Shown here: positions 1-64,000 of the stretch, in pieces | Layout of the letters: each line of letters starts with the position of its first letter | Position numbering within the stretch: the stretch's first letter is position 1 | Source: an uncultured Nitrospiraceae bacterium | GTDB lineage: Bacteria; Nitrospirota; Thermodesulfovibrionia; Thermodesulfovibrionales; UBA6898 | Length of the DNA: 64,000 nt | Direction of reading: 5' to 3' | Assembly (NCBI GenBank): GCA_963811165.1 | Contig: CAWEQH010000008.1 | Span: forward strand, 577,926 to 641,925 | Notes under the pieces: model-generated | The model's database searches: none | Seen by the model: only the letters and a program-made list of their open reading frames with translations | Told to the model about the DNA's origin: nothing | Made by a program: the position numbers and the translations under genes

Positions 1-2
1 TC

Positions 3-1883
3 TTTTATCGTTCGATCAGAGGCTTTGTAGAAAAGAACAGTTTCAGGACCGCCTCCTGGAGCGACATCAGAAGCGCCTTCGAAACCTCTTCCGGAAAAGA
101 CCTCTCATGGTTTTTTACACAGTGGGTCGAGGGAAAGGGGGCGCCGGAGATCGAGATCGGAACCCCATCGCTTGCGTACCGCGGGGCCAAGGCCGCCGTC
201 TCTTTTGAGGTTACTCAGAAGGGAGATGTACTTAGGTTGTCCCTGCCGGTTAAGGTAACACTTAAGGAAGGGGAAACAAGGGAAATATTCGAGATAGCGA
301 AGAAGACGAACGATCTTGAAATCGAGACAGAGGGGTGGCCTGTAGGGCTGACAATCGATGATAATTATGAGGTATTCAGGCGTCTTTCAAATGATGAGTT
401 CCCGCCGGTCTTGTCCAGGCTGTTCGGTGATGTCAAAAAAATATTTGTTTTGCCGAAGGGCAGGCCGGAAAGCATGGAAAAGGAATATGCTTCTGTTGCC
501 GGATATCTTAAAGGAGAAGGTTTTACCGGCAAAAATGGGGAGGAAATCAACTATGACGACCTGAAGACTTCCTCCGTCCTTATTTTTGGTGCGGATACCC
601 CCCTTGTCAAGAGTCTCTTCGGAGAGATGAAAAAGACCGCTCAGGACTTTTCTATTACGGTGAGAGGAAACCCTTACAATAACAACGGTGTCATCGCTAT
701 CGTAGACAGTCCTGTTTCGGGCGGCATGGAGAAATATCTCCGCAGGATCACGCACTACGGCAAATACAGCAGGCTGTCCTTCAGAGACGGGAAGAATGTG
801 TTGAAGGAGACAGACGAAACCCGAAACGGCATCGGCGCGACGCTGTCCGAAGATGTGCCCGGCGTTGAAATACCCCGTCTCATCAATATTGCGGACATAG
901 CAGAAAAGGTCAGCCGCAAGAAGATAATCTATGCCGGGGAGGTCCACGTCAAATTCGAACACCATCGTGCACAGTACGAGATCTTGCGGGAACTATACAG
1001 AAAAAACAAGAATATCATAATCGGGATGGAGATGTTCCAGAAGCCTTTTCAGAAGGCCCTCGACGACTATATATCCGGATCAATAGAGGAAAAGGAATTT
1101 CTGAAGAGGACCGAGTATTTCAAACGGTGGGGATATGACTATCCGCTGTACAGGGAAATTCTTCTTTTTGCCCGGGAGTATAAAATACCGGTGGCCGCGC
1201 TGAATATCCGCAATGAGATCGTGTCAAAGGTTTCGAAAGAGGGGCTCCTGTCGCTTTCAGTCGATGAAAGGAAGGAAATCCCTCAGGATATGGACCTTTC
1301 CGATTCGGCATATAAGGCGAGACTGAGGGCGTTGTTCGAGGGACACAGGAATTTTGAGAGCAGGAACTTTGATTTTTTTTATGAGGCCCAGGTCCTATGG
1401 GACGAAGCGATGGCGCATAACCTTGACGCATTTATGCGCGAACATCCCGGCCGCCAGGCGGTAGTCATTGTCGGTATGGGACATCTTGCCTTCGGCTCGG
1501 GCATCCCCAAACGGGCGCACAGACTCAATGGCGAGGATTATTCGGTAATCCTCAACGACGCCGACATCGAAAATGGCATCTCGGACTTCGTGCTTTTCCC
1601 GCCCGCGGTCAGTCCCCCTGTCACGCCTAAGCTGATGGTGGTCTTAAAGGAAGAAGAAGGGAAGGTGAAGATCCAGGATTTTGCGCCGGAGAGCGTGTCT
1701 GAAAAGGCGGGTCTTAAAAAAGGCGACACGATCCTCGCCCTTGACGATACGAAAATCGAGAGTGTCGATGACATCAAGATTTTCCTTCTCTATAAGAAAA
1801 AGGGCGATTCAGTCGCGGTAAGGGTCATGCGTAAGAGGTTCCTCCTTGGGCCCGTGGAAAAGACGGTTACGATAACCTTCTGA
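3..1883 (+). CDS. M1-aminopeptidase-like / ChaN (Tiki-superfamily) / PDZ fusion protein, 5' end outside window
   Basis: Frame is open from base 3 (FYRSIRGF...SGKDLSWFFTQWVEGKGAPE, typical of the M1 peptidase C-terminal region). It continues into ChaN motifs (YAGEVH, IGMEMF, AQVLWDEAMA, GMGH) and a C-terminal PDZ (AGLKKGDTILAL). Confidence 0.75.
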   Translation, partial: FYRSIRGFVEKNSFRTASWSDIRSAFETSSGKDLSWFFTQWVEGKGAPEIEIGTPSLAYRGAKAAVSFEVTQKGDVLRLSLPVKVTLKEGETREIFEIAKKTNDLEIETEGWPVGLTIDDNYEVFRRLSNDEFPPVLSRLFGDVKKIFVLPKGRPESMEKEYASVAGYLKGEGFTGKNGEEINYDDLKTSSVLIFGADTPLVKSLFGEMKKTAQDFSITVRGNPYNNNGVIAIVDSPVSGGMEKYLRRITHYGKYSRLSFRDGKNVLKETDETRNGIGATLSEDVPGVEIPRLINIADIAEKVSRKKIIYAGEVHVKFEHHRAQYEILRELYRKNKNIIIGMEMFQKPFQKALDDYISGSIEEKEFLKRTEYFKRWGYDYPLYREILLFAREYKIPVAALNIRNEIVSKVSKEGLLSLSVDERKEIPQDMDLSDSAYKARLRALFEGHRNFESRNFDFFYEAQVLWDEAMAHNLDAFMREHPGRQAVVIVGMGHLAFGSGIPKRAHRLNGEDYSVILNDADIENGISDFVLFPPAVSPPVTPKLMVVLKEEEGKVKIQDFAPESVSEKAGLKKGDTILALDDTKIESVDDIKIFLLYKKKGDSVAVRVMRKRFLLGPVEKTVTITF

Positions 1884-1898
1884 GGTAAGGGGGAAGTG

Positions 1899-1933
1899 AA
1901 AAAAAGAGGGCTCTTAAAGAGCCCTCTTTTTTT
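1899..1933. terminator. Bidirectional intrinsic terminator
   Basis: A7-GAGGGCTCT-taa-AGAGCCCTC-T7 between convergent genes. Confidence 0.85.
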
Positions 1934-1957
1934 GTTTCAAAAATATGTCGGATGCAA

Positions 1958-2152
1958 TTATTTGCCGGCAGGTGCAGCAGGAGCCGGTGACGCAGCCGGA
2001 GCTTCAGACGGAGCCGGTGCGGGAGCAGGAGCCGGTGCCGGAGCAGGAGCTTCAGCAGGCTTCGGGGCCTCCTCTTTCTTCTGGCATCCAATGGTCAGTG
2101 CCAAGGACAGAACCATTATTAGAGTAAGTATTAAAGCCAAGAATTTCTTCAT
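1958..2152 (-). CDS. Small Pro/Ala-rich lipoprotein
   Basis: RBS AGGAGG upstream; MKK plus hydrophobic stretch plus lipobox-like TIGC, then (AP)n repeats. Confidence 0.75.
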   Translation of the reverse strand: MKKFLALILTLIMVLSLALTIGCQKKEEAPKPAEAPAPAPAPAPAPAPSEAPAASPAPAAPAGK

Positions 2153-2462
2153 TATCTTAAACACCTCCTTTCTTCGTAAAATTAACCTTATTTGCTAAGT
2201 CGCGGTTTTTCAAATATTGTGAAAATATTATACCTTTAATTTATTCCTGTCAACTAAAAATATTAAGACAAAAGATATTTAACATACTGAAACATATAGA
2301 TATGCACATCCTGTGCCATCAGAATTCCAGCGATATTATAGCACACCTGATTATCCTTCGATTCCCTTTTGAGAAAAACCATTCCCTATTAAAGGAAATC
2401 CCGGCTTTATCCTGTGTGTGTAACCCTTGTGAATCTTTTTGTTGCCGCGTATAATCCCAGTA

Positions 2463-3224
2463 ATGATACTGGCTTTGACCATAGCGGGAGCTGATCCTTC
2501 GGGCGGCGCCGGCATACAACAGGACCTCAAGGTTTTTCGTGCCTTTGGGATATACGGGATTTCCGTGATTACCTCTCTTACCGCCCAGAACTCAAGAGGG
2601 GTCGAAGGCATCATGCCTGTGCCCGGTCCTTTTGTGGAAAAACAGCTGGAGACGCTGCTGTCGGATATGAGGCCTGATGCGACGAAGACAGGCATGATCC
2701 TCACCGCGGCGAACGTTACGGCCATAGTGTCGGCGATCAAAAGGCATTCTCTCAAAAACGTCGTTGTCGATCCCGTCATGCTCTCTTCAACCGGCAGGAG
2801 TCTCAGTAAAAAGGACCTGCCGCATGCTGTCGTGAAAAAACTCCTGCCCTTTTGCACTGCCGTGACTCCAAATATCCATGAGGCATCTGTTCTGAGCGGG
2901 ATAAAGATCGCGTCCATGCATGACATGGAAAAGGCGGCGCTTCGGCTGGCCGAGCTCGGCGCGCGCAGCGCGATCATCACCGGGGGACATCTCGATAATG
3001 CGGCGACGGACCTCTTATATGACGGGCGGTTCCATTATCTAAAGGGGAAAAAGGTGCCTGGTGAGTTTCACGGCACGGGATGTACATTTTCGGCCGCTCT
3101 TGCTGCTGAGTTGGCAAAGGGCAGCGGGGTGCGGGAGGCTGCCGTGACTGCCAAAAGATTTATGGTGAAGGCATTCGGGGAGACTTTTAGTGCGGGGAAG
3201 GGGATGAAGTTATTCAATATATAG
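2463..3224 (+). CDS. thiD: Hydroxymethylpyrimidine/phosphomethylpyrimidine kinase
   Basis: ALTIAGADPSGGAGIQQD, VVVDPVM, TPNIHEA and HGTGCTFS motifs. Confidence 0.93.
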   Translation: MILALTIAGADPSGGAGIQQDLKVFRAFGIYGISVITSLTAQNSRGVEGIMPVPGPFVEKQLETLLSDMRPDATKTGMILTAANVTAIVSAIKRHSLKNVVVDPVMLSSTGRSLSKKDLPHAVVKKLLPFCTAVTPNIHEASVLSGIKIASMHDMEKAALRLAELGARSAIITGGHLDNAATDLLYDGRFHYLKGKKVPGEFHGTGCTFSAALAAELAKGSGVREAAVTAKRFMVKAFGETFSAGKGMKLFNI

Positions 3225-3347
3225 GATGACGTGCAAAGAAGGCAGGGACGCAGCCGTCTCTGGTCGGGTCCCCTCATTTTGTCTATGGTATAATACCCGG
3301 GCATAGTGCGGAAAGAGATAATAGGTGTTCAGATCAGCCCGGAGGTA

Positions 3348-5861
<2,514 letters not shown>

Positions 5862-5868
5862 GGAACAT

Positions 5869-6381
5869 ATGAGAATAAAAAAAACAAAGACCGTACTGTT
5901 CAACATTGTCATTATTTCTCTTGCGGCGCTCGCCGCCGGAGGCTGCGGATACAGTATTCACCCTCAGTCGTCGCTTCCTGCGAAGGAGATCAGCATCGGG
6001 TTGATCGACAACAGGACTATGGAGCCCAAACTTCAGGACAAGTTAGTGAGGGCACTGACCGAAGAGTTCATGAAACAGGGCATAAGGGTAAGTCGCGGAG
6101 CGGAGTATACCATTACCGGGACAGTGAACAATTTCGACCTGGTGAGCCTTTCTACAAAGGCGGGGGTAACGGTTGAATACAGGGCGACTATGAGCGCCGA
6201 GTTCAGGCTCCTCGACCGCGAAGGCCATGTAGTGGTGGTGAAGAGCATAAGCGCTCCCTTTATCGTGGCGCTGACCGACGAGGGAGATCTCGGGCGTCTG
6301 CTTGCCCTGAAAGATAGCGCGGAAGAGCGGGCGGTGGCCGACATCGCGATGGAGATAGTGGGCGCGTTCATGTTCAGATGA
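5869..6381 (+). CDS. lptE: LPS assembly lipoprotein LptE family
   Basis: Lipobox-like GGCGY; conserved leuS-lptE-holA synteny. Confidence 0.8.
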   Translation: MRIKKTKTVLFNIVIISLAALAAGGCGYSIHPQSSLPAKEISIGLIDNRTMEPKLQDKLVRALTEEFMKQGIRVSRGAEYTITGTVNNFDLVSLSTKAGVTVEYRATMSAEFRLLDREGHVVVVKSISAPFIVALTDEGDLGRLLALKDSAEERAVADIAMEIVGAFMFR

Positions 6382-7283
6382 GTTATCGCAATTTCCTCGA
6401 TGAGATGAAAAAAGGGCTGCCTCTGACGGCCTATGTCCTGGTGGCCTCAGATCCTTTCCTTCATTCCGAGGCGATGTCTCTGATAAAGTCGCTTGTCCCC
6501 GACGGGGAGAGAGAATTTAACTTCCAGACCTTCGATGTGGTAAACGCAAAAGAGAGCGACACCTATATCGAGCAGATCATTGATGTGTTAAATACGGTCC
6601 CTTTCTTTTCCGGGAGGAAGTTCGTGATCGTCGAGAACCCTCATAAGCTCCTAAAGAAGGACTTAAAGAAACTCGCCCAGTACCTCCTGACGCCATCTGA
6701 AAGCTCCGTCTTGGTCCTGCTTCATCCGGGGGCTTTAAAAAAGGAGATAAAGGAGACCCTGACGGGTCTTAAGCAGATAGTCCTCGACATAGGCGAGCGG
6801 GAGGTCCCTGTCTGGCTAAAGACGAAGGCCATGTCGAGGGGGATCGAGTTGTCGGACGCTGCCGCCGATTACCTCCTGGGGACGATAGGCCCAGACCTCG
6901 GGCTTCTCTCGTCGGAGCTCGATAAATGCACCCTGATGGGGAAGCAGCGGATAGGGAAAGAGGACATCGCTGAGACCATCGAGGGCAAGAGGACATTCAG
7001 CGCCTTCGCCCTCGTTGATGCCTTGCGGGCTAGAGACACGGAGGAGGCGTTCAGGATATACAGGGTTTTGAGAGATACCGAGGAGCCCTACAGCCTTCTG
7101 GGGGCGCTAAACTGGCAGTACGCCAGAATTTTTGCCGGGAAAAATACCCCGGCGGAACGAAACTACTTCAACCGGGTCTTTGGTCTCATGAGCGAGGCCG
7201 ATGCGGCCATAAAAAGTTCGGGGAGTGCGTATCCGATGGAGCTTCTGCTGGTCAGGCTGCTTAAGCTTTCGAAACAGCGTTGA
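6378..7283 (+). CDS. holA: DNA polymerase III delta subunit
   Basis: TVPFFSGRKFVIV and ELDKC motifs; position between lptE and rpsT. Confidence 0.85.
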   Translation: MSYRNFLDEMKKGLPLTAYVLVASDPFLHSEAMSLIKSLVPDGEREFNFQTFDVVNAKESDTYIEQIIDVLNTVPFFSGRKFVIVENPHKLLKKDLKKLAQYLLTPSESSVLVLLHPGALKKEIKETLTGLKQIVLDIGEREVPVWLKTKAMSRGIELSDAAADYLLGTIGPDLGLLSSELDKCTLMGKQRIGKEDIAETIEGKRTFSAFALVDALRARDTEEAFRIYRVLRDTEEPYSLLGALNWQYARIFAGKNTPAERNYFNRVFGLMSEADAAIKSSGSAYPMELLLVRLLKLSKQR

Positions 7284-7548
7284 CCTTCCTGGTCAACCTC
7301 GATATCTTCCTTGCTGCGTTATTCTTATGAATGATCCCCTTCGAACGGGCGCTGCTGATAAGCTTGGCCGCGCTTTGAAGTATTTTTGCTGCCGCTTCTT
7401 TGTCGCCGCCCTTAACTGCGGTCTCAACGGTCTTTACGGCACTCTTTAGCTTCGAGCGCTCGACCCTGTTTCGTGTGTTTTTCTTTTCGGACTGCCTCGC
7501 CCTCTTTATCGCTGAAAGGTTTTTCTTTACCGGTGCTTTTGCTGCCAA
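7261..7548 (-). CDS. rpsT: 30S ribosomal protein S20
   Basis: SAIKRARQSEK...KGIIHKNNAARKISRL; TTG start after an AGGAGG RBS. Confidence 0.95.
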   Translation of the reverse strand: MAAKAPVKKNLSAIKRARQSEKKNTRNRVERSKLKSAVKTVETAVKGGDKEAAAKILQSAAKLISSARSKGIIHKNNAARKISRLTRKVNAVSKA

Positions 7549-7771
7549 ATTGGGTTCCTCCTTTAAAAAAAGTGTCTTATTTTTTACCATATAATGGGAT
7601 TTTAAATCAAGTTACACCCCTTCAAAAAATTTGGCGGACTCCCGGAAGGGACCCAATAACTGCGAATTGCAGAGTGCCGTGATATGGACTTCCGGCGATA
7701 TGGATATATAATGTAAATGGAAACGCAGGGGAGCAGTCTATTCCGTAAAGAGGCGCGGAAGGAGAACTGCG

Positions 7772-9700
7772 ATGAAGAGGTTAGGTCTGAACGGCTGTTT
7801 CGAAAGATTTCTTTTTAGGGGACTGCGGTCGGAGTCGTGTTTGCGTCGACCGGCAATTTTTATCGTTGCGACCTTCCTGATGTGCGCCTATGCCTTGCCC
7901 GCCGGAGCATTGACTTTGACCGTCAACGATCTCGGAGACCTCAACGACACCGGGGCTGATGGCGTATGTTTGACTTCAGCGGGGACCTGCACTCTTAGGG
8001 CTGCCATACGGGAGGTCAACTGGTCCGGTGGCGCAGACAATACGATAAATTTCAACCCGTCTCTTTCCGGGACCATTTTGCTGAGTAGCGGGTTCGACAT
8101 CATTACAAAGCCCCTCGCCATCAATGGCCCCGGCTCAGACCGGGTGAGCATCGATGCGCAAAACCTATATCGGATATTCTATATCGACACCCCGGCTGAC
8201 AATGGGTCCTTTGTAATCAGTGATCTCAGACTTATGAGGGGAATTCAGACAAATGGGGGGGCCGTATATGCCGATACAGGCGATTCGCTCTCCCTTACAC
8301 GAATGGTATTTGAGGGCAATAACGCATCGACGGCAGGCGGGGCCGTGAATTGCAATCACTGTGGAAGCCTTTCTATCGCATATTCACGGTTTACGAAAAA
8401 CATCGCGATATACCTCGGAGGGGGAGTATTTGCGGAAGGCGCGACGATTAACGTGGCCGATTCTTTATTTGAAGGCAATGCCGGGTCGGCTAATTTCAAC
8501 GGGGGCGGGGGAATGACCGTTCTTTTGGGGACCGGCAGTATAACGGATTCTCTCTTTGAGAATAATCAGGCCGCCATGAGTGGTGGCGGCCTGTATTTTG
8601 ACGGTATCGACAACGGGACTTTGACCATCCGAGACAGCCGTTTTGTGAGAAACAATGCAGGCGGTCTAGGAGGTGGCATCTATCTTGGGAACGCCGGATC
8701 ATCCGTGATCAATAGGATCACCGTTTCGGGGAATACGGCGACATCGGGGGGAGGAATTATTGTAGACGACCAATCCGCATCGATCGCCAATAGCACGGTC
8801 TCCCGAAATTCTGCCCTCTATGCGGCAGGGGGTATCTATGGCGGCGGTGATAGCACGGTCCAACTCTCAAACGTAACGATCACCGGAAATACAGCTGATT
8901 CAAGCAAAAGCGGCTCCGGAGATGCTCTTGGAGGCGGGGTATATTCATATGCGACACTGATTGTCCAGAACTCCGTGATCGCCGGCAATGTGAGCCTCAA
9001 CCCTTCATATGTATCCGGTGCCGACTGCTATAGCGTAGACAGTGTAAGTTCTGGAGGATATAATGTCATAGGAGACGGGACGGGATGTGTGTTTGCCGGA
9101 GGCACAGGTGATCAGGTCGGAGCCGCCGGATCCCTCATCAATCCCCTCCTTGCTTCCCTCGCATGGAATGGCGGGACCACAACGACCCATGCGCTTCTTT
9201 CCGGCAGCCCGGCCATTGACAGCGGGAACCCCGGCGGGTGTTTCTGGGACAATGACGCAGACGGAGGGACCACTACCGCCGAGGTCCTGTTGGTTGAGGA
9301 CCAGCGGGGCGCAATTCGTCCCTTCGGCGGTCGATGCGATGTAGGCGCATTCGAATGGAGCCACTGCGATAACGGCATTCAAGACAGCGACGAAACCGGC
9401 ATAGACTGCGGCGGATCAGACTGTGCAGTCTGTTCATGCGGCGGAACCGATCCCGCGAAAATGAAAGACACCGGATATGCCGATATCCAGCTTGCCTATA
9501 ACGCCGCGTGGGACAGCGCGACGGTGAAGTCTCGTGCTACCGACACTTCTGAGGACCTTGTCTTCAACCGGGCTATGCACTTCACCCTGAAGGGCGGTCA
9601 CGACTGCGACTTCTTCAGGATCAGGGGCATGACGACGGTGGCGAGTCTCACTGTTTCAGCCGGCCAGCTGACGGTTGAGGATGTCGCTATCGGCCCTTAG
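7772..9700 (+). CDS. Secreted CSLREA-domain / beta-helix (choice-of-anchor Q-like) surface protein
   Basis: Signal peptide, CTLRAAI, repeated GGA/GGG..F..N repeats, THALLSGSPAIDSG...DQRG...CDVGAFE, and a CDNGIQDSDETGIDCGG cysteine repeat. Confidence 0.75.
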   Translation: MKRLGLNGCFERFLFRGLRSESCLRRPAIFIVATFLMCAYALPAGALTLTVNDLGDLNDTGADGVCLTSAGTCTLRAAIREVNWSGGADNTINFNPSLSGTILLSSGFDIITKPLAINGPGSDRVSIDAQNLYRIFYIDTPADNGSFVISDLRLMRGIQTNGGAVYADTGDSLSLTRMVFEGNNASTAGGAVNCNHCGSLSIAYSRFTKNIAIYLGGGVFAEGATINVADSLFEGNAGSANFNGGGGMTVLLGTGSITDSLFENNQAAMSGGGLYFDGIDNGTLTIRDSRFVRNNAGGLGGGIYLGNAGSSVINRITVSGNTATSGGGIIVDDQSASIANSTVSRNSALYAAGGIYGGGDSTVQLSNVTITGNTADSSKSGSGDALGGGVYSYATLIVQNSVIAGNVSLNPSYVSGADCYSVDSVSSGGYNVIGDGTGCVFAGGTGDQVGAAGSLINPLLASLAWNGGTTTTHALLSGSPAIDSGNPGGCFWDNDADGGTTTAEVLLVEDQRGAIRPFGGRCDVGAFEWSHCDNGIQDSDETGIDCGGSDCAVCSCGGTDPAKMKDTGYADIQLAYNAAWDSATVKSRATDTSEDLVFNRAMHFTLKGGHDCDFFRIRGMTTVASLTVSAGQLTVEDVAIGP

Positions 9701-9775
9701 CGAACAGGGTTATTCTGTCTTCACACGTATATCATTTCTTTGGTGGGGCGAGCCCGTATATGGTAAAATCACTGC

Positions 9776-10717
9776 ATGAAGAAATACAGGCCCCTTTCTC
9801 TTAAGTCCGTCAAGACATACTCCCTATGTGCGAGGGCGAGTAAGGTATCGGTAAAATCCTTTTCCAGGCCGCCTGTAAAGGGCGACAGCCTGGAGGCCTT
9901 TCTCAAAAAGTTGCCGGATGCGTATGCCGTCAGGGACTTCAGGTCTGTGGTGAAAGCGATCGTCTCGGCAAGGCGGAAGAAGAGGCCTGTGATACTGGGC
10001 ATGGGGGCCCATCCGATAAAACTCGGGCTTACGCCGGTCATTATAGAGCTGATGAAAAAAAACGTGCTCTCGGCGATAGCCACAAACGGCGCTGCAACAG
10101 TGCACGACTTTGAGATAGCCCTTGTGGGGCACACTTCCGAAGATGTTGCGGCGGAGCTCTGTAACGGTTCTTTCGGCATGGCGGAGGAGACCGCAAGGGG
10201 GGTCAATCTCGCAATAAAAAAGGGAGCGGCGAAAGGGTACGGAATCGGGAAGTCCGTCGGGGAATGTATATACGGGGGAAGGTTCGCCCATAAGTCAAAG
10301 AGCATATTTTCAAATGCATACGAGCTGGATATACCGGCTACTGTTCACGTCGCAATAGGGACCGATATTATTCATATGCATCCCGGGGCTGACGGTGCGG
10401 CGATCGGTAAAGGAAGTATGATCGATTTCAGATTGCTCGCTTCGGTCGTTTCAGACCTTGAAGGAGGGGTATACATCAATCTCGGTTCCGCCGTCATTCT
10501 TCCGGAGGTATTTCTCAAGGCGCTCAACGTGGCCCGAAACCTGGGGAACAAGGTCGAAGACATAACCACCGTCAATATGGACTTTATGCAGCACTACAGG
10601 CCGACGGTCAACGTGCTGAAGAGGCCGACATCGATGAAGGGCCACAGCTTTGCACTCACCGGCCACCATGAAATCATGTTCCCGCTTTTGGCCGCTGCAG
10701 TCATCGGGGAGTTGTGA
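9776..10717 (+). CDS. Conserved protein, deoxyhypusine-synthase-like fold
   Basis: GMGAHPIKLG, NGAATVHDFE, HVAIGTDIIH and GSAVILPEVFLKAL motifs; fold assignment is from memory of the family. Confidence 0.55.
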   Translation: MKKYRPLSLKSVKTYSLCARASKVSVKSFSRPPVKGDSLEAFLKKLPDAYAVRDFRSVVKAIVSARRKKRPVILGMGAHPIKLGLTPVIIELMKKNVLSAIATNGAATVHDFEIALVGHTSEDVAAELCNGSFGMAEETARGVNLAIKKGAAKGYGIGKSVGECIYGGRFAHKSKSIFSNAYELDIPATVHVAIGTDIIHMHPGADGAAIGKGSMIDFRLLASVVSDLEGGVYINLGSAVILPEVFLKALNVARNLGNKVEDITTVNMDFMQHYRPTVNVLKRPTSMKGHSFALTGHHEIMFPLLAAAVIGEL

Positions 10718-10911
10718 TGAAGGTTATTGTCGACCAGGATGCCTGCATAGGATGCGGCAGATGCGAGGAGATCTGTCCGGCGGTCTTTCATCTGGACGAG
10801 GTGATAGGGAAGTCCGAGGTGATAGATGCCGATGCCTGTGAGTTCGTGGGCTGCTGCGAGGCGGCGGAGGAGAACTGCCCGGTGGATGCGATTACGGTGG
10901 AAGAAGAATAA
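10717..10911 (+). CDS. Ferredoxin (single cluster, CxxCxxC...CP)
   Basis: CIGCGRCEEICP...AEENCPVDAI. Confidence 0.9.
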   Translation: MKVIVDQDACIGCGRCEEICPAVFHLDEVIGKSEVIDADACEFVGCCEAAEENCPVDAITVEEE

Positions 10912-10974
10912 GCATAACAACTTCCCGCCCCTCCCAAGAGGGGACCTTTGTTTTATATGATTAAGAGATGGGAT

Positions 10975-11000
10975 GGGTTCGATTCCCACACGCTCCCGCT
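10975..11000 (+). other. tRNA 3'-end fragment (att-like, possibly from tRNA-Sec)
   Basis: GGGTTCGATTCCCACACGCTCCCGCT is a T-arm plus acceptor 3' strand with no 5' half. A degenerate copy lies at 12100-12118. Confidence 0.5.
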
Positions 11001-11323
11001 ATCAGTTTATTAAAATATCAGTGGCTTTCATGCTTTCTGATACCGTTGCAAGCCGTCAACAGACCGTCAACAGCCCCCTTATCGAAAAATATGTTACTTT
11101 TTCCAAGAGAATCTTTTCTGAACAGGAGATAGTATGAGCGACTTTAAAAACTCGGCATGGGCAGATGACAGGTTTGCACGCTTCTGCCAGCGACGACTAT
11201 TTACATTGCGGTCCCCCTATGCTAATTTAAATCCATGATTAAAGTTGATAAAAAAGAAATCCAGTCAACGCTCAACTTGATCGTCGATCTGCTTGTGACG
11301 AGTTTCGACGTGGAGGAGGGCGA

Positions 11324-11720
11324 ATGAAAAAAGAGACCAAAAACTGGATGGCCTTATCTGAATATGACATGAATACTGCTGAGCATATGTTTGGCACGGG
11401 CAGGTTTCTCTACGTCGCTTTTTATGTGCCATCTTTGCATCGAAAAATTAATTAAGGCGATCGCCTACGAAGAGACGGGGAAGCTTCCGCCGAAATCTCA
11501 CGACCTGATTTATCTGTCGAATTTTGCGGGCATCAATTTTTCGGAAGGTCTACTTGATTTCATAGGAAAGATAAACAGCGCAAGTATTGTAACAAGGTAC
11601 CCTGAAGACCTGGCAAAAGCAATCGCTGCATATCCAGGGGATGTCGTTTCGGAGTATCTTGATAAAACAAAGGAGGTCCTCGCGTGGTTAAAACAGGACA
11701 AGAGATTGAAGGAATCGTAA
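11324..11720 (+). pseudogene. HEPN-domain protein, +1 frameshift at T5 run near 11419-11423 (error or pseudogene)
   Basis: RBS GGAGG plus MKKETKNW...YDMNTAEHMF..GRFLYVAF joins MCHLCIEKLIKA...PPKSHDL...TRYP in the next frame. Confidence 0.75.
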
Positions 11721-12010
11721 AGCAATATATATCGAGTCTAAATGGAATGAATATCAGAGTTGAACATCTGATATTGTACGGCTCTTATGCAAAAGGGTAT
11801 GCAAGGGAAGAAAGCGACATTGACCTTTTGGTCGTATCGGGTGACTTTGAAGGAATGAATTTAAGAGAAAGGCTTGAAGTGCTCGGCGTTGCGGCCGCGC
11901 GAATCAGGCAACCTATTCAAGCAAAAGGGTATACCCCTCTGGAGATGGAATCTGAAGAAAAAGATTCGTTTCTCCTTGAAGTCCTTGCAGACTCAAAGAT
12001 GGCGGCTTGA
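11684..12010 (+). CDS. Minimal nucleotidyltransferase (MNT) antitoxin
   Basis: LYGSYAKG...SDIDLLVV; overlaps the HEPN gene. Confidence 0.88.
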   Translation: MVKTGQEIEGIVKQYISSLNGMNIRVEHLILYGSYAKGYAREESDIDLLVVSGDFEGMNLRERLEVLGVAAARIRQPIQAKGYTPLEMESEEKDSFLLEVLADSKMAA

Positions 12011-12199
12011 TATTCAGCTGCATTAGCAAAACCGTGAACAAGGCACTTTTTGATCGAAAAATCTCTTTTAACAACCGATAGTTATAAACACGTTAGTATG
12101 GTTCGATTCCCCCCACACTTAAGGGCTTAGGAATTAGCGACTATTCCCTTGAGAAAAAACCTCGAAAAAAATAAGGCCCTCTGAACGTGGTGCCTTGTC

Positions 12200-12301
12200 A
12201 AAAATAAGGCCCTCTGGCGAGGGCCTTTGTCCTGAGGGCTGGGGATCGGGGATAACCCTCAGGACACCTATGCGAGCTGGAGGGTAGAATGCCCGCATAG
12301 G
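12200..12301 (-). ncRNA. Candidate sRNA or structured 3' UTR: two C-rich-loop hairpins plus terminator
   Basis: Three abutting stems (12267-12301, 12228-12266, 12206-12227) ending in a U-tract on the minus strand. Confidence 0.45.
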
Positions 12302-12322
12302 CAGATTACAAAATACACTAAA

Positions 12323-12808
12323 TCATATGAACAAGCTTATGTTTGCATCGAGTGCAAAGTCCAGGAACTCCGCCGCCCCTGCGACGACCGCTCCGTCGAC
12401 GAGGTCCTCTTTCTTGACTCCGGTCATCTCGAGCGTCGGGGTGCAGACGATAAGCTTCACATCCATCTCCTTACAGGCATCGACGAGTTCGGGTATAGAG
12501 GGCCAGTTGATCTTTTTGATCATCCCGCCCATCATCATCGTTGCCAGCGAGGTCATCCCCGGGAGCATCCCCAGTATGTTGGGAAATGGTATCGGGGAAG
12601 GCATGGCCGGATTGCCTATGGGCGATACCTGTAACGACCTGTATTTTTTTTTGTTTACGATATCGACGCCGTAGAGCGTGAAGAATATCTGGACCTCCAC
12701 GTCCATGGCAGCCGCCGTCGAAGCAAGAATAAGCGGCGGATAGGCCATATCAAGCGTTCCTTTGCTGGCGATGATCGCCATCTTCTTTTTCGTGTTTGTT
12801 TCGGGCAT
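12323..12808 (-). CDS. DsrE2/DsrF-like sulfur relay (peroxiredoxin-like) protein
   Basis: IASKGTLDMAYPPLILASTAAAM..FFTLYG and LIVCTPT motifs. Confidence 0.85.
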   Translation of the reverse strand: MPETNTKKKMAIIASKGTLDMAYPPLILASTAAAMDVEVQIFFTLYGVDIVNKKKYRSLQVSPIGNPAMPSPIPFPNILGMLPGMTSLATMMMGGMIKKINWPSIPELVDACKEMDVKLIVCTPTLEMTGVKKEDLVDGAVVAGAAEFLDFALDANISLFI

Positions 12809-13061
12809 TACAGACTCCTTTAATCGCGGTTAATAAATTATATCACCTTCATGCTGCGGAAAGTGTTTCCATAAAAAATATTTTCCCCATCCGATAATTC
12901 TGCCAAACAACAAGCTTCGCTACCGGTCTTTTATTATATTGTCACAGAGTTGTCTTGTCAATAAACAACGAAACAACCGGGGTGGTGTTTTTTTTGATAT
13001 ACTTTTAAGCATAAAGAAAGTATCTCAGGCAGTGATAAGGATTTAGACCCCGGACTTCGAT

Positions 13062-14798
13062 ATGAAAAATCTCGACATCTCTAATATTTTCAATAAAATG
13101 GCGGACCTCCTGGAGATCAAGGGCGAGAATCCGTTCAGGATAAGGGCATACAGAAAGGCAGCTTTCAACATAGAGTCCCTCGGTAAAGACGTGGCCCTTT
13201 TGTCTAAGGCAGAGCTGACGGATATTCCGGGTATCGGGGGCGACCTCGCGGGGAAAATTGAAGAGTATATCAGTACCGGACAGGTCCAGTCTTACGAACA
13301 TCTCAAGGAAGAGGTGCCGGAAAGTCTCGTTACGCTTCTGAGTGTGCCGGGACTGGGACCCAAGACGGTAAGTCTTCTTTATAGCCGCTATCACGTAAAA
13401 GACATCGACGAGCTCGAAAGACTTGCCAGGGGGCACGAGTTGATAAAAGTCCCGGGCATAAGGGAAAAGACGGAGGCCAATATCCTCAAGGGGATTGAAA
13501 TGCTCAGGAGGGCCTCCTCAAGGTATCCGATAGGGAAGGTCCTGCCGATTGTCAACGAGATAATGGGCTATCTTTCCGGGCATGCCCCGGTCGGCAGACT
13601 CAGCGTGGCAGGCAGCATCAGGAGGTGGAAAGAAACGATCGGGGACATCGACATCCTTTCCACCTCGAAAGATCCGGGTGCGGTGATGAACGTCTTTGCC
13701 CGCATGCCTCTAATAAAAGAAGTCCTCATGAAGGGCCCCACCAAATCGAGCGTGGTAATAAAGGAAGGCCTGCAGGTCGACATCAGGGTGGTCGATGAAG
13801 AAAGCTACGGCGCTGCGCTGGCCTACTTCACCGGGAGTAAGGCACACAACATCAGGCTGAGGGAGATAGCGGTGAAGGCCGGGCTGAAGCTGAATGAATA
13901 CGGCGTATTCAGGGAAAAAGACAATAGAAAAATAGGCGGCAAGACGGAAGAGGAGATATATGAAATCCTCAAACTGCAGTTTGTTCCCCCTGAGCTGCGC
14001 GAAGACACCGGTGAGGTGGAGGCTGCTATGGACCGCTCCCTTCCGCATCTGGTAGAACTCGGGGACATAAAGGGGGACCTTCATGTCCACAGCAACTGGT
14101 CCGACGGCAATATGGATCTTGAAGACCTTGCGGAGTTCACCCTCAAAAGAGGATATCGATACCTCGCCGTGACGGACCATTCCAAAGGCCTCGGCGTTGC
14201 AAGGGGACTTCATGAAGACAGGGTCATCGAACAAAAAAAGAGGATAGATGCCCTGAACAAAAAGCTGCGGGGGGTAAGATTGCTCGCCGGGATCGAGATC
14301 AACATCAAAAACGACGGAGGGCTCGATTTCGACGAGGAGATACTGAAGGGGTTTGATATCGTGGTGGCATCGATTCACTCGGGGTTCAAGCAATCAAAAG
14401 AGCAGATAACAAAAAGGATCCTTGCCGCAATAGAGAACCCCTTTGTGTCCGTCATCGCACATCCCAGCGGCAGGCTCATCGGGGAGAGAGACGCCTACGA
14501 GGTGGACATGGAGGCGGTGCTTGATGCGGCCGCAAAGACCGCTACCGCAATAGAGATCAACTCATATCCGCTTCGTCTGGATCTGACCGAGCCCTATATC
14601 CGGCCCGCGAAATCCAAAGGGGTGACGTTGGCCATCAGCACCGACTCCCATAACAGCGGGCAGTTCGATAACATGATCTTCGGCGTCTCCCTGGCAAGGA
14701 GAGGATGGCTGGAAAAAAAGGACATCCTCAACACCCGCGACCTGCATAAGCTTCTCTCCATCATAAGGAAGAAGCGCGCATCGGGTAAGGTCCGATAA
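13062..14798 (+). CDS. polX: DNA polymerase X with PHP 3'-5' exonuclease domain
   Basis: ENPFRIRAY, AGSIRR..GDIDIL, YFTGSKAHN, GDLHVHSNWSDG, TDHS and STDSH motifs. Confidence 0.95.
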   Translation: MKNLDISNIFNKMADLLEIKGENPFRIRAYRKAAFNIESLGKDVALLSKAELTDIPGIGGDLAGKIEEYISTGQVQSYEHLKEEVPESLVTLLSVPGLGPKTVSLLYSRYHVKDIDELERLARGHELIKVPGIREKTEANILKGIEMLRRASSRYPIGKVLPIVNEIMGYLSGHAPVGRLSVAGSIRRWKETIGDIDILSTSKDPGAVMNVFARMPLIKEVLMKGPTKSSVVIKEGLQVDIRVVDEESYGAALAYFTGSKAHNIRLREIAVKAGLKLNEYGVFREKDNRKIGGKTEEEIYEILKLQFVPPELREDTGEVEAAMDRSLPHLVELGDIKGDLHVHSNWSDGNMDLEDLAEFTLKRGYRYLAVTDHSKGLGVARGLHEDRVIEQKKRIDALNKKLRGVRLLAGIEINIKNDGGLDFDEEILKGFDIVVASIHSGFKQSKEQITKRILAAIENPFVSVIAHPSGRLIGERDAYEVDMEAVLDAAAKTATAIEINSYPLRLDLTEPYIRPAKSKGVTLAISTDSHNSGQFDNMIFGVSLARRGWLEKKDILNTRDLHKLLSIIRKKRASGKVR

Positions 14799-15035
14799 TA
14801 TCGGTGCGGCATTATTTTGTGCCGCACAATTATCTGCGCATATCCGCACTCATACTTGAAATTTTGAGAAGTGATGAGATATCATGCAACAGCAGCAGCG
14901 GGAGGACGATGGGATATCGATTAGTATTACCTGGTTTGCTTTTATGTGAAGGTACTGACTCCCTTTTTTTCCACCTGATCCCGCTTTTGCCGGCCCGACA
15001 GCCTGTTACCGGAAATACCATCTTCTCATAGCTCC

Positions 15036-17672
15036 ATGAAGACTAACGGCCTGACGATTAAAATCCTTTTTCCGGTGATCGCGTTTATGGTGATACTTGC
15101 CGCGTTCGCAGCACTGAGGACGCAATGGATCATCAGGAACATCATAACCGATTACCACGACAATATCGTTTCCGAAGAGCGGCAGGAGTTAGAGACGATA
15201 CTCAATGGCGGGTCCTCCGAGGAGGCCTTCCTCCGTCAGGTCAAGGACCATTATTCAAAAGAGTCTTTTACCTACCGGGTGACGAAGGGAGAAAAGGTCG
15301 TGGCCGAGTTCCGCGCATTCCCGTCAAACTCCGTCGTCAACCCAGACGGCACGCTGAAGGCGAGGATCGGGGATGTCTTTTTTTACGGGTTCAGGTTCGA
15401 CGTGAAGCAATACGGGCTGATGATCGACATCCTGAAAGCATTCCCGCGCATGGCCAAGTTCAGAAGACAGCTGGATTCCACCGTCACGATCTTTTCCATC
15501 TCCATCCTGCTTATGATCGTGTACCTGACGGTCGTCCTCAGGAAGAAACTGATAAGACCCATCGGCAGTATCATGGCAAAAGTGAGCACCGGCGAACCCG
15601 CTTTATCCGTAAACATACGCGAGCTCGATGAACTCGGCGACGTGATAAACAATGCCTTTGCCGCTACCGAAATGAAGAACGTGCATGCAAATACGCTCCA
15701 TAAGATAGCGGTCGCGCTGAATGAAAACAACACGCTCGATCAGGTCATGGACACCATAGTCGGCCAATCGCGGATGCTGATCGACGCGGAATATTCGGCC
15801 ATTTCCCTATACGACGCGAATGGAAATTTCGAAAAAATCAAGGTCTATGGCCTTTCGCAGGAGGAAGTGATCGGCCGGGTAAAGAAAATGCCGCGGGGCG
15901 AGGGGATACTTGAGCTGATGAAGTTGTCGGTGGCGCCGGTCAAGATCTCGGATGTCAAAACACATCCCGCTTTTTCCGGGGCCTTCCCCGAGGGACACCC
16001 GGAGATAAAGAATTTCCTCGGTTATCCCATCTTCTCGAAAGAAGGCAAACCCCTCGCCGCGCTCTATTTTGCCAACAAGAGGGCGGGGGACTTTACGGGC
16101 GACGACGAAAACGTGCTGATCGCTATCGCCTCGGACGCTGCCGTGGCAATACAGAGGGTGAGCGACACGGAAGAGCTTAAACGGTTCAAGAAGATCATAG
16201 AGTCCTCCTTCGATGTCATCATTATTACGGACAAAAACGGAAATATCTCTTATGTCAATCCGGCCTTCACTGAGGTGACGGGCTATACTGCTGCGGAGGT
16301 CCGCGGGAGAAACCCCAATATACTCAAGAGCGGGCTGCATGACGACACCTTCGACGACACCATATGGGAAAACATACTCGCGGGAAAGCCGTGGAAGGGT
16401 GAATTCGTCAACAGGAAGAAAAAAGGAGAGATATATAACACCTCTGCCGTCATCTTTCCCGTCCTCTCGGATTCCGGTGAGGTAAGCAATTACGTCTCTA
16501 TTCAGAGGGACGTGACCGAGGAAAAGAAGCTCTATGAGCAGCTTCTGAGGGCGCAGAAGATGGAGGCCATAGGCACCCTTGCCGGAGGTATTGCGCATGA
16601 CTTCAATAACCTTCTCTCTGCGGTGATCGGCTATGCTGAGATGATGAAAGATGACATGAGTGAGACGGACCCTCACTATAAGCATGTGTCCATTATCGAG
16701 GGCTCCGCTAAGAGAGGGGCCGATCTTGCGATGCGGATACTGAATGTGACGAAAAAGGAGAAGCTCGAATACAAGGCCGTCGACCTCAATACCATTGTCG
16801 AAACCACCCTCGAACTTCTTGCAAGGTCCATCCCCAAGAACATATCGATCGATATGAAACTCGATCCTTCATTGCCGAGAATAAAGGCCGAAAGCACCCA
16901 GCTTCAACAGGTGATCATGAACCTGGCGGTCAACGCCAGAGACGCCATGCCGGACGGGGGAAGGTTTTTGATCGAGACATTCAGGGTCGGGAGTGAAAAT
17001 GGGGCCGCAAACGGGCTTTCTTCTGAGGAGGGTTTTGTGAAGTTAAGCATTTCGGACACCGGAAGCGGGATGGAGGACGACATCGCGCAGAAGGTCTTCG
17101 ACCCCTTCTTCACTACAAAGTCCCGCGGGACCGGAACGGGACTCGGTCTGTACATCGTGCATTCCATTGTCACCAACCACGGCGGGTATATCAACCTTTA
17201 TAGCGAGCCCGGCCGGGGATCGAGGTTCAATGTCTATTTTCCCGCGTCTCAGGAGGGACCTGCTGAAGAAGAGCCGGTTAAAGAGAAAGAGATGAAGGGT
17301 ACAGGGACGGTACTCGTCATCGAAGACGAACCTGACGTGAGGGAACTTACCAAGGATGTTTTGCAGAGGCTCGGGTATTCTGCTATGGTGGCGTCGGGCG
17401 GGAGAGAGGGGATCAGGATCTACAGGGAAGGAAAGGGTGGGATAGATGTTGTTGTCCTGGACATGATAATGCCGCTGATGAACGGCACAGAGGTCTTCCA
17501 GATGCTTAAGACCATCGACCGCGAGGTCCGGGTAGTGCTCGTCTCGGGGTATAGCAGCGAGGGCTTTTCCGGGATCGACAGGCTAATAAAAAGCGGCGCA
17601 AAGTGTTTTGTCCAGAAACCCTTCAGCCAAAAGACGCTCGCTAAAGCTATCAAAGAGGCGATGGGAAAATAA
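15036..17672 (+). CDS. Membrane hybrid sensor histidine kinase (GAF-PAS-HisKA-HATPase-REC)
   Basis: Two TM segments, GAF (FPEGHPEIKNFLGYP), PAS, AGGIAHDFNN, GTGLGL and receiver VVLDMIMP. Confidence 0.92.
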   Translation: MKTNGLTIKILFPVIAFMVILAAFAALRTQWIIRNIITDYHDNIVSEERQELETILNGGSSEEAFLRQVKDHYSKESFTYRVTKGEKVVAEFRAFPSNSVVNPDGTLKARIGDVFFYGFRFDVKQYGLMIDILKAFPRMAKFRRQLDSTVTIFSISILLMIVYLTVVLRKKLIRPIGSIMAKVSTGEPALSVNIRELDELGDVINNAFAATEMKNVHANTLHKIAVALNENNTLDQVMDTIVGQSRMLIDAEYSAISLYDANGNFEKIKVYGLSQEEVIGRVKKMPRGEGILELMKLSVAPVKISDVKTHPAFSGAFPEGHPEIKNFLGYPIFSKEGKPLAALYFANKRAGDFTGDDENVLIAIASDAAVAIQRVSDTEELKRFKKIIESSFDVIIITDKNGNISYVNPAFTEVTGYTAAEVRGRNPNILKSGLHDDTFDDTIWENILAGKPWKGEFVNRKKKGEIYNTSAVIFPVLSDSGEVSNYVSIQRDVTEEKKLYEQLLRAQKMEAIGTLAGGIAHDFNNLLSAVIGYAEMMKDDMSETDPHYKHVSIIEGSAKRGADLAMRILNVTKKEKLEYKAVDLNTIVETTLELLARSIPKNISIDMKLDPSLPRIKAESTQLQQVIMNLAVNARDAMPDGGRFLIETFRVGSENGAANGLSSEEGFVKLSISDTGSGMEDDIAQKVFDPFFTTKSRGTGTGLGLYIVHSIVTNHGGYINLYSEPGRGSRFNVYFPASQEGPAEEEPVKEKEMKGTGTVLVIEDEPDVRELTKDVLQRLGYSAMVASGGREGIRIYREGKGGIDVVVLDMIMPLMNGTEVFQMLKTIDREVRVVLVSGYSSEGFSGIDRLIKSGAKCFVQKPFSQKTLAKAIKEAMGK

Positions 17673-17740
17673 CCTTTTTGGGCAGTTTCTCTTCGCCCCG
17701 GCGCCGATCAAACCGCAGAGAAAAGGGTAGAACCCGGAAG

Positions 17741-18908
17741 CTAACTCGTCCTGAGCGCATCGACGATATTCATGCGAGATGCCCTGAGTGCCGGGAGCAC
17801 GCCGCCTATGAACCCCATGATCATAGAGAAGACCAGAGCGCTTATCGTGATCTCCGGGGTCAGGGTGAACGAAAAGGCGAGTTCAGAAAAGGTCTGCCAG
17901 TTGACTGTCGAGATCGTGATGAACTGCATGCAGGAGGCAAAGAGCAGACCCATGAGCCCCCCGCTTAAGCCCAGCAGCATCGATTCGACCAAAAACGATA
18001 TGAGGATGTTCCTCCTGCGGAAACCAAGCGCCCGCAGCGTACCGATCTCCGCGGTGCGGTTTGCAACCGCCGCGTACATGGTTATCATCGCCCCTATCAT
18101 CGCGCCGAGGGAGAAGATGACCGTAAGCGATATCCCCAGGATACGGAGGAACTTCGCCATCATCTCAGACTGGTCAGCGTAATATTTCGTCTCACGTTTT
18201 GCCTCAAGGGTAAGGCGGGGATCGTGTTCGATCCGCTCCTTTACCTTAGGGAACTCAGAAGGGTCCCGGAGCTTAAAGAGCACGGAAGAATATGCGGGCC
18301 TCCGGAACGCCTGCATGAGCTGGTCCACGTCGCCCCAGATCTCGGAGCTGTATCCTGTCTTGCCCGCATCGAATATGCCGACCACGGTCCAGTCCTGCAT
18401 CGCAAAACGGATCTTTTCATTGATGCCCGCTCCCCTGAACCTCTTTGCAACGCTCTCGCCGGCTATTACCTCTGCCGATCCGGGCTTCGGCATCCGTCCG
18501 TCTATGAGCTTCACCTGGGGCCGCAAGGCAAGTGAAAATTCCCCTATCCCTCTGATCGTAATATTCGAAGGCTTGTCACTTCCGCGCTTGGGAAGGTTGA
18601 TTATCACCACCAGTTCTTTTGCAAGAAAGGGTTTGCCGTTCCCGCCCGATCGCTATCCCCGGGTCCGTCTCCACAATGGACGCGTGTGCGCGTGGTATGC
18701 CGCTTTGCATCTCTGATTGGGACCCCTTTCGGATGACGACCACATTGTCAAACGATCCCGTCTCGATGAGGGTCTTTCTGAGTCCCTCGGCAAGCATCAG
18801 GACCGATGCGAAGACGAAGACGACAAGCGCCATGCCCGCGGCGGTGAGGATTGTGGTGAGCCTCCTTGTCCAGAGGTTTCTGAAGCTGTAGGAAACAGGG
18901 ATGGCCAT
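17741..18908 (-). CDS. ABC transporter permease (MacB/FtsX family), frameshift near 18645
   Basis: N-terminal YSFRNLWTRRLTT ORF joins the C-terminal ORF with RTAEIGTLRALGF. Confidence 0.8.
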
Positions 18909-20069
18909 CTAGCCTATCCTCCTGAGGCCGTCGGCGATCCGCAGCCGGATCGCGCGCCAGGTCGGGAAGGCCGCCGCGACGACCGCGACAATGAGGCCGG
19001 CAGCCATATCCAGATAAATGGTGTGTCCTCGATACGTTAAAGATCGGGGAAGTACTGGCTCAGCGAATCCCCAAACGCCTTTGCCGCAGGGAAGGTGAGA
19101 CCTATCCCTAAGGCCGAGCCGACCCCGGTGATCACCAGCGACTCCCCGAAGATAAGCCCGGCGATATGCCAGCCGCCGAACCCGAGTGTTTTCATGATCG
19201 CATATTCTCCTGTGCGTTCCCTAACAGTCATCGCCATGGTATTGGCCATTACGGCCATGATAATGATGATTACGATGAGCGAGACCAGTTGTATCACAAT
19301 GACGATCGCCTCCGTCATGGAGATGAAGCTCAGCTGAAACGCCTTCTCGGTCTCGGTAATGGTTTCGGCCAGAGAATTTTTAAAGAGCTTGTCGATCTCC
19401 ACCGCAACATCGGCCGCCAGATCAGGGCTTTTCACCCCTACGAGAAACCACCCTACCTTGTCTGCACGGTACGGCGCCGTTTTTTTCAGGGACTTCATTG
19501 AGATAGTTCCAATGGAAGAAGAACTGGGTCTCGTCAGTGCTCTTCTGCGCCCCGCGGTAAATCGCCCGGATCACAAACTCCCAGTTGCCGGGAAAGATCG
19601 TCCCCTTGAGCGTCACGAGGTCCCCTATCTTCCAGCCGAACCTCTGTGCGGTCTTTCTGCCGACGACCGCGCCTTTCCGATCGTGCATAAAGGCGTTTTT
19701 CTGGTCCTCAGGGACCAGGAATTCGGGGAAGAGTTCCATGGCCGTCTTTGCATCCGTCGCGAAGTTCGGGAAGAAATTTTTCTCCTCTATGTATATCCCC
19801 CCGAACCAGTCGGAGTAGCCGACCTCTGTGACCCCCGGCACCTGCCGGATTTTTTCCTTATATGAGATGGGAAGGAAGAAGACGAGGGAGACCGCGTTTC
19901 TGGTAACAAGGCGCGTGGCGGAAGAGGCCTCGACCCCGGCGTACCATGCGCCGACGATCGTGCGAAGCATCCCGAAGGCGAGGATGGCGATCGTGATTCC
20001 GAGCACCGTGAGAAACGTGCGGAGCTTGTGGCGGAAGGCGTTTTTAAATAGCAGCTTAAACAAGCCCAT
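18909..20069 (-). CDS. ABC transporter permease (MacB/FtsX family), frameshifts near 19495 and 19040
   Basis: KNAFRHKLRTFLT...RERTGEYAIMKTLGF...RLRIADGLRRIG read across three frames. Confidence 0.8.
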
Positions 20070-20754
20070 TGTCCGTCAGGATGCCCTTTACGAGGTGCTT
20101 GATGATGTGCGCCTTGCCCGCGGCACGGGGGTCGTGCGTGACCATGATGATCGTCTTGCCGAGTTCGTGGACGAGGCGCTCCATCAGATCCAGTATCTCC
20201 TCGGCAGATCTGCGGTCGAGGTCGCCGGTCGGTTCGTCCGCAACAAGTATCGTCGGGTCGGTCACGACTGCGCGGGCGATGGCGACCCTCTGCTGCTGGC
20301 CTCCCGAAAGTTGCGAAGGGTAGTGGTCCACCCTGTCCGAAAGACTCACGGCCCTGAGCGCCATATCCACATGCTCTTTCCTTTCCCTGCGCGAAAGCCC
20401 TGTCAAAAGAAGCGGAAGTTCGACGTTTTCGAACGCGGTCAGAACAGGCATAAGGTTATAGAACTGGAAGATGAACCCGACATTCGTCGCACGCCAGCCT
20501 GCAAGGTCTGTTTCCGAAAGGGTGGTGATGTCGATCCCTCCGACCTTTATGGTCCCGGAGTCTGCCTTGTCGATGCCTGCAATGAGATTTAACAGCGTGC
20601 TTTTTCCCGAGCCGGAAGGCCCCATCAGCGCGATAAATTCACCCTCTGCGATGTCGAACGTGATGTCCTCAAGTACCGGCACGGTCTGGCTGCCCCGCCT
20701 GTAGGACTTAAAGAGGTTCCTTAGCTCGACGATGATCGGCCTGGAATCGCCCAT
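20056..20754 (-). CDS. ABC transporter ATP-binding protein (LolD/MacB-like)
   Basis: GPSGSGKS, LSGGQQQRV, ADEPTG and VTHD motifs. Confidence 0.95.
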   Translation of the reverse strand: MGDSRPIIVELRNLFKSYRRGSQTVPVLEDITFDIAEGEFIALMGPSGSGKSTLLNLIAGIDKADSGTIKVGGIDITTLSETDLAGWRATNVGFIFQFYNLMPVLTAFENVELPLLLTGLSRRERKEHVDMALRAVSLSDRVDHYPSQLSGGQQQRVAIARAVVTDPTILVADEPTGDLDRRSAEEILDLMERLVHELGKTIIMVTHDPRAAGKAHIIKHLVKGILTDNGLV

Positions 20755-21972
20755 CTATTGCTCGGTAACTTTTATCTTGGAGCCGGTTTTTAATTTGGCG
20801 GAGGGTTTCAGTACGATCTTGTCGCCCGTCTTAAGTCCCGCCGTGATTTCGATCATGTCTCCCATCTGCCGGCCTGTTGTTATCGGTGTCTCGATTACGC
20901 GGCTGTCTTTTATGAGGAACACAAATTTCCTGCCGTCCTTCGTAACTATTGCCGAAGGGTTTATCGCGGTGCGGGGCCTCTCTTCATCGGCTGCGACCGG
21001 CCTTTCGAGGAAAGCCACCTTCGCCGACATCTCCGGAAGGATACGGTTGTCCTTGTCCAGGAAAGCGACCTTCACGAGCACAGTCGCTTTTGTCCTGTCG
21101 GCCGTGGGCACTATCATATGTACCGCACCCCGGAAACGCACATCGGGAAACGCGTCGAGCTGTATCTCACAGGGCTGCCCCTTCTTTACCTTCTCGATAT
21201 TCGACTCGGAGACATCGACCTCTACCTGCAAAGAGCCCATGTCGGCGATCGTGACGACGGACGCCTTGGCATTTGCGGCAGCGCCGAAGGGGGTGACCAT
21301 ATCTCCGATGTCGGCGTCCTTTGTCAGGACCACGGCATCGAATGGAGCACGGATAAGCGTGTACTCTACGGAGGCGTTGGCTCCCTGAAGCGCTGCCTTA
21401 TTCGCCTTGATCGTCGCTTCGGCGCTTGCAACCCCCGCCACCGCTTTCTTATATCGCGCCTCCGCAGTATCGGAATCGGTCCGGGAAATAAAGCCCTTTC
21501 CGAGCAGTTCCCTGCTTCTGTTGAATTCAAGTGAGGCATCGTGAAGTTCGGCCTTCGCCTGATCGAGACCTGCCTTCGCTGCATTGAGGTTTTCCGCCGC
21601 CTGCTCCCTCGCCGCAATCACGTCTTCGCTTTCGAGTCTGGCGACGATATCGCCCTTTTTTACCCTGCTGCCTTCTTCAACAGAAAGCGAGACCAGCCGG
21701 CCGGTGGCCTTCGACGCAATGGCCGCCTTGCGCTGGGCCACTACGTAGCCGCTTGCGTTTAGGAGGGTGAAGGCCTGCGAAGGATATGTCTGTGTTACGG
21801 ATGCGGTCTCGACCTTCACGGAAGGCGTGAATACGCCGTTCATATAAAGGACGACGAAGAGGAGAACGATTACTGCGGCCGCGACCGAACGGAAAAGTTT
21901 TTTCCGTTTCTTCGGCCCGACGACGGTCTCGGACTTGTCTATCTTGAGTTTCGAGAGGTCTTCGTTCCCCAT
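20755..21972 (-). CDS. Efflux periplasmic adaptor (MacA-like MFP)
   Basis: N-terminal TM, VEEGSRVKKGD lipoyl half-motif, IRAPFD. Confidence 0.9.
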   Translation of the reverse strand: MGNEDLSKLKIDKSETVVGPKKRKKLFRSVAAAVIVLLFVVLYMNGVFTPSVKVETASVTQTYPSQAFTLLNASGYVVAQRKAAIASKATGRLVSLSVEEGSRVKKGDIVARLESEDVIAAREQAAENLNAAKAGLDQAKAELHDASLEFNRSRELLGKGFISRTDSDTAEARYKKAVAGVASAEATIKANKAALQGANASVEYTLIRAPFDAVVLTKDADIGDMVTPFGAAANAKASVVTIADMGSLQVEVDVSESNIEKVKKGQPCEIQLDAFPDVRFRGAVHMIVPTADRTKATVLVKVAFLDKDNRILPEMSAKVAFLERPVAADEERPRTAINPSAIVTKDGRKFVFLIKDSRVIETPITTGRQMGDMIEITAGLKTGDKIVLKPSAKLKTGSKIKVTEQ

Positions 21973-22291
21973 TATAAAGCTCCTTACGTTCATTGTTAAA
22001 AAAGGATCTCACCATTATAGCAAATCCGGCTCGCATCTTAGAGTAATTTATATCAACACGCAGGGGACCCATCTTCTTTCTCATTCCCTGCCTGCCGGCA
22101 GGCAGGTCGCTGCGTTCAGAGTCCCCCAATAAATGAAGAGATGCAGGAATATGCTCCGAAAAAACTTTATAATGTCGCAATTTGCGGTCAAGATGATGAA
22201 GTCATCAGTCCTGAAGATAAGCGCCCTTCAAGGTGCAGGCCGTTTCCATGGCGCTTATTCTAAGACATCGAGAATTCAAGCGCAATGGTAT

Positions 22292-23416
22292 CTATTTTTT
22301 TGTGATATGGACCGGCTGGACCTGCGCCCCTTCCGCGATGCCGAACCCGGGATTCAGCACCACGATTTCTCCTTTATCCAGTCCGGATTGAATTTTCACC
22401 GACTTTCCGTCGCTCTCTGCGATTACCACCTGACGGAAGTTCACCTTGTTCCCGGCCGCCAAAACGGCCACAAGGGTCTTGTCCTCTTTCGGGAGTATGG
22501 CATCGGCAGGGACCTCGACGTAGGGTGGCGTCCGCAGCGTCAGAGAGACCTGCACAAAGCTCCCGGCAATTATCAGCCCCTTTGCATTGTCAAGGTCAAG
22601 CTCTGTAAGGAGGGTGCGGGTCTTTTGGTCGAGTTCCCCGCTCATCCTCGATACCGAAGCGGACAGCGTAACGCCGGGCCGCGACGGGTCCGAGATCTCG
22701 GCGCGCTCTCCCACATGGACAAACGATGCCTCCCTCTGGTCCAGATATGCATATATCCTCAGCCTGTCGGTTTGTGAAAGGGTCACCAGAGGCAGGGCGT
22801 TTGTCTGGGAAGTAGCTGCGGACTGGACCAGCGCGCCACGGTCTGCATAACGCACCGTCACCGTTGCAGGGAAGGGCGCCCGGAGTATCTCATAACCCTT
22901 CTGTTCCCTGAGTGATTCCGCATTGGCCTCGGCGACCCTGGCCGTTGTTTCCGCATTGTCGGAGTCCTGCTGGGAGACATATCCTTTTTTTACGAGCGCC
23001 CTAAAACGGTCGGCATCGATACGTTTGTTCTTCGCGTCCGCAAGGGCCGCATCGTACTGCCGGTCCAGTTCCGGAGACTCAATCACCGCCATTACCTGCC
23101 CCTCTTTTACCCGATCGCCCTTATCGACCCTGATTTCCTTTAAATAGCCGCTCACTTTGGCATAAAGGGTGACGGTAGCATAAGGCCGCGCTTCGCCCGC
23201 AATCGTAACCGTGCGCATTCCGGGGGAAGGGGCCGCAGATACCACGCGGACCGAGATACCGGCACTGGCGGCTGCTGCCCTTTCCTTCAGTTCCCTTCCG
23301 ATATATGCTTTCTTCCTTTCCGAAAGAACCAACAGGGCTGCCAGTGCAACGATAATAAGGACGGCTCCTGAAAAAATAAGGGTGCGTCTTTCATGGGGAC
23401 TAGCTTCTTTCTTCAT
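22292..23416 (-). CDS. RND efflux periplasmic adaptor subunit
   Basis: AKVSGYLKEIRVDKGDRVKEGQ, LRAPF and TRTLLTE motifs. Confidence 0.9.
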   Translation of the reverse strand: MKKEASPHERRTLIFSGAVLIIVALAALLVLSERKKAYIGRELKERAAAASAGISVRVVSAAPSPGMRTVTIAGEARPYATVTLYAKVSGYLKEIRVDKGDRVKEGQVMAVIESPELDRQYDAALADAKNKRIDADRFRALVKKGYVSQQDSDNAETTARVAEANAESLREQKGYEILRAPFPATVTVRYADRGALVQSAATSQTNALPLVTLSQTDRLRIYAYLDQREASFVHVGERAEISDPSRPGVTLSASVSRMSGELDQKTRTLLTELDLDNAKGLIIAGSFVQVSLTLRTPPYVEVPADAILPKEDKTLVAVLAAGNKVNFRQVVIAESDGKSVKIQSGLDKGEIVVLNPGFGIAEGAQVQPVHITKK

Positions 23417-26400
23417 CGTTTTCTCCGGTTTTTCTTTGTATCTCAGCCTCGAACCTTTCGTCGAGGAGATGTTTTGAAGGCAGCTTTTTGCGCATCAGGG
23501 AATAAATGACCGGCACGATAAACAGCGTCACAAACGTAGCCAGGAGGAGACCGCCTATTACTGCCCGGCCCAGCGGCGCATTCTGCTCGCCCGCCTCGCC
23601 CATTGCAAATGCCATCGGCAGCATGCCGATGATCATGGCAAGGGCGGTCATCACCACGGGGCGAAGCCTGGTCTTTCCCGCCTCGATCGCTGCCTCCTCA
23701 GGAGGCAGACCCTTTTCCACCCTGACGTCGTTGGCGAAACTGACCAGGAGGATGGAGTTCGCAGTCGCAATTCCGACCGCCATGATCGAACCCATGAGGG
23801 ATTCAACATTTATCGTTGTGCCTGTGAGGGCGAGCATCCAAAGTATTCCGATCAATGCGCCCGGCACCGCCATCATGATGATAAATGGATCGAGCCATGA
23901 CTGGAACAGGACCACCATAAGAAAATAGACGAGGATGATTGCGAGGACCAGCCCCAGGGCCAGACTCCTGAAAGACTGATACATCACCTCGGTTTGGCCG
24001 CGGAGGGTTATGCGTATGCCGGGCGGCAGGGGTTTTAAAGAGGCGATCTTTTTCTCTATCTCGGCAGCGACCGAACCGAGGTCGCGGCCTTCCACGTCCG
24101 CCTCGGTGTCCAGCACGCGCTGGACGGTATAGTGCGTGATATTTTCAGCACTCACCGAGTGAGAAATGACGGCCAGGTCTGCAAGCGTCTGCGAGCCCGC
24201 CTGCGGCCGGTCCGAGGGGGAAGGGATGACCGAAGGCTGAAGCAAGGCTGTTTGCAGGGGAGTGGTCAGCGGTATAGTATGGAGAGTCCCGAAGGAATTA
24301 ATGCGCTCGGGCGGTATCTGGACCGCGACGCTATAGTTTACGTTATTTGCAGGATTTAGGAAAAAAGACGGGGCAACAAGGGCACTGGATGAAAGTGCGA
24401 TGAGTGCGTTGTTCGCCACATCGCGCTCGCTCAGTCCGAGCCTTGCGGCGCGGGCGCGGTCGACATCTACCTGCAGGGACGGGTAATCGAGGACCTGGTT
24501 TATATGCACGTCTACGGCCCCGGGTATTTGCCTCATAGCGTCCCGCATCTTAAGGGCATATGCATACGAACGGTTGAAATCCGCGCCCTCTATCTGGACA
24601 TCGAGCGGGGAGGTGAGACCGAAATTCAGGACCTGCGTCACGATGTCGGCGGCCTGAAAATAGAAACGAGATCCGGGGAACGCCCGGGGAAGGACCTCGC
24701 GTATCTTCTGCCTGTAAAAGGCGGTGGGACGATGCCCTTTTTTCAGCGCGATGAGGACCTCGGCGTCCATCCCCCCGATGTTTTCGGTCTGGACGAAGGC
24801 CATGTTGTAGAAGATAGGTACTCCTATCATAGCGTTTACCGTCTCGATCTCATCGGCGGGGATGATCTCGCGGATCTTATTTTCGACTTCAGCGATCAGG
24901 TCTTCCGTCTCCTCGATGCGCGTCCCCGAAGGCGCCCGGAAGTGGAGCTTCATCAACCCTGCATCCACCGAGGGGAAAAAATCCGTCCCGATGAAAAAGA
25001 CAAGCGCTATACTTATTAAGACCAGGATGCCGGAGACTATCAGGGTAAAAGGGCGGTGGCGCATTATTGTTCCGAGGGCGCTGCCGTACGCGCCTTGAAG
25101 CCTGGCGTATCCAGTGAGCCTCCAGTGTTCCAGCTTGACTGCAAGCCGGCCCAAAGATCCCGATGTCTTGGTTTTTTCTTCGGTCTCTTTCCTATGCTGT
25201 TCCCTCCCCAGGAGCATGCGCGACAGGACCGGGACGAGTGTCCGCGACAGGACGTATGATGCCAGCATCGCCGACACTACCGCAAGCGCCAGGGGCGTGA
25301 AGAGGTATTTTGCCGCCCCGTAGAGGAGCACCACAGGGAAAAAGACGACGCAGATCGACAGTGTCGAGACGATCGCAGGCACCGCAATCTGGCTTGAGCC
25401 GTCTAAGACGGCATTGGTCAGGGGCTTCCCTAAAGCGAGGTTCCTGTGGATGTTTTCGACCGCGACAGTGGCGTCATCGACGAGCATACCTATTGCAAGC
25501 GCGAGCCCGCCGAGGGTCATGATATTGATGCTCTGGCCCGCAAGGTTCATGCATATGACCGCGACGAAGATCGAAAGGGGGATAGAGGTTGAGACCACTA
25601 CCATGCTCCTCCAGCTGCCGAGAAAGATCAGGATCATGAGGGATACCAGTATCGAAGCCAGGACCGCCTCCCTGACCACCCCCTCGATGGCACCTCGCAC
25701 AAAGATCGACTGGTCGAAGTCGATCTTCAGTTCCAGTCCCTCCGGGGCCGCTGCCTTGATAGAGGGCAGCGCTTCCCTCGTCGAGTCCACCACAGCAAGT
25801 GTCGATGCGTCGGCATGCTTAAGTAGGGCAAGGTACGTGGCCCTTCTGCCGTTTACCCTTACTATGTTCGTCTGTTCAGCGAAACTGTCGGAAACCCTGG
25901 CGACATCGCCCAGATATACGGTGGCGGTCCCGACGACCTTAACAGGGATATGGTTAAACTGGTCCAGGATGCGGGGGCTTGCGTTGGTCAGAACATTGTA
26001 CTCTGTCCCCCCCATGCGGGCGGTCCCGGCCGGTATTATGACGTTTGATGTCTGGAGCGCATTTACGACGTCGGCCGCCGAAAGGCCCCTTGAGGTGAGC
26101 GCGCCCGGATCGACATCGATCATGATCTGCCGGTTTTTTCCGCCGAAGGGTGCGGGAATCGAGAGACCGGGTATCGTAAAGAGCCTCACGCGAATGAAGT
26201 TAAGACCGTAGTCGAAGATCTGTTCCTCGGGAAGGGTGTTGCTTGAGGCCGTTAATTGCGCCACCGGGACATTCGAGGCGTTGTACTGAACGATTACAGG
26301 GGGCTGCATGCCCGGAGGCGCGATCCTCAGGATCGTGCTCGACACCGAAGATATCTGGGATATCGCCGCACCTATGTCGCTGCCCGGCTGGAAATAGACC

Positions 26401-26678
26401 TTTAGCAGGCCCACCCCTGGGATCGACTGGGACTCTATGCGCTGGATGCCGTTTACCGTTGTCGAATACGCCCTTTCGCTGATGAGGACTACCCTCCGTT
26501 CCATGTCCTCCGGCGAGAGGCCGGGATAGTTCCATACGACTATCACGACAGGTATATCGATTGCCGGGAAGATATCGACGATCATCCGGGTGGCCGAAAG
26601 GGCGCCCAGTACAAGGATCAGGAGCGCCATCACCGCAACCGTGTAAGGCCGCCGGAGTGCAAGCCTGACTATCCACAT
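23400..26678 (-). CDS. RND efflux permease (AcrB/AcrD/AcrF family)
   Basis: 1092 aa; GMLVDDATVAVENI and RLRPVVMTA motifs. Confidence 0.95.
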   Translation of the reverse strand: MWIVRLALRRPYTVAVMALLILVLGALSATRMIVDIFPAIDIPVVIVVWNYPGLSPEDMERRVVLISERAYSTTVNGIQRIESQSIPGVGLLKVYFQPGSDIGAAISQISSVSSTILRIAPPGMQPPVIVQYNASNVPVAQLTASSNTLPEEQIFDYGLNFIRVRLFTIPGLSIPAPFGGKNRQIMIDVDPGALTSRGLSAADVVNALQTSNVIIPAGTARMGGTEYNVLTNASPRILDQFNHIPVKVVGTATVYLGDVARVSDSFAEQTNIVRVNGRRATYLALLKHADASTLAVVDSTREALPSIKAAAPEGLELKIDFDQSIFVRGAIEGVVREAVLASILVSLMILIFLGSWRSMVVVSTSIPLSIFVAVICMNLAGQSINIMTLGGLALAIGMLVDDATVAVENIHRNLALGKPLTNAVLDGSSQIAVPAIVSTLSICVVFFPVVLLYGAAKYLFTPLALAVVSAMLASYVLSRTLVPVLSRMLLGREQHRKETEEKTKTSGSLGRLAVKLEHWRLTGYARLQGAYGSALGTIMRHRPFTLIVSGILVLISIALVFFIGTDFFPSVDAGLMKLHFRAPSGTRIEETEDLIAEVENKIREIIPADEIETVNAMIGVPIFYNMAFVQTENIGGMDAEVLIALKKGHRPTAFYRQKIREVLPRAFPGSRFYFQAADIVTQVLNFGLTSPLDVQIEGADFNRSYAYALKMRDAMRQIPGAVDVHINQVLDYPSLQVDVDRARAARLGLSERDVANNALIALSSSALVAPSFFLNPANNVNYSVAVQIPPERINSFGTLHTIPLTTPLQTALLQPSVIPSPSDRPQAGSQTLADLAVISHSVSAENITHYTVQRVLDTEADVEGRDLGSVAAEIEKKIASLKPLPPGIRITLRGQTEVMYQSFRSLALGLVLAIILVYFLMVVLFQSWLDPFIIMMAVPGALIGILWMLALTGTTINVESLMGSIMAVGIATANSILLVSFANDVRVEKGLPPEEAAIEAGKTRLRPVVMTALAMIIGMLPMAFAMGEAGEQNAPLGRAVIGGLLLATFVTLFIVPVIYSLMRKKLPSKHLLDERFEAEIQRKTGENDEERS

Positions 26679-26914
26679 ATGACTTCGGCCTCAGCCGGGA
26701 GTGCGAAGGGTCCTTTCATAATATTTTTTCCGAACGTCTCCATAGCTACATCTTAGCTGGTTACCACGTTTCGTCAACACTATGGTGATGAACCGGGGGC
26801 ACCCCTTTGAAACCGGGTCATAACACTTACAGAAGGTCAGGTATTTTGTGTGCTGAAGGTTAAAGGGTGCACAGGAGGCATGCTAGTGTGGCATGAACCG
26901 CATGCCCCCAGAGA

Positions 26915-28158
26915 TTAACGTCTCCCCCCGCCAAAGGAACCTCCTCCTCTTCCACCGCCGCCGAAGGAGCCCCTCATCCCGCCGAAGGAACCGCTGCTGA
27001 ACCTTCCCCCGGCCGAAGGAGCGCTGAACGATCTAAAGCCGCCGGCAGGCGAGGTGAATGACCTGCCTCCCGTGGACGGCGTGAAATTCTGCGTCCTGTA
27101 AGCGGGCTGAGTGAACGTCCGGCCCTGACCTGAAGACGGCACAAAGGTATGCGGCGCTCTATAGGTGCCCTGAGTGAATGACCTGCGGCCGTTGAAGTTT
27201 GAACTCCCGTACGTCCTTGTTGTCGGAGCCAAGCCCCCGGTTACTGTCCTTCTGCCTGCAGTTGAAACAGAAGCCGTGCTATGGGAAGGCGAACGGGAAA
27301 TCCCATTTCCGACGCTATTGACCCTTGCCGGTGCAAACGTCCTGCTGTGTGTCATGATGGATTGTGCACTGCTCCTTGCGGAAGGGCTCGTCCATCCTCT
27401 CGTGCCGCCCCTGTCCCCAAAAATCCCTCCATGGGCCCTGTGTGCAGGGTCGATACGCGACATCCTCCCGGTTGAGGGATCGCGGAAATGGTTGCTGATA
27501 AATTCCCTGTCCCCATGGTCGTGATGATGCCCATGTCCATGGTGCCCGTGGAACCCTATATCAAAATCCGCCAGTACAAAGAACCCCGGGAACCAGAAAT
27601 CCCACCACCAAAACGGATATGGTACCCAGCTATAAAGGTATGCATAATCTGCGGGAGGTGCATAGTAGGTGACTACGGGGGGCCCCTCGTCGTAATAGTG
27701 TCGTTCATTGCCTCAGCGTCGGGGTAATCCGCGGGAGAGGCAATATTCGCCGTAGGGTTTGAGATGCCCGCAGTGAGAGACATGTTATACGCGGCCATCA
27801 CATCCTCAAATGCCTTCACCGCAGAATCCTTTGTTTCGGGTATTTTGCCTGCAGCTGCAGCATCTCCGATAGAAGCCTGCAATTCACCGGCGATATCCGG
27901 CGTAACCGGGTAATCGGCGATCCAGCCGTTTTTCGGTGCAATGCCGACCGCGCTTAACGAACTTTCGGCCTCAGCCTCGTTTGTGGCCGGCCCCACCTTC
28001 AGGGCATTTGCAAGTTTGGTTGCAAAAGTGCCTTCCCTTACCAGGGGCTGTGAAAGCGGGGGAGTGGCTGTTGCCGTCTGGGCGGACTGGGCAACCGCCA
28101 TGGCCGGCATCATAACCAGAGCTATAATAATTGTTGCCACCACGACTAAGCTTTTCAT
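26915..28158 (-). CDS. Exported protein with aromatic/His-rich core and Gly/Ser/Arg-rich tail; frameshift near 27695
   Basis: Signal-peptide ORF 28158-27673 continues after one indel as YYDEGPPVVTYYAPP..WVPYPFWWWDFWFPGFF..HGHHGHGHHH into ORF 27463-26915. Confidence 0.65.
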
Positions 28159-28472
28159 TTTTCTCCACCTCTTTCCACACTCTTCACATGAAAACGCACC
28201 TCTTATTTATAAGATGGAACAATGCCGGAATAATCGCAAAGTCTTAACTATAGAGGAAAGCCCCAATTAAGGCTGTTTCGGCAGCTAAAAGGTGAAAGGC
28301 AGAAAAAATTGCGCTTTCTCCCGCAAGATATCGCCCCAGCTCACGCTATGTCGCATCCGGGTCGACCGGAAAACGGAACTTGTTGATAACCTTCGCAATG
28401 AAGTGAAGTCCTTCACATTTTCTTCAAAGTGATCTTTCATACTGAGCTAAATTAAAGAGGGAGGACAATGAC

Positions 28473-29009
28473 ATGAAAAAAGAAAAATTGGTTTTTTTAG
28501 CCGTTGCTTTATCGCTTCTTTTTGTAACAGCTTTTTCAGTCAGGAGTGAAGCCGGGGTAAGTATAGGCATAGGGATCAATGTCCCCGCCTTCAGGTTTTC
28601 CGCGCCGCCTCCCTTGGTGGTAATACCCGGGACATACGCTTATTATGCTCCCGATGCGGATGTGGACGTTGTCTTTTATCACGGCTTCTGGTACCGTCCC
28701 TATGAGGGCCGCTGGTATCGTGGCAGGGGGTATAACGGCCCGTGGATCAATCTTGCCCCTGCGAGGGTACCAAGCGTCCTCTTAGAACTGCCGCCCGATT
28801 TTCGGCATGTGTATGCCGGACAAGAGCGTATACCCTATGGAGATTTCCACAGGAACTGGAGGAGATGGGAGAAGGACAGGTACTGGGAGAGGAACGAACG
28901 ATGGAAGGAGGGGTTACATCGTGAACGGCGGGATGAAAGAAGAGAGGATAGAAGGGAAGGCAAAGGAGAGAGGCGCGAAGAGCACAGGGAGGGGGGAGGA
29001 CGGTATTAG
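28473..29009 (+). CDS. Exported hypothetical protein (Trp/Tyr-rich core, Arg/Glu tail)
   Basis: RBS GGAGG, signal peptide, VSIGIGINVP..PPPLVVIPGTY. Confidence 0.75.
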   Translation: MKKEKLVFLAVALSLLFVTAFSVRSEAGVSIGIGINVPAFRFSAPPPLVVIPGTYAYYAPDADVDVVFYHGFWYRPYEGRWYRGRGYNGPWINLAPARVPSVLLELPPDFRHVYAGQERIPYGDFHRNWRRWEKDRYWERNERWKEGLHRERRDERREDRREGKGERREEHREGGGRY

Positions 29010-29256
29010 AAGAGGCGACGGATATTGGCCCATGGTTTTGACTTCAACGCCTGCATCTTTCGCAGTATTCAAATGATACCCCATAAGGGGCCGCCAACGC
29101 GGCCCCTTATGGTGTAGTGGGTTTCTCTCCCATCCCCTTTCCATACCATTTGTCGTCCGGGTGAGTCTTCCGACCTTCGTCGCACTTCTGAGTTTCACCG
29201 GACTTTTTCAACCCTCGGTCGCGAAAATGGTATTCTTTATAAGAGGGTTTCGGTTT

Positions 29257-30174
29257 ATGTCAAAGAAAAGGATCTTTTCATCCATAGTATTTCTTCTGGG
29301 CGTGCTTTCGGCCGTGTCTTCTTATGCAGGGCAACTTACCTTGCAAGACGAAAAGGTGATTGTCCGGTTCGATGACCACCTTCAAAATGCTGCGAAAGAG
29401 ATAGCCGGTCTTTATCCGTCTGTCCGGGCGGAACTGAAGAAGGACCTTGGATGGGAAACCGATTTCCGCGCCGAGATCGTAGTGATGAAAGACAGCGCAT
29501 CTTTCAGAAGGGTCTCGGGAAGTGATCTCGTGACCGCCTTCGCCGTCCCCAAAGAGGATCTCATCGTGATCGATTACTCGAAAATGGGGGTCCACCCCTT
29601 CACCACCGATGTGACACTGAAACATGAATTGTGTCATCTGGAACTTCATCATCATATCGCCGGGGAGAGGCTCCCGAGATGGCTCGATGAAGGGATTTGC
29701 CAGTGGGTCACAGGAGGCCTGGCCGAGATAATAAGTGAGGGGAGCCGTTCTGTTTTGAGGGATGCCGCCCTCTCGAACGGGTTGATAAGCATCGAAAGGT
29801 TGACCCAAAATTTTCCATCTGACGGCAGAGACCTCCTCCTTGCGTACGAAGAAAGCAAGAGCATAGTCGACTATATAAAAGAGAAGTTTGGCGTTTCAGG
29901 GATCCGGGGCATATTGGATCAGATGGGCCGGGGCGATGACCTGGACGACGCCGTCCGGAAGACCCTTTTGATATCCCCTGACGAACTTGAGAAGCAATGG
30001 AGATCGTCTATCTCAAGAAAGAACCTTTGGCCCACCTACATGCGGGATAACCTGTATGAGATACTTTTTTTATTTGCGGCCTTGAGCACTGTCTGTGGAT
30101 TTTTCAGGGCGCTTAGAAAGAGGCAGAAATATAAGGATGAAGACGAAGAGTACAGAGATGAAGGGGATACTTAG
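29257..30174 (+). CDS. Peptidase MA-family metallohydrolase
   Basis: Signal peptide, HELCH...PRWLDEG, C-terminal TM. Confidence 0.8.
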   Translation: MSKKRIFSSIVFLLGVLSAVSSYAGQLTLQDEKVIVRFDDHLQNAAKEIAGLYPSVRAELKKDLGWETDFRAEIVVMKDSASFRRVSGSDLVTAFAVPKEDLIVIDYSKMGVHPFTTDVTLKHELCHLELHHHIAGERLPRWLDEGICQWVTGGLAEIISEGSRSVLRDAALSNGLISIERLTQNFPSDGRDLLLAYEESKSIVDYIKEKFGVSGIRGILDQMGRGDDLDDAVRKTLLISPDELEKQWRSSISRKNLWPTYMRDNLYEILFLFAALSTVCGFFRALRKRQKYKDEDEEYRDEGDT

Positions 30175-30494
30175 GCTGGCGAGAAGTACTGAGGTCAAAA
30201 AAATAAGAAGTACAATACCTTGGGTTCAGGGTATGCTTAGAGTCTTTTTTAGTGGTTGCTTTGGAAGATGCTTTAGGCTTCCCCCTCGCTGCTGGAGGCT
30301 TGCTCACCACATCTCACTCCTGCACCCTAACACAATGACTTAGTTCTAAGCCTTAACCCATCCCAAGGCATTGACCTCTTCTTGATTTCATCCTGGCACG
30401 ATTCCATATGGTTGTCAAGAATATTTTGGGGGATATGCTCAGCATCAGCAAAATATTGTGGAAAGATCCCTTTTCTCCCGATAAACTACCGGGA

Positions 30495-30707
30495 TCATAC
30501 TCCTCAAGATCCTCCGTAGCCTATCGATACTTTTCCCCCTTCAACAATGACCGGAACATTCCTGGCACCCTTGGAATGCAGGAGCATTTCCTCAAGTTTT
30601 GAAGGGTCTCGTTTTACGTCAAAATATTGAGCTGTCCTGTAGACTGACCTAGCCTTTTCGGTATAGGGTCAGCCAGCCTTGCCATAGATTATTGCCGTTT
30701 CCGCCAT
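30495..30707 (-). CDS. Glutaredoxin-like UXX-star selenoprotein (70 aa, Sec13 and Sec68)
   Basis: RBS GGAGG; MAETAIIYGKAG-UGA-PYTEKARSVY...NVPVIVEGGKVSIGYGGS-UGA-GV-stop. UGA codons at 30671-30669 and 30506-30504, with hairpins 3' of both. Confidence 0.85.
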
Positions 30708-30733
30708 AAGTATTCCTCCCAAAAAAACACAAT

Positions 30734-30889
30734 AAAAAAAGTGGGGTTTGCTTCTTCTCCTTCCCAGCGGTTTGAACATCTCGTGACCCATTGCCCGAAA
30801 GGTATTCCCTCCAGGCGCTACGTCCTTTTGTCCTAAACCTGTCTGCCGGGTTGGGAAGAGCAAAACCACCACTTAGTGTGCTTGCCTTC
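30734..30889 (-). ncRNA. Rod-like structured RNA (leader/attenuator or 6S-like ncRNA)
   Basis: 5' and 3' ends pair along the whole length, a U7 tract follows, and a consensus promoter precedes it. Confidence 0.55.
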
Positions 30890-30895
30890 AATTTA

Positions 30896-30924
30896 TTTAT
30901 AGTACTTTTTTGGGGAGATGTCAA
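30896..30924 (-). promoter_or_regulatory. Sigma70 promoter TTGACA-N17-TATAAA
   Basis: Near-consensus boxes with 17-bp spacing. Confidence 0.75.
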
Positions 30925-30952
30925 GAATCATCAGTTACAGAATCATCAGTTA

Positions 30953-30994
30953 TTGGTAGTGACTCATTTTGAAATCAAAATGAGTCACTACCAA
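30953..30994. repeat. Perfect 20-bp inverted repeat with 2-nt spacer
   Basis: TTGGTAGTGACTCATTTTGA-aa-TCAAAATGAGTCACTACCAA. Confidence 0.85.
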
Positions 30995-31156
30995 GTTATT
31001 TTCGAGCCCCACGGATAGGTCTTCCCAGATCTTATTTAAATCCTATTGGAATTATGATAATTTTTTATTTCCGGCAAGTTGTTTTGTGATTTTTTTTATT
31101 GACCTGCTAAAATAGGACCCTGCATCGCAGCAAGAATATAAAGGAGGAAATCGTAA

Positions 31157-31501
31157 ATGAAAAATGTAGCTGTTATTGGTTGTGGTTCGTACATGAATAG
31201 TGGATACGGCTGTCCTGGGGAATGGAGATGTCTGAAAGCAGCTTCACTTGGTGATGCCCACTATCAGGAAAAATCCAATGTGGTGGCGTTCTTTACCTGT
31301 GAATGTCCTGGTCGTACCGTCATCCCCAATATTGGGATGGCAATGAAGCTCTCAGAGATCAAACCCGATGTCATTCATCTGAGTTCCTGTCTGGCGAAAT
31401 CCAAGCCGGGATGCCCTTATACCAGCCCTGAAGAATTAGCCAAAATGATTGAAGAAAAGACAGGTATCAAGGTAGTCTTGGGGACACACGATTATCATTA
31501 A
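31157..31501 (+). CDS. CGGC-domain metal-binding protein
   Basis: IGC...CPGEWRCLKA...TCECPG...IHLSSC...CP...VVLGTH; RBS AGGAGG. Confidence 0.82.
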   Translation: MKNVAVIGCGSYMNSGYGCPGEWRCLKAASLGDAHYQEKSNVVAFFTCECPGRTVIPNIGMAMKLSEIKPDVIHLSSCLAKSKPGCPYTSPEELAKMIEEKTGIKVVLGTHDYH

Positions 31502-31622
31502 GAACATGCGGTGAGAGCTGGGGACAGCTCTTCTTGCTTTTCAAGACAGCGAAAATATGCTACCATCCCATTTTAAGGTGTCAGTAGATACATCCGGAGT
31601 CATTGTGAGCGGAAAATAGGCG

Positions 31623-32645
31623 ATGCATCATCAACGTATTGAAGGGATTGATTATATACGGGCCGTCATGTCTGTTTTTGTCGTCGTTTGGCATATGGCG
31701 GGCGGCGGACATTCGCTAATATTTTCAAAGGACAAATATCTTGAGCATGTATTTACACTGTCAGATTTCGTAAATTTTCATGTGTTGCTGCTGGCCGTCC
31801 CTTCATTTATTTTTGTATCGATGTTTCTCTACACTTTGAGGGGTGTGAACAATACAAATTTTAAAAAGCGTTTAAGACGGATATTGATTTTGCTAACATT
31901 CTGGCCGCTTGCGCTTCTCATATTCAAAAATAGCGTTTACAAGTTAATCTACTTAGTCCCACATTCTTTAAGCTCTTTTGCGATTATAGTGTTGTCGGCC
32001 GGGAACACCCCCTATTACTTCTTCGTCGGTTTACTAGTTTGCCTCTTAATGACGCACTTGATTGCAAAACTAAAACGTTGGGCTCAAATAGTAGGCTTTG
32101 TATCGTCGGCTATTTTTTTAGTCTGCCTGCCGGAACTTTCGAGAACTTCTGGCTATTATTCACTAAGCGCTTATTGGAGTTCACTAAATTTCATCCCCAT
32201 TCCTTTTGCTGCCGTACTAGTTGCTCAGAACATAGACTATGTGCGGTCAAAGATGACATCACTGGTGAGCGTTTCGCTTACCCTGTCTGTTCTCTTATCC
32301 ATTATTGAATGGAATTATTCAGTGGATGCCAATTTATTTCTTAGTCAGGTATTTGCTATCCCCGCATATGCGAGAGCGTCTTTAGTATTTTGTGTCATCG
32401 CATTAGCTGTATTAGCAACAGACCCAAGGATTAAGTCTATCGGCATCAGCAAATACATGGCGAAGTATTCATTAGCGCTTTATTGTGTTCATCCTTTTCT
32501 GATGGAGCCGGTAAGAGGCCTTGTAGCTGCAATTACAAAAAACGAAATGATTTTGATATACGCTTCAATTATTCTCGTTATATTATTCAGTTATGCGATA
32601 GCGATGATTCTCAGAATATACCTCAAAGAAGAAGTTATAATGTAG
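31623..32645 (+). CDS. Acyltransferase-3 (OafA-like) membrane protein
   Basis: RIEGIDYIRA...H, AVPSFIFVS, YSLALYCVHP; about ten TM segments; AT-rich. Confidence 0.82.
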   Translation: MHHQRIEGIDYIRAVMSVFVVVWHMAGGGHSLIFSKDKYLEHVFTLSDFVNFHVLLLAVPSFIFVSMFLYTLRGVNNTNFKKRLRRILILLTFWPLALLIFKNSVYKLIYLVPHSLSSFAIIVLSAGNTPYYFFVGLLVCLLMTHLIAKLKRWAQIVGFVSSAIFLVCLPELSRTSGYYSLSAYWSSLNFIPIPFAAVLVAQNIDYVRSKMTSLVSVSLTLSVLLSIIEWNYSVDANLFLSQVFAIPAYARASLVFCVIALAVLATDPRIKSIGISKYMAKYSLALYCVHPFLMEPVRGLVAAITKNEMILIYASIILVILFSYAIAMILRIYLKEEVIM

Positions 32646-32926
32646 TGGAGTTCCCGATCTCGGTGCGAAGCTTAAGAGAAGCTTTCGGAATGACATTGGA
32701 GAAAGCGGATATCAAGGATTTTCATTTTCACGATCTCAGACATACCTTTGCTACAAGGCTTGTTCAGAATGGTGTTGATCTTTATAAGGTCAAAGAACTG
32801 CTTGGTCATAAGACGATTGTCATGACCATGAGGTATGCACACCATTACCCTGAAAGTCTGAGATCAAGCATCGATATCCTTGATAATTGCTACAATTTTG
32901 CTACATTGAAGGTTCAAAGCGTTTGA
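32645..32926 (+). pseudogene. Tyrosine integrase C-terminal remnant
   Basis: FHDLRHTFATRL...ELLGHKTIVMTMRYAH; N-terminal part absent. Confidence 0.85.
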
Positions 32927-32959
32927 CCGGATGGGTAAAAATCATTTAATATCAAACAC

Positions 32960-33044
32960 GCGAGAGTGGCGGAACTGGCAGACGCGCTGGACTTAGGATC
33001 CAGTGGGGCAACCTGTAGGGGTTCAACTCCCCTCTCTCGCACCA
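32960..33044 (+). tRNA. tRNA-Leu (TAG)
   Basis: Cloverleaf with long variable arm, anticodon loop CTTAGGA, CCA end. Confidence 0.95.
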
Positions 33045-33284
33045 ACTCTTTGTTTCATAGGCTGTCAAAAAGATATTGCTTCAGTGACCTTGCCTGCATT
33101 ATATTGTCACAGCGCGAATAACTTCTTGGGGGGGAATCACACCTGCGGATTGAACGCCGAGGGTGCCGTAAGGTTCGGGGCCGCAATAAGGGATGAAAAG
33201 GAAAACTGTTCTAACCTCTTTGATAACCGCATCGATGGACCGACACATCCATAAAGGGAGTGCGCACATGTCCCAATGAGTAAA

Positions 33285-34340
33285 TTAAAGTGGGAAGATC
33301 ACTTCCATTCCCTTTCTCTCGTTTTCGTTGCAGGCGATCGCCGGCGAATTACCGGATGAAAGCATATCTAATAGCTGAAGGTGGAACCTCTTTTTGTTCC
33401 TCTTCTGTTCGTACATTGACCTATCTGCCTTTGCGATCAGATCATCAATGGAAGACTGACTCCCGGGCTCATAATGAGCGGCGCCGATGCTTATCGAAAG
33501 TGTGTAGGCGCGCTCAAATCTGAGATTGTGCAGTTGCAGTTTCTTTTGCAGGCGGTCGGTGTAGACGTCCAATTTTCCATAAGCGGGCTCGATCAGAAGA
33601 ACAACGAATTCATCTCCTCCTATGCGGGCGATTATATCAACGTCCCGAAAACTTTCCCGGAGGATTTCTGCCGTCCGGATAAGTGCCCGGTCCCCCTCCT
33701 GGTGACCGAATGTATCGTTGATCCTTTTTAAATCGTCCAGATCGGCGGAAAGCAACGACATCCCTTTTTCCATTCGAACTGCCATCTTTAGCTGCTGTCC
33801 GGCGAGGGCAAAAAAACCGCGTCGGTTGAAGAGGCCCGTAAGTTCATCGGTATTGGACAAACTGAGAAGTTTCTCTTCCGTCAGTTTAAGTTCGCTTATG
33901 TCCTTTGAGATCACGGTCACCGCCGTGATTCGCCGACGGGGCCCCATGACAGGACTTAACGTGCGAAGAAAATAGCTCCCGTCCCTAAGACTCCTGTGAA
34001 CGTGCTGCACGGACTTTCCCGTCAGGAGGACCTCGTTGACCTTCTCGATAAAATATCTTGTTTCCTCAGATGAATGGAACTTGCCGTATGACTGCCCCAT
34101 TACTTGTTCGCTCGGCAGGCCTAACCGTGACTGATGTTTGTTGTTCATGAAAAGATACCTGTATTTCCTGTCGACGAGATATATGGAATCATCCGTAGAT
34201 TCAACGAGCATACGGTATGTCTCATCGCTTTTTTGAAAAATCCTGGGGGCTTCTTCCGCTGCAGCGGCGTCCGACGCACCTCGGGGGGGACTTGCCGGGT
34301 CCTCGGTGAATCGCCTTCTTGTTCTTTTGCCTTCTTCCAT
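33285..34340 (-). CDS. PAS-GGDEF diguanylate cyclase
   Basis: DELTGLFNRR, INDTFGH, RDVD I-site and RIGGDEF. Confidence 0.92.
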   Translation of the reverse strand: MEEGKRTRRRFTEDPASPPRGASDAAAAEEAPRIFQKSDETYRMLVESTDDSIYLVDRKYRYLFMNNKHQSRLGLPSEQVMGQSYGKFHSSEETRYFIEKVNEVLLTGKSVQHVHRSLRDGSYFLRTLSPVMGPRRRITAVTVISKDISELKLTEEKLLSLSNTDELTGLFNRRGFFALAGQQLKMAVRMEKGMSLLSADLDDLKRINDTFGHQEGDRALIRTAEILRESFRDVDIIARIGGDEFVVLLIEPAYGKLDVYTDRLQKKLQLHNLRFERAYTLSISIGAAHYEPGSQSSIDDLIAKADRSMYEQKRNKKRFHLQLLDMLSSGNSPAIACNENERKGMEVIFPL

Positions 34341-34363
34341 AAAAATTGTTCTAAGTTTCACGA

Positions 34364-34379
34364 AGCAAGTGGTATGCCA
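34364..34379 (-). promoter_or_regulatory. Sigma54 (-24/-12) promoter of the diguanylate cyclase
   Basis: TGGCATACCACTTGCT (GG-N10-GC). Confidence 0.75.
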
Positions 34380-34505
34380 TTAATTAGTGAAACAATGGTC
34401 TTGATCAGGTGTAAGGAGGTCTGAAATTCTAAAGAGCCTGTATCTTAAGGATTTTGTTAGCCTCAGAAAGAATCTTTACGTGCAGTATCCTGATCTCTTA
34501 TACCC

Positions 34506-34519
34506 GTCAATAAATTGAC
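34506..34519. promoter_or_regulatory. Palindromic enhancer-binding-protein site (FleQ-box-like)
   Basis: GTCAATAAATTGAC about 130 bp upstream of the sigma54 promoter. Confidence 0.55.
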
Positions 34520-34593
34520 AATATAAAAAAAACTTCCATGTATTGTACAAAAAGATGCATAGGCCCTCGTCCAAATATGTCAGGATATCAGGC

Positions 34594-35298
34594 CTATCCG
34601 GTTTTTTCGAGGACGAGGACGAATTCGTGCAGTTTCCTCTTGTCGCCCTCCGCTATCTCGATAAACTCTATGCCGATATCATACCGTGAAGAGCCCTCCT
34701 CCGGGACCTTTATACATGAGGCGGTCCTTCCCACAAATTTTATTTGCGTATCTCCGGGGAGGAGTATCTCCATGGGGATCCTGTCATCGATTCCGAGCGG
34801 ACTTTCGCTCTCTATAAGCATGCCGCCGAGGCTGAGTTTTTTGACTGCGTAACTCTCGCGGATGTCCAAAAGCGCTTTCTTAAGAGGAGGGGCTACGAGG
34901 AACCTCATGCTGCACCGCAGTCCGCTGGGGCCATGCACCTTTTCGCGAGAAAAATTCTCTTGCCCTGCGAGGAAGGTCGTGAGTTCCTTTATTTTGTCGG
35001 CCGGCATAGTGACAAATTTCATGCCCGCGGAATAAATCGGGATTATTTCACCCGTTGAGCCTTTTCTCGTGCCGCTTATCTTTGACCACACGACAGAACC
35101 TTTTAACGAGATGGTCTTATCGCTGCTCTTTGCAATCTTGATCGTATACTCGCTGCCCATGTTGAGCCGCTTGTCTACCTTGAGCGAAATCCCGCCCAGG
35201 CTTATATCGTGGATCTCGACTTCATTGGCGAACATCATCTTGCCGTTGATCCCCAGGATATCGACTGAAAATCTCTTATATCTTCTCTTGTCCTGCAT
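34594..35298 (-). CDS. Tandem PilZ-domain protein
   Basis: RRYKR...DISLGG and a second R...R...LSLGG module. Confidence 0.85.
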   Translation of the reverse strand: MQDKRRYKRFSVDILGINGKMMFANEVEIHDISLGGISLKVDKRLNMGSEYTIKIAKSSDKTISLKGSVVWSKISGTRKGSTGEIIPIYSAGMKFVTMPADKIKELTTFLAGQENFSREKVHGPSGLRCSMRFLVAPPLKKALLDIRESYAVKKLSLGGMLIESESPLGIDDRIPMEILLPGDTQIKFVGRTASCIKVPEEGSSRYDIGIEFIEIAEGDKRKLHEFVLVLEKTG

Positions 35299-35619
35299 CT
35301 GATTTCTCTATTCCCCTGTATGAAAGGTGAGTCAGCACAACTAGGTAAAACACCTCAGCGGAATTTACTTTAAATCATTTCAGCGCAATAATCAAGTCCC
35401 CGAAAAGGGGATATGACAAAGGTTTGATAGGCACATCGCCCCAGCCTGCCTGCCGTCAAGGACCTCAATGACTACAGTTCCGCAGTATGGTTTTTAGGGA
35501 CCGGGTTCTTACCTCAGAAGCTCAGGGGCCAATCCGACCGGATCGAGGGTGCAGGGAGACGCAGGGAGACGTTGACATCCTCTTAATTACGAAATATGAT
35601 GTGGGAAAAGGAGGCGGCC

Positions 35620-35811
35620 ATGGTATGTACCTTTGCAAATCTGGACAAAGAAAAAGTCGCAGCTATCCAGTCTCTCGAAACAAAACTCGGTAAGACCATC
35701 ATCGCATTTTCCTGCAAGGACCTCGACGTCAGCCCGCTTAAAGACGACGAGATCGCGCAGATCAAGGAGACAGAAAAGAAGCTCGGACTTGCGCTGGTAG
35801 CGGTGAAGTAG
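35620..35811 (+). CDS. Small conserved hypothetical protein (two internal repeats)
   Basis: RBS AGGAGG; IQSLETKLGKTIIAF and IKETEKKLGLALVAV. Confidence 0.7.
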   Translation: MVCTFANLDKEKVAAIQSLETKLGKTIIAFSCKDLDVSPLKDDEIAQIKETEKKLGLALVAVK

Positions 35812-35874
35812 GTCCCGGCTTTTCATCATTGGTCCGGGTTATATGGCTTTAATCTTAAGAAGTGAGGGAGGCCG

Positions 35875-36381
35875 GTGGCTGAAGGAAAAAGAGTAGGAGA
35901 AAGCAGCGTCATTATCGCTCAGGTGATGATACCGCAGGACGCCAATCCCGCTGGTAACGTCCATGGCGGGGTCATCATGAAGCTCATCGATACTGCCGCG
36001 GCCGTTGCGGCGAGCAGGCACGCACGGTGCAACACTGTAACGGCCTCTATCGACAGGCTTGACTTTCACCATGCGGTGTATGTGGGTGACCTTCTTTTTT
36101 TTAAGGCCGGCTTGAACATGGTCGGCAGGACTTCCATGGAAGTGGGCGTCAGGGTCGAGGCCGAAAACATCTTCACCGGGGAGATCAGACATACTGCCTC
36201 CGCCTATCTCACCTTTGTCGCGCTTGATAAGGAAGGCAGGCCTACCGGGGTGCCGCCGCTTGTTCTCGAAACGGATGAAGAGAAGAGACGCAACCGTGAG
36301 GCGCTCAAAAGAAAAGAGATCCGGCTTGCTGAGAGAAAGCGGGAAGAAAGCTGCCAGCTCGATCCCGGAAACTGCACGTAA
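35875..36381 (+). CDS. Acyl-CoA thioesterase (hot-dog fold)
   Basis: DANPAGNVHGG and VGRTSMEVGV motifs. Confidence 0.92.
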   Translation: MAEGKRVGESSVIIAQVMIPQDANPAGNVHGGVIMKLIDTAAAVAASRHARCNTVTASIDRLDFHHAVYVGDLLFFKAGLNMVGRTSMEVGVRVEAENIFTGEIRHTASAYLTFVALDKEGRPTGVPPLVLETDEEKRRNREALKRKEIRLAERKREESCQLDPGNCT

Positions 36382-36403
36382 CTATTGGTCGCGCCCGCCG
36401 GGG

Positions 36404-37561
36404 TCAGGTCTTCAGAAATTCCTGAAACTGTTTTTTTATCTCCAGGTGGTCTATCGGTATATTCGGGACGTCTTTGTTTCCCGGCAGTGCAAGCGCATGG
36501 ATGAACCTCAATCCTCTGCCGTGTTTCTTCATCACCTTGGTGAGCTCTGCTTTCGTCGAAACCTTGCAGGTATCTTTTATCCCGAAACCCCTTGCGACGG
36601 CCTCGAGGTCTACGCATGATCGGGTGAGCGTGGGCTGGTCCCCTGTCGAGCCGTACGAGCCGTTATCGATCACAAGGATCGTAAGGTTGGCCGGAGAGAA
36701 ATGGGCCGCCGTCGAAAGGGTGCCGGGGTTCATGAGCAGGCTCCCGTCACCGTCGATGACGACGACTTCTTTGGGCGTCGTCAAACTCACGCCCAGCCCT
36801 ATGGGCGTTGTCATGCCCATGCTGCCGAGCATATAAAAATTGGACGGTCGATGTCCGGCGGAATATAGCTCTTTTGAAGGAAATCCGAGGTTGCATACCA
36901 CCGCCTTTGCTTCGAGATAAGGCGCCGCCAGAGTAAGTATCTCAAAGCGGGTGTAGGATGGTTTTATCCCTGTCCTGCGCAAAGACGACCCTTCGGCGTC
37001 CTTCCCGGGCCCGGCCTGACAGCCCGGCGAGGGAAGCGGTCCGCATCCTGCGTATTCCCGTGCGGCCTCCGAATTCTCCCAGATCGCCGGGTTCATCAAA
37101 AAGGCGTGGACCTTGTTGTCCCGGTAAGATCCCGCGAGCTTCTTTTCGATCGTTCCGAAATCACCCTCTGCACCGATGAGAGAAAAACCGATCCCCGCAC
37201 CCTCCAGGATCGCCGGGAGCAGCTTGCCCATCGGGAATTGGGCCGCTATTTTTTCTTTGTAAATCCCGCGCTGGCTTACGAAGACCGCAAGAGGGAGCTC
37301 ATAGAATTGTGTGAGGGAAAGCAGGGCGTTGATCATATTTCCGATACCCGAACTCTGGATAAACATCGCCGGTCTTTTCCCGGACAATGCGGCGCCCGCA
37401 CATATGCCGACACCTTCCTCTTCGCGTGTCAGAGGGACATGGAAAGATGATCGTCCCACCATTTCGAGAAGGACCTTGATCTTCTCGCATGGCAGGGACG
37501 CCGTGAAATTGACCCCGGCCTCCGCGAGGATTCTCAGCAGCTCTTTTTCAGGGTTTCGCAT
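36404..37561 (-). CDS. comDE: Sulfopyruvate decarboxylase, fused alpha/beta subunits
   Basis: ASLPC...LTREEEGVGICAGA...QSSGIGN...SQRG (ComD) fused to NLGFPSKEL...NFYMLGSMG...DGDGS...DNGSYGSTGDQ (ComE, TPP motif). Confidence 0.88.
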   Translation of the reverse strand: MRNPEKELLRILAEAGVNFTASLPCEKIKVLLEMVGRSSFHVPLTREEEGVGICAGAALSGKRPAMFIQSSGIGNMINALLSLTQFYELPLAVFVSQRGIYKEKIAAQFPMGKLLPAILEGAGIGFSLIGAEGDFGTIEKKLAGSYRDNKVHAFLMNPAIWENSEAAREYAGCGPLPSPGCQAGPGKDAEGSSLRRTGIKPSYTRFEILTLAAPYLEAKAVVCNLGFPSKELYSAGHRPSNFYMLGSMGMTTPIGLGVSLTTPKEVVVIDGDGSLLMNPGTLSTAAHFSPANLTILVIDNGSYGSTGDQPTLTRSCVDLEAVARGFGIKDTCKVSTKAELTKVMKKHGRGLRFIHALALPGNKDVPNIPIDHLEIKKQFQEFLKT

Positions 37562-38790
37562 AAGGCCCCCTCTATCTCCGCGTCAGTGGCCTTCTTAGAG
37601 ACGAAGGTCGGCTCCACATTATAGGTTTTTTTCTCCTTGCCGAGCATGATCTCGCCGCCGCCGGTTATGTTCAGAAGTATCACGTCGTCCTTCCGGACAG
37701 TCTTGGCCTTCACTGCCTGCACCAGGGCGCCCACTGCCACTGCGGAGGCCGCCACTATGTCCACGCCCTCAAGGTTGCTGAAGAGTTCCATGGACTCAAA
37801 GACCTCGCGGTTGGTCACGCCGTACATCCTGCCTTTTGTGGCGGTGAGGGCGTCGAAGACGCCCCCCTGCACCGAATAGGCGGGATACCGAGTGGAGAGC
37901 ACGCGTGTCGATATCTGGGCTATCAGCTCCGGTCTGAGGTCCTCTTGGGCCAGTCCCCTGCTTCGCCGCTCCCATGCCCTCATCATCGGCGCAAAAGGAA
38001 GGTTCTGCGCAAGGTGAAGCTGGGGGAGGGAGCCGCCGAACTTGCCGTCGCCAAGCAGGCGCTCGGACATCTCCCACACGCCTATACCTCCGGTCCCGCT
38101 GCCCACCGCCTGGAAATAATGGTCAGGAAGTCTCCCTATGCGTGAGACGGACTCGAGCATTGTGGCGCCGAGGCCGTCTCTCTTGGCCACGTTCTTTACC
38201 CCGCCTTCAAACGGAAGGTCCGCAATCGCCGAGATACGGCGTGCCACGTCGATGGCATCGGAATAGTCGCCGTCACCGACCGCAAAGGTCGGTACCATCG
38301 ACGAGCTCTCAAGATACCACATCTCCATGAGGCACATCATGGGCACGACGATAATCACCGGGAAACCCGCGACCACCGAAAGATGGGCGAAGGCGCGGGC
38401 AGTATTTCCGGCTGAGGCAACCACCAGACCCTTGACCCCGTTTTCCAGTGCGTTTTGGAGCACGACTGCCGCCTCGAACTCCTTGAAGGTACAGGTCTGC
38501 AGGAACGCCCCCCGGTCGGGCCAGAAGCCGTTATAGGCGATGTAGAGGTGATCGAGCGCCAGGTGGCGCGCAAGCCACTGCGACTGATAGACGGCGGTGC
38601 AGGGCTGCTCGAACGTCGGCGTATGGACGGGAAGCCAGTTGAACTTCCAGATGCCCCGGCCGCAGTCGTCCCTGAAAGGCACTAAATATTGCGTAGTCAA
38701 AAGAGAATCTGTGCAGTGCTCGCAGAAGGCGCAGTATGTGTCCTTCAGTTCCTTGCCGCACTTGCTGCATCGAATGTGAAAATGACTCAT
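37534..38790 (-). CDS. Cysteate synthase (PLP, threonine-synthase-like)
   Basis: TCTFKEFEA, ASAGNTARAF, FEGGVKNVAKRDGLG, PDHYFQAVGSGTG, LNITGGG; adjacent to comDE. Confidence 0.85.
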   Translation of the reverse strand: MSHFHIRCSKCGKELKDTYCAFCEHCTDSLLTTQYLVPFRDDCGRGIWKFNWLPVHTPTFEQPCTAVYQSQWLARHLALDHLYIAYNGFWPDRGAFLQTCTFKEFEAAVVLQNALENGVKGLVVASAGNTARAFAHLSVVAGFPVIIVVPMMCLMEMWYLESSSMVPTFAVGDGDYSDAIDVARRISAIADLPFEGGVKNVAKRDGLGATMLESVSRIGRLPDHYFQAVGSGTGGIGVWEMSERLLGDGKFGGSLPQLHLAQNLPFAPMMRAWERRSRGLAQEDLRPELIAQISTRVLSTRYPAYSVQGGVFDALTATKGRMYGVTNREVFESMELFSNLEGVDIVAASAVAVGALVQAVKAKTVRKDDVILLNITGGGEIMLGKEKKTYNVEPTFVSKKATDAEIEGALCETLKKSC

Positions 38791-40037
38791 GCGCCCTCGC
38801 TTTCCACGACGTCCGCAAGGAGCTCCATGATGTCGGTGATCCTGATCTGGCGGTCGTATCCCTGCATCGCCTCGTTTACTTTCGCATAACATGCAGGACA
38901 GCTCAGTATTAGTCTGTCGGCGCCCTTGGCCGCCGCTTCGTCTATGGTGCGTCTGCCCATCGAAGCCGCATTTTCATGAAAGACCTTCCTTGCGGCCCCG
39001 CCTGCGCCGCAGCATCTCGATTCGAGCCGGTTCTTTGAGAACTCAAGAAGTTCGGCCCCCGGGATGCCCCTGAGGATGGCCCTGGGCTCCTCCATGATCC
39101 CGACGCCCCGGCTTAAATAGCAGGGGTCGTGGTAGATCAATCTTTCATGCAGCTTTTTCTTGATTACCAACTTCCCCCTTCTCATCGCATCTTCTACAAA
39201 CTGGGTAATATGTCTTATCTTAAAGGGCAGCTCAGCTCCGTAGAAGCCCGGCCAGTCCCTCGCCATGATATTGACGCAGCAGGGGCATGAACAGACGAGC
39301 ATCTTGACCCCTCTGTCTTTATATGTGTTCACCAGTCGTTTGACAAGGCCCTCAAGGAGGTCGTGCTGCCCGGTGATGAAGAGGGGAAAACCGCAGCAAA
39401 CCTCCTCCTCAGGCGGGAGCATCGTGAAGGGCTCTCCGATTGCCCCGAGCACGAGCACGTCGCCTTTGACCATAGGCGTCGCCTCGTACGCCCCGGTGCA
39501 TCCCGCATAGTAGGCGATATCGGCCCTCTCCGACACCTTCACCCGTTGGGGAAACCAGGGGGCAAACCTCTCTCCCGCGGGTTTATTGTACGGGTTCCCT
39601 GTCTGTGCAATCGCCTTCGGCAGTTCCGCCTGCGGTCCGACCGGTCCCAGCCCCCGCCTCACCATCTCCTTCCTGAGCATTGGCCAGAGCCGCTGTGTGA
39701 AGATGCCCACGGTGCAGTGCTGGCCGCAGGCCCCGCAGGTCGTGCATTCGAAGACGGCCTTTGTGAAGTCGTCGAGGAGCTTCCGGTCTATCTCCTTGGC
39801 GCCAAACAACCGTGCCTTCAGCCCCTCCGTGGCCTTTATGAATTCCCTGAAGATGCGTATCTTCTCAGGGGGCGAGATAAGGGAGTTCCCTGTTACGTCC
39901 TGGACAGGACAGTACTTCAGGCACTCTCCGCACTGCGTGCAGGCGTCAATCTCGATGAGCTGCAGGGGAGTCAGGCCCGAGGTAAAAGTTCCCCCCTGCG
40001 CTTCCTTCCGGATATCATTATCCTCATTATTTTCCAT
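38787..40037 (-). CDS. HdrD-like Fe-S oxidoreductase (2x[4Fe-4S] plus two CCG domains)
   Basis: CTQCGECLKYCP, CTTCGACGQHC, VCCG..SCPCC and YHDPC..CCGAGG..SCPAC motifs. Confidence 0.85.
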   Translation of the reverse strand: MENNEDNDIRKEAQGGTFTSGLTPLQLIEIDACTQCGECLKYCPVQDVTGNSLISPPEKIRIFREFIKATEGLKARLFGAKEIDRKLLDDFTKAVFECTTCGACGQHCTVGIFTQRLWPMLRKEMVRRGLGPVGPQAELPKAIAQTGNPYNKPAGERFAPWFPQRVKVSERADIAYYAGCTGAYEATPMVKGDVLVLGAIGEPFTMLPPEEEVCCGFPLFITGQHDLLEGLVKRLVNTYKDRGVKMLVCSCPCCVNIMARDWPGFYGAELPFKIRHITQFVEDAMRRGKLVIKKKLHERLIYHDPCYLSRGVGIMEEPRAILRGIPGAELLEFSKNRLESRCCGAGGAARKVFHENAASMGRRTIDEAAAKGADRLILSCPACYAKVNEAMQGYDRQIRITDIMELLADVVESEGA

Positions 40038-40710
40038 GCATCACCATGTCAAGTCCCTGTTGCCGTCTGCTTGCCTCTATAACGACAAGCGGCGCGGTAA
40101 AAATATGAAAGGGGAGATACGGGATCAAAAGAAGGGCGAGAGAAAAGTGGACGACGAAAAAAAAATTGCCCGGCAGCGGAGAGGGACTTAACGCGACAAT
40201 GCCCATTATAAAACTCTTTACGTCTATGAGGTCGGGTCTGAAGAAATTCCTCATCAGAAGTCCCGTAGCACCGATGGAAAAAAGGAGGCCCAGGATGACA
40301 TAGTTCTGATAGGAGACGTATCTCTTCCTGGCCGCCGCCCGTGCGACCATCACATAAGGCAATGAGAACGTGAGTATATATCCGGCCGCCACGCCGAAGG
40401 GCTGGACGCACCATATGCAGTCGGGCACGGGGTTTAAAAAATATCTGAGATGACGAAGGATGACAAAGAAGAATGAGGTATGAAAGGCCCAAGAGCCCAG
40501 CCACAGGACTTTATTGGATGCGAAAAGCCTTCTGAAAAAAAACAGGTCAAGTGCCGCGGTGCCGAACGCCGGGAACCGCTTTGCCTGGGGGGCAGGGTGA
40601 TGAGGCAGCAGGAGGCGCTCCGACTTTAACCAAAGGAGCGTATGCAGGCTGAGCCGCACCCAAAAGGCAGCATAAGCGAGATATGCGATTATGAACAGAA
40701 GTATTCCCAT
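40027..40710 (-). CDS. HdrE/NarI-like membrane cytochrome b subunit
   Basis: About five TM helices; heme-b His pattern WAFH...LRHLRY and VVHF...PFH. Confidence 0.75.
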   Translation of the reverse strand: MGILLFIIAYLAYAAFWVRLSLHTLLWLKSERLLLPHHPAPQAKRFPAFGTAALDLFFFRRLFASNKVLWLGSWAFHTSFFFVILRHLRYFLNPVPDCIWCVQPFGVAAGYILTFSLPYVMVARAAARKRYVSYQNYVILGLLFSIGATGLLMRNFFRPDLIDVKSFIMGIVALSPSPLPGNFFFVVHFSLALLLIPYLPFHIFTAPLVVIEASRRQQGLDMVMHGK

Positions 40711-40791
40711 TTCTCTATGATTATATTATCTCATAATAACGTATGTCAGAGTGCCGTCGGAACCCCGCAATCCCGAGTATTTCCAATTTGG

Positions 40792-41148
40792 TCACCCGTG
40801 CTTTTTATCCGTTTTGAGAGACTGCCGCTTTTCATCACGGATGAAGACGATAGATACGTCCTTTGGGACGCCGAGTCCGGCCTCGACTTCGAGCGCCTTT
40901 AAGACGGCACAGGGGACGGGACAGGCGACATGCCTGATGCATGCCGCCCCCTTCTTGTATACGGGATTTTCGAGCAGCTTCCTGAAGGCGTCCGCAAGTC
41001 GTAAGGGTAGGGAATTTCTTCCGCAAGCTTCATGGCCATGTCGCATGGCCGAGGTGATCCGTAGTTCAAGTACTCCTTATCCTTTTTCATCACCTCGATA
41101 ACTGACCGTCATGCCGCATTGCCCGGGATCTACCCTGACCTTGGTCAT
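40792..41148 (-). CDS. DUF6951-like small Cys protein, broken by several indels
   Basis: MTKVRVDPGQCGMT...IEV...PCDM..KLAEE...DAFRKLLENPVY...HVACPVPCAVLKALEVEAGL..PKDVSI across frames. Confidence 0.6.
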
Positions 41149-41154
41149 TGACTT

Positions 41155-43146
41155 TTATCCTTTTATGCCCGGGGCCAGAATCGACTTTTGTTCCTCAAGC
41201 ATCTTCTTTAGGTTCGGGAACTTGTCCTTCATGTGAGGGATATGCATCGCCTGCATGAACTCCTTCTCGAATGCAGGCTCGGTGGCGATCTCGACGAACT
41301 CGACCCAACGGGCGCGTTCGTCAGCCTCGATCCGTTTGGCTTTGTTCAGAAGCGCCATCCGTGCCCCGTCGCCCGCTGCGTTGCCGACGACCACCACCTT
41401 GTCGATGGGCACGTCAGGGAACATGCCGAGCATGAGCGACGCCTCGCGGTCGATATGACTGCCGAAGGCCCCGGCAAGCTCGACGCGGTCGAGCTTAGTG
41501 ACGCCCATCTTTTGCATCATCAGCTTTGCGCCGGTGTAAAGCGCACCCTTGGCGAGCTGCAGTGCCCGGACGTCGCCCTGGGTGACGGTGATGTCCTGGT
41601 TTATGGAGGTCTCCTCGGCCCAGGCAAGAACGTACTCAGGCTTCCCTCCCGCATCTTTCCTGATCCTGTTTGTGCCGGGGTCCATGACGAACTTTCCTGT
41701 TTTATCGATGACCCCTGCGAGGAACATCTCCGCGATGACATCTATGATCGCAGAGCCGCAGATGCCTTTTGCATTGATCTTCCCTTCTACGTGGGTATGC
41801 CAGTCTGCCTTGCCGATGACTTTATACCTGGGCTCCTTGGTCACGGGGTCTATCTTGACCTTCTCGATCGCCCCGGGAGCGGCACGCATGCCGAACTTTA
41901 TCTGCGCGCCCTCAAAGGCAGGGCCTGTTGCGCATGAGGTGGAACAGACCCTGTTCTTGTTGCCCAGGAGAAGCTCGCCGTTTGTGCCGATGTCTATAAT
42001 GAGGACCATGTCGTCCTGAAAATACTGTTCCTGGGCGATAAGCACGCCCACGTTGTCGGCGCCGACAAACCCCGCCTCTATCGGCAGGACATGTATGAAT
42101 GCGCCGGGGTTGATCTTCAGTCCCAGGTCGCGGGCCTTGATATCCATGGAGCGCTGCACCGCGGGGATGAAGGGAGAACGTCCGATGTAGACCGGGTTCA
42201 GCCCGAGGAATATATGGTGCATCGCGGTATTAAAGACTATGGTGAGGTCGTCGATCGCAACGCCCGGATGAGGGCCGTCCTTCCTCACTTCCGCAACCAC
42301 CTTTTCTATGATCTCGTTTAGTCCGGTGATGATCGCATCCTGCATCGTCTTTAGTCCTTCAGGGTTTGTCATGGCATAAGTAATCCTCGACATGACATCC
42401 TCGCCGTAGGGGACCTGCGGGTTCATCATCGATTCCGTGTTGATCACCTTTCCGGTTGAAAGGTCACAGAGATAGCCTACGCAGGTAGTGGTGCCGATGT
42501 CTACGGCAAGGCCGTAGCAGACATCCACATGCCCCGGTTCGACCTTGATTATCTCCCTGCCCTGCCAGACCGTTACGGTTATCGTCCATTCCCCTGTGCG
42601 CAGGGCATCCTGCAGCTGAAGGAGCACCTCGAAGTCGAACGTAAGGTCCTTGATGCCGTAGATTTCTTCCATGGCCTTGACGACCCGTTCGTAATCGCCC
42701 GTGGTCATCTCGTGCAGCGTAGGCGGGGTGAACGTAAGGGTATATTTCTTGACCGCCGGATCAAGTGCGATCGAAATTTCCTTTGCGGCCTTCCGCACCA
42801 CCTGTTTGCCGGCCCTCGACCGCTCCGGGACGAAGACCTTGAGGTCGCCATGTATCTCGCACGAGCAGGCGAGCCTGATGCCCGGTCCGTCTTCGGGCTT
42901 TATATGCTTCAGCTCATCAGGGGTCGGCTCGTGCGGCGTGATATGCTTCATACCGGACTCGAGATTGTCCTTTTCGAAGTAGCCCTCCTCGATCCTGACC
43001 TTGCATTTTCCGCAGACCTTCTTGTCTCCGCAGAGCGCCTCGAGGTCGACGCCGAGGCGCTGTGCGGCCTTCAGGATCGTTGTCCCTTCCTCTATCTCTC
43101 CACGCCGGCCTGCCGGTTGGAAGATCACCTTAAACATACGGCTCAT
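41155..43146 (-). CDS. Corrinoid reductive activator (RACo/RamA-type, 2Fe-2S plus ASKHA ATPase)
   Basis: CGDKKVCGKC..RLAC, DIGTT, YGEDVMSRI, DIGTNGE, GICGS and LAGAFG motifs. Confidence 0.92.
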   Translation of the reverse strand: MSRMFKVIFQPAGRRGEIEEGTTILKAAQRLGVDLEALCGDKKVCGKCKVRIEEGYFEKDNLESGMKHITPHEPTPDELKHIKPEDGPGIRLACSCEIHGDLKVFVPERSRAGKQVVRKAAKEISIALDPAVKKYTLTFTPPTLHEMTTGDYERVVKAMEEIYGIKDLTFDFEVLLQLQDALRTGEWTITVTVWQGREIIKVEPGHVDVCYGLAVDIGTTTCVGYLCDLSTGKVINTESMMNPQVPYGEDVMSRITYAMTNPEGLKTMQDAIITGLNEIIEKVVAEVRKDGPHPGVAIDDLTIVFNTAMHHIFLGLNPVYIGRSPFIPAVQRSMDIKARDLGLKINPGAFIHVLPIEAGFVGADNVGVLIAQEQYFQDDMVLIIDIGTNGELLLGNKNRVCSTSCATGPAFEGAQIKFGMRAAPGAIEKVKIDPVTKEPRYKVIGKADWHTHVEGKINAKGICGSAIIDVIAEMFLAGVIDKTGKFVMDPGTNRIRKDAGGKPEYVLAWAEETSINQDITVTQGDVRALQLAKGALYTGAKLMMQKMGVTKLDRVELAGAFGSHIDREASLMLGMFPDVPIDKVVVVGNAAGDGARMALLNKAKRIEADERARWVEFVEIATEPAFEKEFMQAMHIPHMKDKFPNLKKMLEEQKSILAPGIKG

Positions 43147-43170
43147 ATATATTTGTCCTCCTTGATTACA

Positions 43171-43809
43171 TTATTTCTTTGTTCCATTTCGCGAGTAGGG
43201 ACAGACGGTCACGCAGAACCCGCAATTGGGTTTTTCCTTAAGGGAGGTCCTCCCCGACTTCAGTGTCCTGCATTTATCGTATGCGACGATCTCCCTCAGG
43301 GGGTTGCCGAGCGTCCAGAGGTGGCCTTTCACTGCGCCCGAGGGACAGTGCTTTACGCAGAGATCGCATTCGCCGCATTGCGACGCTACATAAGGCCGGT
43401 CAGCGCCCAACGGGGCATCGGTCAGCACCGTTGCCCAGGTCATCTTCGACCCGTACCGCTCGTTGATGATCAGACCGTTCTTCCCAATCCATCCAAGACC
43501 GGAGCAGGTCGCCGCGGTCTTGTGGCAGAAGAGCTTGTACAGTTTCGAGATCATCTTGCCCATCTTCCGGTCCGAGTCCGGCGGGATAGAAAGGCTCCGG
43601 TATCCGTTTGCCTTAAGCCATCCCTCGGCCAGGGCCTGGAGGCGGATGAGCAGATCAACGGTTTCCCTGGTGAGGCTCCGGTTTACCGCGATGGCAACAC
43701 CTCTGCTGAGGTGGACGATCTCCTTTGAGAGTGCCTCCGTGACATCGCCCACTCCGACGAGAGTCGCGCCCTCGGACTTCAGAAACTGCTTCAGCGGGTC
43801 AGCATTCAC
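43171..43809 (-). CDS. QueG/epoxyqueuosine-reductase-like 4Fe-4S protein (short form)
   Basis: HKTAATCSGLGWIGKNGL, VLTDAPL, CGECDLCVKHCP and CGFCVTVCP motifs. Confidence 0.78.
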   Translation of the reverse strand: MNADPLKQFLKSEGATLVGVGDVTEALSKEIVHLSRGVAIAVNRSLTRETVDLLIRLQALAEGWLKANGYRSLSIPPDSDRKMGKMISKLYKLFCHKTAATCSGLGWIGKNGLIINERYGSKMTWATVLTDAPLGADRPYVASQCGECDLCVKHCPSGAVKGHLWTLGNPLREIVAYDKCRTLKSGRTSLKEKPNCGFCVTVCPYSRNGTKK

Positions 43810-43816
43810 CGGCTGC

Positions 43817-44500
43817 CTATTTCTTCATCTTTTCGTCCCTGAGTTTTTTCAGGAACGCGACCATCTTGATTGCTTCTTTGAGTGCATTGCTGGCGTCTTC
43901 GGCATACCCGTCGGCGCCCCATTTGTCAGCGAGTTCCTTGGATGTCGGGGCCCCGCCGATCATGATCATGCAGTCGGGGTTCTTTTCCTTGATCTTCTCT
44001 ATGACCTTCGGCATGCCGACCATCGAGGTGGTCATCATCGCAGAAAGACAGACGAGTTCCGAATCGGTCTTGAGCTGTTCGTCGACGAATTTGTCGAGTG
44101 GCACGTCCCTGCCCAAGTCGTAGACCGTAAACCCTGCGACATCGAACATCATCTTCACAAGGTTTTTGCCGATGTCGTGGACGTCTCCTTCGACCGTGCC
44201 GATAACCACGGAGCCCTTCACCCCCAGGTCCATCTGCTGGCAGTGGGGTTTGAGGATCTCAAGTCCCGCGTAAAGCGCATCGGCGCACATCAAAATCTCC
44301 GGGACGAAATATTCCTGGGCCTCAAAGAGCCTGCCGACTTCTTCCATCCCGGAGACGAGGCCGTCGAAGATCGCCTCGTTCGCGTCGAGCCCCTCCGCCA
44401 CCGCTTCATTGGCGCCTTCTCTGCATGCGTCCTCGTCGTACTGGATAACGCCGTTTCTCAGTTTCTCGTAGATCTCTTTTTTCCGTGCTTCGTCAGCCAT
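43817..44500 (-). CDS. Methyltransferase corrinoid protein (MtaC/MtbC family)
   Basis: EYFVPE, GTVEGDVHDIGKNLV (DxHxxG), SAMMTT and MIGGAP motifs. Confidence 0.95.
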   Translation of the reverse strand: MADEARKKEIYEKLRNGVIQYDEDACREGANEAVAEGLDANEAIFDGLVSGMEEVGRLFEAQEYFVPEILMCADALYAGLEILKPHCQQMDLGVKGSVVIGTVEGDVHDIGKNLVKMMFDVAGFTVYDLGRDVPLDKFVDEQLKTDSELVCLSAMMTTSMVGMPKVIEKIKEKNPDCMIMIGGAPTSKELADKWGADGYAEDASNALKEAIKMVAFLKKLRDEKMKK

Positions 44501-45525
44501 TATTGTTTACCTCCATACGTTTTTATTTCTTCCATCATTGCGGTCATGTTCCGGGGCGGCACTGTCGGCCAGATGTCGCAGCCCGGCCAGACCGCGCTGA
44601 CGCCGTCGTCGATACACTTGCGCATCGTGGTGCGAACGAGCTCTTCGCTGCCCGATACGAGGACGTTATACGGATCGAAGTTGCCGAAGATGAGCGCATC
44701 GCTTCCCAATTTCTTCCTCGACTCTGAAACGTCGTTCTTCTGCTCGACGCTGATTGCGGTAGGCCCGGCCTCCATCATGGTGGTGACGATATCGTTCGTC
44801 TTTCCGCAAATATGGAGCACGGAGTGGACCGATACCGCCTTGAACACCTTTTGAAGCGGGGGCATGATAAGGTTTTTGAAAACCCGGGGGCTCAGAACGT
44901 CGCTTGTGGCACCCATCTCTCTGACGGTGATATAGTCGGCGCCCGCCTTCTCATACTCTTTTGCGACGATGATAATGGCGTCCGCCGCAACGTCAAGCAG
45001 TTTAGCCACCTTGTCGGCCTTCTTGAACGAGAGCTTCAACAGGTCGTTCAACTCCATTATCTGGCCGGCGAGGGTGAACGGCCCGAGGACATACGAGCCT
45101 ACTGCAACGTCGTTGCCGATATCGGCCTTCAGCAGTCTTATCGCCTCTCTTAACAGGGGGACCCTGCCCCGGGAGCCGAGGTCCGCCGGCAGCGAGATGT
45201 TCATCTCGTCCTCGTTGTGGATCAGTTTTTTCTTAATGGTCGGGTAGAGTATGCCTTCCGCATGAGGATAGACATTGATCTCACAGCCCATCGCCTCTGC
45301 CTCGACACAGAGGTCTACAGGCACGACCCCGCACTCGTAGCCAAAAAGTTTAAAGGTCGAGGCTGCGGTCTCCGCCATCTGTTTGGCGTCCAGGTGGATA
45401 CCCGCAAAACGGTAGCCCAGTTTGGTGATGCCGGTTTCGGTTATGTTGCCCATGCCGCTAAAGCAAGGCACCCTGTCGATCGCCTCCCTCTTAAACAGCT
45501 TCAAGACTCTCTCTCGTGAATTCAT
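44500..45525 (-). CDS. MtaA/CmuA-family methylcobamide:CoM-type methyltransferase (UroD fold)
   Basis: DLCVEAEAMG, LGPFTLA, zinc ligands LHICG and PGCD. Confidence 0.88.
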   Translation of the reverse strand: MNSRERVLKLFKREAIDRVPCFSGMGNITETGITKLGYRFAGIHLDAKQMAETAASTFKLFGYECGVVPVDLCVEAEAMGCEINVYPHAEGILYPTIKKKLIHNEDEMNISLPADLGSRGRVPLLREAIRLLKADIGNDVAVGSYVLGPFTLAGQIMELNDLLKLSFKKADKVAKLLDVAADAIIIVAKEYEKAGADYITVREMGATSDVLSPRVFKNLIMPPLQKVFKAVSVHSVLHICGKTNDIVTTMMEAGPTAISVEQKNDVSESRKKLGSDALIFGNFDPYNVLVSGSEELVRTTMRKCIDDGVSAVWPGCDIWPTVPPRNMTAMMEEIKTYGGKQ

Positions 45526-45558
45526 GAACGGTAATTCTCCTTTCAGTATCTTGTATCT

Positions 45559-46524
45559 TTAATTCCCTGATTTCCCTTTTTTCCTTGCGCCGCCCTCCTG
45601 GATCTTGGTGATGAAGTCGCCGAAATATTTCCTCAGCGGCAGTTCGGGGTTGTCGAAGATGACGCCGGTCTCATCGAAGACGAGCGTCGAAAGAAGCATG
45701 TGCGCGCTTGCGACCGCGGGGAAAACCCTCGGCGCGGTAACGGCGGGACCGCAGAAGTTAAAGTCCGACCAAAGGGCCGAGGACATGCCCTGTACCACGG
45801 CGTCCATCGCCTTAAAGCCCTCCAGACCCCACGTCTGCTTTATCTCCTTCCACATATGCGTCCCGTTTGAGTATGCCCCGCCACAGGGGAGCCCGTGTTT
45901 TTCCTTTATCATCCTGTTGGCGACGAGCGAAAATGACGTAGACGGCAGGTTCATGACCGAGGTGTCTACGATAATCGTGGAAAAGCCGTCTGCGCCCTGG
46001 GCCAGGATCGACTCCAGGGATTTCACCCTTCCGGCCGGTGTCTGGTCCTGATCGTCAAACGCCTGTATCACTACATGCCTGATCCCGAGGTCCTTCAGCC
46101 TCTGGATCTGGCCTTTTATGTCTTTGTCCCAGGGGGTAATGCTGTTATACAGAAATTTGTGCTGCACCCCCAGCTTAGCCACATATTCGGTGGCCTTCGC
46201 CCTCTGTTCAGCCACCCACATATCGATGCCAAAAGGCATGTCCGTCGTATCGAGGAAAAAGTCTATATAGATCTTGGCCTCTTCCGGAGAATTGGCGACC
46301 ATCGCGACCATGCCGGGAACGCCGGTCACTTTGGTGAGTTCCTCTTGTTTCCGTATGATCTCTACTGCCCGCTCCCGATCGAAGTTTCCCTTTCGGTCCT
46401 GGACGATCTTGTCCTTGTTATGGAACATCGAGGAGATCATCAGCGGAGGATTTTCGCCCGGCTGGCCGCCGACCTTTATGCCATTTAATTCAAAAACCTT
46501 CTGCTCCTTCTGAAATCTGAACAT
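45559..46524 (-). CDS. MtrH/MtgA-like pterin:corrinoid methyltransferase
   Basis: MFRFQKEQKVFELNGIKVGGQPGENP, FGID, YNSI and IVDTSV match the MtrH family. Confidence 0.85.
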   Translation of the reverse strand: MFRFQKEQKVFELNGIKVGGQPGENPPLMISSMFHNKDKIVQDRKGNFDRERAVEIIRKQEELTKVTGVPGMVAMVANSPEEAKIYIDFFLDTTDMPFGIDMWVAEQRAKATEYVAKLGVQHKFLYNSITPWDKDIKGQIQRLKDLGIRHVVIQAFDDQDQTPAGRVKSLESILAQGADGFSTIIVDTSVMNLPSTSFSLVANRMIKEKHGLPCGGAYSNGTHMWKEIKQTWGLEGFKAMDAVVQGMSSALWSDFNFCGPAVTAPRVFPAVASAHMLLSTLVFDETGVIFDNPELPLRKYFGDFITKIQEGGARKKGKSGN

Positions 46525-46572
46525 CTGCTCTCCTTTTCAGGGAATTATTATGATAAAATGGCTTTTTTTAGT

Positions 46573-46663
46573 GTCGGTGTCGGTGGGGGTGTCAGTCATG
46601 AAGGCGTAATAAATATTTTCAGTTTCCATTCTGTTCTTACCGGCACACACCACCGACACCGAC
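46573..46663. repeat. Intergenic inverted repeat with GTCGGT iterations
   Basis: GTCGGTGTCGGTGG (46573-46586) and CCACCGACACCGAC (46650-46663). Confidence 0.7.
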
Positions 46664-46675
46664 CTTAAGGATTCT

Positions 46676-47122
46676 CTAAAATACTCCGTGGTCGAACTTC
46701 GGCTGGGGCAAGTACTCCCACTTTTCGCCCTTTCTGTATTTCGCCTCGATGTCGAGGCACTTGAGGGCGTATTCAAATGCATAGGGAATACCCGGACCGC
46801 CGGGGACGAAGCCGGCGAGGATCATGCCGACCGATGCGGCCTCAAAGATCTCACCCGTGGTTGCGCCTGCGTTTATTGCGGGGATCACGTGGATGATGCA
46901 GCGCGGCGAGCAGTATCCAACACCGCCCGACATGAACATCAGTTCCTTTACCTTACGGGACAGCGCGCCGTCACCGAAGATGCTGGCATAAAAGTCTGCA
47001 AAGGTCCTCCCCGGCTCAGGGGTGACTGTGTTGATGATCTGGAACATCCTCGGTACGAAACCGCACTGTTTCTTCATGTACTCGTTGACTTCTTCTGTGG
47101 TCATCTTCTTCTGATCTGCCAT
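46676..47122 (-). CDS. Carboxymuconolactone decarboxylase/AhpD-family protein
   Basis: GFVPRMF, GALSRKVKELM, CSPRCIIH, AGAT..EIFEA; RBS GGAGG before 47122, alternative start at 47194. Confidence 0.82.
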   Translation of the reverse strand: MADQKKMTTEEVNEYMKKQCGFVPRMFQIINTVTPEPGRTFADFYASIFGDGALSRKVKELMFMSGGVGYCSPRCIIHVIPAINAGATTGEIFEAASVGMILAGFVPGGPGIPYAFEYALKCLDIEAKYRKGEKWEYLPQPKFDHGVF

Positions 47123-47280
47123 CTTTGTCTCCTCCCTAACATTTTTTTCCGGCCCTAGGGCCAGAAGTTGCTTGATAAAATCAAACAATCCCACTCTTGC
47201 CTCCCCTTTTTAACGGGTTTATATGCCTTGCCTCGGCGTGAAAAGCACCTCACCTCCCTTCGCAAAGACGCGGTGATTCC

Positions 47281-48324
47281 TTAGTACTTCCAGTTAAATG
47301 CGGCGTCGTGGAACGCCTTCAGGTTTTCATATGGTATGGTCGGCGGGATGTCGCAGCCCGGTACGAGCACGTACCCGCCGTCTTTCCCCGCAATCCCGAT
47401 CACTTCCTTGCAGGCGGCCTCGACCTCGGACGCGGTCTTGTTCAGAAGCACATGAACCGGGGCGACATTTCCCCCGAAACACATCTTGCCGAAGAGGACC
47501 TCTTTGGCCCTGGCGATATCCACCTTCTGGTCGAAGAAGATGACGCTGCAGCCCGTATCGATAAATTGATCGAGCCGGTCGCCTGTGTTGCCGCATATAT
47601 GAAGGATGGTATGTACGTTCTTCGATTTTGCCCAGTCACTCATCTTCTTAAGCGGCGGGACTGCGAACTTGGCCATCTGTTTGGGGTTAATGAGGTCCCC
47701 TGATGCGGTGGGGTCGGCTATGCTCAGACACTCGAGTGAGCCTTCGGCAACGAGCGGTTCATAAAGGCGGATGAGCAGGTCTGCGCAGAAATTCACCATC
47801 TTCTCGACGAACGCCGGTTTTTTGAATGTGAACTTCATGAAGTCCTCTTCCCCTACAAACCTGGCAGCGAGGGTGAAGGGGCCCCAACAGGTCATGGTGA
47901 CCAGATATTTTTTCCCTATTTTCTGATGGACGAGCCGCGTGGCCTCCATGACGTTTTTGACGACAGGGTCCTTATGAACATCGTCGAGGCTGAGCTTGTC
48001 GATATCCTCTTCGGACTTGACGAAGTGCAGGGTGAGGTCCGGCGCGCCTATCTCACGGTATTTTATCCCTGCGCCGAAGGCGGTGCCGAGGGCAGATGCG
48101 TGGAAGTTGTTGTATCCCGAACCCACATAGATTACATCGCTTCTGATCCTCTCCGCCTCCGTGATGCACATGTCGGCCATCTTGGCCGCATCCTTGCCCA
48201 ACTCCTCAAATGTCGACCCGTAGTCCTTGATGCTCCACATACCGCCGCCGAAGAGTGTCACCGGGACCCGCTCTGGTTTTCCCCCTTCAAAGGCCTTGCG
48301 TATTATGTCTCTTGGTTCCATCAC
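47281..48324 (-). CDS. Second MtaA/UroD-family methyltransferase
   Basis: WGPFTLA, IADPTASGDLI, LHICG, GNVAP and PGCDIPP motifs. Confidence 0.88.
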   Translation of the reverse strand: MMEPRDIIRKAFEGGKPERVPVTLFGGGMWSIKDYGSTFEELGKDAAKMADMCITEAERIRSDVIYVGSGYNNFHASALGTAFGAGIKYREIGAPDLTLHFVKSEEDIDKLSLDDVHKDPVVKNVMEATRLVHQKIGKKYLVTMTCWGPFTLAARFVGEEDFMKFTFKKPAFVEKMVNFCADLLIRLYEPLVAEGSLECLSIADPTASGDLINPKQMAKFAVPPLKKMSDWAKSKNVHTILHICGNTGDRLDQFIDTGCSVIFFDQKVDIARAKEVLFGKMCFGGNVAPVHVLLNKTASEVEAACKEVIGIAGKDGGYVLVPGCDIPPTIPYENLKAFHDAAFNWKY

Positions 48325-48342
48325 TTCCCCCTTCTCATGAAT

Positions 48343-48687
48343 TTAATGTATGCTGTGCATTCTGCTCAGACAATGGACCGTCCTCTTAAACTGTTCGAGA
48401 TCAATGGGTGCTTCGACGCTCAGGACATCTGTCTCAAACGTATCATATCCGACGAATATTACGACTATCTCCGGCAGTATGGTCTTGATTATCTTTATCG
48501 CGTCCTGGACCGGGAGGCCGAACGGTTCCGAGTCGATGACGAGAGAGGCATATTTTTTTTTAAGCGACATCTGCACCGCAATGGAAGGATGGTCTGCAGT
48601 GTCGACGCAGCAGCCTTCATCCCTCAGAATTGCATAAAGGCTTTTAAGGAGAATCGGGTTATTCGAACAGAGCAGCGTTTCTGTCAT
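48343..48687 (-). CDS. Stand-alone receiver-like protein
   Basis: CheY-like alpha/beta pattern (LVIDSE, VIFVG, EAPID). Start moved to 48687 because the upstream ATG lies inside the promoter. Confidence 0.6.
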   Translation of the reverse strand: MTETLLCSNNPILLKSLYAILRDEGCCVDTADHPSIAVQMSLKKKYASLVIDSEPFGLPVQDAIKIIKTILPEIVVIFVGYDTFETDVLSVEAPIDLEQFKRTVHCLSRMHSIH

Positions 48688-48703
48688 AAGTGTAGGTGAA
48701 GAA

Positions 48704-48719
48704 AGCAAGTAAGATGCCA
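48704..48719 (-). promoter_or_regulatory. Sigma54 (-24/-12) promoter of the methyltransferase/CoM operon
   Basis: TGGCATCTTACTTGCT; inverted UAS-like pair GAGTA..CCCCA / TGGGG..TACTC at 48781-48820. Confidence 0.72.
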
Positions 48720-48911
48720 TGGGAAAAAGTGCATGATTTCATGGCCTCGCGGGCCCCTAAGGGCTTCGGAGCTGCAGATTGAGTAGAAAAATGCCCCAAT
48801 GTTATGGGGAATAATTACTCACATTCAGGAAGTTAAGATAACGCCCCCAGGCTTCCTGCCGGCAGGCATGGCGCCTTTCCCCCTCTTAAGATAAGAGGGG
48901 GTTAAGGGGAG

Positions 48912-49430
48912 TTATGATTTCCTAATATCGATAGTCCCCGCTACCGGGGTCGGCTTTACCAGGCTGTCCACCACGGGGCAGTGTGCTATTACCCTTTCGG
49001 CAAGTTCCCTGACCTTGTCCTCGTCATCGGGGGATTCGATCGTGAAGTGGTAGGTAAGGCCCTTAAAGCCCGCTTGAACGCCATCGACCATGAAAAGGCC
49101 CCTCAGATCAAGTGCCCCCTCTATCTCGGCTGAAATTGAATTTACGGTAAGGCCCTCATAAAGGGCAAATTCATAGAACGCACTCTCGATGCATGCTGCA
49201 AATGAGGCCAGAAGAAGTTCAACCGGGTTTGGGGCCTGGTTGTCGCCGCCGGCGGGCACGGGATAATCCGCCTTGACCAGATGGTTCCGCACCTTCGTTT
49301 CCGTGTAGAGGCCTTTTACGTGACGTGACGATACCCTGGGTGAGTAGATGGCAGTCTCCGGTTTTTTCCCGAAGAGATCGATTCTCTTCGCAACGATTTC
49401 TTTCAAATCATGTTCATCTGTTTTTTTCAT
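48912..49430 (-). CDS. OsmC/Ohr-family protein
   Basis: GGDNQAPNPVELLLASFAAC...HCPVVDSL. Confidence 0.9.
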   Translation of the reverse strand: MKKTDEHDLKEIVAKRIDLFGKKPETAIYSPRVSSRHVKGLYTETKVRNHLVKADYPVPAGGDNQAPNPVELLLASFAACIESAFYEFALYEGLTVNSISAEIEGALDLRGLFMVDGVQAGFKGLTYHFTIESPDDEDKVRELAERVIAHCPVVDSLVKPTPVAGTIDIRKS

Positions 49431-49500
49431 GAGTGCTCTCCCCGGAATACGATAACGCTATTTTTTCATTCGATTGCCACAGGAGTATTTGCCGACCGGC

Positions 49501-49804
49501 CTACTTGGCGGGCCTTACCGGTTTCTTTGCCGCTGTCTTTTTCACCCGGGGTTCCCGGGCCCCAGCGGCCACCGGTTCCTTGTGTTGAGCTGCGGCCTTA
49601 CTTGCTTTTGCCCTTACAGGCGTCTTTTTTGCCTGGTGAGCGGCAGCGGGTGTCTTGACCTTTCCACCCTTTTCCTGCTGAGCGCGGCGGGCCATGACGA
49701 TTCTTTCGGCCTCGAGCCAATTTTCAAGTTCACGGCCTCCCTCTGCAGCCGTTTTTTTCATACAGTTCGTATGCGACCTTTCTGATTTCTTCATGCAGAT
49801 CCAT
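49501..49804 (-). CDS. DUF2934-like protein with Lys/Ala-rich tail; frameshift near 49740-49758
   Basis: RBS AGGAGG; MDLHEEIRKVAYELYEK..G joins GRELENWLEAERIV. Confidence 0.7.
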
Positions 49805-49995
49805 GGTACTCCTCCTTGGAAAAATATTTCCCATACAATAATATCGCTTCTTCGATGCTCATTGCAATACTTGCAATATCGCTCTTCGATCTCATTGCAA
49901 TACTTTCCGGACAATCGGAACATTGACTTGACGCGGGAGAAAGAGGGAAAATGATAAAAATACACATCTGCGGGATGACGATACGGGAGGGGAGA

Positions 49996-50463
49996 ATGTC
50001 ACTTGAAAAGCTGATAGATGACCTCAAAAATGGCGCCGGACTTACCAGAGCGAAGGCAGCGGCTGCTCTTGGCAAACTCGGCAACAATGAGGCGATAGGG
50101 CCGCTTATTGCGGCGCTTGGCGACAATAATGTGGGGGTACGTAACAACGCCGCCTTTGCGCTGGGGGAACTTCGCGCAAGAGAAGCGGTCCCCCATCTGG
50201 CGGCCCTTCTGAGCGACGCGGAGGAGTGGGCGAGGAAGAGCGCTGCAAAGGCACTCGGGATGATCGGTTCCAAAGAAGCGGTCGGCCGCCTGTCACGTGC
50301 GCTTGAAGACCCTTCGTATATTGTGCGCAAGAACGCTGTCCGCAGTCTGGGGCAGATCGGGGGGGCGGCCGCAGAAAAAGCGATCGAGCGTGCCGTCGCC
50401 GATTCACATCAACTGGTGTCAAAGATGGCCGGGGAGGCGTTGGCCCGGCTGAAAGCCGTCTAA
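49996..50463 (+). CDS. HEAT-repeat (PBS lyase-like) protein
   Basis: Repeated R..AA.ALG...AV..L...L.D units. Confidence 0.88.
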   Translation: MSLEKLIDDLKNGAGLTRAKAAAALGKLGNNEAIGPLIAALGDNNVGVRNNAAFALGELRAREAVPHLAALLSDAEEWARKSAAKALGMIGSKEAVGRLSRALEDPSYIVRKNAVRSLGQIGGAAAEKAIERAVADSHQLVSKMAGEALARLKAV

Positions 50464-50485
50464 AGACGACCACTCCGCATTATTA

Positions 50486-51823
50486 TCAATCGATACCGTA
50501 TTTTTTGAGCTTCAGATAGAGCGTCTTTCTGTCGATGCCGAGGGTCTGGCTTGCCTTGGACTGGTTGCCGTTTGCCTCCTTAAGTACCCTCAGGATGTAG
50601 TCTTTTTCTATTTCTTCCAGTGACGGGTTTGCGCTCAATTCCCTATGCGGCTGCACGGAGATAGAGAGGTCCTCATTATCTATCTTTTCAGCGTCGCAGA
50701 GGATGACGGCGCGTTCGACGACGTTTTCGAGCTCCCTTACATTTCCGGGCCATGGGTATCTGGTGAGGGTCTCCATAGCGCCGGGTGTAAAGCCCTCTAT
50801 CTGTTTCGACATCTTCCGGCTATACTTCATGAGGAAGTTGGCTGCGAGTCCCGGGATATCGTCAGTCCGTTCCCTAAGGGGAGGGATAGTAATGTTAATC
50901 ACGTTCAGCCGGTAATACAAGTCCTCCCTGAAGCCGCCTTTTCTCACAAGTTCGATCAACTCCTTGTTCGTTGCGGCGATAAGCCTGACGTCGACCCTGA
51001 GTGTCTTGTTGCTCCCCACCCTCCTGAATTCCCCCGAATCGAGGAACCGCAGAAGTTTCGCCTGGGGCCCAAGAGGCATTTCTCCTATTTCATCAAGAAA
51101 GAGAGTGCCCTTATCGGCCACTTCGACAATCCCGTGCTTTGTCTGATAGGCGTTTGTGAAGGCGCCTTTTTCATGGCCGAATATCTCGGACTCAATGAGG
51201 TTTTCCGAAAGCGCAGCACAGTTCAGGGCGATGAAAGGGAATTCGCCCCGTTTGCTGTATTGCCATAGAGTATTGGCGACAAGTTCCTTGCCGGTGCCGC
51301 TTTCTCCCTGAATGAAGACCGGCGAGTCGGTAGGGGCGATCTTTCTCATCAGCGCGAGGATGTCTTTCATCTGCCTGCTGGCGCATATGAACTCGGGCGG
51401 CGTCTCTTTCCTGACAAGCTCTTGCTGCAGGAGACGGCTCTTTATACTCAGTCTTCCATATTCGTAGGCCCTGTGAATAATGATTACAAGCTCGTCCAGT
51501 TTGTAGGGCTTCGTAAGGTAATCATAGGCCCCGTGCTTCATGGCCTCGACTGCCGTCTCTACTGTCGCCCGACCGGTCAGGACGATGATGGCGGGCGAGG
51601 CGGGGTCTGTCCGGAGTTTTTTCATTAACGAAATGCCGTCGATGCCGGGCATGATGATGTCCAGGAGGAGGATGTCGAAGGTGCGTTCTTTCAGGATTTC
51701 CAGGGCGGCCTTCCCATCGGGTGCGACCTCTACGGAGAACCCTTTCCTTGCAAGCTCTTTCTTAAGAAGCCTCCTCAGGGGCTCTTCGTCGTCAACTACA
51801 AGTACTCGTATTGTCTCTTGCAT
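50486..51823 (-). CDS. Sigma54-dependent response regulator (NtrC family)
   Basis: REC domain, GESGTGKE, GAFTNA, LFLDEIGE, WPGNVREL and Fis-type HTH. Confidence 0.95.
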   Translation of the reverse strand: MQETIRVLVVDDEEPLRRLLKKELARKGFSVEVAPDGKAALEILKERTFDILLLDIIMPGIDGISLMKKLRTDPASPAIIVLTGRATVETAVEAMKHGAYDYLTKPYKLDELVIIIHRAYEYGRLSIKSRLLQQELVRKETPPEFICASRQMKDILALMRKIAPTDSPVFIQGESGTGKELVANTLWQYSKRGEFPFIALNCAALSENLIESEIFGHEKGAFTNAYQTKHGIVEVADKGTLFLDEIGEMPLGPQAKLLRFLDSGEFRRVGSNKTLRVDVRLIAATNKELIELVRKGGFREDLYYRLNVINITIPPLRERTDDIPGLAANFLMKYSRKMSKQIEGFTPGAMETLTRYPWPGNVRELENVVERAVILCDAEKIDNEDLSISVQPHRELSANPSLEEIEKDYILRVLKEANGNQSKASQTLGIDRKTLYLKLKKYGID

Positions 51824-54299
51824 GCGCGGGCAGCCTGATGATGAATGTCGTCCCCTTTCCCTCTTCACTTTCTACATCTATGTCGCCTCCATGCTCCTCG
51901 ACGATCTTATGACATATTGCGAGGCCGAGGCCGGTACCTTCTCCTACCGGCTTTGTCGTAAAGAAAGGATCGAAAACCTTATCGATCAGGTCCGGCAATA
52001 TCCCTTTGCCGGTGTCGGACACTGAAACCTTTATCCTGTCTTTGCCGGGATTGTTTCCGGCATCTCCGTCGCTTTCGGTCCTGATGGTGATGCTTCCCCT
52101 TTCAGGGGTAAAATAGAGCGAATTAATGATAATATTCATGAAAAGCTGTCTCAAGCTGCCGGGGTCGGCGTATATCTTCGGCAGCTCCCTGTTGAGCCTC
52201 AGCTCGATGTGGTGTTCCAGACGTTTGGCCTTATGGTTGATCAAGAGTATGACCTCTTTGATGAGCACGTTGATGTCGATCTCCCTGAATGTGCCGCAGG
52301 AAGGCCTTGCAAAATCGAGGAGGCTGCCAAGAATCTCCTTGCACCTGAAGATCTCGTTATGTATCGTCGTGAGGTACTCGGGGAAGTCCTCGAACTCTTT
52401 ATTGTCAAGAAGGCTCCTGTCCCCGGCCCTGTCTATGAGGGCCTCGGAGTATCCTGCGATGATGCCCAAGGGATTGTTTATTTCGTGGGCGATGCCTGCA
52501 ACAAGGGTGCCCAAAGATGCGAGCCGGTCTGAGCGGATGAGCTGCTGTTCCAGTCTCTTTTGGTCTGTGACATCCTTTAGATAGTGGACTATTGCGTAGA
52601 GATCGCCTTCCTCGTCGATAAGAGGATAGGCCCAGGAATGGAAGATACTTGCGGCCTGGCCCTTTAGTTCCCTGAACGACGGCCTCTTATGGGACATCGT
52701 GTCGGAGCATAGGCACCCTTCCGTGGTTATGCCGATCCTGTCAAGGATGTCCCAGCACTGCACCCCGGCCAGGTCTACAGACGAAAACCCCGTCTTTGCC
52801 AGCAGGGTCTGGTTGGCGCGAATGACCCTCTGTCTGCCGTCTTCTATCCAGACCATGTCGGTTATCGCGTCGAAGGTCCTTTCCCACTCTTTTTTTTCCC
52901 TGGATATCTCTTCGAAGAGGAGGGCGTTTTCGAGGGCGACCGATATATGTTTGGCTGCCGGAAGAAGTATCTGGAGGTCTTTTTCGGAATAATAATTCGG
53001 CTCGGTGCTGTCGAGGTTGAAGACACCGAGTATCTTGTCATGGGAAAGCGGTATGCTGATCGTCGAACGTATGCCTTCGTCGTAGAGTTTTTTGTCCAGG
53101 GGAAAAGACAGGCCTCCCAGATCGTGATTGACCCACGGCCTGTTGTTCATTGCGACCCATCCTGCGCTGGTGCCCTTTAGCGGGGCTTTCACGCCCTTTT
53201 TCATAGTGGTCTTCATCTCGGTGTCCAGGGCGAAGATAATAAGGTTGTTCTCCTTTTCGTTAAAAAGCAGGAGGCTTGCCCTGCTGTAGCCGATCAGTTT
53301 CCTTATCTCAGACACCATGATCCGAAATACGGTCCCGATACTGAGGCTGGAGTTGACGATCCCGCTTAGCTCGCTGATGAGTTCGATCTGCTTCATCTTT
53401 TCCTGGAGCTGACCGATCAGCTTTGTATTTTCTATCGCGACCCCAAGCTGACTCCCTATCGTCGACAGAAGCTGGATGTCCATTGCCGTGAAAAAAGAGA
53501 TCTCCCTGCTCGCAATGCCAAGGACCCCCAGGATGGTCCCTCGCGAGGATATGGGTACGCCTGCCATGCTCTCGGTCCCCGGGTCCCTGTGGGACACCCG
53601 TGGATCGTCCGAAGCCTTTTTGACGAGAAGGGGCCTGCCGGAGGCAAGGACCTTGCCGGTAAAACACTCTCCGGGCTTGAGCCTTCTTATTTCATCTTCA
53701 AATTCCGGGGTGAGCCCGCGCTGCACCGCCAGCGAGAGTTCGCCTGTCTCGTCGTCCATAAGGTATATCCAGCCGGCGTCGGCATCCATCGTCGAAAGAA
53801 GCATCTCTATGGTCTCCCGCATGATCGAGCCGGCGTCTCCATGGCTCGCGAGGATCGCGGCAAAGGTATTGAATATCGAAAGCTCCTTCGTCCTCTGTGT
53901 GGCCCTCTGTCTGAGTCTTTTTTGGTCCGATATGTCCCGGACGACCGCCAGCCGTATACCGCCGGTCTGCTGTGGTATCAGGGAAACCAGCGCCGCAAAG
54001 GTATCGCTGTTTTTTTTCCGGCATACCGCCTCGAATGAAGCGCCGTCTTCCCTTGTCTTATCAAAGCAGAAGGCCCCTTCGCTTCTCCGGGGATTAGGCG
54101 CCGTCCCGGCGCTGTCGAGGGAGAAGAGTTCGGCAATATCGCGGCCGGTCATGTCGCCGGGGGAGTACTGAAAGACGTTACACGCGGTCAGATTGGAAGA
54201 GACGATGACCATCTGCTCATTCACGGCCAAAACAGGGAGATTAAGGCAGTCGAAGGCGTCAAAGATATAGTCGGCTTTCGAATTGGTTCCCACGCCCAT
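51792..54299 (-). CDS. Cytoplasmic PAS-GAF-GAF-PAS histidine kinase
   Basis: AGIAHEINNPL, DPFFTTK, GTGLGL; no TM segments; overlaps the regulator gene. Confidence 0.92.
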   Translation of the reverse strand: MGVGTNSKADYIFDAFDCLNLPVLAVNEQMVIVSSNLTACNVFQYSPGDMTGRDIAELFSLDSAGTAPNPRRSEGAFCFDKTREDGASFEAVCRKKNSDTFAALVSLIPQQTGGIRLAVVRDISDQKRLRQRATQRTKELSIFNTFAAILASHGDAGSIMRETIEMLLSTMDADAGWIYLMDDETGELSLAVQRGLTPEFEDEIRRLKPGECFTGKVLASGRPLLVKKASDDPRVSHRDPGTESMAGVPISSRGTILGVLGIASREISFFTAMDIQLLSTIGSQLGVAIENTKLIGQLQEKMKQIELISELSGIVNSSLSIGTVFRIMVSEIRKLIGYSRASLLLFNEKENNLIIFALDTEMKTTMKKGVKAPLKGTSAGWVAMNNRPWVNHDLGGLSFPLDKKLYDEGIRSTISIPLSHDKILGVFNLDSTEPNYYSEKDLQILLPAAKHISVALENALLFEEISREKKEWERTFDAITDMVWIEDGRQRVIRANQTLLAKTGFSSVDLAGVQCWDILDRIGITTEGCLCSDTMSHKRPSFRELKGQAASIFHSWAYPLIDEEGDLYAIVHYLKDVTDQKRLEQQLIRSDRLASLGTLVAGIAHEINNPLGIIAGYSEALIDRAGDRSLLDNKEFEDFPEYLTTIHNEIFRCKEILGSLLDFARPSCGTFREIDINVLIKEVILLINHKAKRLEHHIELRLNRELPKIYADPGSLRQLFMNIIINSLYFTPERGSITIRTESDGDAGNNPGKDRIKVSVSDTGKGILPDLIDKVFDPFFTTKPVGEGTGLGLAICHKIVEEHGGDIDVESEEGKGTTFIIRLPAHARDNTSTCS

Positions 54300-54437
54300 G
54301 TCTCATTATATCAAAACGGCCCTTGTTCTATCAGAAAAACGGCCCCGGCCGTCCCGGCGGCAGGCGGGTATCCCCGTTGAAAAGACGCGTCCCCGGATAT
54401 TTGGGAGGCAATTAAGGTAATATAAAATCAAGTAGGC

Positions 54438-56260
54438 ATGGAAGTCGTGAATAAGATCGATCATCCTCTGCACCGCATCGGGAAATCTCTGGCAGTAAAA
54501 CTTATTTTTTCGATCGCCGCACTGATCCTTATCGGGGGCGGATTTTCCTGGTACCTTCTTATCAGCAGCACCAAGGAAAACCTGATAGAAGGATGCGATA
54601 GAAGATGCGGCGGCCTACTCGGACCTTGTGCGAAAGAGCACACGCTTCAGCATGCTTACGTTCCACCGGGAAGCGATACAGCAGACAATTGAGGAGATAA
54701 GTTCGAAAAAGGAGATAGAGCACATAAGGATATTCGACGGAGAGGGCAGGATATCCTATTCTTCAAGACCGGGGGAGATAGGCGGGAGTACCGACATGAA
54801 GGAGGCGGCATGTGCCGGCTGCCACAGAGATTCGGGCTAACCCCTCCGAGACGCTCAGCCAGGGCGGGCAGTCGTCGATCAGTGAAAAGAGAAGGACACA
54901 GGGTCCTGACGTTCATCGAGCCTATATACAACGGCCCCTCATGTTCTGCTGCGGCGTGTCATGTCCATCCTCCCGGGCAAAGGGTACTGGGAATCTTGCA
55001 GACGGACTTTTCGCTCTGTTGGCGTCGACAATACGATCCGCAGGCAGACCCTGGCTATCACACTCTTTGCCGCTGCCTTTATGGTGGTGAGCGCCCTGGT
55101 GCTCTCCATCATACTTAACAGGTTTGTGTTGAGCCCTGTTTCGCTGATCGTAAAGGCGATGCGTAAAGTCTCAGAGGGCGACCTTGGGCAGGACGGTTTC
55201 GGTAGATTCCGGTGACGAGATGGGGCAGCTTGCCGCAACCTTCAACGTCATGGCAAAAGACCTTGCGGTTGCGAGGGACAGGATGGAGAACTGGACAACG
55301 GCCCTTGAAGACGGGATCGCAAAAAAAACCGATGAACTGAAGAAGTCACAGGACAAGCTTATTCAGGCCGAGAAACTCGCTTCGCTTGGCAGGCTGACCG
55401 CCGACGTTGCCCATGAAATACGTAATCCCCTTACCGCCGTGGGCGGTTTTGCGCGGAGGTTGCACAAGGTCGCCACAGGCGCAAAGGAAAGGGAATATGC
55501 CGAGATCATGCTTGTCGAGGTGGACAGACTAGAAAAGGTACTGAGGGACGTCCTCACCTTTTCGAGGGACGCAAGAAGCCATCCGGAAAAAAATGACCTG
55601 AAGGAGGTTGTGCAGGATGCGCTCAAGATATACGAAGGCCTGTTCGCCGAACAGTCCATAAGGGTTGAGGTAAAAACGGAAGAGGGCATTCTCCCGGTAC
55701 TGATAGACAAGGACCAGATAAAACAGGCCCTTCGGAACCTGATAAATAACGCTGTCGACGCCATGCCCGAGGGCGGCGCCCTGACCGTATCAGCCGGCAG
55801 GGAAGAACTTCACGACGTTACGTATATGTTCCTGAGGGTTTCGGATAACGGGCCCGGGATAGCTCCCGAGGACCTCCCCCTTATCTTCGAGCCTTTTTTT
55901 TCTGCGAAGACGTCTGTCCACGGTACCGGACTGGGGCTCTCGATTACACGAAAGATCATGGAAGAACACGGAGGCTTTATCAAGGCGGAAAATGTCGCGG
56001 GCGGCGGTTCGGCATTCACTCTGTATTTCCCGTTCCAAAGCGATGAAGAATCTCTGGAGGTAAAGTGCTGGGAATATATGAAATGCGGCCGGGACAAGGA
56101 CGCCTCGCTGAAATGCCCATCATACCCTAATTTCGGGCGGGTGTGCTGGGCGGTGGCCGGCACATTCTGTGAGGGCAAGGTACAGGGCACCTTCGCCCAA
56201 AAATATGAAAACTGCAAGAAATGCGAGTTTTATAAAAAGGTAAGGGGAGGGGAAGAGTAA
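54438..56260 (+). CDS. Membrane histidine kinase with periplasmic heme-c motifs, HAMP and C-terminal two-CW Cys domain; about five frameshifts
   Basis: TM, CAGCH, CSAAACH, TM, DEMGQLA..FN, AHEIRNPL, GTGLGL and CWEYMKC..CP..CWAVAGTFC..CKKC pieced together across overlapping ORFs. Confidence 0.72.
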
Positions 56261-56302
56261 GCGGGTAAACTGGCTATCTCATGGATGCCGTATGGGACAA
56301 AG

Positions 56303-56351
56303 AAAAAAACAGAAAAGGGCGGGATGTGGTCCCGCCCTTTTCTGTTTTTTT
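56303..56351. terminator. Bidirectional intrinsic terminator
   Basis: 22-bp perfect stem with A/T tails between convergent genes. Confidence 0.88.
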
Positions 56352-56386
56352 TGGGTCTGAATTGACGTTATACTTCTTGGCCCGGC

Positions 56387-57103
56387 TTATTCGAGGTCTA
56401 TCGACTTTTTCGTATTCTCTCTTCTTTTTGACTCCTTCGCAGCATATTCATCCATGCAACTGTCGTCTTTCCCCTTTACGAGAGAGCACTGCAGATAGTC
56501 CGCGATCTCTATGATGCAGGCCCTGATTGCCTTACCGGTAGGGGTCTTTGCATACTGAGAAAGGCCTCCGGAAAATATGCCGACATGGCCGCCAAAACTA
56601 AGACCGCCCGAGGCCGATGAAGCTTCAACCGTGCGCGAATCGGCGATCTCGCCCGTAGTCGTGTCTATCACCTTCAGATCTACTGCCATGTAGGCCTTTT
56701 CCTTTTTCCCCCCTATCGAAAATCCGGCAATCCCGATGCCGCCGCCCGAACCGCTCGTATTTTCTTCATAGGCAGAGACAGTCGCCGCTACGAGGTACTT
56801 TGCGCCTTTAAGCTTCCCCATCTTTGCCCTGGTCGCCTTACTGACCCTGCCGGAAGCTCCTAAATCCTGCTCGCTCAATACCGCGTCGATCTCTTTTCTT
56901 TCGAGAACATGAAAGGCTTTGGTGCTGGCCAGTTCTGAAATAAGCATGTCCTGCAGGTCCCTCCCCACGCTCGCCTTCCACCACCCGGCATTTGTGTCGT
57001 TGGTGAATCTCAGGACCCCGAGTCTCGGTTTCTCGGCAGCAAAGGCACCGGATATAAATATAAAACTGGTGCAGATAAGGACACAATATTTAAGAAACTT
57101 CAT
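56387..57103 (-). CDS. CsgG/HfaB-family exported protein
   Basis: Signal peptide, F.VLERKEIDAVLSEQDL, GAKYLV and VDLKVIDTTTGEI motifs. Confidence 0.85.
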   Translation of the reverse strand: MKFLKYCVLICTSFIFISGAFAAEKPRLGVLRFTNDTNAGWWKASVGRDLQDMLISELASTKAFHVLERKEIDAVLSEQDLGASGRVSKATRAKMGKLKGAKYLVAATVSAYEENTSGSGGGIGIAGFSIGGKKEKAYMAVDLKVIDTTTGEIADSRTVEASSASGGLSFGGHVGIFSGGLSQYAKTPTGKAIRACIIEIADYLQCSLVKGKDDSCMDEYAAKESKRRENTKKSIDLE

Positions 57104-57504
57104 TTTGTTTCCCCTCTTTCCGAAAAGACGTGAGGACTTTTCGTATTGTTAAATTTTTCTTCGGGTAAAATACCCATCATATCCATTGAAAAGTGAGCGT
57201 AATAGTAAGCTTTTTCTGCTTCCTTCATTGAAACCCGAGTCCCCATCTATGATTCCATCTGCCTGCTCCACGTACGAAAATTTTAGGCCGTCAACGACCC
57301 TTCTGTCAATATAAACTTTGGATTAGTAAGTAATCCCGACAGACCGAAAGACCCGCGATGCCCGTCGTTGAATGAAGGACCTTTCCCCTTCGATTTATAG
57401 AAACCGACCAATTTTTTCGAAGCTAATGGAAAAATGCCGGGGACGGTAAAGGACAGTGCGTTCAGGACAATGTATCACCGGCACCGGGACGGCGGGCAAA
57501 GGGA

Positions 57505-57580
57505 TGGTGGACGGTAAGGGATTCGAACCCTCGACTTCCACGTTGCGAACGTGGCGCTCTCCCAACTGAGCTAACCGCCC
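57505..57580 (-). tRNA. tRNA-Ala (CGC)
   Basis: Cloverleaf, G3-U70 pair, loop TTCGCAA, CCA end. Confidence 0.95.
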
Positions 57581-57646
57581 ATCCGTGCTGAGATTCCAAC
57601 TGCTCCGATAGTAAAACAAAAAATACCGGCCCCAGTCAATGCATTC

Positions 57647-57676
57647 TTGACACCATTTCAGAGAACCTCTTATAAT
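57647..57676 (+). promoter_or_regulatory. Sigma70 promoter for the tRNA cluster
   Basis: TTGACA-N18-TATAAT. Confidence 0.65.
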
Positions 57677-57710
57677 CATCTTTCCCTACATAATGGTAAT
57701 ATATGCGTAC

Positions 57711-57787
57711 GCGCCTGTAGCTCAACTGGATAGAGCAACTGCCTTCTAAGCAGTAGGTCGCAAGTTCGAGTCTTGCCAGGCGCGCCA
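57711..57787 (+). tRNA. tRNA-Arg (TCT)
   Basis: Cloverleaf, loop CTTCTAA, CCA end. Confidence 0.95.
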
Positions 57788-57901
57788 GAATATTTCCTAT
57801 TTTGTGAATTGTACAGCGAATGCCTCTTTGCACAAAGGGAATTTTTCCGTCTTTTTGTTTTATACTATTTGCTGATTTCTTTTCGGAGTGCGGTTTCCGA
57901 T

Positions 57902-57978
57902 GGTGGGCGTAGTTCAACGGTTAGAGCACTGGACTGTGGCTCCAGTTGTTGGGGGTTCGAGTCCCCTCGCCCACCCCA
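57902..57978 (+). tRNA. tRNA-His (GTG)
   Basis: G-1/C73, loop CTGTGGC, CCA end. Confidence 0.95.
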
Positions 57979-57983
57979 ATAAT

Positions 57984-58060
57984 GCGCCTGTAGCTCAGTT
58001 GGATAGAGCATCAGCCTCCGGAGCTGAGGGTCGGAGGTTCGAATCCTCTCAGGCGCGCCA
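57984..58060 (+). tRNA. tRNA-Arg (CCG)
   Basis: Cloverleaf, loop CTCCGGA, CCA end. Confidence 0.95.
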
Positions 58061-58172
58061 CCTTGGTTTTGTGGGGGTATCGCATTTATTTTTGGGCGAC
58101 TGGTCAAGAACGATTGATTTAACCTAGCGAATTTTGCTTTACTATTCACTGTCGCTCTTCGAGAGTTTCCAT

Positions 58173-58248
<76 letters not shown>

Positions 58249-58256
58249 GTAAATGC

Positions 58257-58300
58257 AGGGATTTCAAGGAGTTACGGAGCCTTGAAATCCCTTTTGTTTT
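58257..58300 (+). terminator. Intrinsic terminator after tRNA-Lys
   Basis: AGGGATTTCAAGG...CCTTGAAATCCCT followed by a T-rich tail. Confidence 0.75.
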
Positions 58301-58336
58301 GCTGTCCTAAAATTGTTCTAATAATCGTTAAAAATG

Positions 58337-58987
58337 TTACTCACCTTCTTCTGCAAACCTTGCCCCCATTAGAAAGGCTTTCTCACAATCCTGCGGGAAT
58401 ATTTCCTTATGCCTCTGTAGTTTCTTCTCAGGGTCAAAACGACTTGAAACAAACTTTGAATAATCATCAAACTGATAAGTATCAGTGCTGCACATATATT
58501 CAGAAGTCCCAAATATCCTCTGTAGTGTCGCCTGGTGAAGTTTGAATTGTTGAGGGTAGCCAATTTCTTGCATCAACTCCTCCGGGACATTCATCGTATA
58601 GATAAACCCTGCCTTAATCCTCTTGGGGAATACTGAGGAATAAGCAACGGTATATTCGGTATAGGGAAACAGTAAACGCTCCATGAACGATTTCATCTCT
58701 CCCGATACAGTTCCATAGTATATCGGGGAGCCCAGGATGATAGCATCAGATGCTTCAATTCTGCTGAATACGGGTGTCAGGTCATCCTGAACCGCACACC
58801 TGCCATAACTTTTACCCCCTATGGTCTTACAGGCAAAACAGCTTATGCATCCTTTAAAGGTCAGGTCATACAGATGGATAAGTTCTGTTTCTGCTCCCCG
58901 TGAGGCTGCTCCTTTAAGGGCATATTGCAATAGTGTTGCCGTGTTGTGTTTTTTTCTTGGACTTCCATTAAATGCCATGATTTTCAT
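58337..58987 (-). CDS. Iron-sulfur flavoprotein / flavodoxin family
   Basis: NGSPRKKHNT, CISCFAC..C and LGSPIYYG motifs. Confidence 0.9.
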   Translation of the reverse strand: MKIMAFNGSPRKKHNTATLLQYALKGAASRGAETELIHLYDLTFKGCISCFACKTIGGKSYGRCAVQDDLTPVFSRIEASDAIILGSPIYYGTVSGEMKSFMERLLFPYTEYTVAYSSVFPKRIKAGFIYTMNVPEELMQEIGYPQQFKLHQATLQRIFGTSEYMCSTDTYQFDDYSKFVSSRFDPEKKLQRHKEIFPQDCEKAFLMGARFAEEGE

Positions 58988-59127
58988 TGTCGTCTTATTT
59001 ATAGTGTACCTCTAAAAGTCTTTTCAGGGTAACCTGTTCGGTCTCTCGGAACCTGGCCCGCGCATAGGTCGTGGTGTTCAACCGAAATCAAAGAATCTGC
59101 CGGCGAGATGTTCATCCACTAAGAAGT

Positions 59128-61083
59128 TCATTGAGGCACCTTGGTGTGTCTTGAGACGATATCATTGAGACGCCGGCGTGCTTTTGCGTCATCAGGCTTC
59201 AGTCGTAATACTGTTTGGAATTCCGCAATTGCCCTATCCAATTGGCCTTGGGATCGGTATGCAGCACCAAGACTATAATGAACCTCTGCGTCGTCTGGCT
59301 TCAGCCGTAAGGCCGTTTGGAATTCTGCAATTGCCCTGTCCAACCGGCCTTGAGATAGGTATGCAGCACCAAGATTATAATGAGCCTCCAGGTAATCGGG
59401 TTTCAGCCGCAATGATTCCTGGAATTCTGCAATTGCCCTGTCAAATTGGCCTTGAGATCCGTATGCAGCCCCAAGATTATTATGAGCCACTGCATCGCGG
59501 GGCTTCAACTGCAACGTTTCCTGAGATTCTGCAATTGACCGACCCAATTGGCCCTGAGATCCGTATGCCTTAGCAAGATTATCATGAGCCTCTGCGTAAT
59601 CCGGCTTCAGCCGCAATGCTGTTTGGAATTCTGCGATTGCTCTATCCAATTGGCCCTGAGATGAGTATGCAAGACCAAGCTCACTATGAGCCACTGCACT
59701 GTCGGGTGACTTCTTGGCAGTTTCTGACCAAAGGGTAAAACTATCCTTCCAGACGTTATTCCTGTTTATGGTCCCGACGGTATATGATCCCGCTATTACT
59801 ATAAAAACTATCGATATGCTCTTAGCTGCACGCGGCAGCTTCTCATTCGTCCATGATAAAAAGACCGCCGGAAGGAGGACATAGCCAACAGAGGGCAAGT
59901 AAAGGTATCTCTCGGCATAAGGTTTCCAGCCTATTCCTTTTATGTAAAATACCGGCAGAAGAGGAATGACTAAGAGAAGAAGACCGAAGAAAAGTACTTT
60001 GTTCTTTCTGTAGGCTGACACTGCGGCAACAAAAAAAACGACTGTCACCACTAAGGAGATCATCCCCTTTGCCTCAAATAGAGAGCTGATAGGATGGAAT
60101 GTATGCCATAAATTCAAATTAAACGGCCAAAGCAGGCTTGTAAGATACTCTCTGAAAAGCGGCAAGATATTAATGATGGATCCATAAGTGCTCAGGTCAG
60201 GATAGAATTCTACCGGGGCAAAGCGTCCGAGAGCATAATGTCTCGCTAAAAGATAAATGCCTGAAACCACCACATAGGGAAGATATCTCTTACTACGTAC
60301 AAATAAAGTCTCATCCGATTTCTTCAGCAGGTAGTCATAGACGATCAGTATGACGGGAAGAGTAAGTGCAGGCTCTTTAAACAGCAATGCCACCGAAAAT
60401 GAAAGAATCGACAATAGATAGCATCTTTTGGCGCCGTCCCGAAACGAAATGTAGAGATATAAAGAGAGGAGGTAGAAAAAAGTAAAGGATACGTCGGGTA
60501 ATCCAGCGATCCAGGTTACCGCCTCCGTATGAACAGGGTGTGAGGCAAAGAGCATAGCTGCGATGAAGGGAGGTGAAAGATATACCAAGGACGATGTGAT
60601 CCCATGCTCAGGCAGGAATCGCCGTATAATCAGAAACACAAGAACTGATACGCTGCAATGAAAGAGGATATTGACCAGGTGAAAACCCCAGGGCTTCAGG
60701 CCGAAGATATGATAATTGAGCATATACACAACGTGCATCAGGGGCCTGTAGTAGTTCGAAGTGACTCGCCTTGATTGGTAACTTGAGACACTCTTGGAAA
60801 AAATCTCCGGAATGTTCCCTATATCCCTGATCCAGGGATTGTCCACTATCTGTGTTTTATCGTCATATACAAAAGCTCCGGAAAGGGCGTTGAAATATGC
60901 GGCGAAGGAAACAAGCAGCAAGATCAAAATCGGGATAAGTGCAATTATTGAAGTCTTCTTTTGCAGACTGCCTTTTGATGGCGACTCTCGGGAGGGTGTT
61001 GATTCTTTCTCAAGTCTGCCCCGATTGCCCGGGGCTTCATTAATTGAAACCTTCTTTTTCCTTGACGCCTTGCCCACCGGCAT
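59128..61083 (-). CDS. TMTC-like membrane glycosyltransferase (GT-C) with C-terminal TPRs
   Basis: FVYDD, YYRPL, FHLVN, HPVHTEAV, ERYLYLP; five TPRs (102-bp nucleotide repeats). Confidence 0.85.
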   Translation of the reverse strand: MPVGKASRKKKVSINEAPGNRGRLEKESTPSRESPSKGSLQKKTSIIALIPILILLLVSFAAYFNALSGAFVYDDKTQIVDNPWIRDIGNIPEIFSKSVSSYQSRRVTSNYYRPLMHVVYMLNYHIFGLKPWGFHLVNILFHCSVSVLVFLIIRRFLPEHGITSSLVYLSPPFIAAMLFASHPVHTEAVTWIAGLPDVSFTFFYLLSLYLYISFRDGAKRCYLLSILSFSVALLFKEPALTLPVILIVYDYLLKKSDETLFVRSKRYLPYVVVSGIYLLARHYALGRFAPVEFYPDLSTYGSIINILPLFREYLTSLLWPFNLNLWHTFHPISSLFEAKGMISLVVTVVFFVAAVSAYRKNKVLFFGLLLLVIPLLPVFYIKGIGWKPYAERYLYLPSVGYVLLPAVFLSWTNEKLPRAAKSISIVFIVIAGSYTVGTINRNNVWKDSFTLWSETAKKSPDSAVAHSELGLAYSSQGQLDRAIAEFQTALRLKPDYAEAHDNLAKAYGSQGQLGRSIAESQETLQLKPRDAVAHNNLGAAYGSQGQFDRAIAEFQESLRLKPDYLEAHYNLGAAYLSQGRLDRAIAEFQTALRLKPDDAEVHYSLGAAYRSQGQLDRAIAEFQTVLRLKPDDAKARRRLNDIVSRHTKVPQ

Positions 61084-61395
61084 TATTATATCATGGGAAT
61101 TACTTCTTATAATTCAAACTTCAGTCCAGCTGTGCTATTGAGAAACTTGCAGTATTATATCTCAGATCACGTTACCGAAATCGTTGGAGTCCAGAATCAG
61201 TATTTGCGGACTTATTGTTTGAAATTCGATCCCTTGATGTTGTGCTTCCGCGCCGCCAAAAGAACTGACGGTCCTGCTTCAAAGATTGGAGATTCAAATG
61301 CCCAACAGGCCCTCTTGACATTATCCGAAATTGTCGTACACTCGGGGGATACCTAGCAAAAACAATTCGGGTAAATACAGTGGGAAATGTGGTGT

Positions 61396-61683
61396 ATGGA
61401 TAAAGACGAGGAAACGCACGGGCAAGAAGGGGTCCCCTACCACGTTCCGCTTTTTTTTACTGTGTTGTCGATGCAGGGGCAGAGGTTCCAGAGGGTTTAT
61501 TCCGTCGGCACCATAATCGATACCTGTGAAAGCGGCATCGAGATTATGATCGATTACCCTATTCAGCCGGGTAATGTGCTGCAGTGGGACGATATACATA
61601 AGCCGGGGACGCTTCATACCGCTATCGTGAAATGGTCTATGAAGGAGGAGGAACTTTACAGGGGCGGGCTGAAGTTCCTCTGA
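61396..61683 (+). CDS. Small PilZ-like protein
   Basis: GTIIDTCESGI...VKW...GGLKF; RxxxR motif absent. Confidence 0.55.
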   Translation: MDKDEETHGQEGVPYHVPLFFTVLSMQGQRFQRVYSVGTIIDTCESGIEIMIDYPIQPGNVLQWDDIHKPGTLHTAIVKWSMKEEELYRGGLKFL

Positions 61684-61864
61684 AAACAGACTACTATTCC
61701 AATGAAGATTGCCGGTTAACTGCCGGTCGTTGTCATGCCTTTCGCGGGAGACCCCCTTGACCTCAGCCGGAAGTCTGATACAATTTTAACAACACAGCAT
61801 AAATGCCGATGTCTTTACCGGGTCGGCTGAAGGTTTCCCATCAAATTTAAGAGGAGGTTATGGT

Positions 61865-62332
61865 ATGAAAGGGAATGAAAAGATCATCGAGCACCTTAAC
61901 GCGCGCCTGGCAGAGGAACTCACCGCGATCAACCAGTATATGGTCCATGCCGAGATGTGCGACAACTGGAAGTATGAAAAGCTGCACAAGGCCATCGAGA
62001 AGCGTGCCATCGACGAGATGAAGCACGCCGAGAAGCTTATCGCCCGCATCCTTTTCCTGGAGGGGCGTCCGACTGTGAGTAAGATGAACAAGATGTATAT
62101 CGGCGCCGAAGTGCCGAAGATGCACGAATATGACCACACTGCCGAGGAACAAGCCATCCGGGGATATAACGAGAGCATTCGCCTGGCGGCCGAGGTTGGG
62201 GACAACGGCACACGTGACCTTCTTGTTTCAATTCTTAATGAAGAAGAGGGCCACATAGATTTGATCGAGGCCCATCTCGACCAGATCAAACAGGTCGGGG
62301 TACAGAACTACCTGATGGAGCAGATGGGCTGA
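61865..62332 (+). CDS. bfr: Bacterioferritin
   Basis: ELTAINQYMVH, IDEMKHAEKL, EEGHID; RBS GAGGAGG. Confidence 0.95.
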   Translation: MKGNEKIIEHLNARLAEELTAINQYMVHAEMCDNWKYEKLHKAIEKRAIDEMKHAEKLIARILFLEGRPTVSKMNKMYIGAEVPKMHEYDHTAEEQAIRGYNESIRLAAEVGDNGTRDLLVSILNEEEGHIDLIEAHLDQIKQVGVQNYLMEQMG

Positions 62333-62989
62333 GCATACTGCGCACACCCGTAGCGAGTGCGTAGAGGTTTGGTTTCGGGAGGCTTGCCAATCAGGAGAGA
62401 AATGCGTTTTTTATTTCTCTCCTTGATTCGGTAGACGGATGATCGTCCATGAGGCCTCCCCCAGAATCTTGGCCGTTTTTTTCGGTGTATTCCTGCGAGT
62501 TTTTTAAGGACGGCCACATATTCTTTAGGAGACACACCGAGGCGCCTTAGGGCTCTTACCGCCTCATCTTATCGGCTTCGATTTCCTGCTCCTTCGAGTA
62601 CTCCTTTATCGCCAATGGTCTTATCAACGAACTCAGAAAGCCGGCCTCAGGGGCTACTTTGTTAAGCTCCGAGAATACGGGAACTTTTGAATGTTCCATG
62701 GCGGCCTTTCTTTCATTATGCCTGAGCGAGATATGCGCGATTTCATGTGCGAGAACGAGGTTAATTCCCTATCGTCAAGGGCGTGCAGGAGCCCCCTGTT
62801 GACGACGATTTTGTAATGGGAAAGAGCAAACGCATTCACTTCATCATCATCCGAAACAAAAAAACCGTATTTTTCTTTGTCAATCACGTCCATTTCAAGC
62901 AACAATTGTGTAAAGAATCTCTGCAATTCTGAGGTAAGAGACGGGGTCTTCATCGAGTTCCACAATTCTGACATACCGCGTCGTTTCAC
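62308..62989 (-). pseudogene. M48 (Ste24p-like) metallopeptidase, multiply frameshifted; start uncertain
   Basis: VNAFA...VNRGLL..LDDREL, then in a shifted frame VLAHEIAHI...YSKEQEIEAD. Confidence 0.7.
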
Positions 62990-63234
62990 AGCCCATAAAT
63001 GCTATTAAGACAAGTGAAAGGAAGAGAAAACTCTTCCGGGGCCAAAATTATTTCTTATTATGCGGTTGTACACGGCAACCGATCAAATTATACTCTACAG
63101 ATACGGCAAACAGTATTAAGAATAATGAAGCGGCGATTAACTGGGTATGCCAAAAGGACTAAAGATTATGACAATAATGACCGATTGTAAAATAGAGGCA
63201 GAAATTGAAGTCTTTATTGGAGATTGGAGGGAAT

Positions 63235-64000
63235 ATGCGGAAACCAAAGGCATTTGCTGCGCTTCTCTCAATTGTTATTATCTTGTCTGCGGTATCCATT
63301 TTTTTTTCACCCGGCAGGCAAACGGACTTCTCCCGGGCTGAACAGAACGACAAGACCCGACGTGGGTCTGGGGTATAGTCGGCCTTATACGCCGGGGACC
63401 GGTATTAAGAATTCTCCTCATGACCTTAGTGCGCAGTCGGGCTACAATCTATCGAATCACTACAATCCTGAGGGAGAGACAAACACATGCATATTCTGTC
63501 ATATACCTTATGAGGCAGGAGCTCCTTCCGGCAAGGCCGATAGTCCCGACTGGAACCACGCCCCTTCCACTGTCGTTAGTTTCACCCCTTACAGCGATGG
63601 GTCCACGAAGCCCAACAATCAAAGTCATCGGCTGAGTGGGGATGTTTCGCGGGGCCCCGGACCAGTATCCAAGTTCTGCCTGGGCTGCCATGACGGTACG
63701 ACGGCGGTAAACCGTTATGGATCACTTACCGGCAATGTGTACATAAGTGATTCCTATAAGGTCGGTCAAAACGGGGTTCTCAGCAATCATCACCCCATCG
63801 GGTTTGTATATGCGGCGGTCATTGATGATGAAATCGACCCCGCTGCGACTCTGGGCGGTCATCCGGTAGAAGAACTGCTTTCAAACGGGAGAATGGAATG
63901 TACTACATGTCATGATGTCCATAACAAAGGAAATAGTGGAGAAAAGCTATTGTGGATGTCAGACAGGAAAAGCGGCCTGTGCTGCAGTTGTCACAAAAAA
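63235..64000 (+). CDS. Multiheme cytochrome c (at least 4 CxxCH), runs off the window; one frameshift after the signal peptide
   Basis: RBS GGAGG plus signal peptide in frame 1; frame 2 carries SPHDLS, CIFCH (63488), CLGCH (63677), HPIG, CTTCH (63899) and CCSCH (63980). Confidence 0.8.

Follow-up and report, generated by a model that had tools for sequence, protein, structure and literature searches.

We analysed 64,000 bp of DNA (the window) from a Thermodesulfovibrionales genome and found a conserved gene block of uncultured sulfate-reducing Nitrospirota that probably joins the synthesis of coenzyme M (CoM), a cofactor characteristic of methanogenic archaea, to its methylation. The block comprises thirteen genes in the minus strand, from 36404 to about 48690, ordered in the direction of transcription as a small conserved protein, MtaA-2, an AhpD-like protein, an MtrH-like protein, MtaA-1, a corrinoid protein, a QueG-like protein, RACo, DUF6951, an HdrE-like and an HdrD-like protein, cysteate synthase (cs) and ComDE. 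The first-pass annotation of this DNA had described an operon with these genes in this strand and order, and it is so arranged. It gave their number as twelve while naming thirteen; twelve are intact and the DUF6951 gene is frameshifted. The genes were also said to overlap often, and by the ORF-finder starts, from which junction overlaps were computed, 4 of the 12 junctions do. A literature search found no description of such an operon.

Gene organization and conservation

The gene order was compared in 80 GTDB loci, counting for each gene only the loci long enough to show it, and proved conserved far beyond chance: ComDE was present in 77/80 loci, the HdrD-like CCG protein in 71/74, RACo in 52/55, the corrinoid protein in 49/52, and MtaA-1 and the MtrH-like gene each in 46/48. 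The relatives carrying the operon are Nitrospirota, and the co-occurrence elsewhere that the first-pass annotation proposed to check was thus found across this group. Insertions into the operon included FolD in 13 of the 80 loci, which points to methyl-tetrahydrofolate (methyl-H4folate), chemoreceptor genes in 8 loci, and in some loci a sulfonate ABC importer (SsuA over the TIGR01728 cut-off in L031, L063 and L122). M. acetivorans imports CoM by SsuA/C.

Coupling between modules was examined in 61 related genomes. Cysteate synthase occurred in 38 of them (37 over the cut-off plus one broken gene); the CCG protein was present in the same 38 and in none of the other 23. MtaA-1 had an orthologue at 66% identity or more in 36 of these 38 and again in 0/23; the two without it are assemblies with 83% and 66% completeness. 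Co-occurrence in these relatives is almost strict for the methyltransferase, CCG/haem-b and CoM-precursor modules, with counts that overstate the coupling because related genomes are not independent samples. Where the locus was split (L049, L068 and L031), the other half lay elsewhere in the same genome. Eight operon-bearing genomes have in addition a satellite cluster, in which an MtaA-1 paralogue (48-51%) is accompanied by RACo and a corrinoid protein and no folate methylase is visible; the paralogue was found in 6/38 cs genomes versus 0/23 others, and the cluster fits CoM as a shared carrier.

The host carries acsABCDE, metF, fhs, folD and serA, so that the Wood-Ljungdahl genes to be looked for according to the first-pass annotation are there, and mcrA (PF02249) was not found in the 95% complete genome (G000), in agreement with its proposal of a system without MCR. 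MttB and MtaB were not found in the host genome, and methyl halides, suggested earlier as a substrate, gained no specific support. Among the 61 genomes, acsB was present in 57 and dsrA in 58.

CoM precursor genes

The PLP enzyme encoded at 37534..38790 (minus strand, start at 38790) is a cysteate synthase, as first annotated: it scored 442 with TIGR03844 (cut-off 325), was separated from four ThrC outgroup sequences with a support of 100, and its Lys103 is invariant in 77/77 sequences. The neighbouring gene at 36404..37561 (minus strand) encodes a fused sulfopyruvate decarboxylase, ComDE (TIGR03845/TIGR03846), whose ComD part exceeded the TIGR03845 cut-off (173 versus 148) and whose ComE part fell just under that of TIGR03846 (219.4 versus 221.5). 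It is 42-44% identical to copies located beside MMP16, and its score for phosphonopyruvate decarboxylase (TIGR03297, 193) was below the cut-off of 312.5, which upholds the earlier assignment of this TPP enzyme. For the aminotransferase, ten class I/II candidates were counted in the host.

The search for ComF gave a different result: COG1900 (PF01837), the only known ComF and CoM synthase family, was found in 0/61 genomes, with the controls detected. This is no bar to CoM synthesis, since Methanoperedens has cs in 21/21 and comDE in 20/21 genomes with MMP16 and COG1900 in 0/21 (PMC12068725 S1 Table); sulfide rescues the loss of MMP16 in M. acetivorans. In trees of both proteins the operon sequences fell together with those archaeal loci in which the SsuA-fold partner is found (see below), apart from MMP16-linked methanogen loci (support 99 for ComDE and 86 for cs).

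An SsuA/Thi5-fold protein associated with cysteate synthase

The first-pass annotation did not notice that a known CoM synthase is lacking, and it also missed an SsuA/Thi5-fold protein encoded apart from the operon (G000:C7:21920-22798). This partner was present in 57/58 cysteate-synthase genomes versus 5/243 others, an association that is new here, and it adjoins cs-comDE in archaeal loci. It has invariant Cys and His residues and shows no N-terminal extension relative to true SsuA sequences; among 240 homologues the first motif began no more than 30 residues from the N-terminus in 186 and was unmatched in 54. The protein does not have the marks of an ABC substrate-binding protein: its TIGR01728 score was 74 (cut-off 163.5), it has no signal peptide, and there is no permease beside the gene in G000. 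The partner is a candidate alternative CoM synthase, and its overlooked gene may supply the final step of CoM synthesis, for which the known enzyme is lacking.

Methyltransferase genes

The first gene (48343..48687, minus strand, probable start 48687) encodes a small conserved protein of about 114 aa. Its homologues are 35-59% identical and head the operon in 10 loci; the earlier label of receiver found no Pfam or NCBIfam match. MtaA-2 (47281..48324, minus strand) is a zinc methyltransferase of the UroD superfamily with the zinc residues His242-x-Cys244...Cys324, kept in 15/15 sequences, and MtaA-1 (44500..45525, minus strand) a zinc S-methyltransferase with His238-x-Cys240...Cys316, kept in 46/46. 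Both matched structure 4AY7 with the zinc site aligned (E 9e-29 and 6e-49, respectively), and both retain the His-Cys-Cys set that marks S/Se-methyltransferases (PMC10418091). MtaA-2 scored below TIGR01463 (182 versus 235) and PRK06252 (168 versus 244), while MtaA-1 exceeded PRK06252 (254 versus 244), which denotes the broad subfamily only, and remained below the MtaA equivalog cut-off (240 versus 400). Two loops near its active site also differ from those of M. mazei MtaA (CFSGMGN for CSVTQTG and REM for ADP). With this score and these loops, the acceptor of MtaA-1 may not be CoM, and the name MtaA is used here for likeness, family membership being putative.

The methyltransferase of the MtrH/MtgA family (45559..46524, minus strand) exceeded the PRK00979 cut-off (333 versus 287) and fell below those of mtrH (165 versus 271) and MtgA (165 versus 550). 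Downstream are a monomeric corrinoid (B12) protein (43817..44500, minus strand; PF02310 and PF02607; TIGR02370 203, cut-off 215), a QueG/RdhA-like double [4Fe-4S] protein (43171..43809, minus strand; PF13484), whose cluster Cys residues are kept in 48-49 of 50 sequences, and an ATP-dependent corrinoid reductive activase of the RACo type (41155..43146, minus strand; PF14574, PF17651, PF17650 and PF00111), to which the QueG-like protein could possibly donate electrons. Separate AcsV-like RACo copies occur elsewhere in the host genome. The AhpD/CMD-like protein (46676..47119, minus strand, probable start 47119; PF02627) matched Atlas CMD clusters at 0.97; Cys99, His102 and Cys146 (ORF numbering) are invariant in 35 sequences, with no fixed CxxC. 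The genome has a second copy outside the operon, 91.5% identical and with selenium genes (Se-LysR, rhodanese and YedF) around it.

The CCG/haem-b pair and DUF6951

The HdrE-like gene (40027..40710, minus strand) encodes a membrane b-type cytochrome resembling NarI and DsrM, in which His77, His87, His188 and His202 are invariant in 58/58 sequences; its DsrM score was 75 (cut-off 300). The HdrD-like CCG protein (38787..40037, minus strand; PF02754 twice) has two [4Fe-4S] cubane and two complete CCG motifs, with all motif Cys residues invariant in 68/68. It reached no NCBIfam model above cut-off, its best PDB match was 9ojn, with HdrB at only E 7e-6, and its TfrB score of 184 is close to the 182 of an unrelated paralogue encoded in this genome. 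The name HdrDE again expresses likeness, with membership putative. The pair shares with HdrDE of Methanosarcina and Methanoperedens and with DsrMK a four-His b-cytochrome and a protein with two cubanes and two full CCG motifs, but unlike them it reaches no curated model cut-off; the dsr locus of the host contains a dsrMK of its own. Second copies of the CCG protein (75-76%) were found apart from the operon, one of them near a sulfide:quinone reductase-like gene.

The DUF6951 gene (about 40790..41148, minus strand) was recognized by reading all three frames and by aligning the DNA to that of L001 and L012, where it is intact (107 aa); an intact relative matched PF22263 at E 1e-30. Sequencing indels are the likely cause of the frameshift, as dsrA of the same genome is likewise in pieces.

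Promoter and regulatory genes

For the sigma54 promoter noted in the first-pass annotation there is a -24/-12 motif, TGGCA-N6-TTGC, at 48703..48719 (minus strand, starting at 48719). The motif is weak alone (2 in the window versus 0.53 per shuffle), though 8 of the 15 related loci checked have TGGC-N7-TTGC at the corresponding position, and several of the other 7 begin at or inside the first gene. The ORF-finder start of the first gene, an ATG at 48720, runs into the window's motif, which makes 48687 the probable start. A sigma54-dependent response regulator and a GAF/PAS histidine kinase, identified by profile matches (50486..54299, minus strand), are likely activators of this promoter; in L058, L123 and L126, orthologues at 55-72% lie close to the operon. 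An OsmC-like gene (48912..49430, minus strand; PF02566) is loosely linked; its counterparts (63-72%) immediately precede the operon in L071/L127 and L122-L123. MsrA and OsmC were found as operon neighbours in related loci.

Proposed scheme and alternatives

Judging from the gene content, these bacteria probably make CoM or a very close thiol-sulfonate. Cysteate synthase, its family membership established, would convert phosphoserine and sulfite to cysteate, a housekeeping aminotransferase would yield sulfopyruvate, and ComDE, whose membership is nearly established, would form sulfoacetaldehyde, which may be thiolated to CoM by or with the help of the cytoplasmic SsuA/Thi5-fold protein, or by sulfide chemistry. 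More tentatively, and with slightly less than even chances for the whole, we propose that CoM serves as a thiol hub through which methyl groups of methyl-sulfur compounds pass to tetrahydrofolate, with no MCR. MtaA-2 would take the methyl group from such a compound (e.g., methanethiol or DMS) and load it on the corrinoid protein activated by RACo, MtaA-1 would exchange methyl groups between corrinoid and CoM, and the MtrH-like enzyme would transfer them to H4folate, the methyl-H4folate then being oxidised or assimilated via MetF/FolD/Fhs and ACS/CODH. The CCG/haem-b pair would interconvert the thiol and disulfide forms of CoM in exchange with the quinone pool; thiol oxidation is the most plausible direction and would pull the uphill thioether-to-folate transfer. 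Passing methyl groups from corrinoid to folate does not strictly require CoM, which counts against this scheme.

CoM might instead be made mainly as a small-molecule redox thiol or electron shuttle, which we consider rather unlikely; the CCG/haem pair and the AhpD-like protein would cycle CoM disulfides, and the methyltransferases would do no more than recover CoM that had become S-methylated, or collect stray methyl groups into folate. Three archaeal loci (L135, L137 and L174) favour a redox role of the module, as they combine cs-comDE with AhpD-like, DUF6951, CCG/NarI and thioredoxin-like genes and have no MtaA in view. Such a role also agrees with the OsmC and MsrA neighbours and with CoM as an antioxidant in M. 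acetivorans (PMC12713407). The sigma54 promoter and sensor pair and the FolD and chemoreceptor insertions, however, resemble substrate catabolism, and the two methyltransferases and the MtrH-like protein are kept at 60-95% identity across related loci. It is unlikely that the product is a sulfonate other than CoM (e.g., taurine, isethionate, sulfoacetate or another thiol-sulfonate) and that sulfide, selenide or another thiol is what the MtaA-like enzymes use, as in type 1 mlp clusters. The lack of COG1900, the divergent MtaA-1 loops, the AhpD-like copy among selenium genes and the methylation of selenide by ClMlp2 (PMC10418091) speak for this, but the sulfonate genes are strictly co-inherited with thiol-type methyltransferases and a CCG disulfide-type protein. 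Moreover, the cs-comDE-SsuA-fold set also occurs in an MCR-type methanogen locus (L190), relatives of the partner are named Methanoregula and Methanoperedens, and Xsc is below its cut-off, so that sulfonate breakdown is not indicated.

Methyl transfer from folate to a thiol is the downhill direction, as known from Mtr energetics, and sequence alone cannot fix the direction; with acsB and dsrA in most hosts, methyl-H4folate could pass its methyl group via corrinoid and CoM to sulfide, methanethiol or DMS being a methyl or sulfide sink. We regard this reversal as improbable, since a soluble system would waste energy and the insertion of importers and chemoreceptors into the operon points to uptake. 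Replacement of methionine synthase by the methyltransferases is very improbable: the MetH domain PF02574 was found in 0/61 and PF01717 in 2/61 genomes, but most operon-free genomes show the same gap, and G000 has a separate 334-aa MesB-type protein (C8:257743-258747), assigned by motif only (His-x-Cys and P-x-C-G; family described in PMC7857596).

Comparison with known systems

The type 2 (phosphoserine) CoM pathway of Methanosarcinales and Methanomicrobiales, with cs MA3297, comDE MA3298 and MMP16/ComF MA3299 (PMC12068725 and PMC12713407), is alike in adjacent cysteate synthase and fused ComDE, in an aminotransferase from elsewhere and in an SsuA-type importer in some loci; in contrast, the operon host is bacterial and has neither mcrA nor MMP16 or another COG1900 protein. 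The pathway of alkene oxidisers (XcbA-E, PMC9457059) also yields CoM in a bacterium, but by other enzymes (phosphoenolpyruvate route), for epoxide carboxylation and in aerobes.

MtaA/MtbA/MtsA systems with their corrinoid protein and Ram share the UroD fold with zinc His-x-Cys...Cys, the monomeric corrinoid protein and an ATP-dependent activase, whereas the operon enzymes are below the MtaA and MtbA equivalog cut-offs and have other active-site loops, the activase is of the bacterial RACo type, no MtaB/MttB first enzyme was found, and an MtrH-like folate methylase stands downstream instead of MCR. The mec cassette of dichloromethane fermenters (bioRxiv 2021.08.30.458270) and cdmBCA (PMC13222342), compared by gene content as far as the available parts of these sources describe it, resemble the operon in MtaA/CmuA-type and MtrH-type methyltransferases, corrinoid protein, activase, two-component regulator and H4folate as destination, and differ in having no CoM synthesis or CCG/haem genes, in a cation transporter that the operon lacks and in the zinc-free CdmB. 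Type 1 mlp clusters (Kountz and Balskus, PMC10418091) likewise have at least two MtaA-like proteins with His-Cys-Cys zinc sites, a corrinoid protein and an activase, co-oriented, but they are defined without a folate methylase within 20 kb, whereas the operon has the MtrH-like gene and adds CoM-precursor and CCG/haem genes; the main text of that paper has no mention of Nitrospir-, cysteate or MtrH. The satellite cluster of the eight genomes fits the type 1 mlp definition better than the operon does.

Organization of the operon

The ORF listing and HMM scans of the window revealed 13 co-oriented genes in the minus strand, from about 48690 to 36404; the first-pass annotation had their co-orientation right and counted twelve, the number that are intact. 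The remaining gene, for a DUF6951 protein, is frameshifted in the source genome (G000; 10 contigs, 95% complete), and an intact 107-aa copy is present in close relatives. Since dsrA and the C-terminus of one other gene are likewise broken in G000, the frameshift is likely an assembly indel. Several genes of the dsr locus (L103; contig C8, 231900-244999) are frameshifted, which points to indel errors in the G000 assembly. The first gene of the operon, previously read as a receiver, encodes a product with no family match. The single sigma54 promoter proposed earlier corresponds to a motif at 48719 that is weak by itself (2 in the window vs 0.53 per shuffle) but was found at the matching position in 8 of the 15 related loci examined. 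The second motif, at 34379 (minus strand), lies upstream of a PAS-GGDEF gene (33285-34361). The region 30200-33200 has a lower GC content (43-45%), contains a CGGC-domain gene, an acyltransferase-like gene and an integrase fragment, and is possibly an insertion remnant.

Conservation and co-inheritance

The synteny survey suggested by the first-pass annotation covered Nitrospirota, through the best 80 of 114 matching GTDB loci, and nearly all of these 80 preserved the gene order. The operon is real and lineage-wide, and joins known parts in an undescribed combination. No description of the cluster, or of the partner protein treated below, was found in a literature search that covered subscription journals thinly; Nitrospirota entries may be present in supplementary material, for instance that of the mec preprint (bioRxiv 2021.08.30.458270) or the cluster lists in PMC10418091. 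G000 belongs to a member of the Thermodesulfovibrionales: the cysteate synthase (cs) closest to its copy came from that order (91%), with that of Ca. Sulfobium at 85%.

Among 61 Thermodesulfovibrionales relatives, cs was present in 38 (one copy broken), the soluble CCG protein of the redox pair in the same 38, and an orthologue of the methyltransferase MtaA-1 in 36 of the 38 cs-positive versus 0 of the 23 cs-negative genomes; these genomes are kin, not independent samples, and such co-occurrence counts are descriptive. Where the operon was split between loci, both halves were retained in the genome. The genes acsB (57/61) and dsrA (58/61) are widespread in the group whether or not the operon is present. 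In a phylum-wide sample of 301 Nitrospirota genomes, 58 carried cs at E 1e-60 or better (55 above cut-off); they fall in the Thermodesulfovibrionales, in three other families of its class and in a single family of a different class (37/64). The best 120 MtaA-1 matches were 77-92% identical, the named ones nearly all from Nitrospirota, and a protein-cluster look-up with 10 queries named one Methanomassiliicoccus cs.

Insertions within the operon, among the same best 80 of 114 loci, comprised FolD (13), a second NarI-like gene (11), a chemoreceptor gene (8) and an SsuA-type ABC importer (2, plus locus L122). In M. acetivorans, coenzyme M (CoM) is taken up through SsuA/C (PMC12068725). The idea that the importer replaces the fused sulfopyruvate decarboxylase ComDE in locus L031 proved wrong: ComDE lies ~18 kb further along the same contig. 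An acidic protein of ~200 aa, without a Pfam match, is encoded convergently on ComDE in 26 of these 80 loci (e.g., L058:12391-13011) and, in G000, near the partner gene (C7:26174-26743).

Eight operon-bearing genomes, selected for holding an MtaA-1 paralogue (48-51%), presented a satellite cluster (L113-L115, L117-L121) with this paralogue, CobW, a CbbQ/vWA pair, DUF2284, a second MtaA-like protein, a corrinoid protein, the corrinoid activase RACo, a PAS kinase and a LuxR regulator; no folate methylase was in view at these loci. Locus L116 (G062:C9), with several MtaA-like genes, fhs, acsE, two metF, an aldehyde dehydrogenase gene and RnfC/PduS-like genes, is possibly a microcompartment-type C1 cluster. 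In G062 the main operon also occurs twice, and both copies include an SsuA importer.

Genes for coenzyme M precursors

The PLP enzyme of the operon scored 442 on TIGR03844 (cut-off 325) and was split from four threonine synthases with a support of 100 in a FastTree tree. The TPP enzyme was above the ComD cut-off, 2 bits short of that of ComE and far below phosphonopyruvate decarboxylase. The earlier assignment as cs was thus upheld and that as fused ComDE held for ComD and narrowly missed for ComE, at odds with the alternatives of a threonine synthase and a phosphonopyruvate decarboxylase; judged by sequence family, cs membership is established and that of ComDE nearly so. Sulfonate degradation through Xsc was discarded on an Xsc score below cut-off. 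G000 carries serA and ten class I/II aminotransferases, which answers the search proposed for the latter; the corresponding search for ComF found MMP16/COG1900 in 0 of the 61 genomes, with three control families detected in the same run. To our knowledge, MMP16/COG1900 is the sole known last enzyme of CoM synthesis.

In the accessible parts of PMC9457059 and PMC12713407, bacterial CoM is described only from aerobic alkene oxidisers, which use a different pathway, whereas the Nitrospirota hold the archaeal route, in about one fifth of the sampled genomes (58/301) and wired to thiol methyltransferases. Bacterial CoM made by this route would surprise specialists.

Methyl-transfer and redox genes

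MtaA-1 and MtaA-2 are UroD-superfamily proteins and, with UroD, the only PF01208 members in G000. MtaA-1 scored 254 against a cut-off of 244 for the broad methylcobalamin:CoM methyltransferase subfamily and 240 against 400 for the MtaA equivalog, and MtaA-2 was above none of the curated cut-offs. Both retain the His-x-Cys...Cys motif (46/46 and 15/15, respectively), and PMC10418091 ties the His-Cys-Cys zinc set to S/Se methylation. Two loops near the active site of MtaA-1 differ from those of M. mazei MtaA, so CoM may not be its acceptor. For the MecE/MecB/MecC system, CoM reportedly served as acceptor in vitro. The MtrH-like protein, a proposed folate methyltransferase, was over the PRK00979 cut-off and under those of mtrH and MtgA. 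The proposed search for the Wood-Ljungdahl pathway recovered metF, fhs, folD and acsABCDE in G000, with a separate AcsE-like gene inside the latter; mcrA, MttB and MtaB were not found in this genome, in agreement with the earlier view of a metabolism without MCR.

The membrane protein of the redox pair (NarI/HdrE-like, haem b) has four invariant His (58/58), and the soluble protein (HdrD-like) two cubane and two full CCG motifs (68/68). The likeness to HdrDE claimed in the first-pass annotation is one of architecture. No curated HMM reached cut-off, and the top score of the soluble protein, 184 for TfrB, is level with that of an unrelated paralogue (182). The best PDB match was 9ojn, with HdrB chains no better than E 7e-6. 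Loci L129 and L130, both distant from the operon, hold second CCG-protein copies (75-76%) alongside MMPL transporters; L129 additionally carries NifS and a type III SQR-like gene.

A SsuA/Thi5-fold protein that tracks cysteate synthase

In 14 of the best 80 of 114 Nitrospirota loci, ComDE is followed downstream by the gene for a protein of ~305 aa with the SsuA/NMT1 fold and no signal peptide, here called the partner. In G000 its gene (C7:21920-22798; L102:6921-7799) is unlinked to the operon and its product cytoplasmic, with a C-terminus frameshifted in the assembly. The partner was found in 37 of 38 cs-positive versus 2 of 23 cs-negative relatives and, in the phylum sample, in 57 of 58 cs-bearing versus 5 of 243 other genomes, the single exception being a genome of 74% completeness. 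Of 80 metagenome loci surrounding other cs genes, 17 contained the partner and 17 different ones MMP16, none had both and 46 had neither; 14 of the 17 partner-bearing loci are not part of the Nitrospirota-like clade, and most of these have cs, comDE and the partner in that order on one strand. FastTree trees of cs (support 86) and ComDE (support 99) joined the Nitrospirota to archaeal loci that carry the partner and separated them from loci linked to MMP16; the metagenome rows come from a search seeded with a sequence of the partner-linked group, which biases the sampling. Named relatives of the partner include members of Njordarchaeota, Promethearchaeota, Hydrothermarchaeales, one Methanoperedens and many Methanoregula. 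The S1 Table of PMC12068725 lists, for Methanoperedens, cs in 21/21, comDE in 20/21 and MMP16 and COG1900 in 0/21, and, for 24 Methanoregula, cs in 11, five with MMP16 and six without, all six with another COG1900 protein.

Eleven residues were invariant in 240/240 homologues: Cys74, His79, Glu81, His121, Asp147, Ser192, His216, Cys257, His300, His305 and Tyr306. The AlphaFold model (pLDDT 92.8) best matched TauA and SsuA, with the enzyme Thi5 almost equal (TM 0.76-0.81, 13-17% identity); sulfonate binding would therefore be in keeping with the predicted fold, for which Thi5 is a precedent as an enzyme. A PNPOx-like flavin-binding gene is convergent after the cs-comDE-partner block in seven loci (cluster k5; L135, L136, L137, L156, L172, L187 and one more), and nitroreductases adjoin the partner in four Nitrospirota loci; either protein is a possible electron donor for thiolation.

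Proposed roles and alternatives

The partner very probably acts in CoM metabolism. That it is the CoM synthase is a candidate reading, less likely than not: no redox cofactor that could serve a reductive thiolation is evident in it, PMC4683180 lists 'ComDEF' for Methanoperedens, and sulfide chemistry alone can yield CoM, as described in PMC12068725. The partner offers a direct test of the last step and of how CoM synthesis is completed in organisms without MMP16, e.g., Methanoperedens.

The sequences establish the family of cs and nearly that of ComDE, the zinc and cluster motifs, the co-inheritance, and the insertions related to folate and to sulfonate import. We infer that CoM is the product, what MtaA-1 and MtaA-2 do, which substrate is used and in which direction the methyl group moves. 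Moving a methyl group from a thioether to a pterin costs roughly 30 kJ/mol, and the potential of the CoM disulfide is well below that of menaquinone, so the redox pair more plausibly oxidises the freed thiol; such oxidation by the CCG/haem pair would pull demethylation. The main rival is that CoM serves as a redox thiol, which the archaeal loci L135, L137 and L174 favour: there, genes for sulfonate and redox functions lie with those for thioredoxin-like proteins, and no MtaA is in view. The same loci suggest that the methyl module is an addition made in the Nitrospirota. The full proposal, an MCR-free, CoM-centred oxidation of methyl-sulfur compounds through the Wood-Ljungdahl pathway in anaerobic Nitrospirota, with the partner as a second, non-homologous CoM synthase that also serves MCR-less archaea (Hydrothermarchaeales, Asgard lineages) and Methanoperedens (without MMP16), is speculative and on balance improbable. 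If the archaeal CoM route does operate in these bacteria together with the thiol methyltransferases, common sulfate reducers of sediments, groundwater and soils would employ a cofactor of methanogens with no methanogenesis of their own, perhaps in competition with methanogens for DMS and methanethiol, and com and mta genes would be poor methanogen markers.

A second AhpD/CMD-like copy, 91.5% identical, lies elsewhere in G000 (C4:471171-471629; L101:9172-9630), flanked by a selenium-associated LysR gene, rhodanese and YedF. A methionine-synthase role of the operon was weakened by a separate MesB-like gene in G000 and by operon-free genomes, which share the gap: the MetH domain was found in 0 and the MetE domain in 2 of the 61 Thermodesulfovibrionales genomes. 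The MesB-like core methionine synthase, assigned by motif, is encoded at C8:257743-258747.
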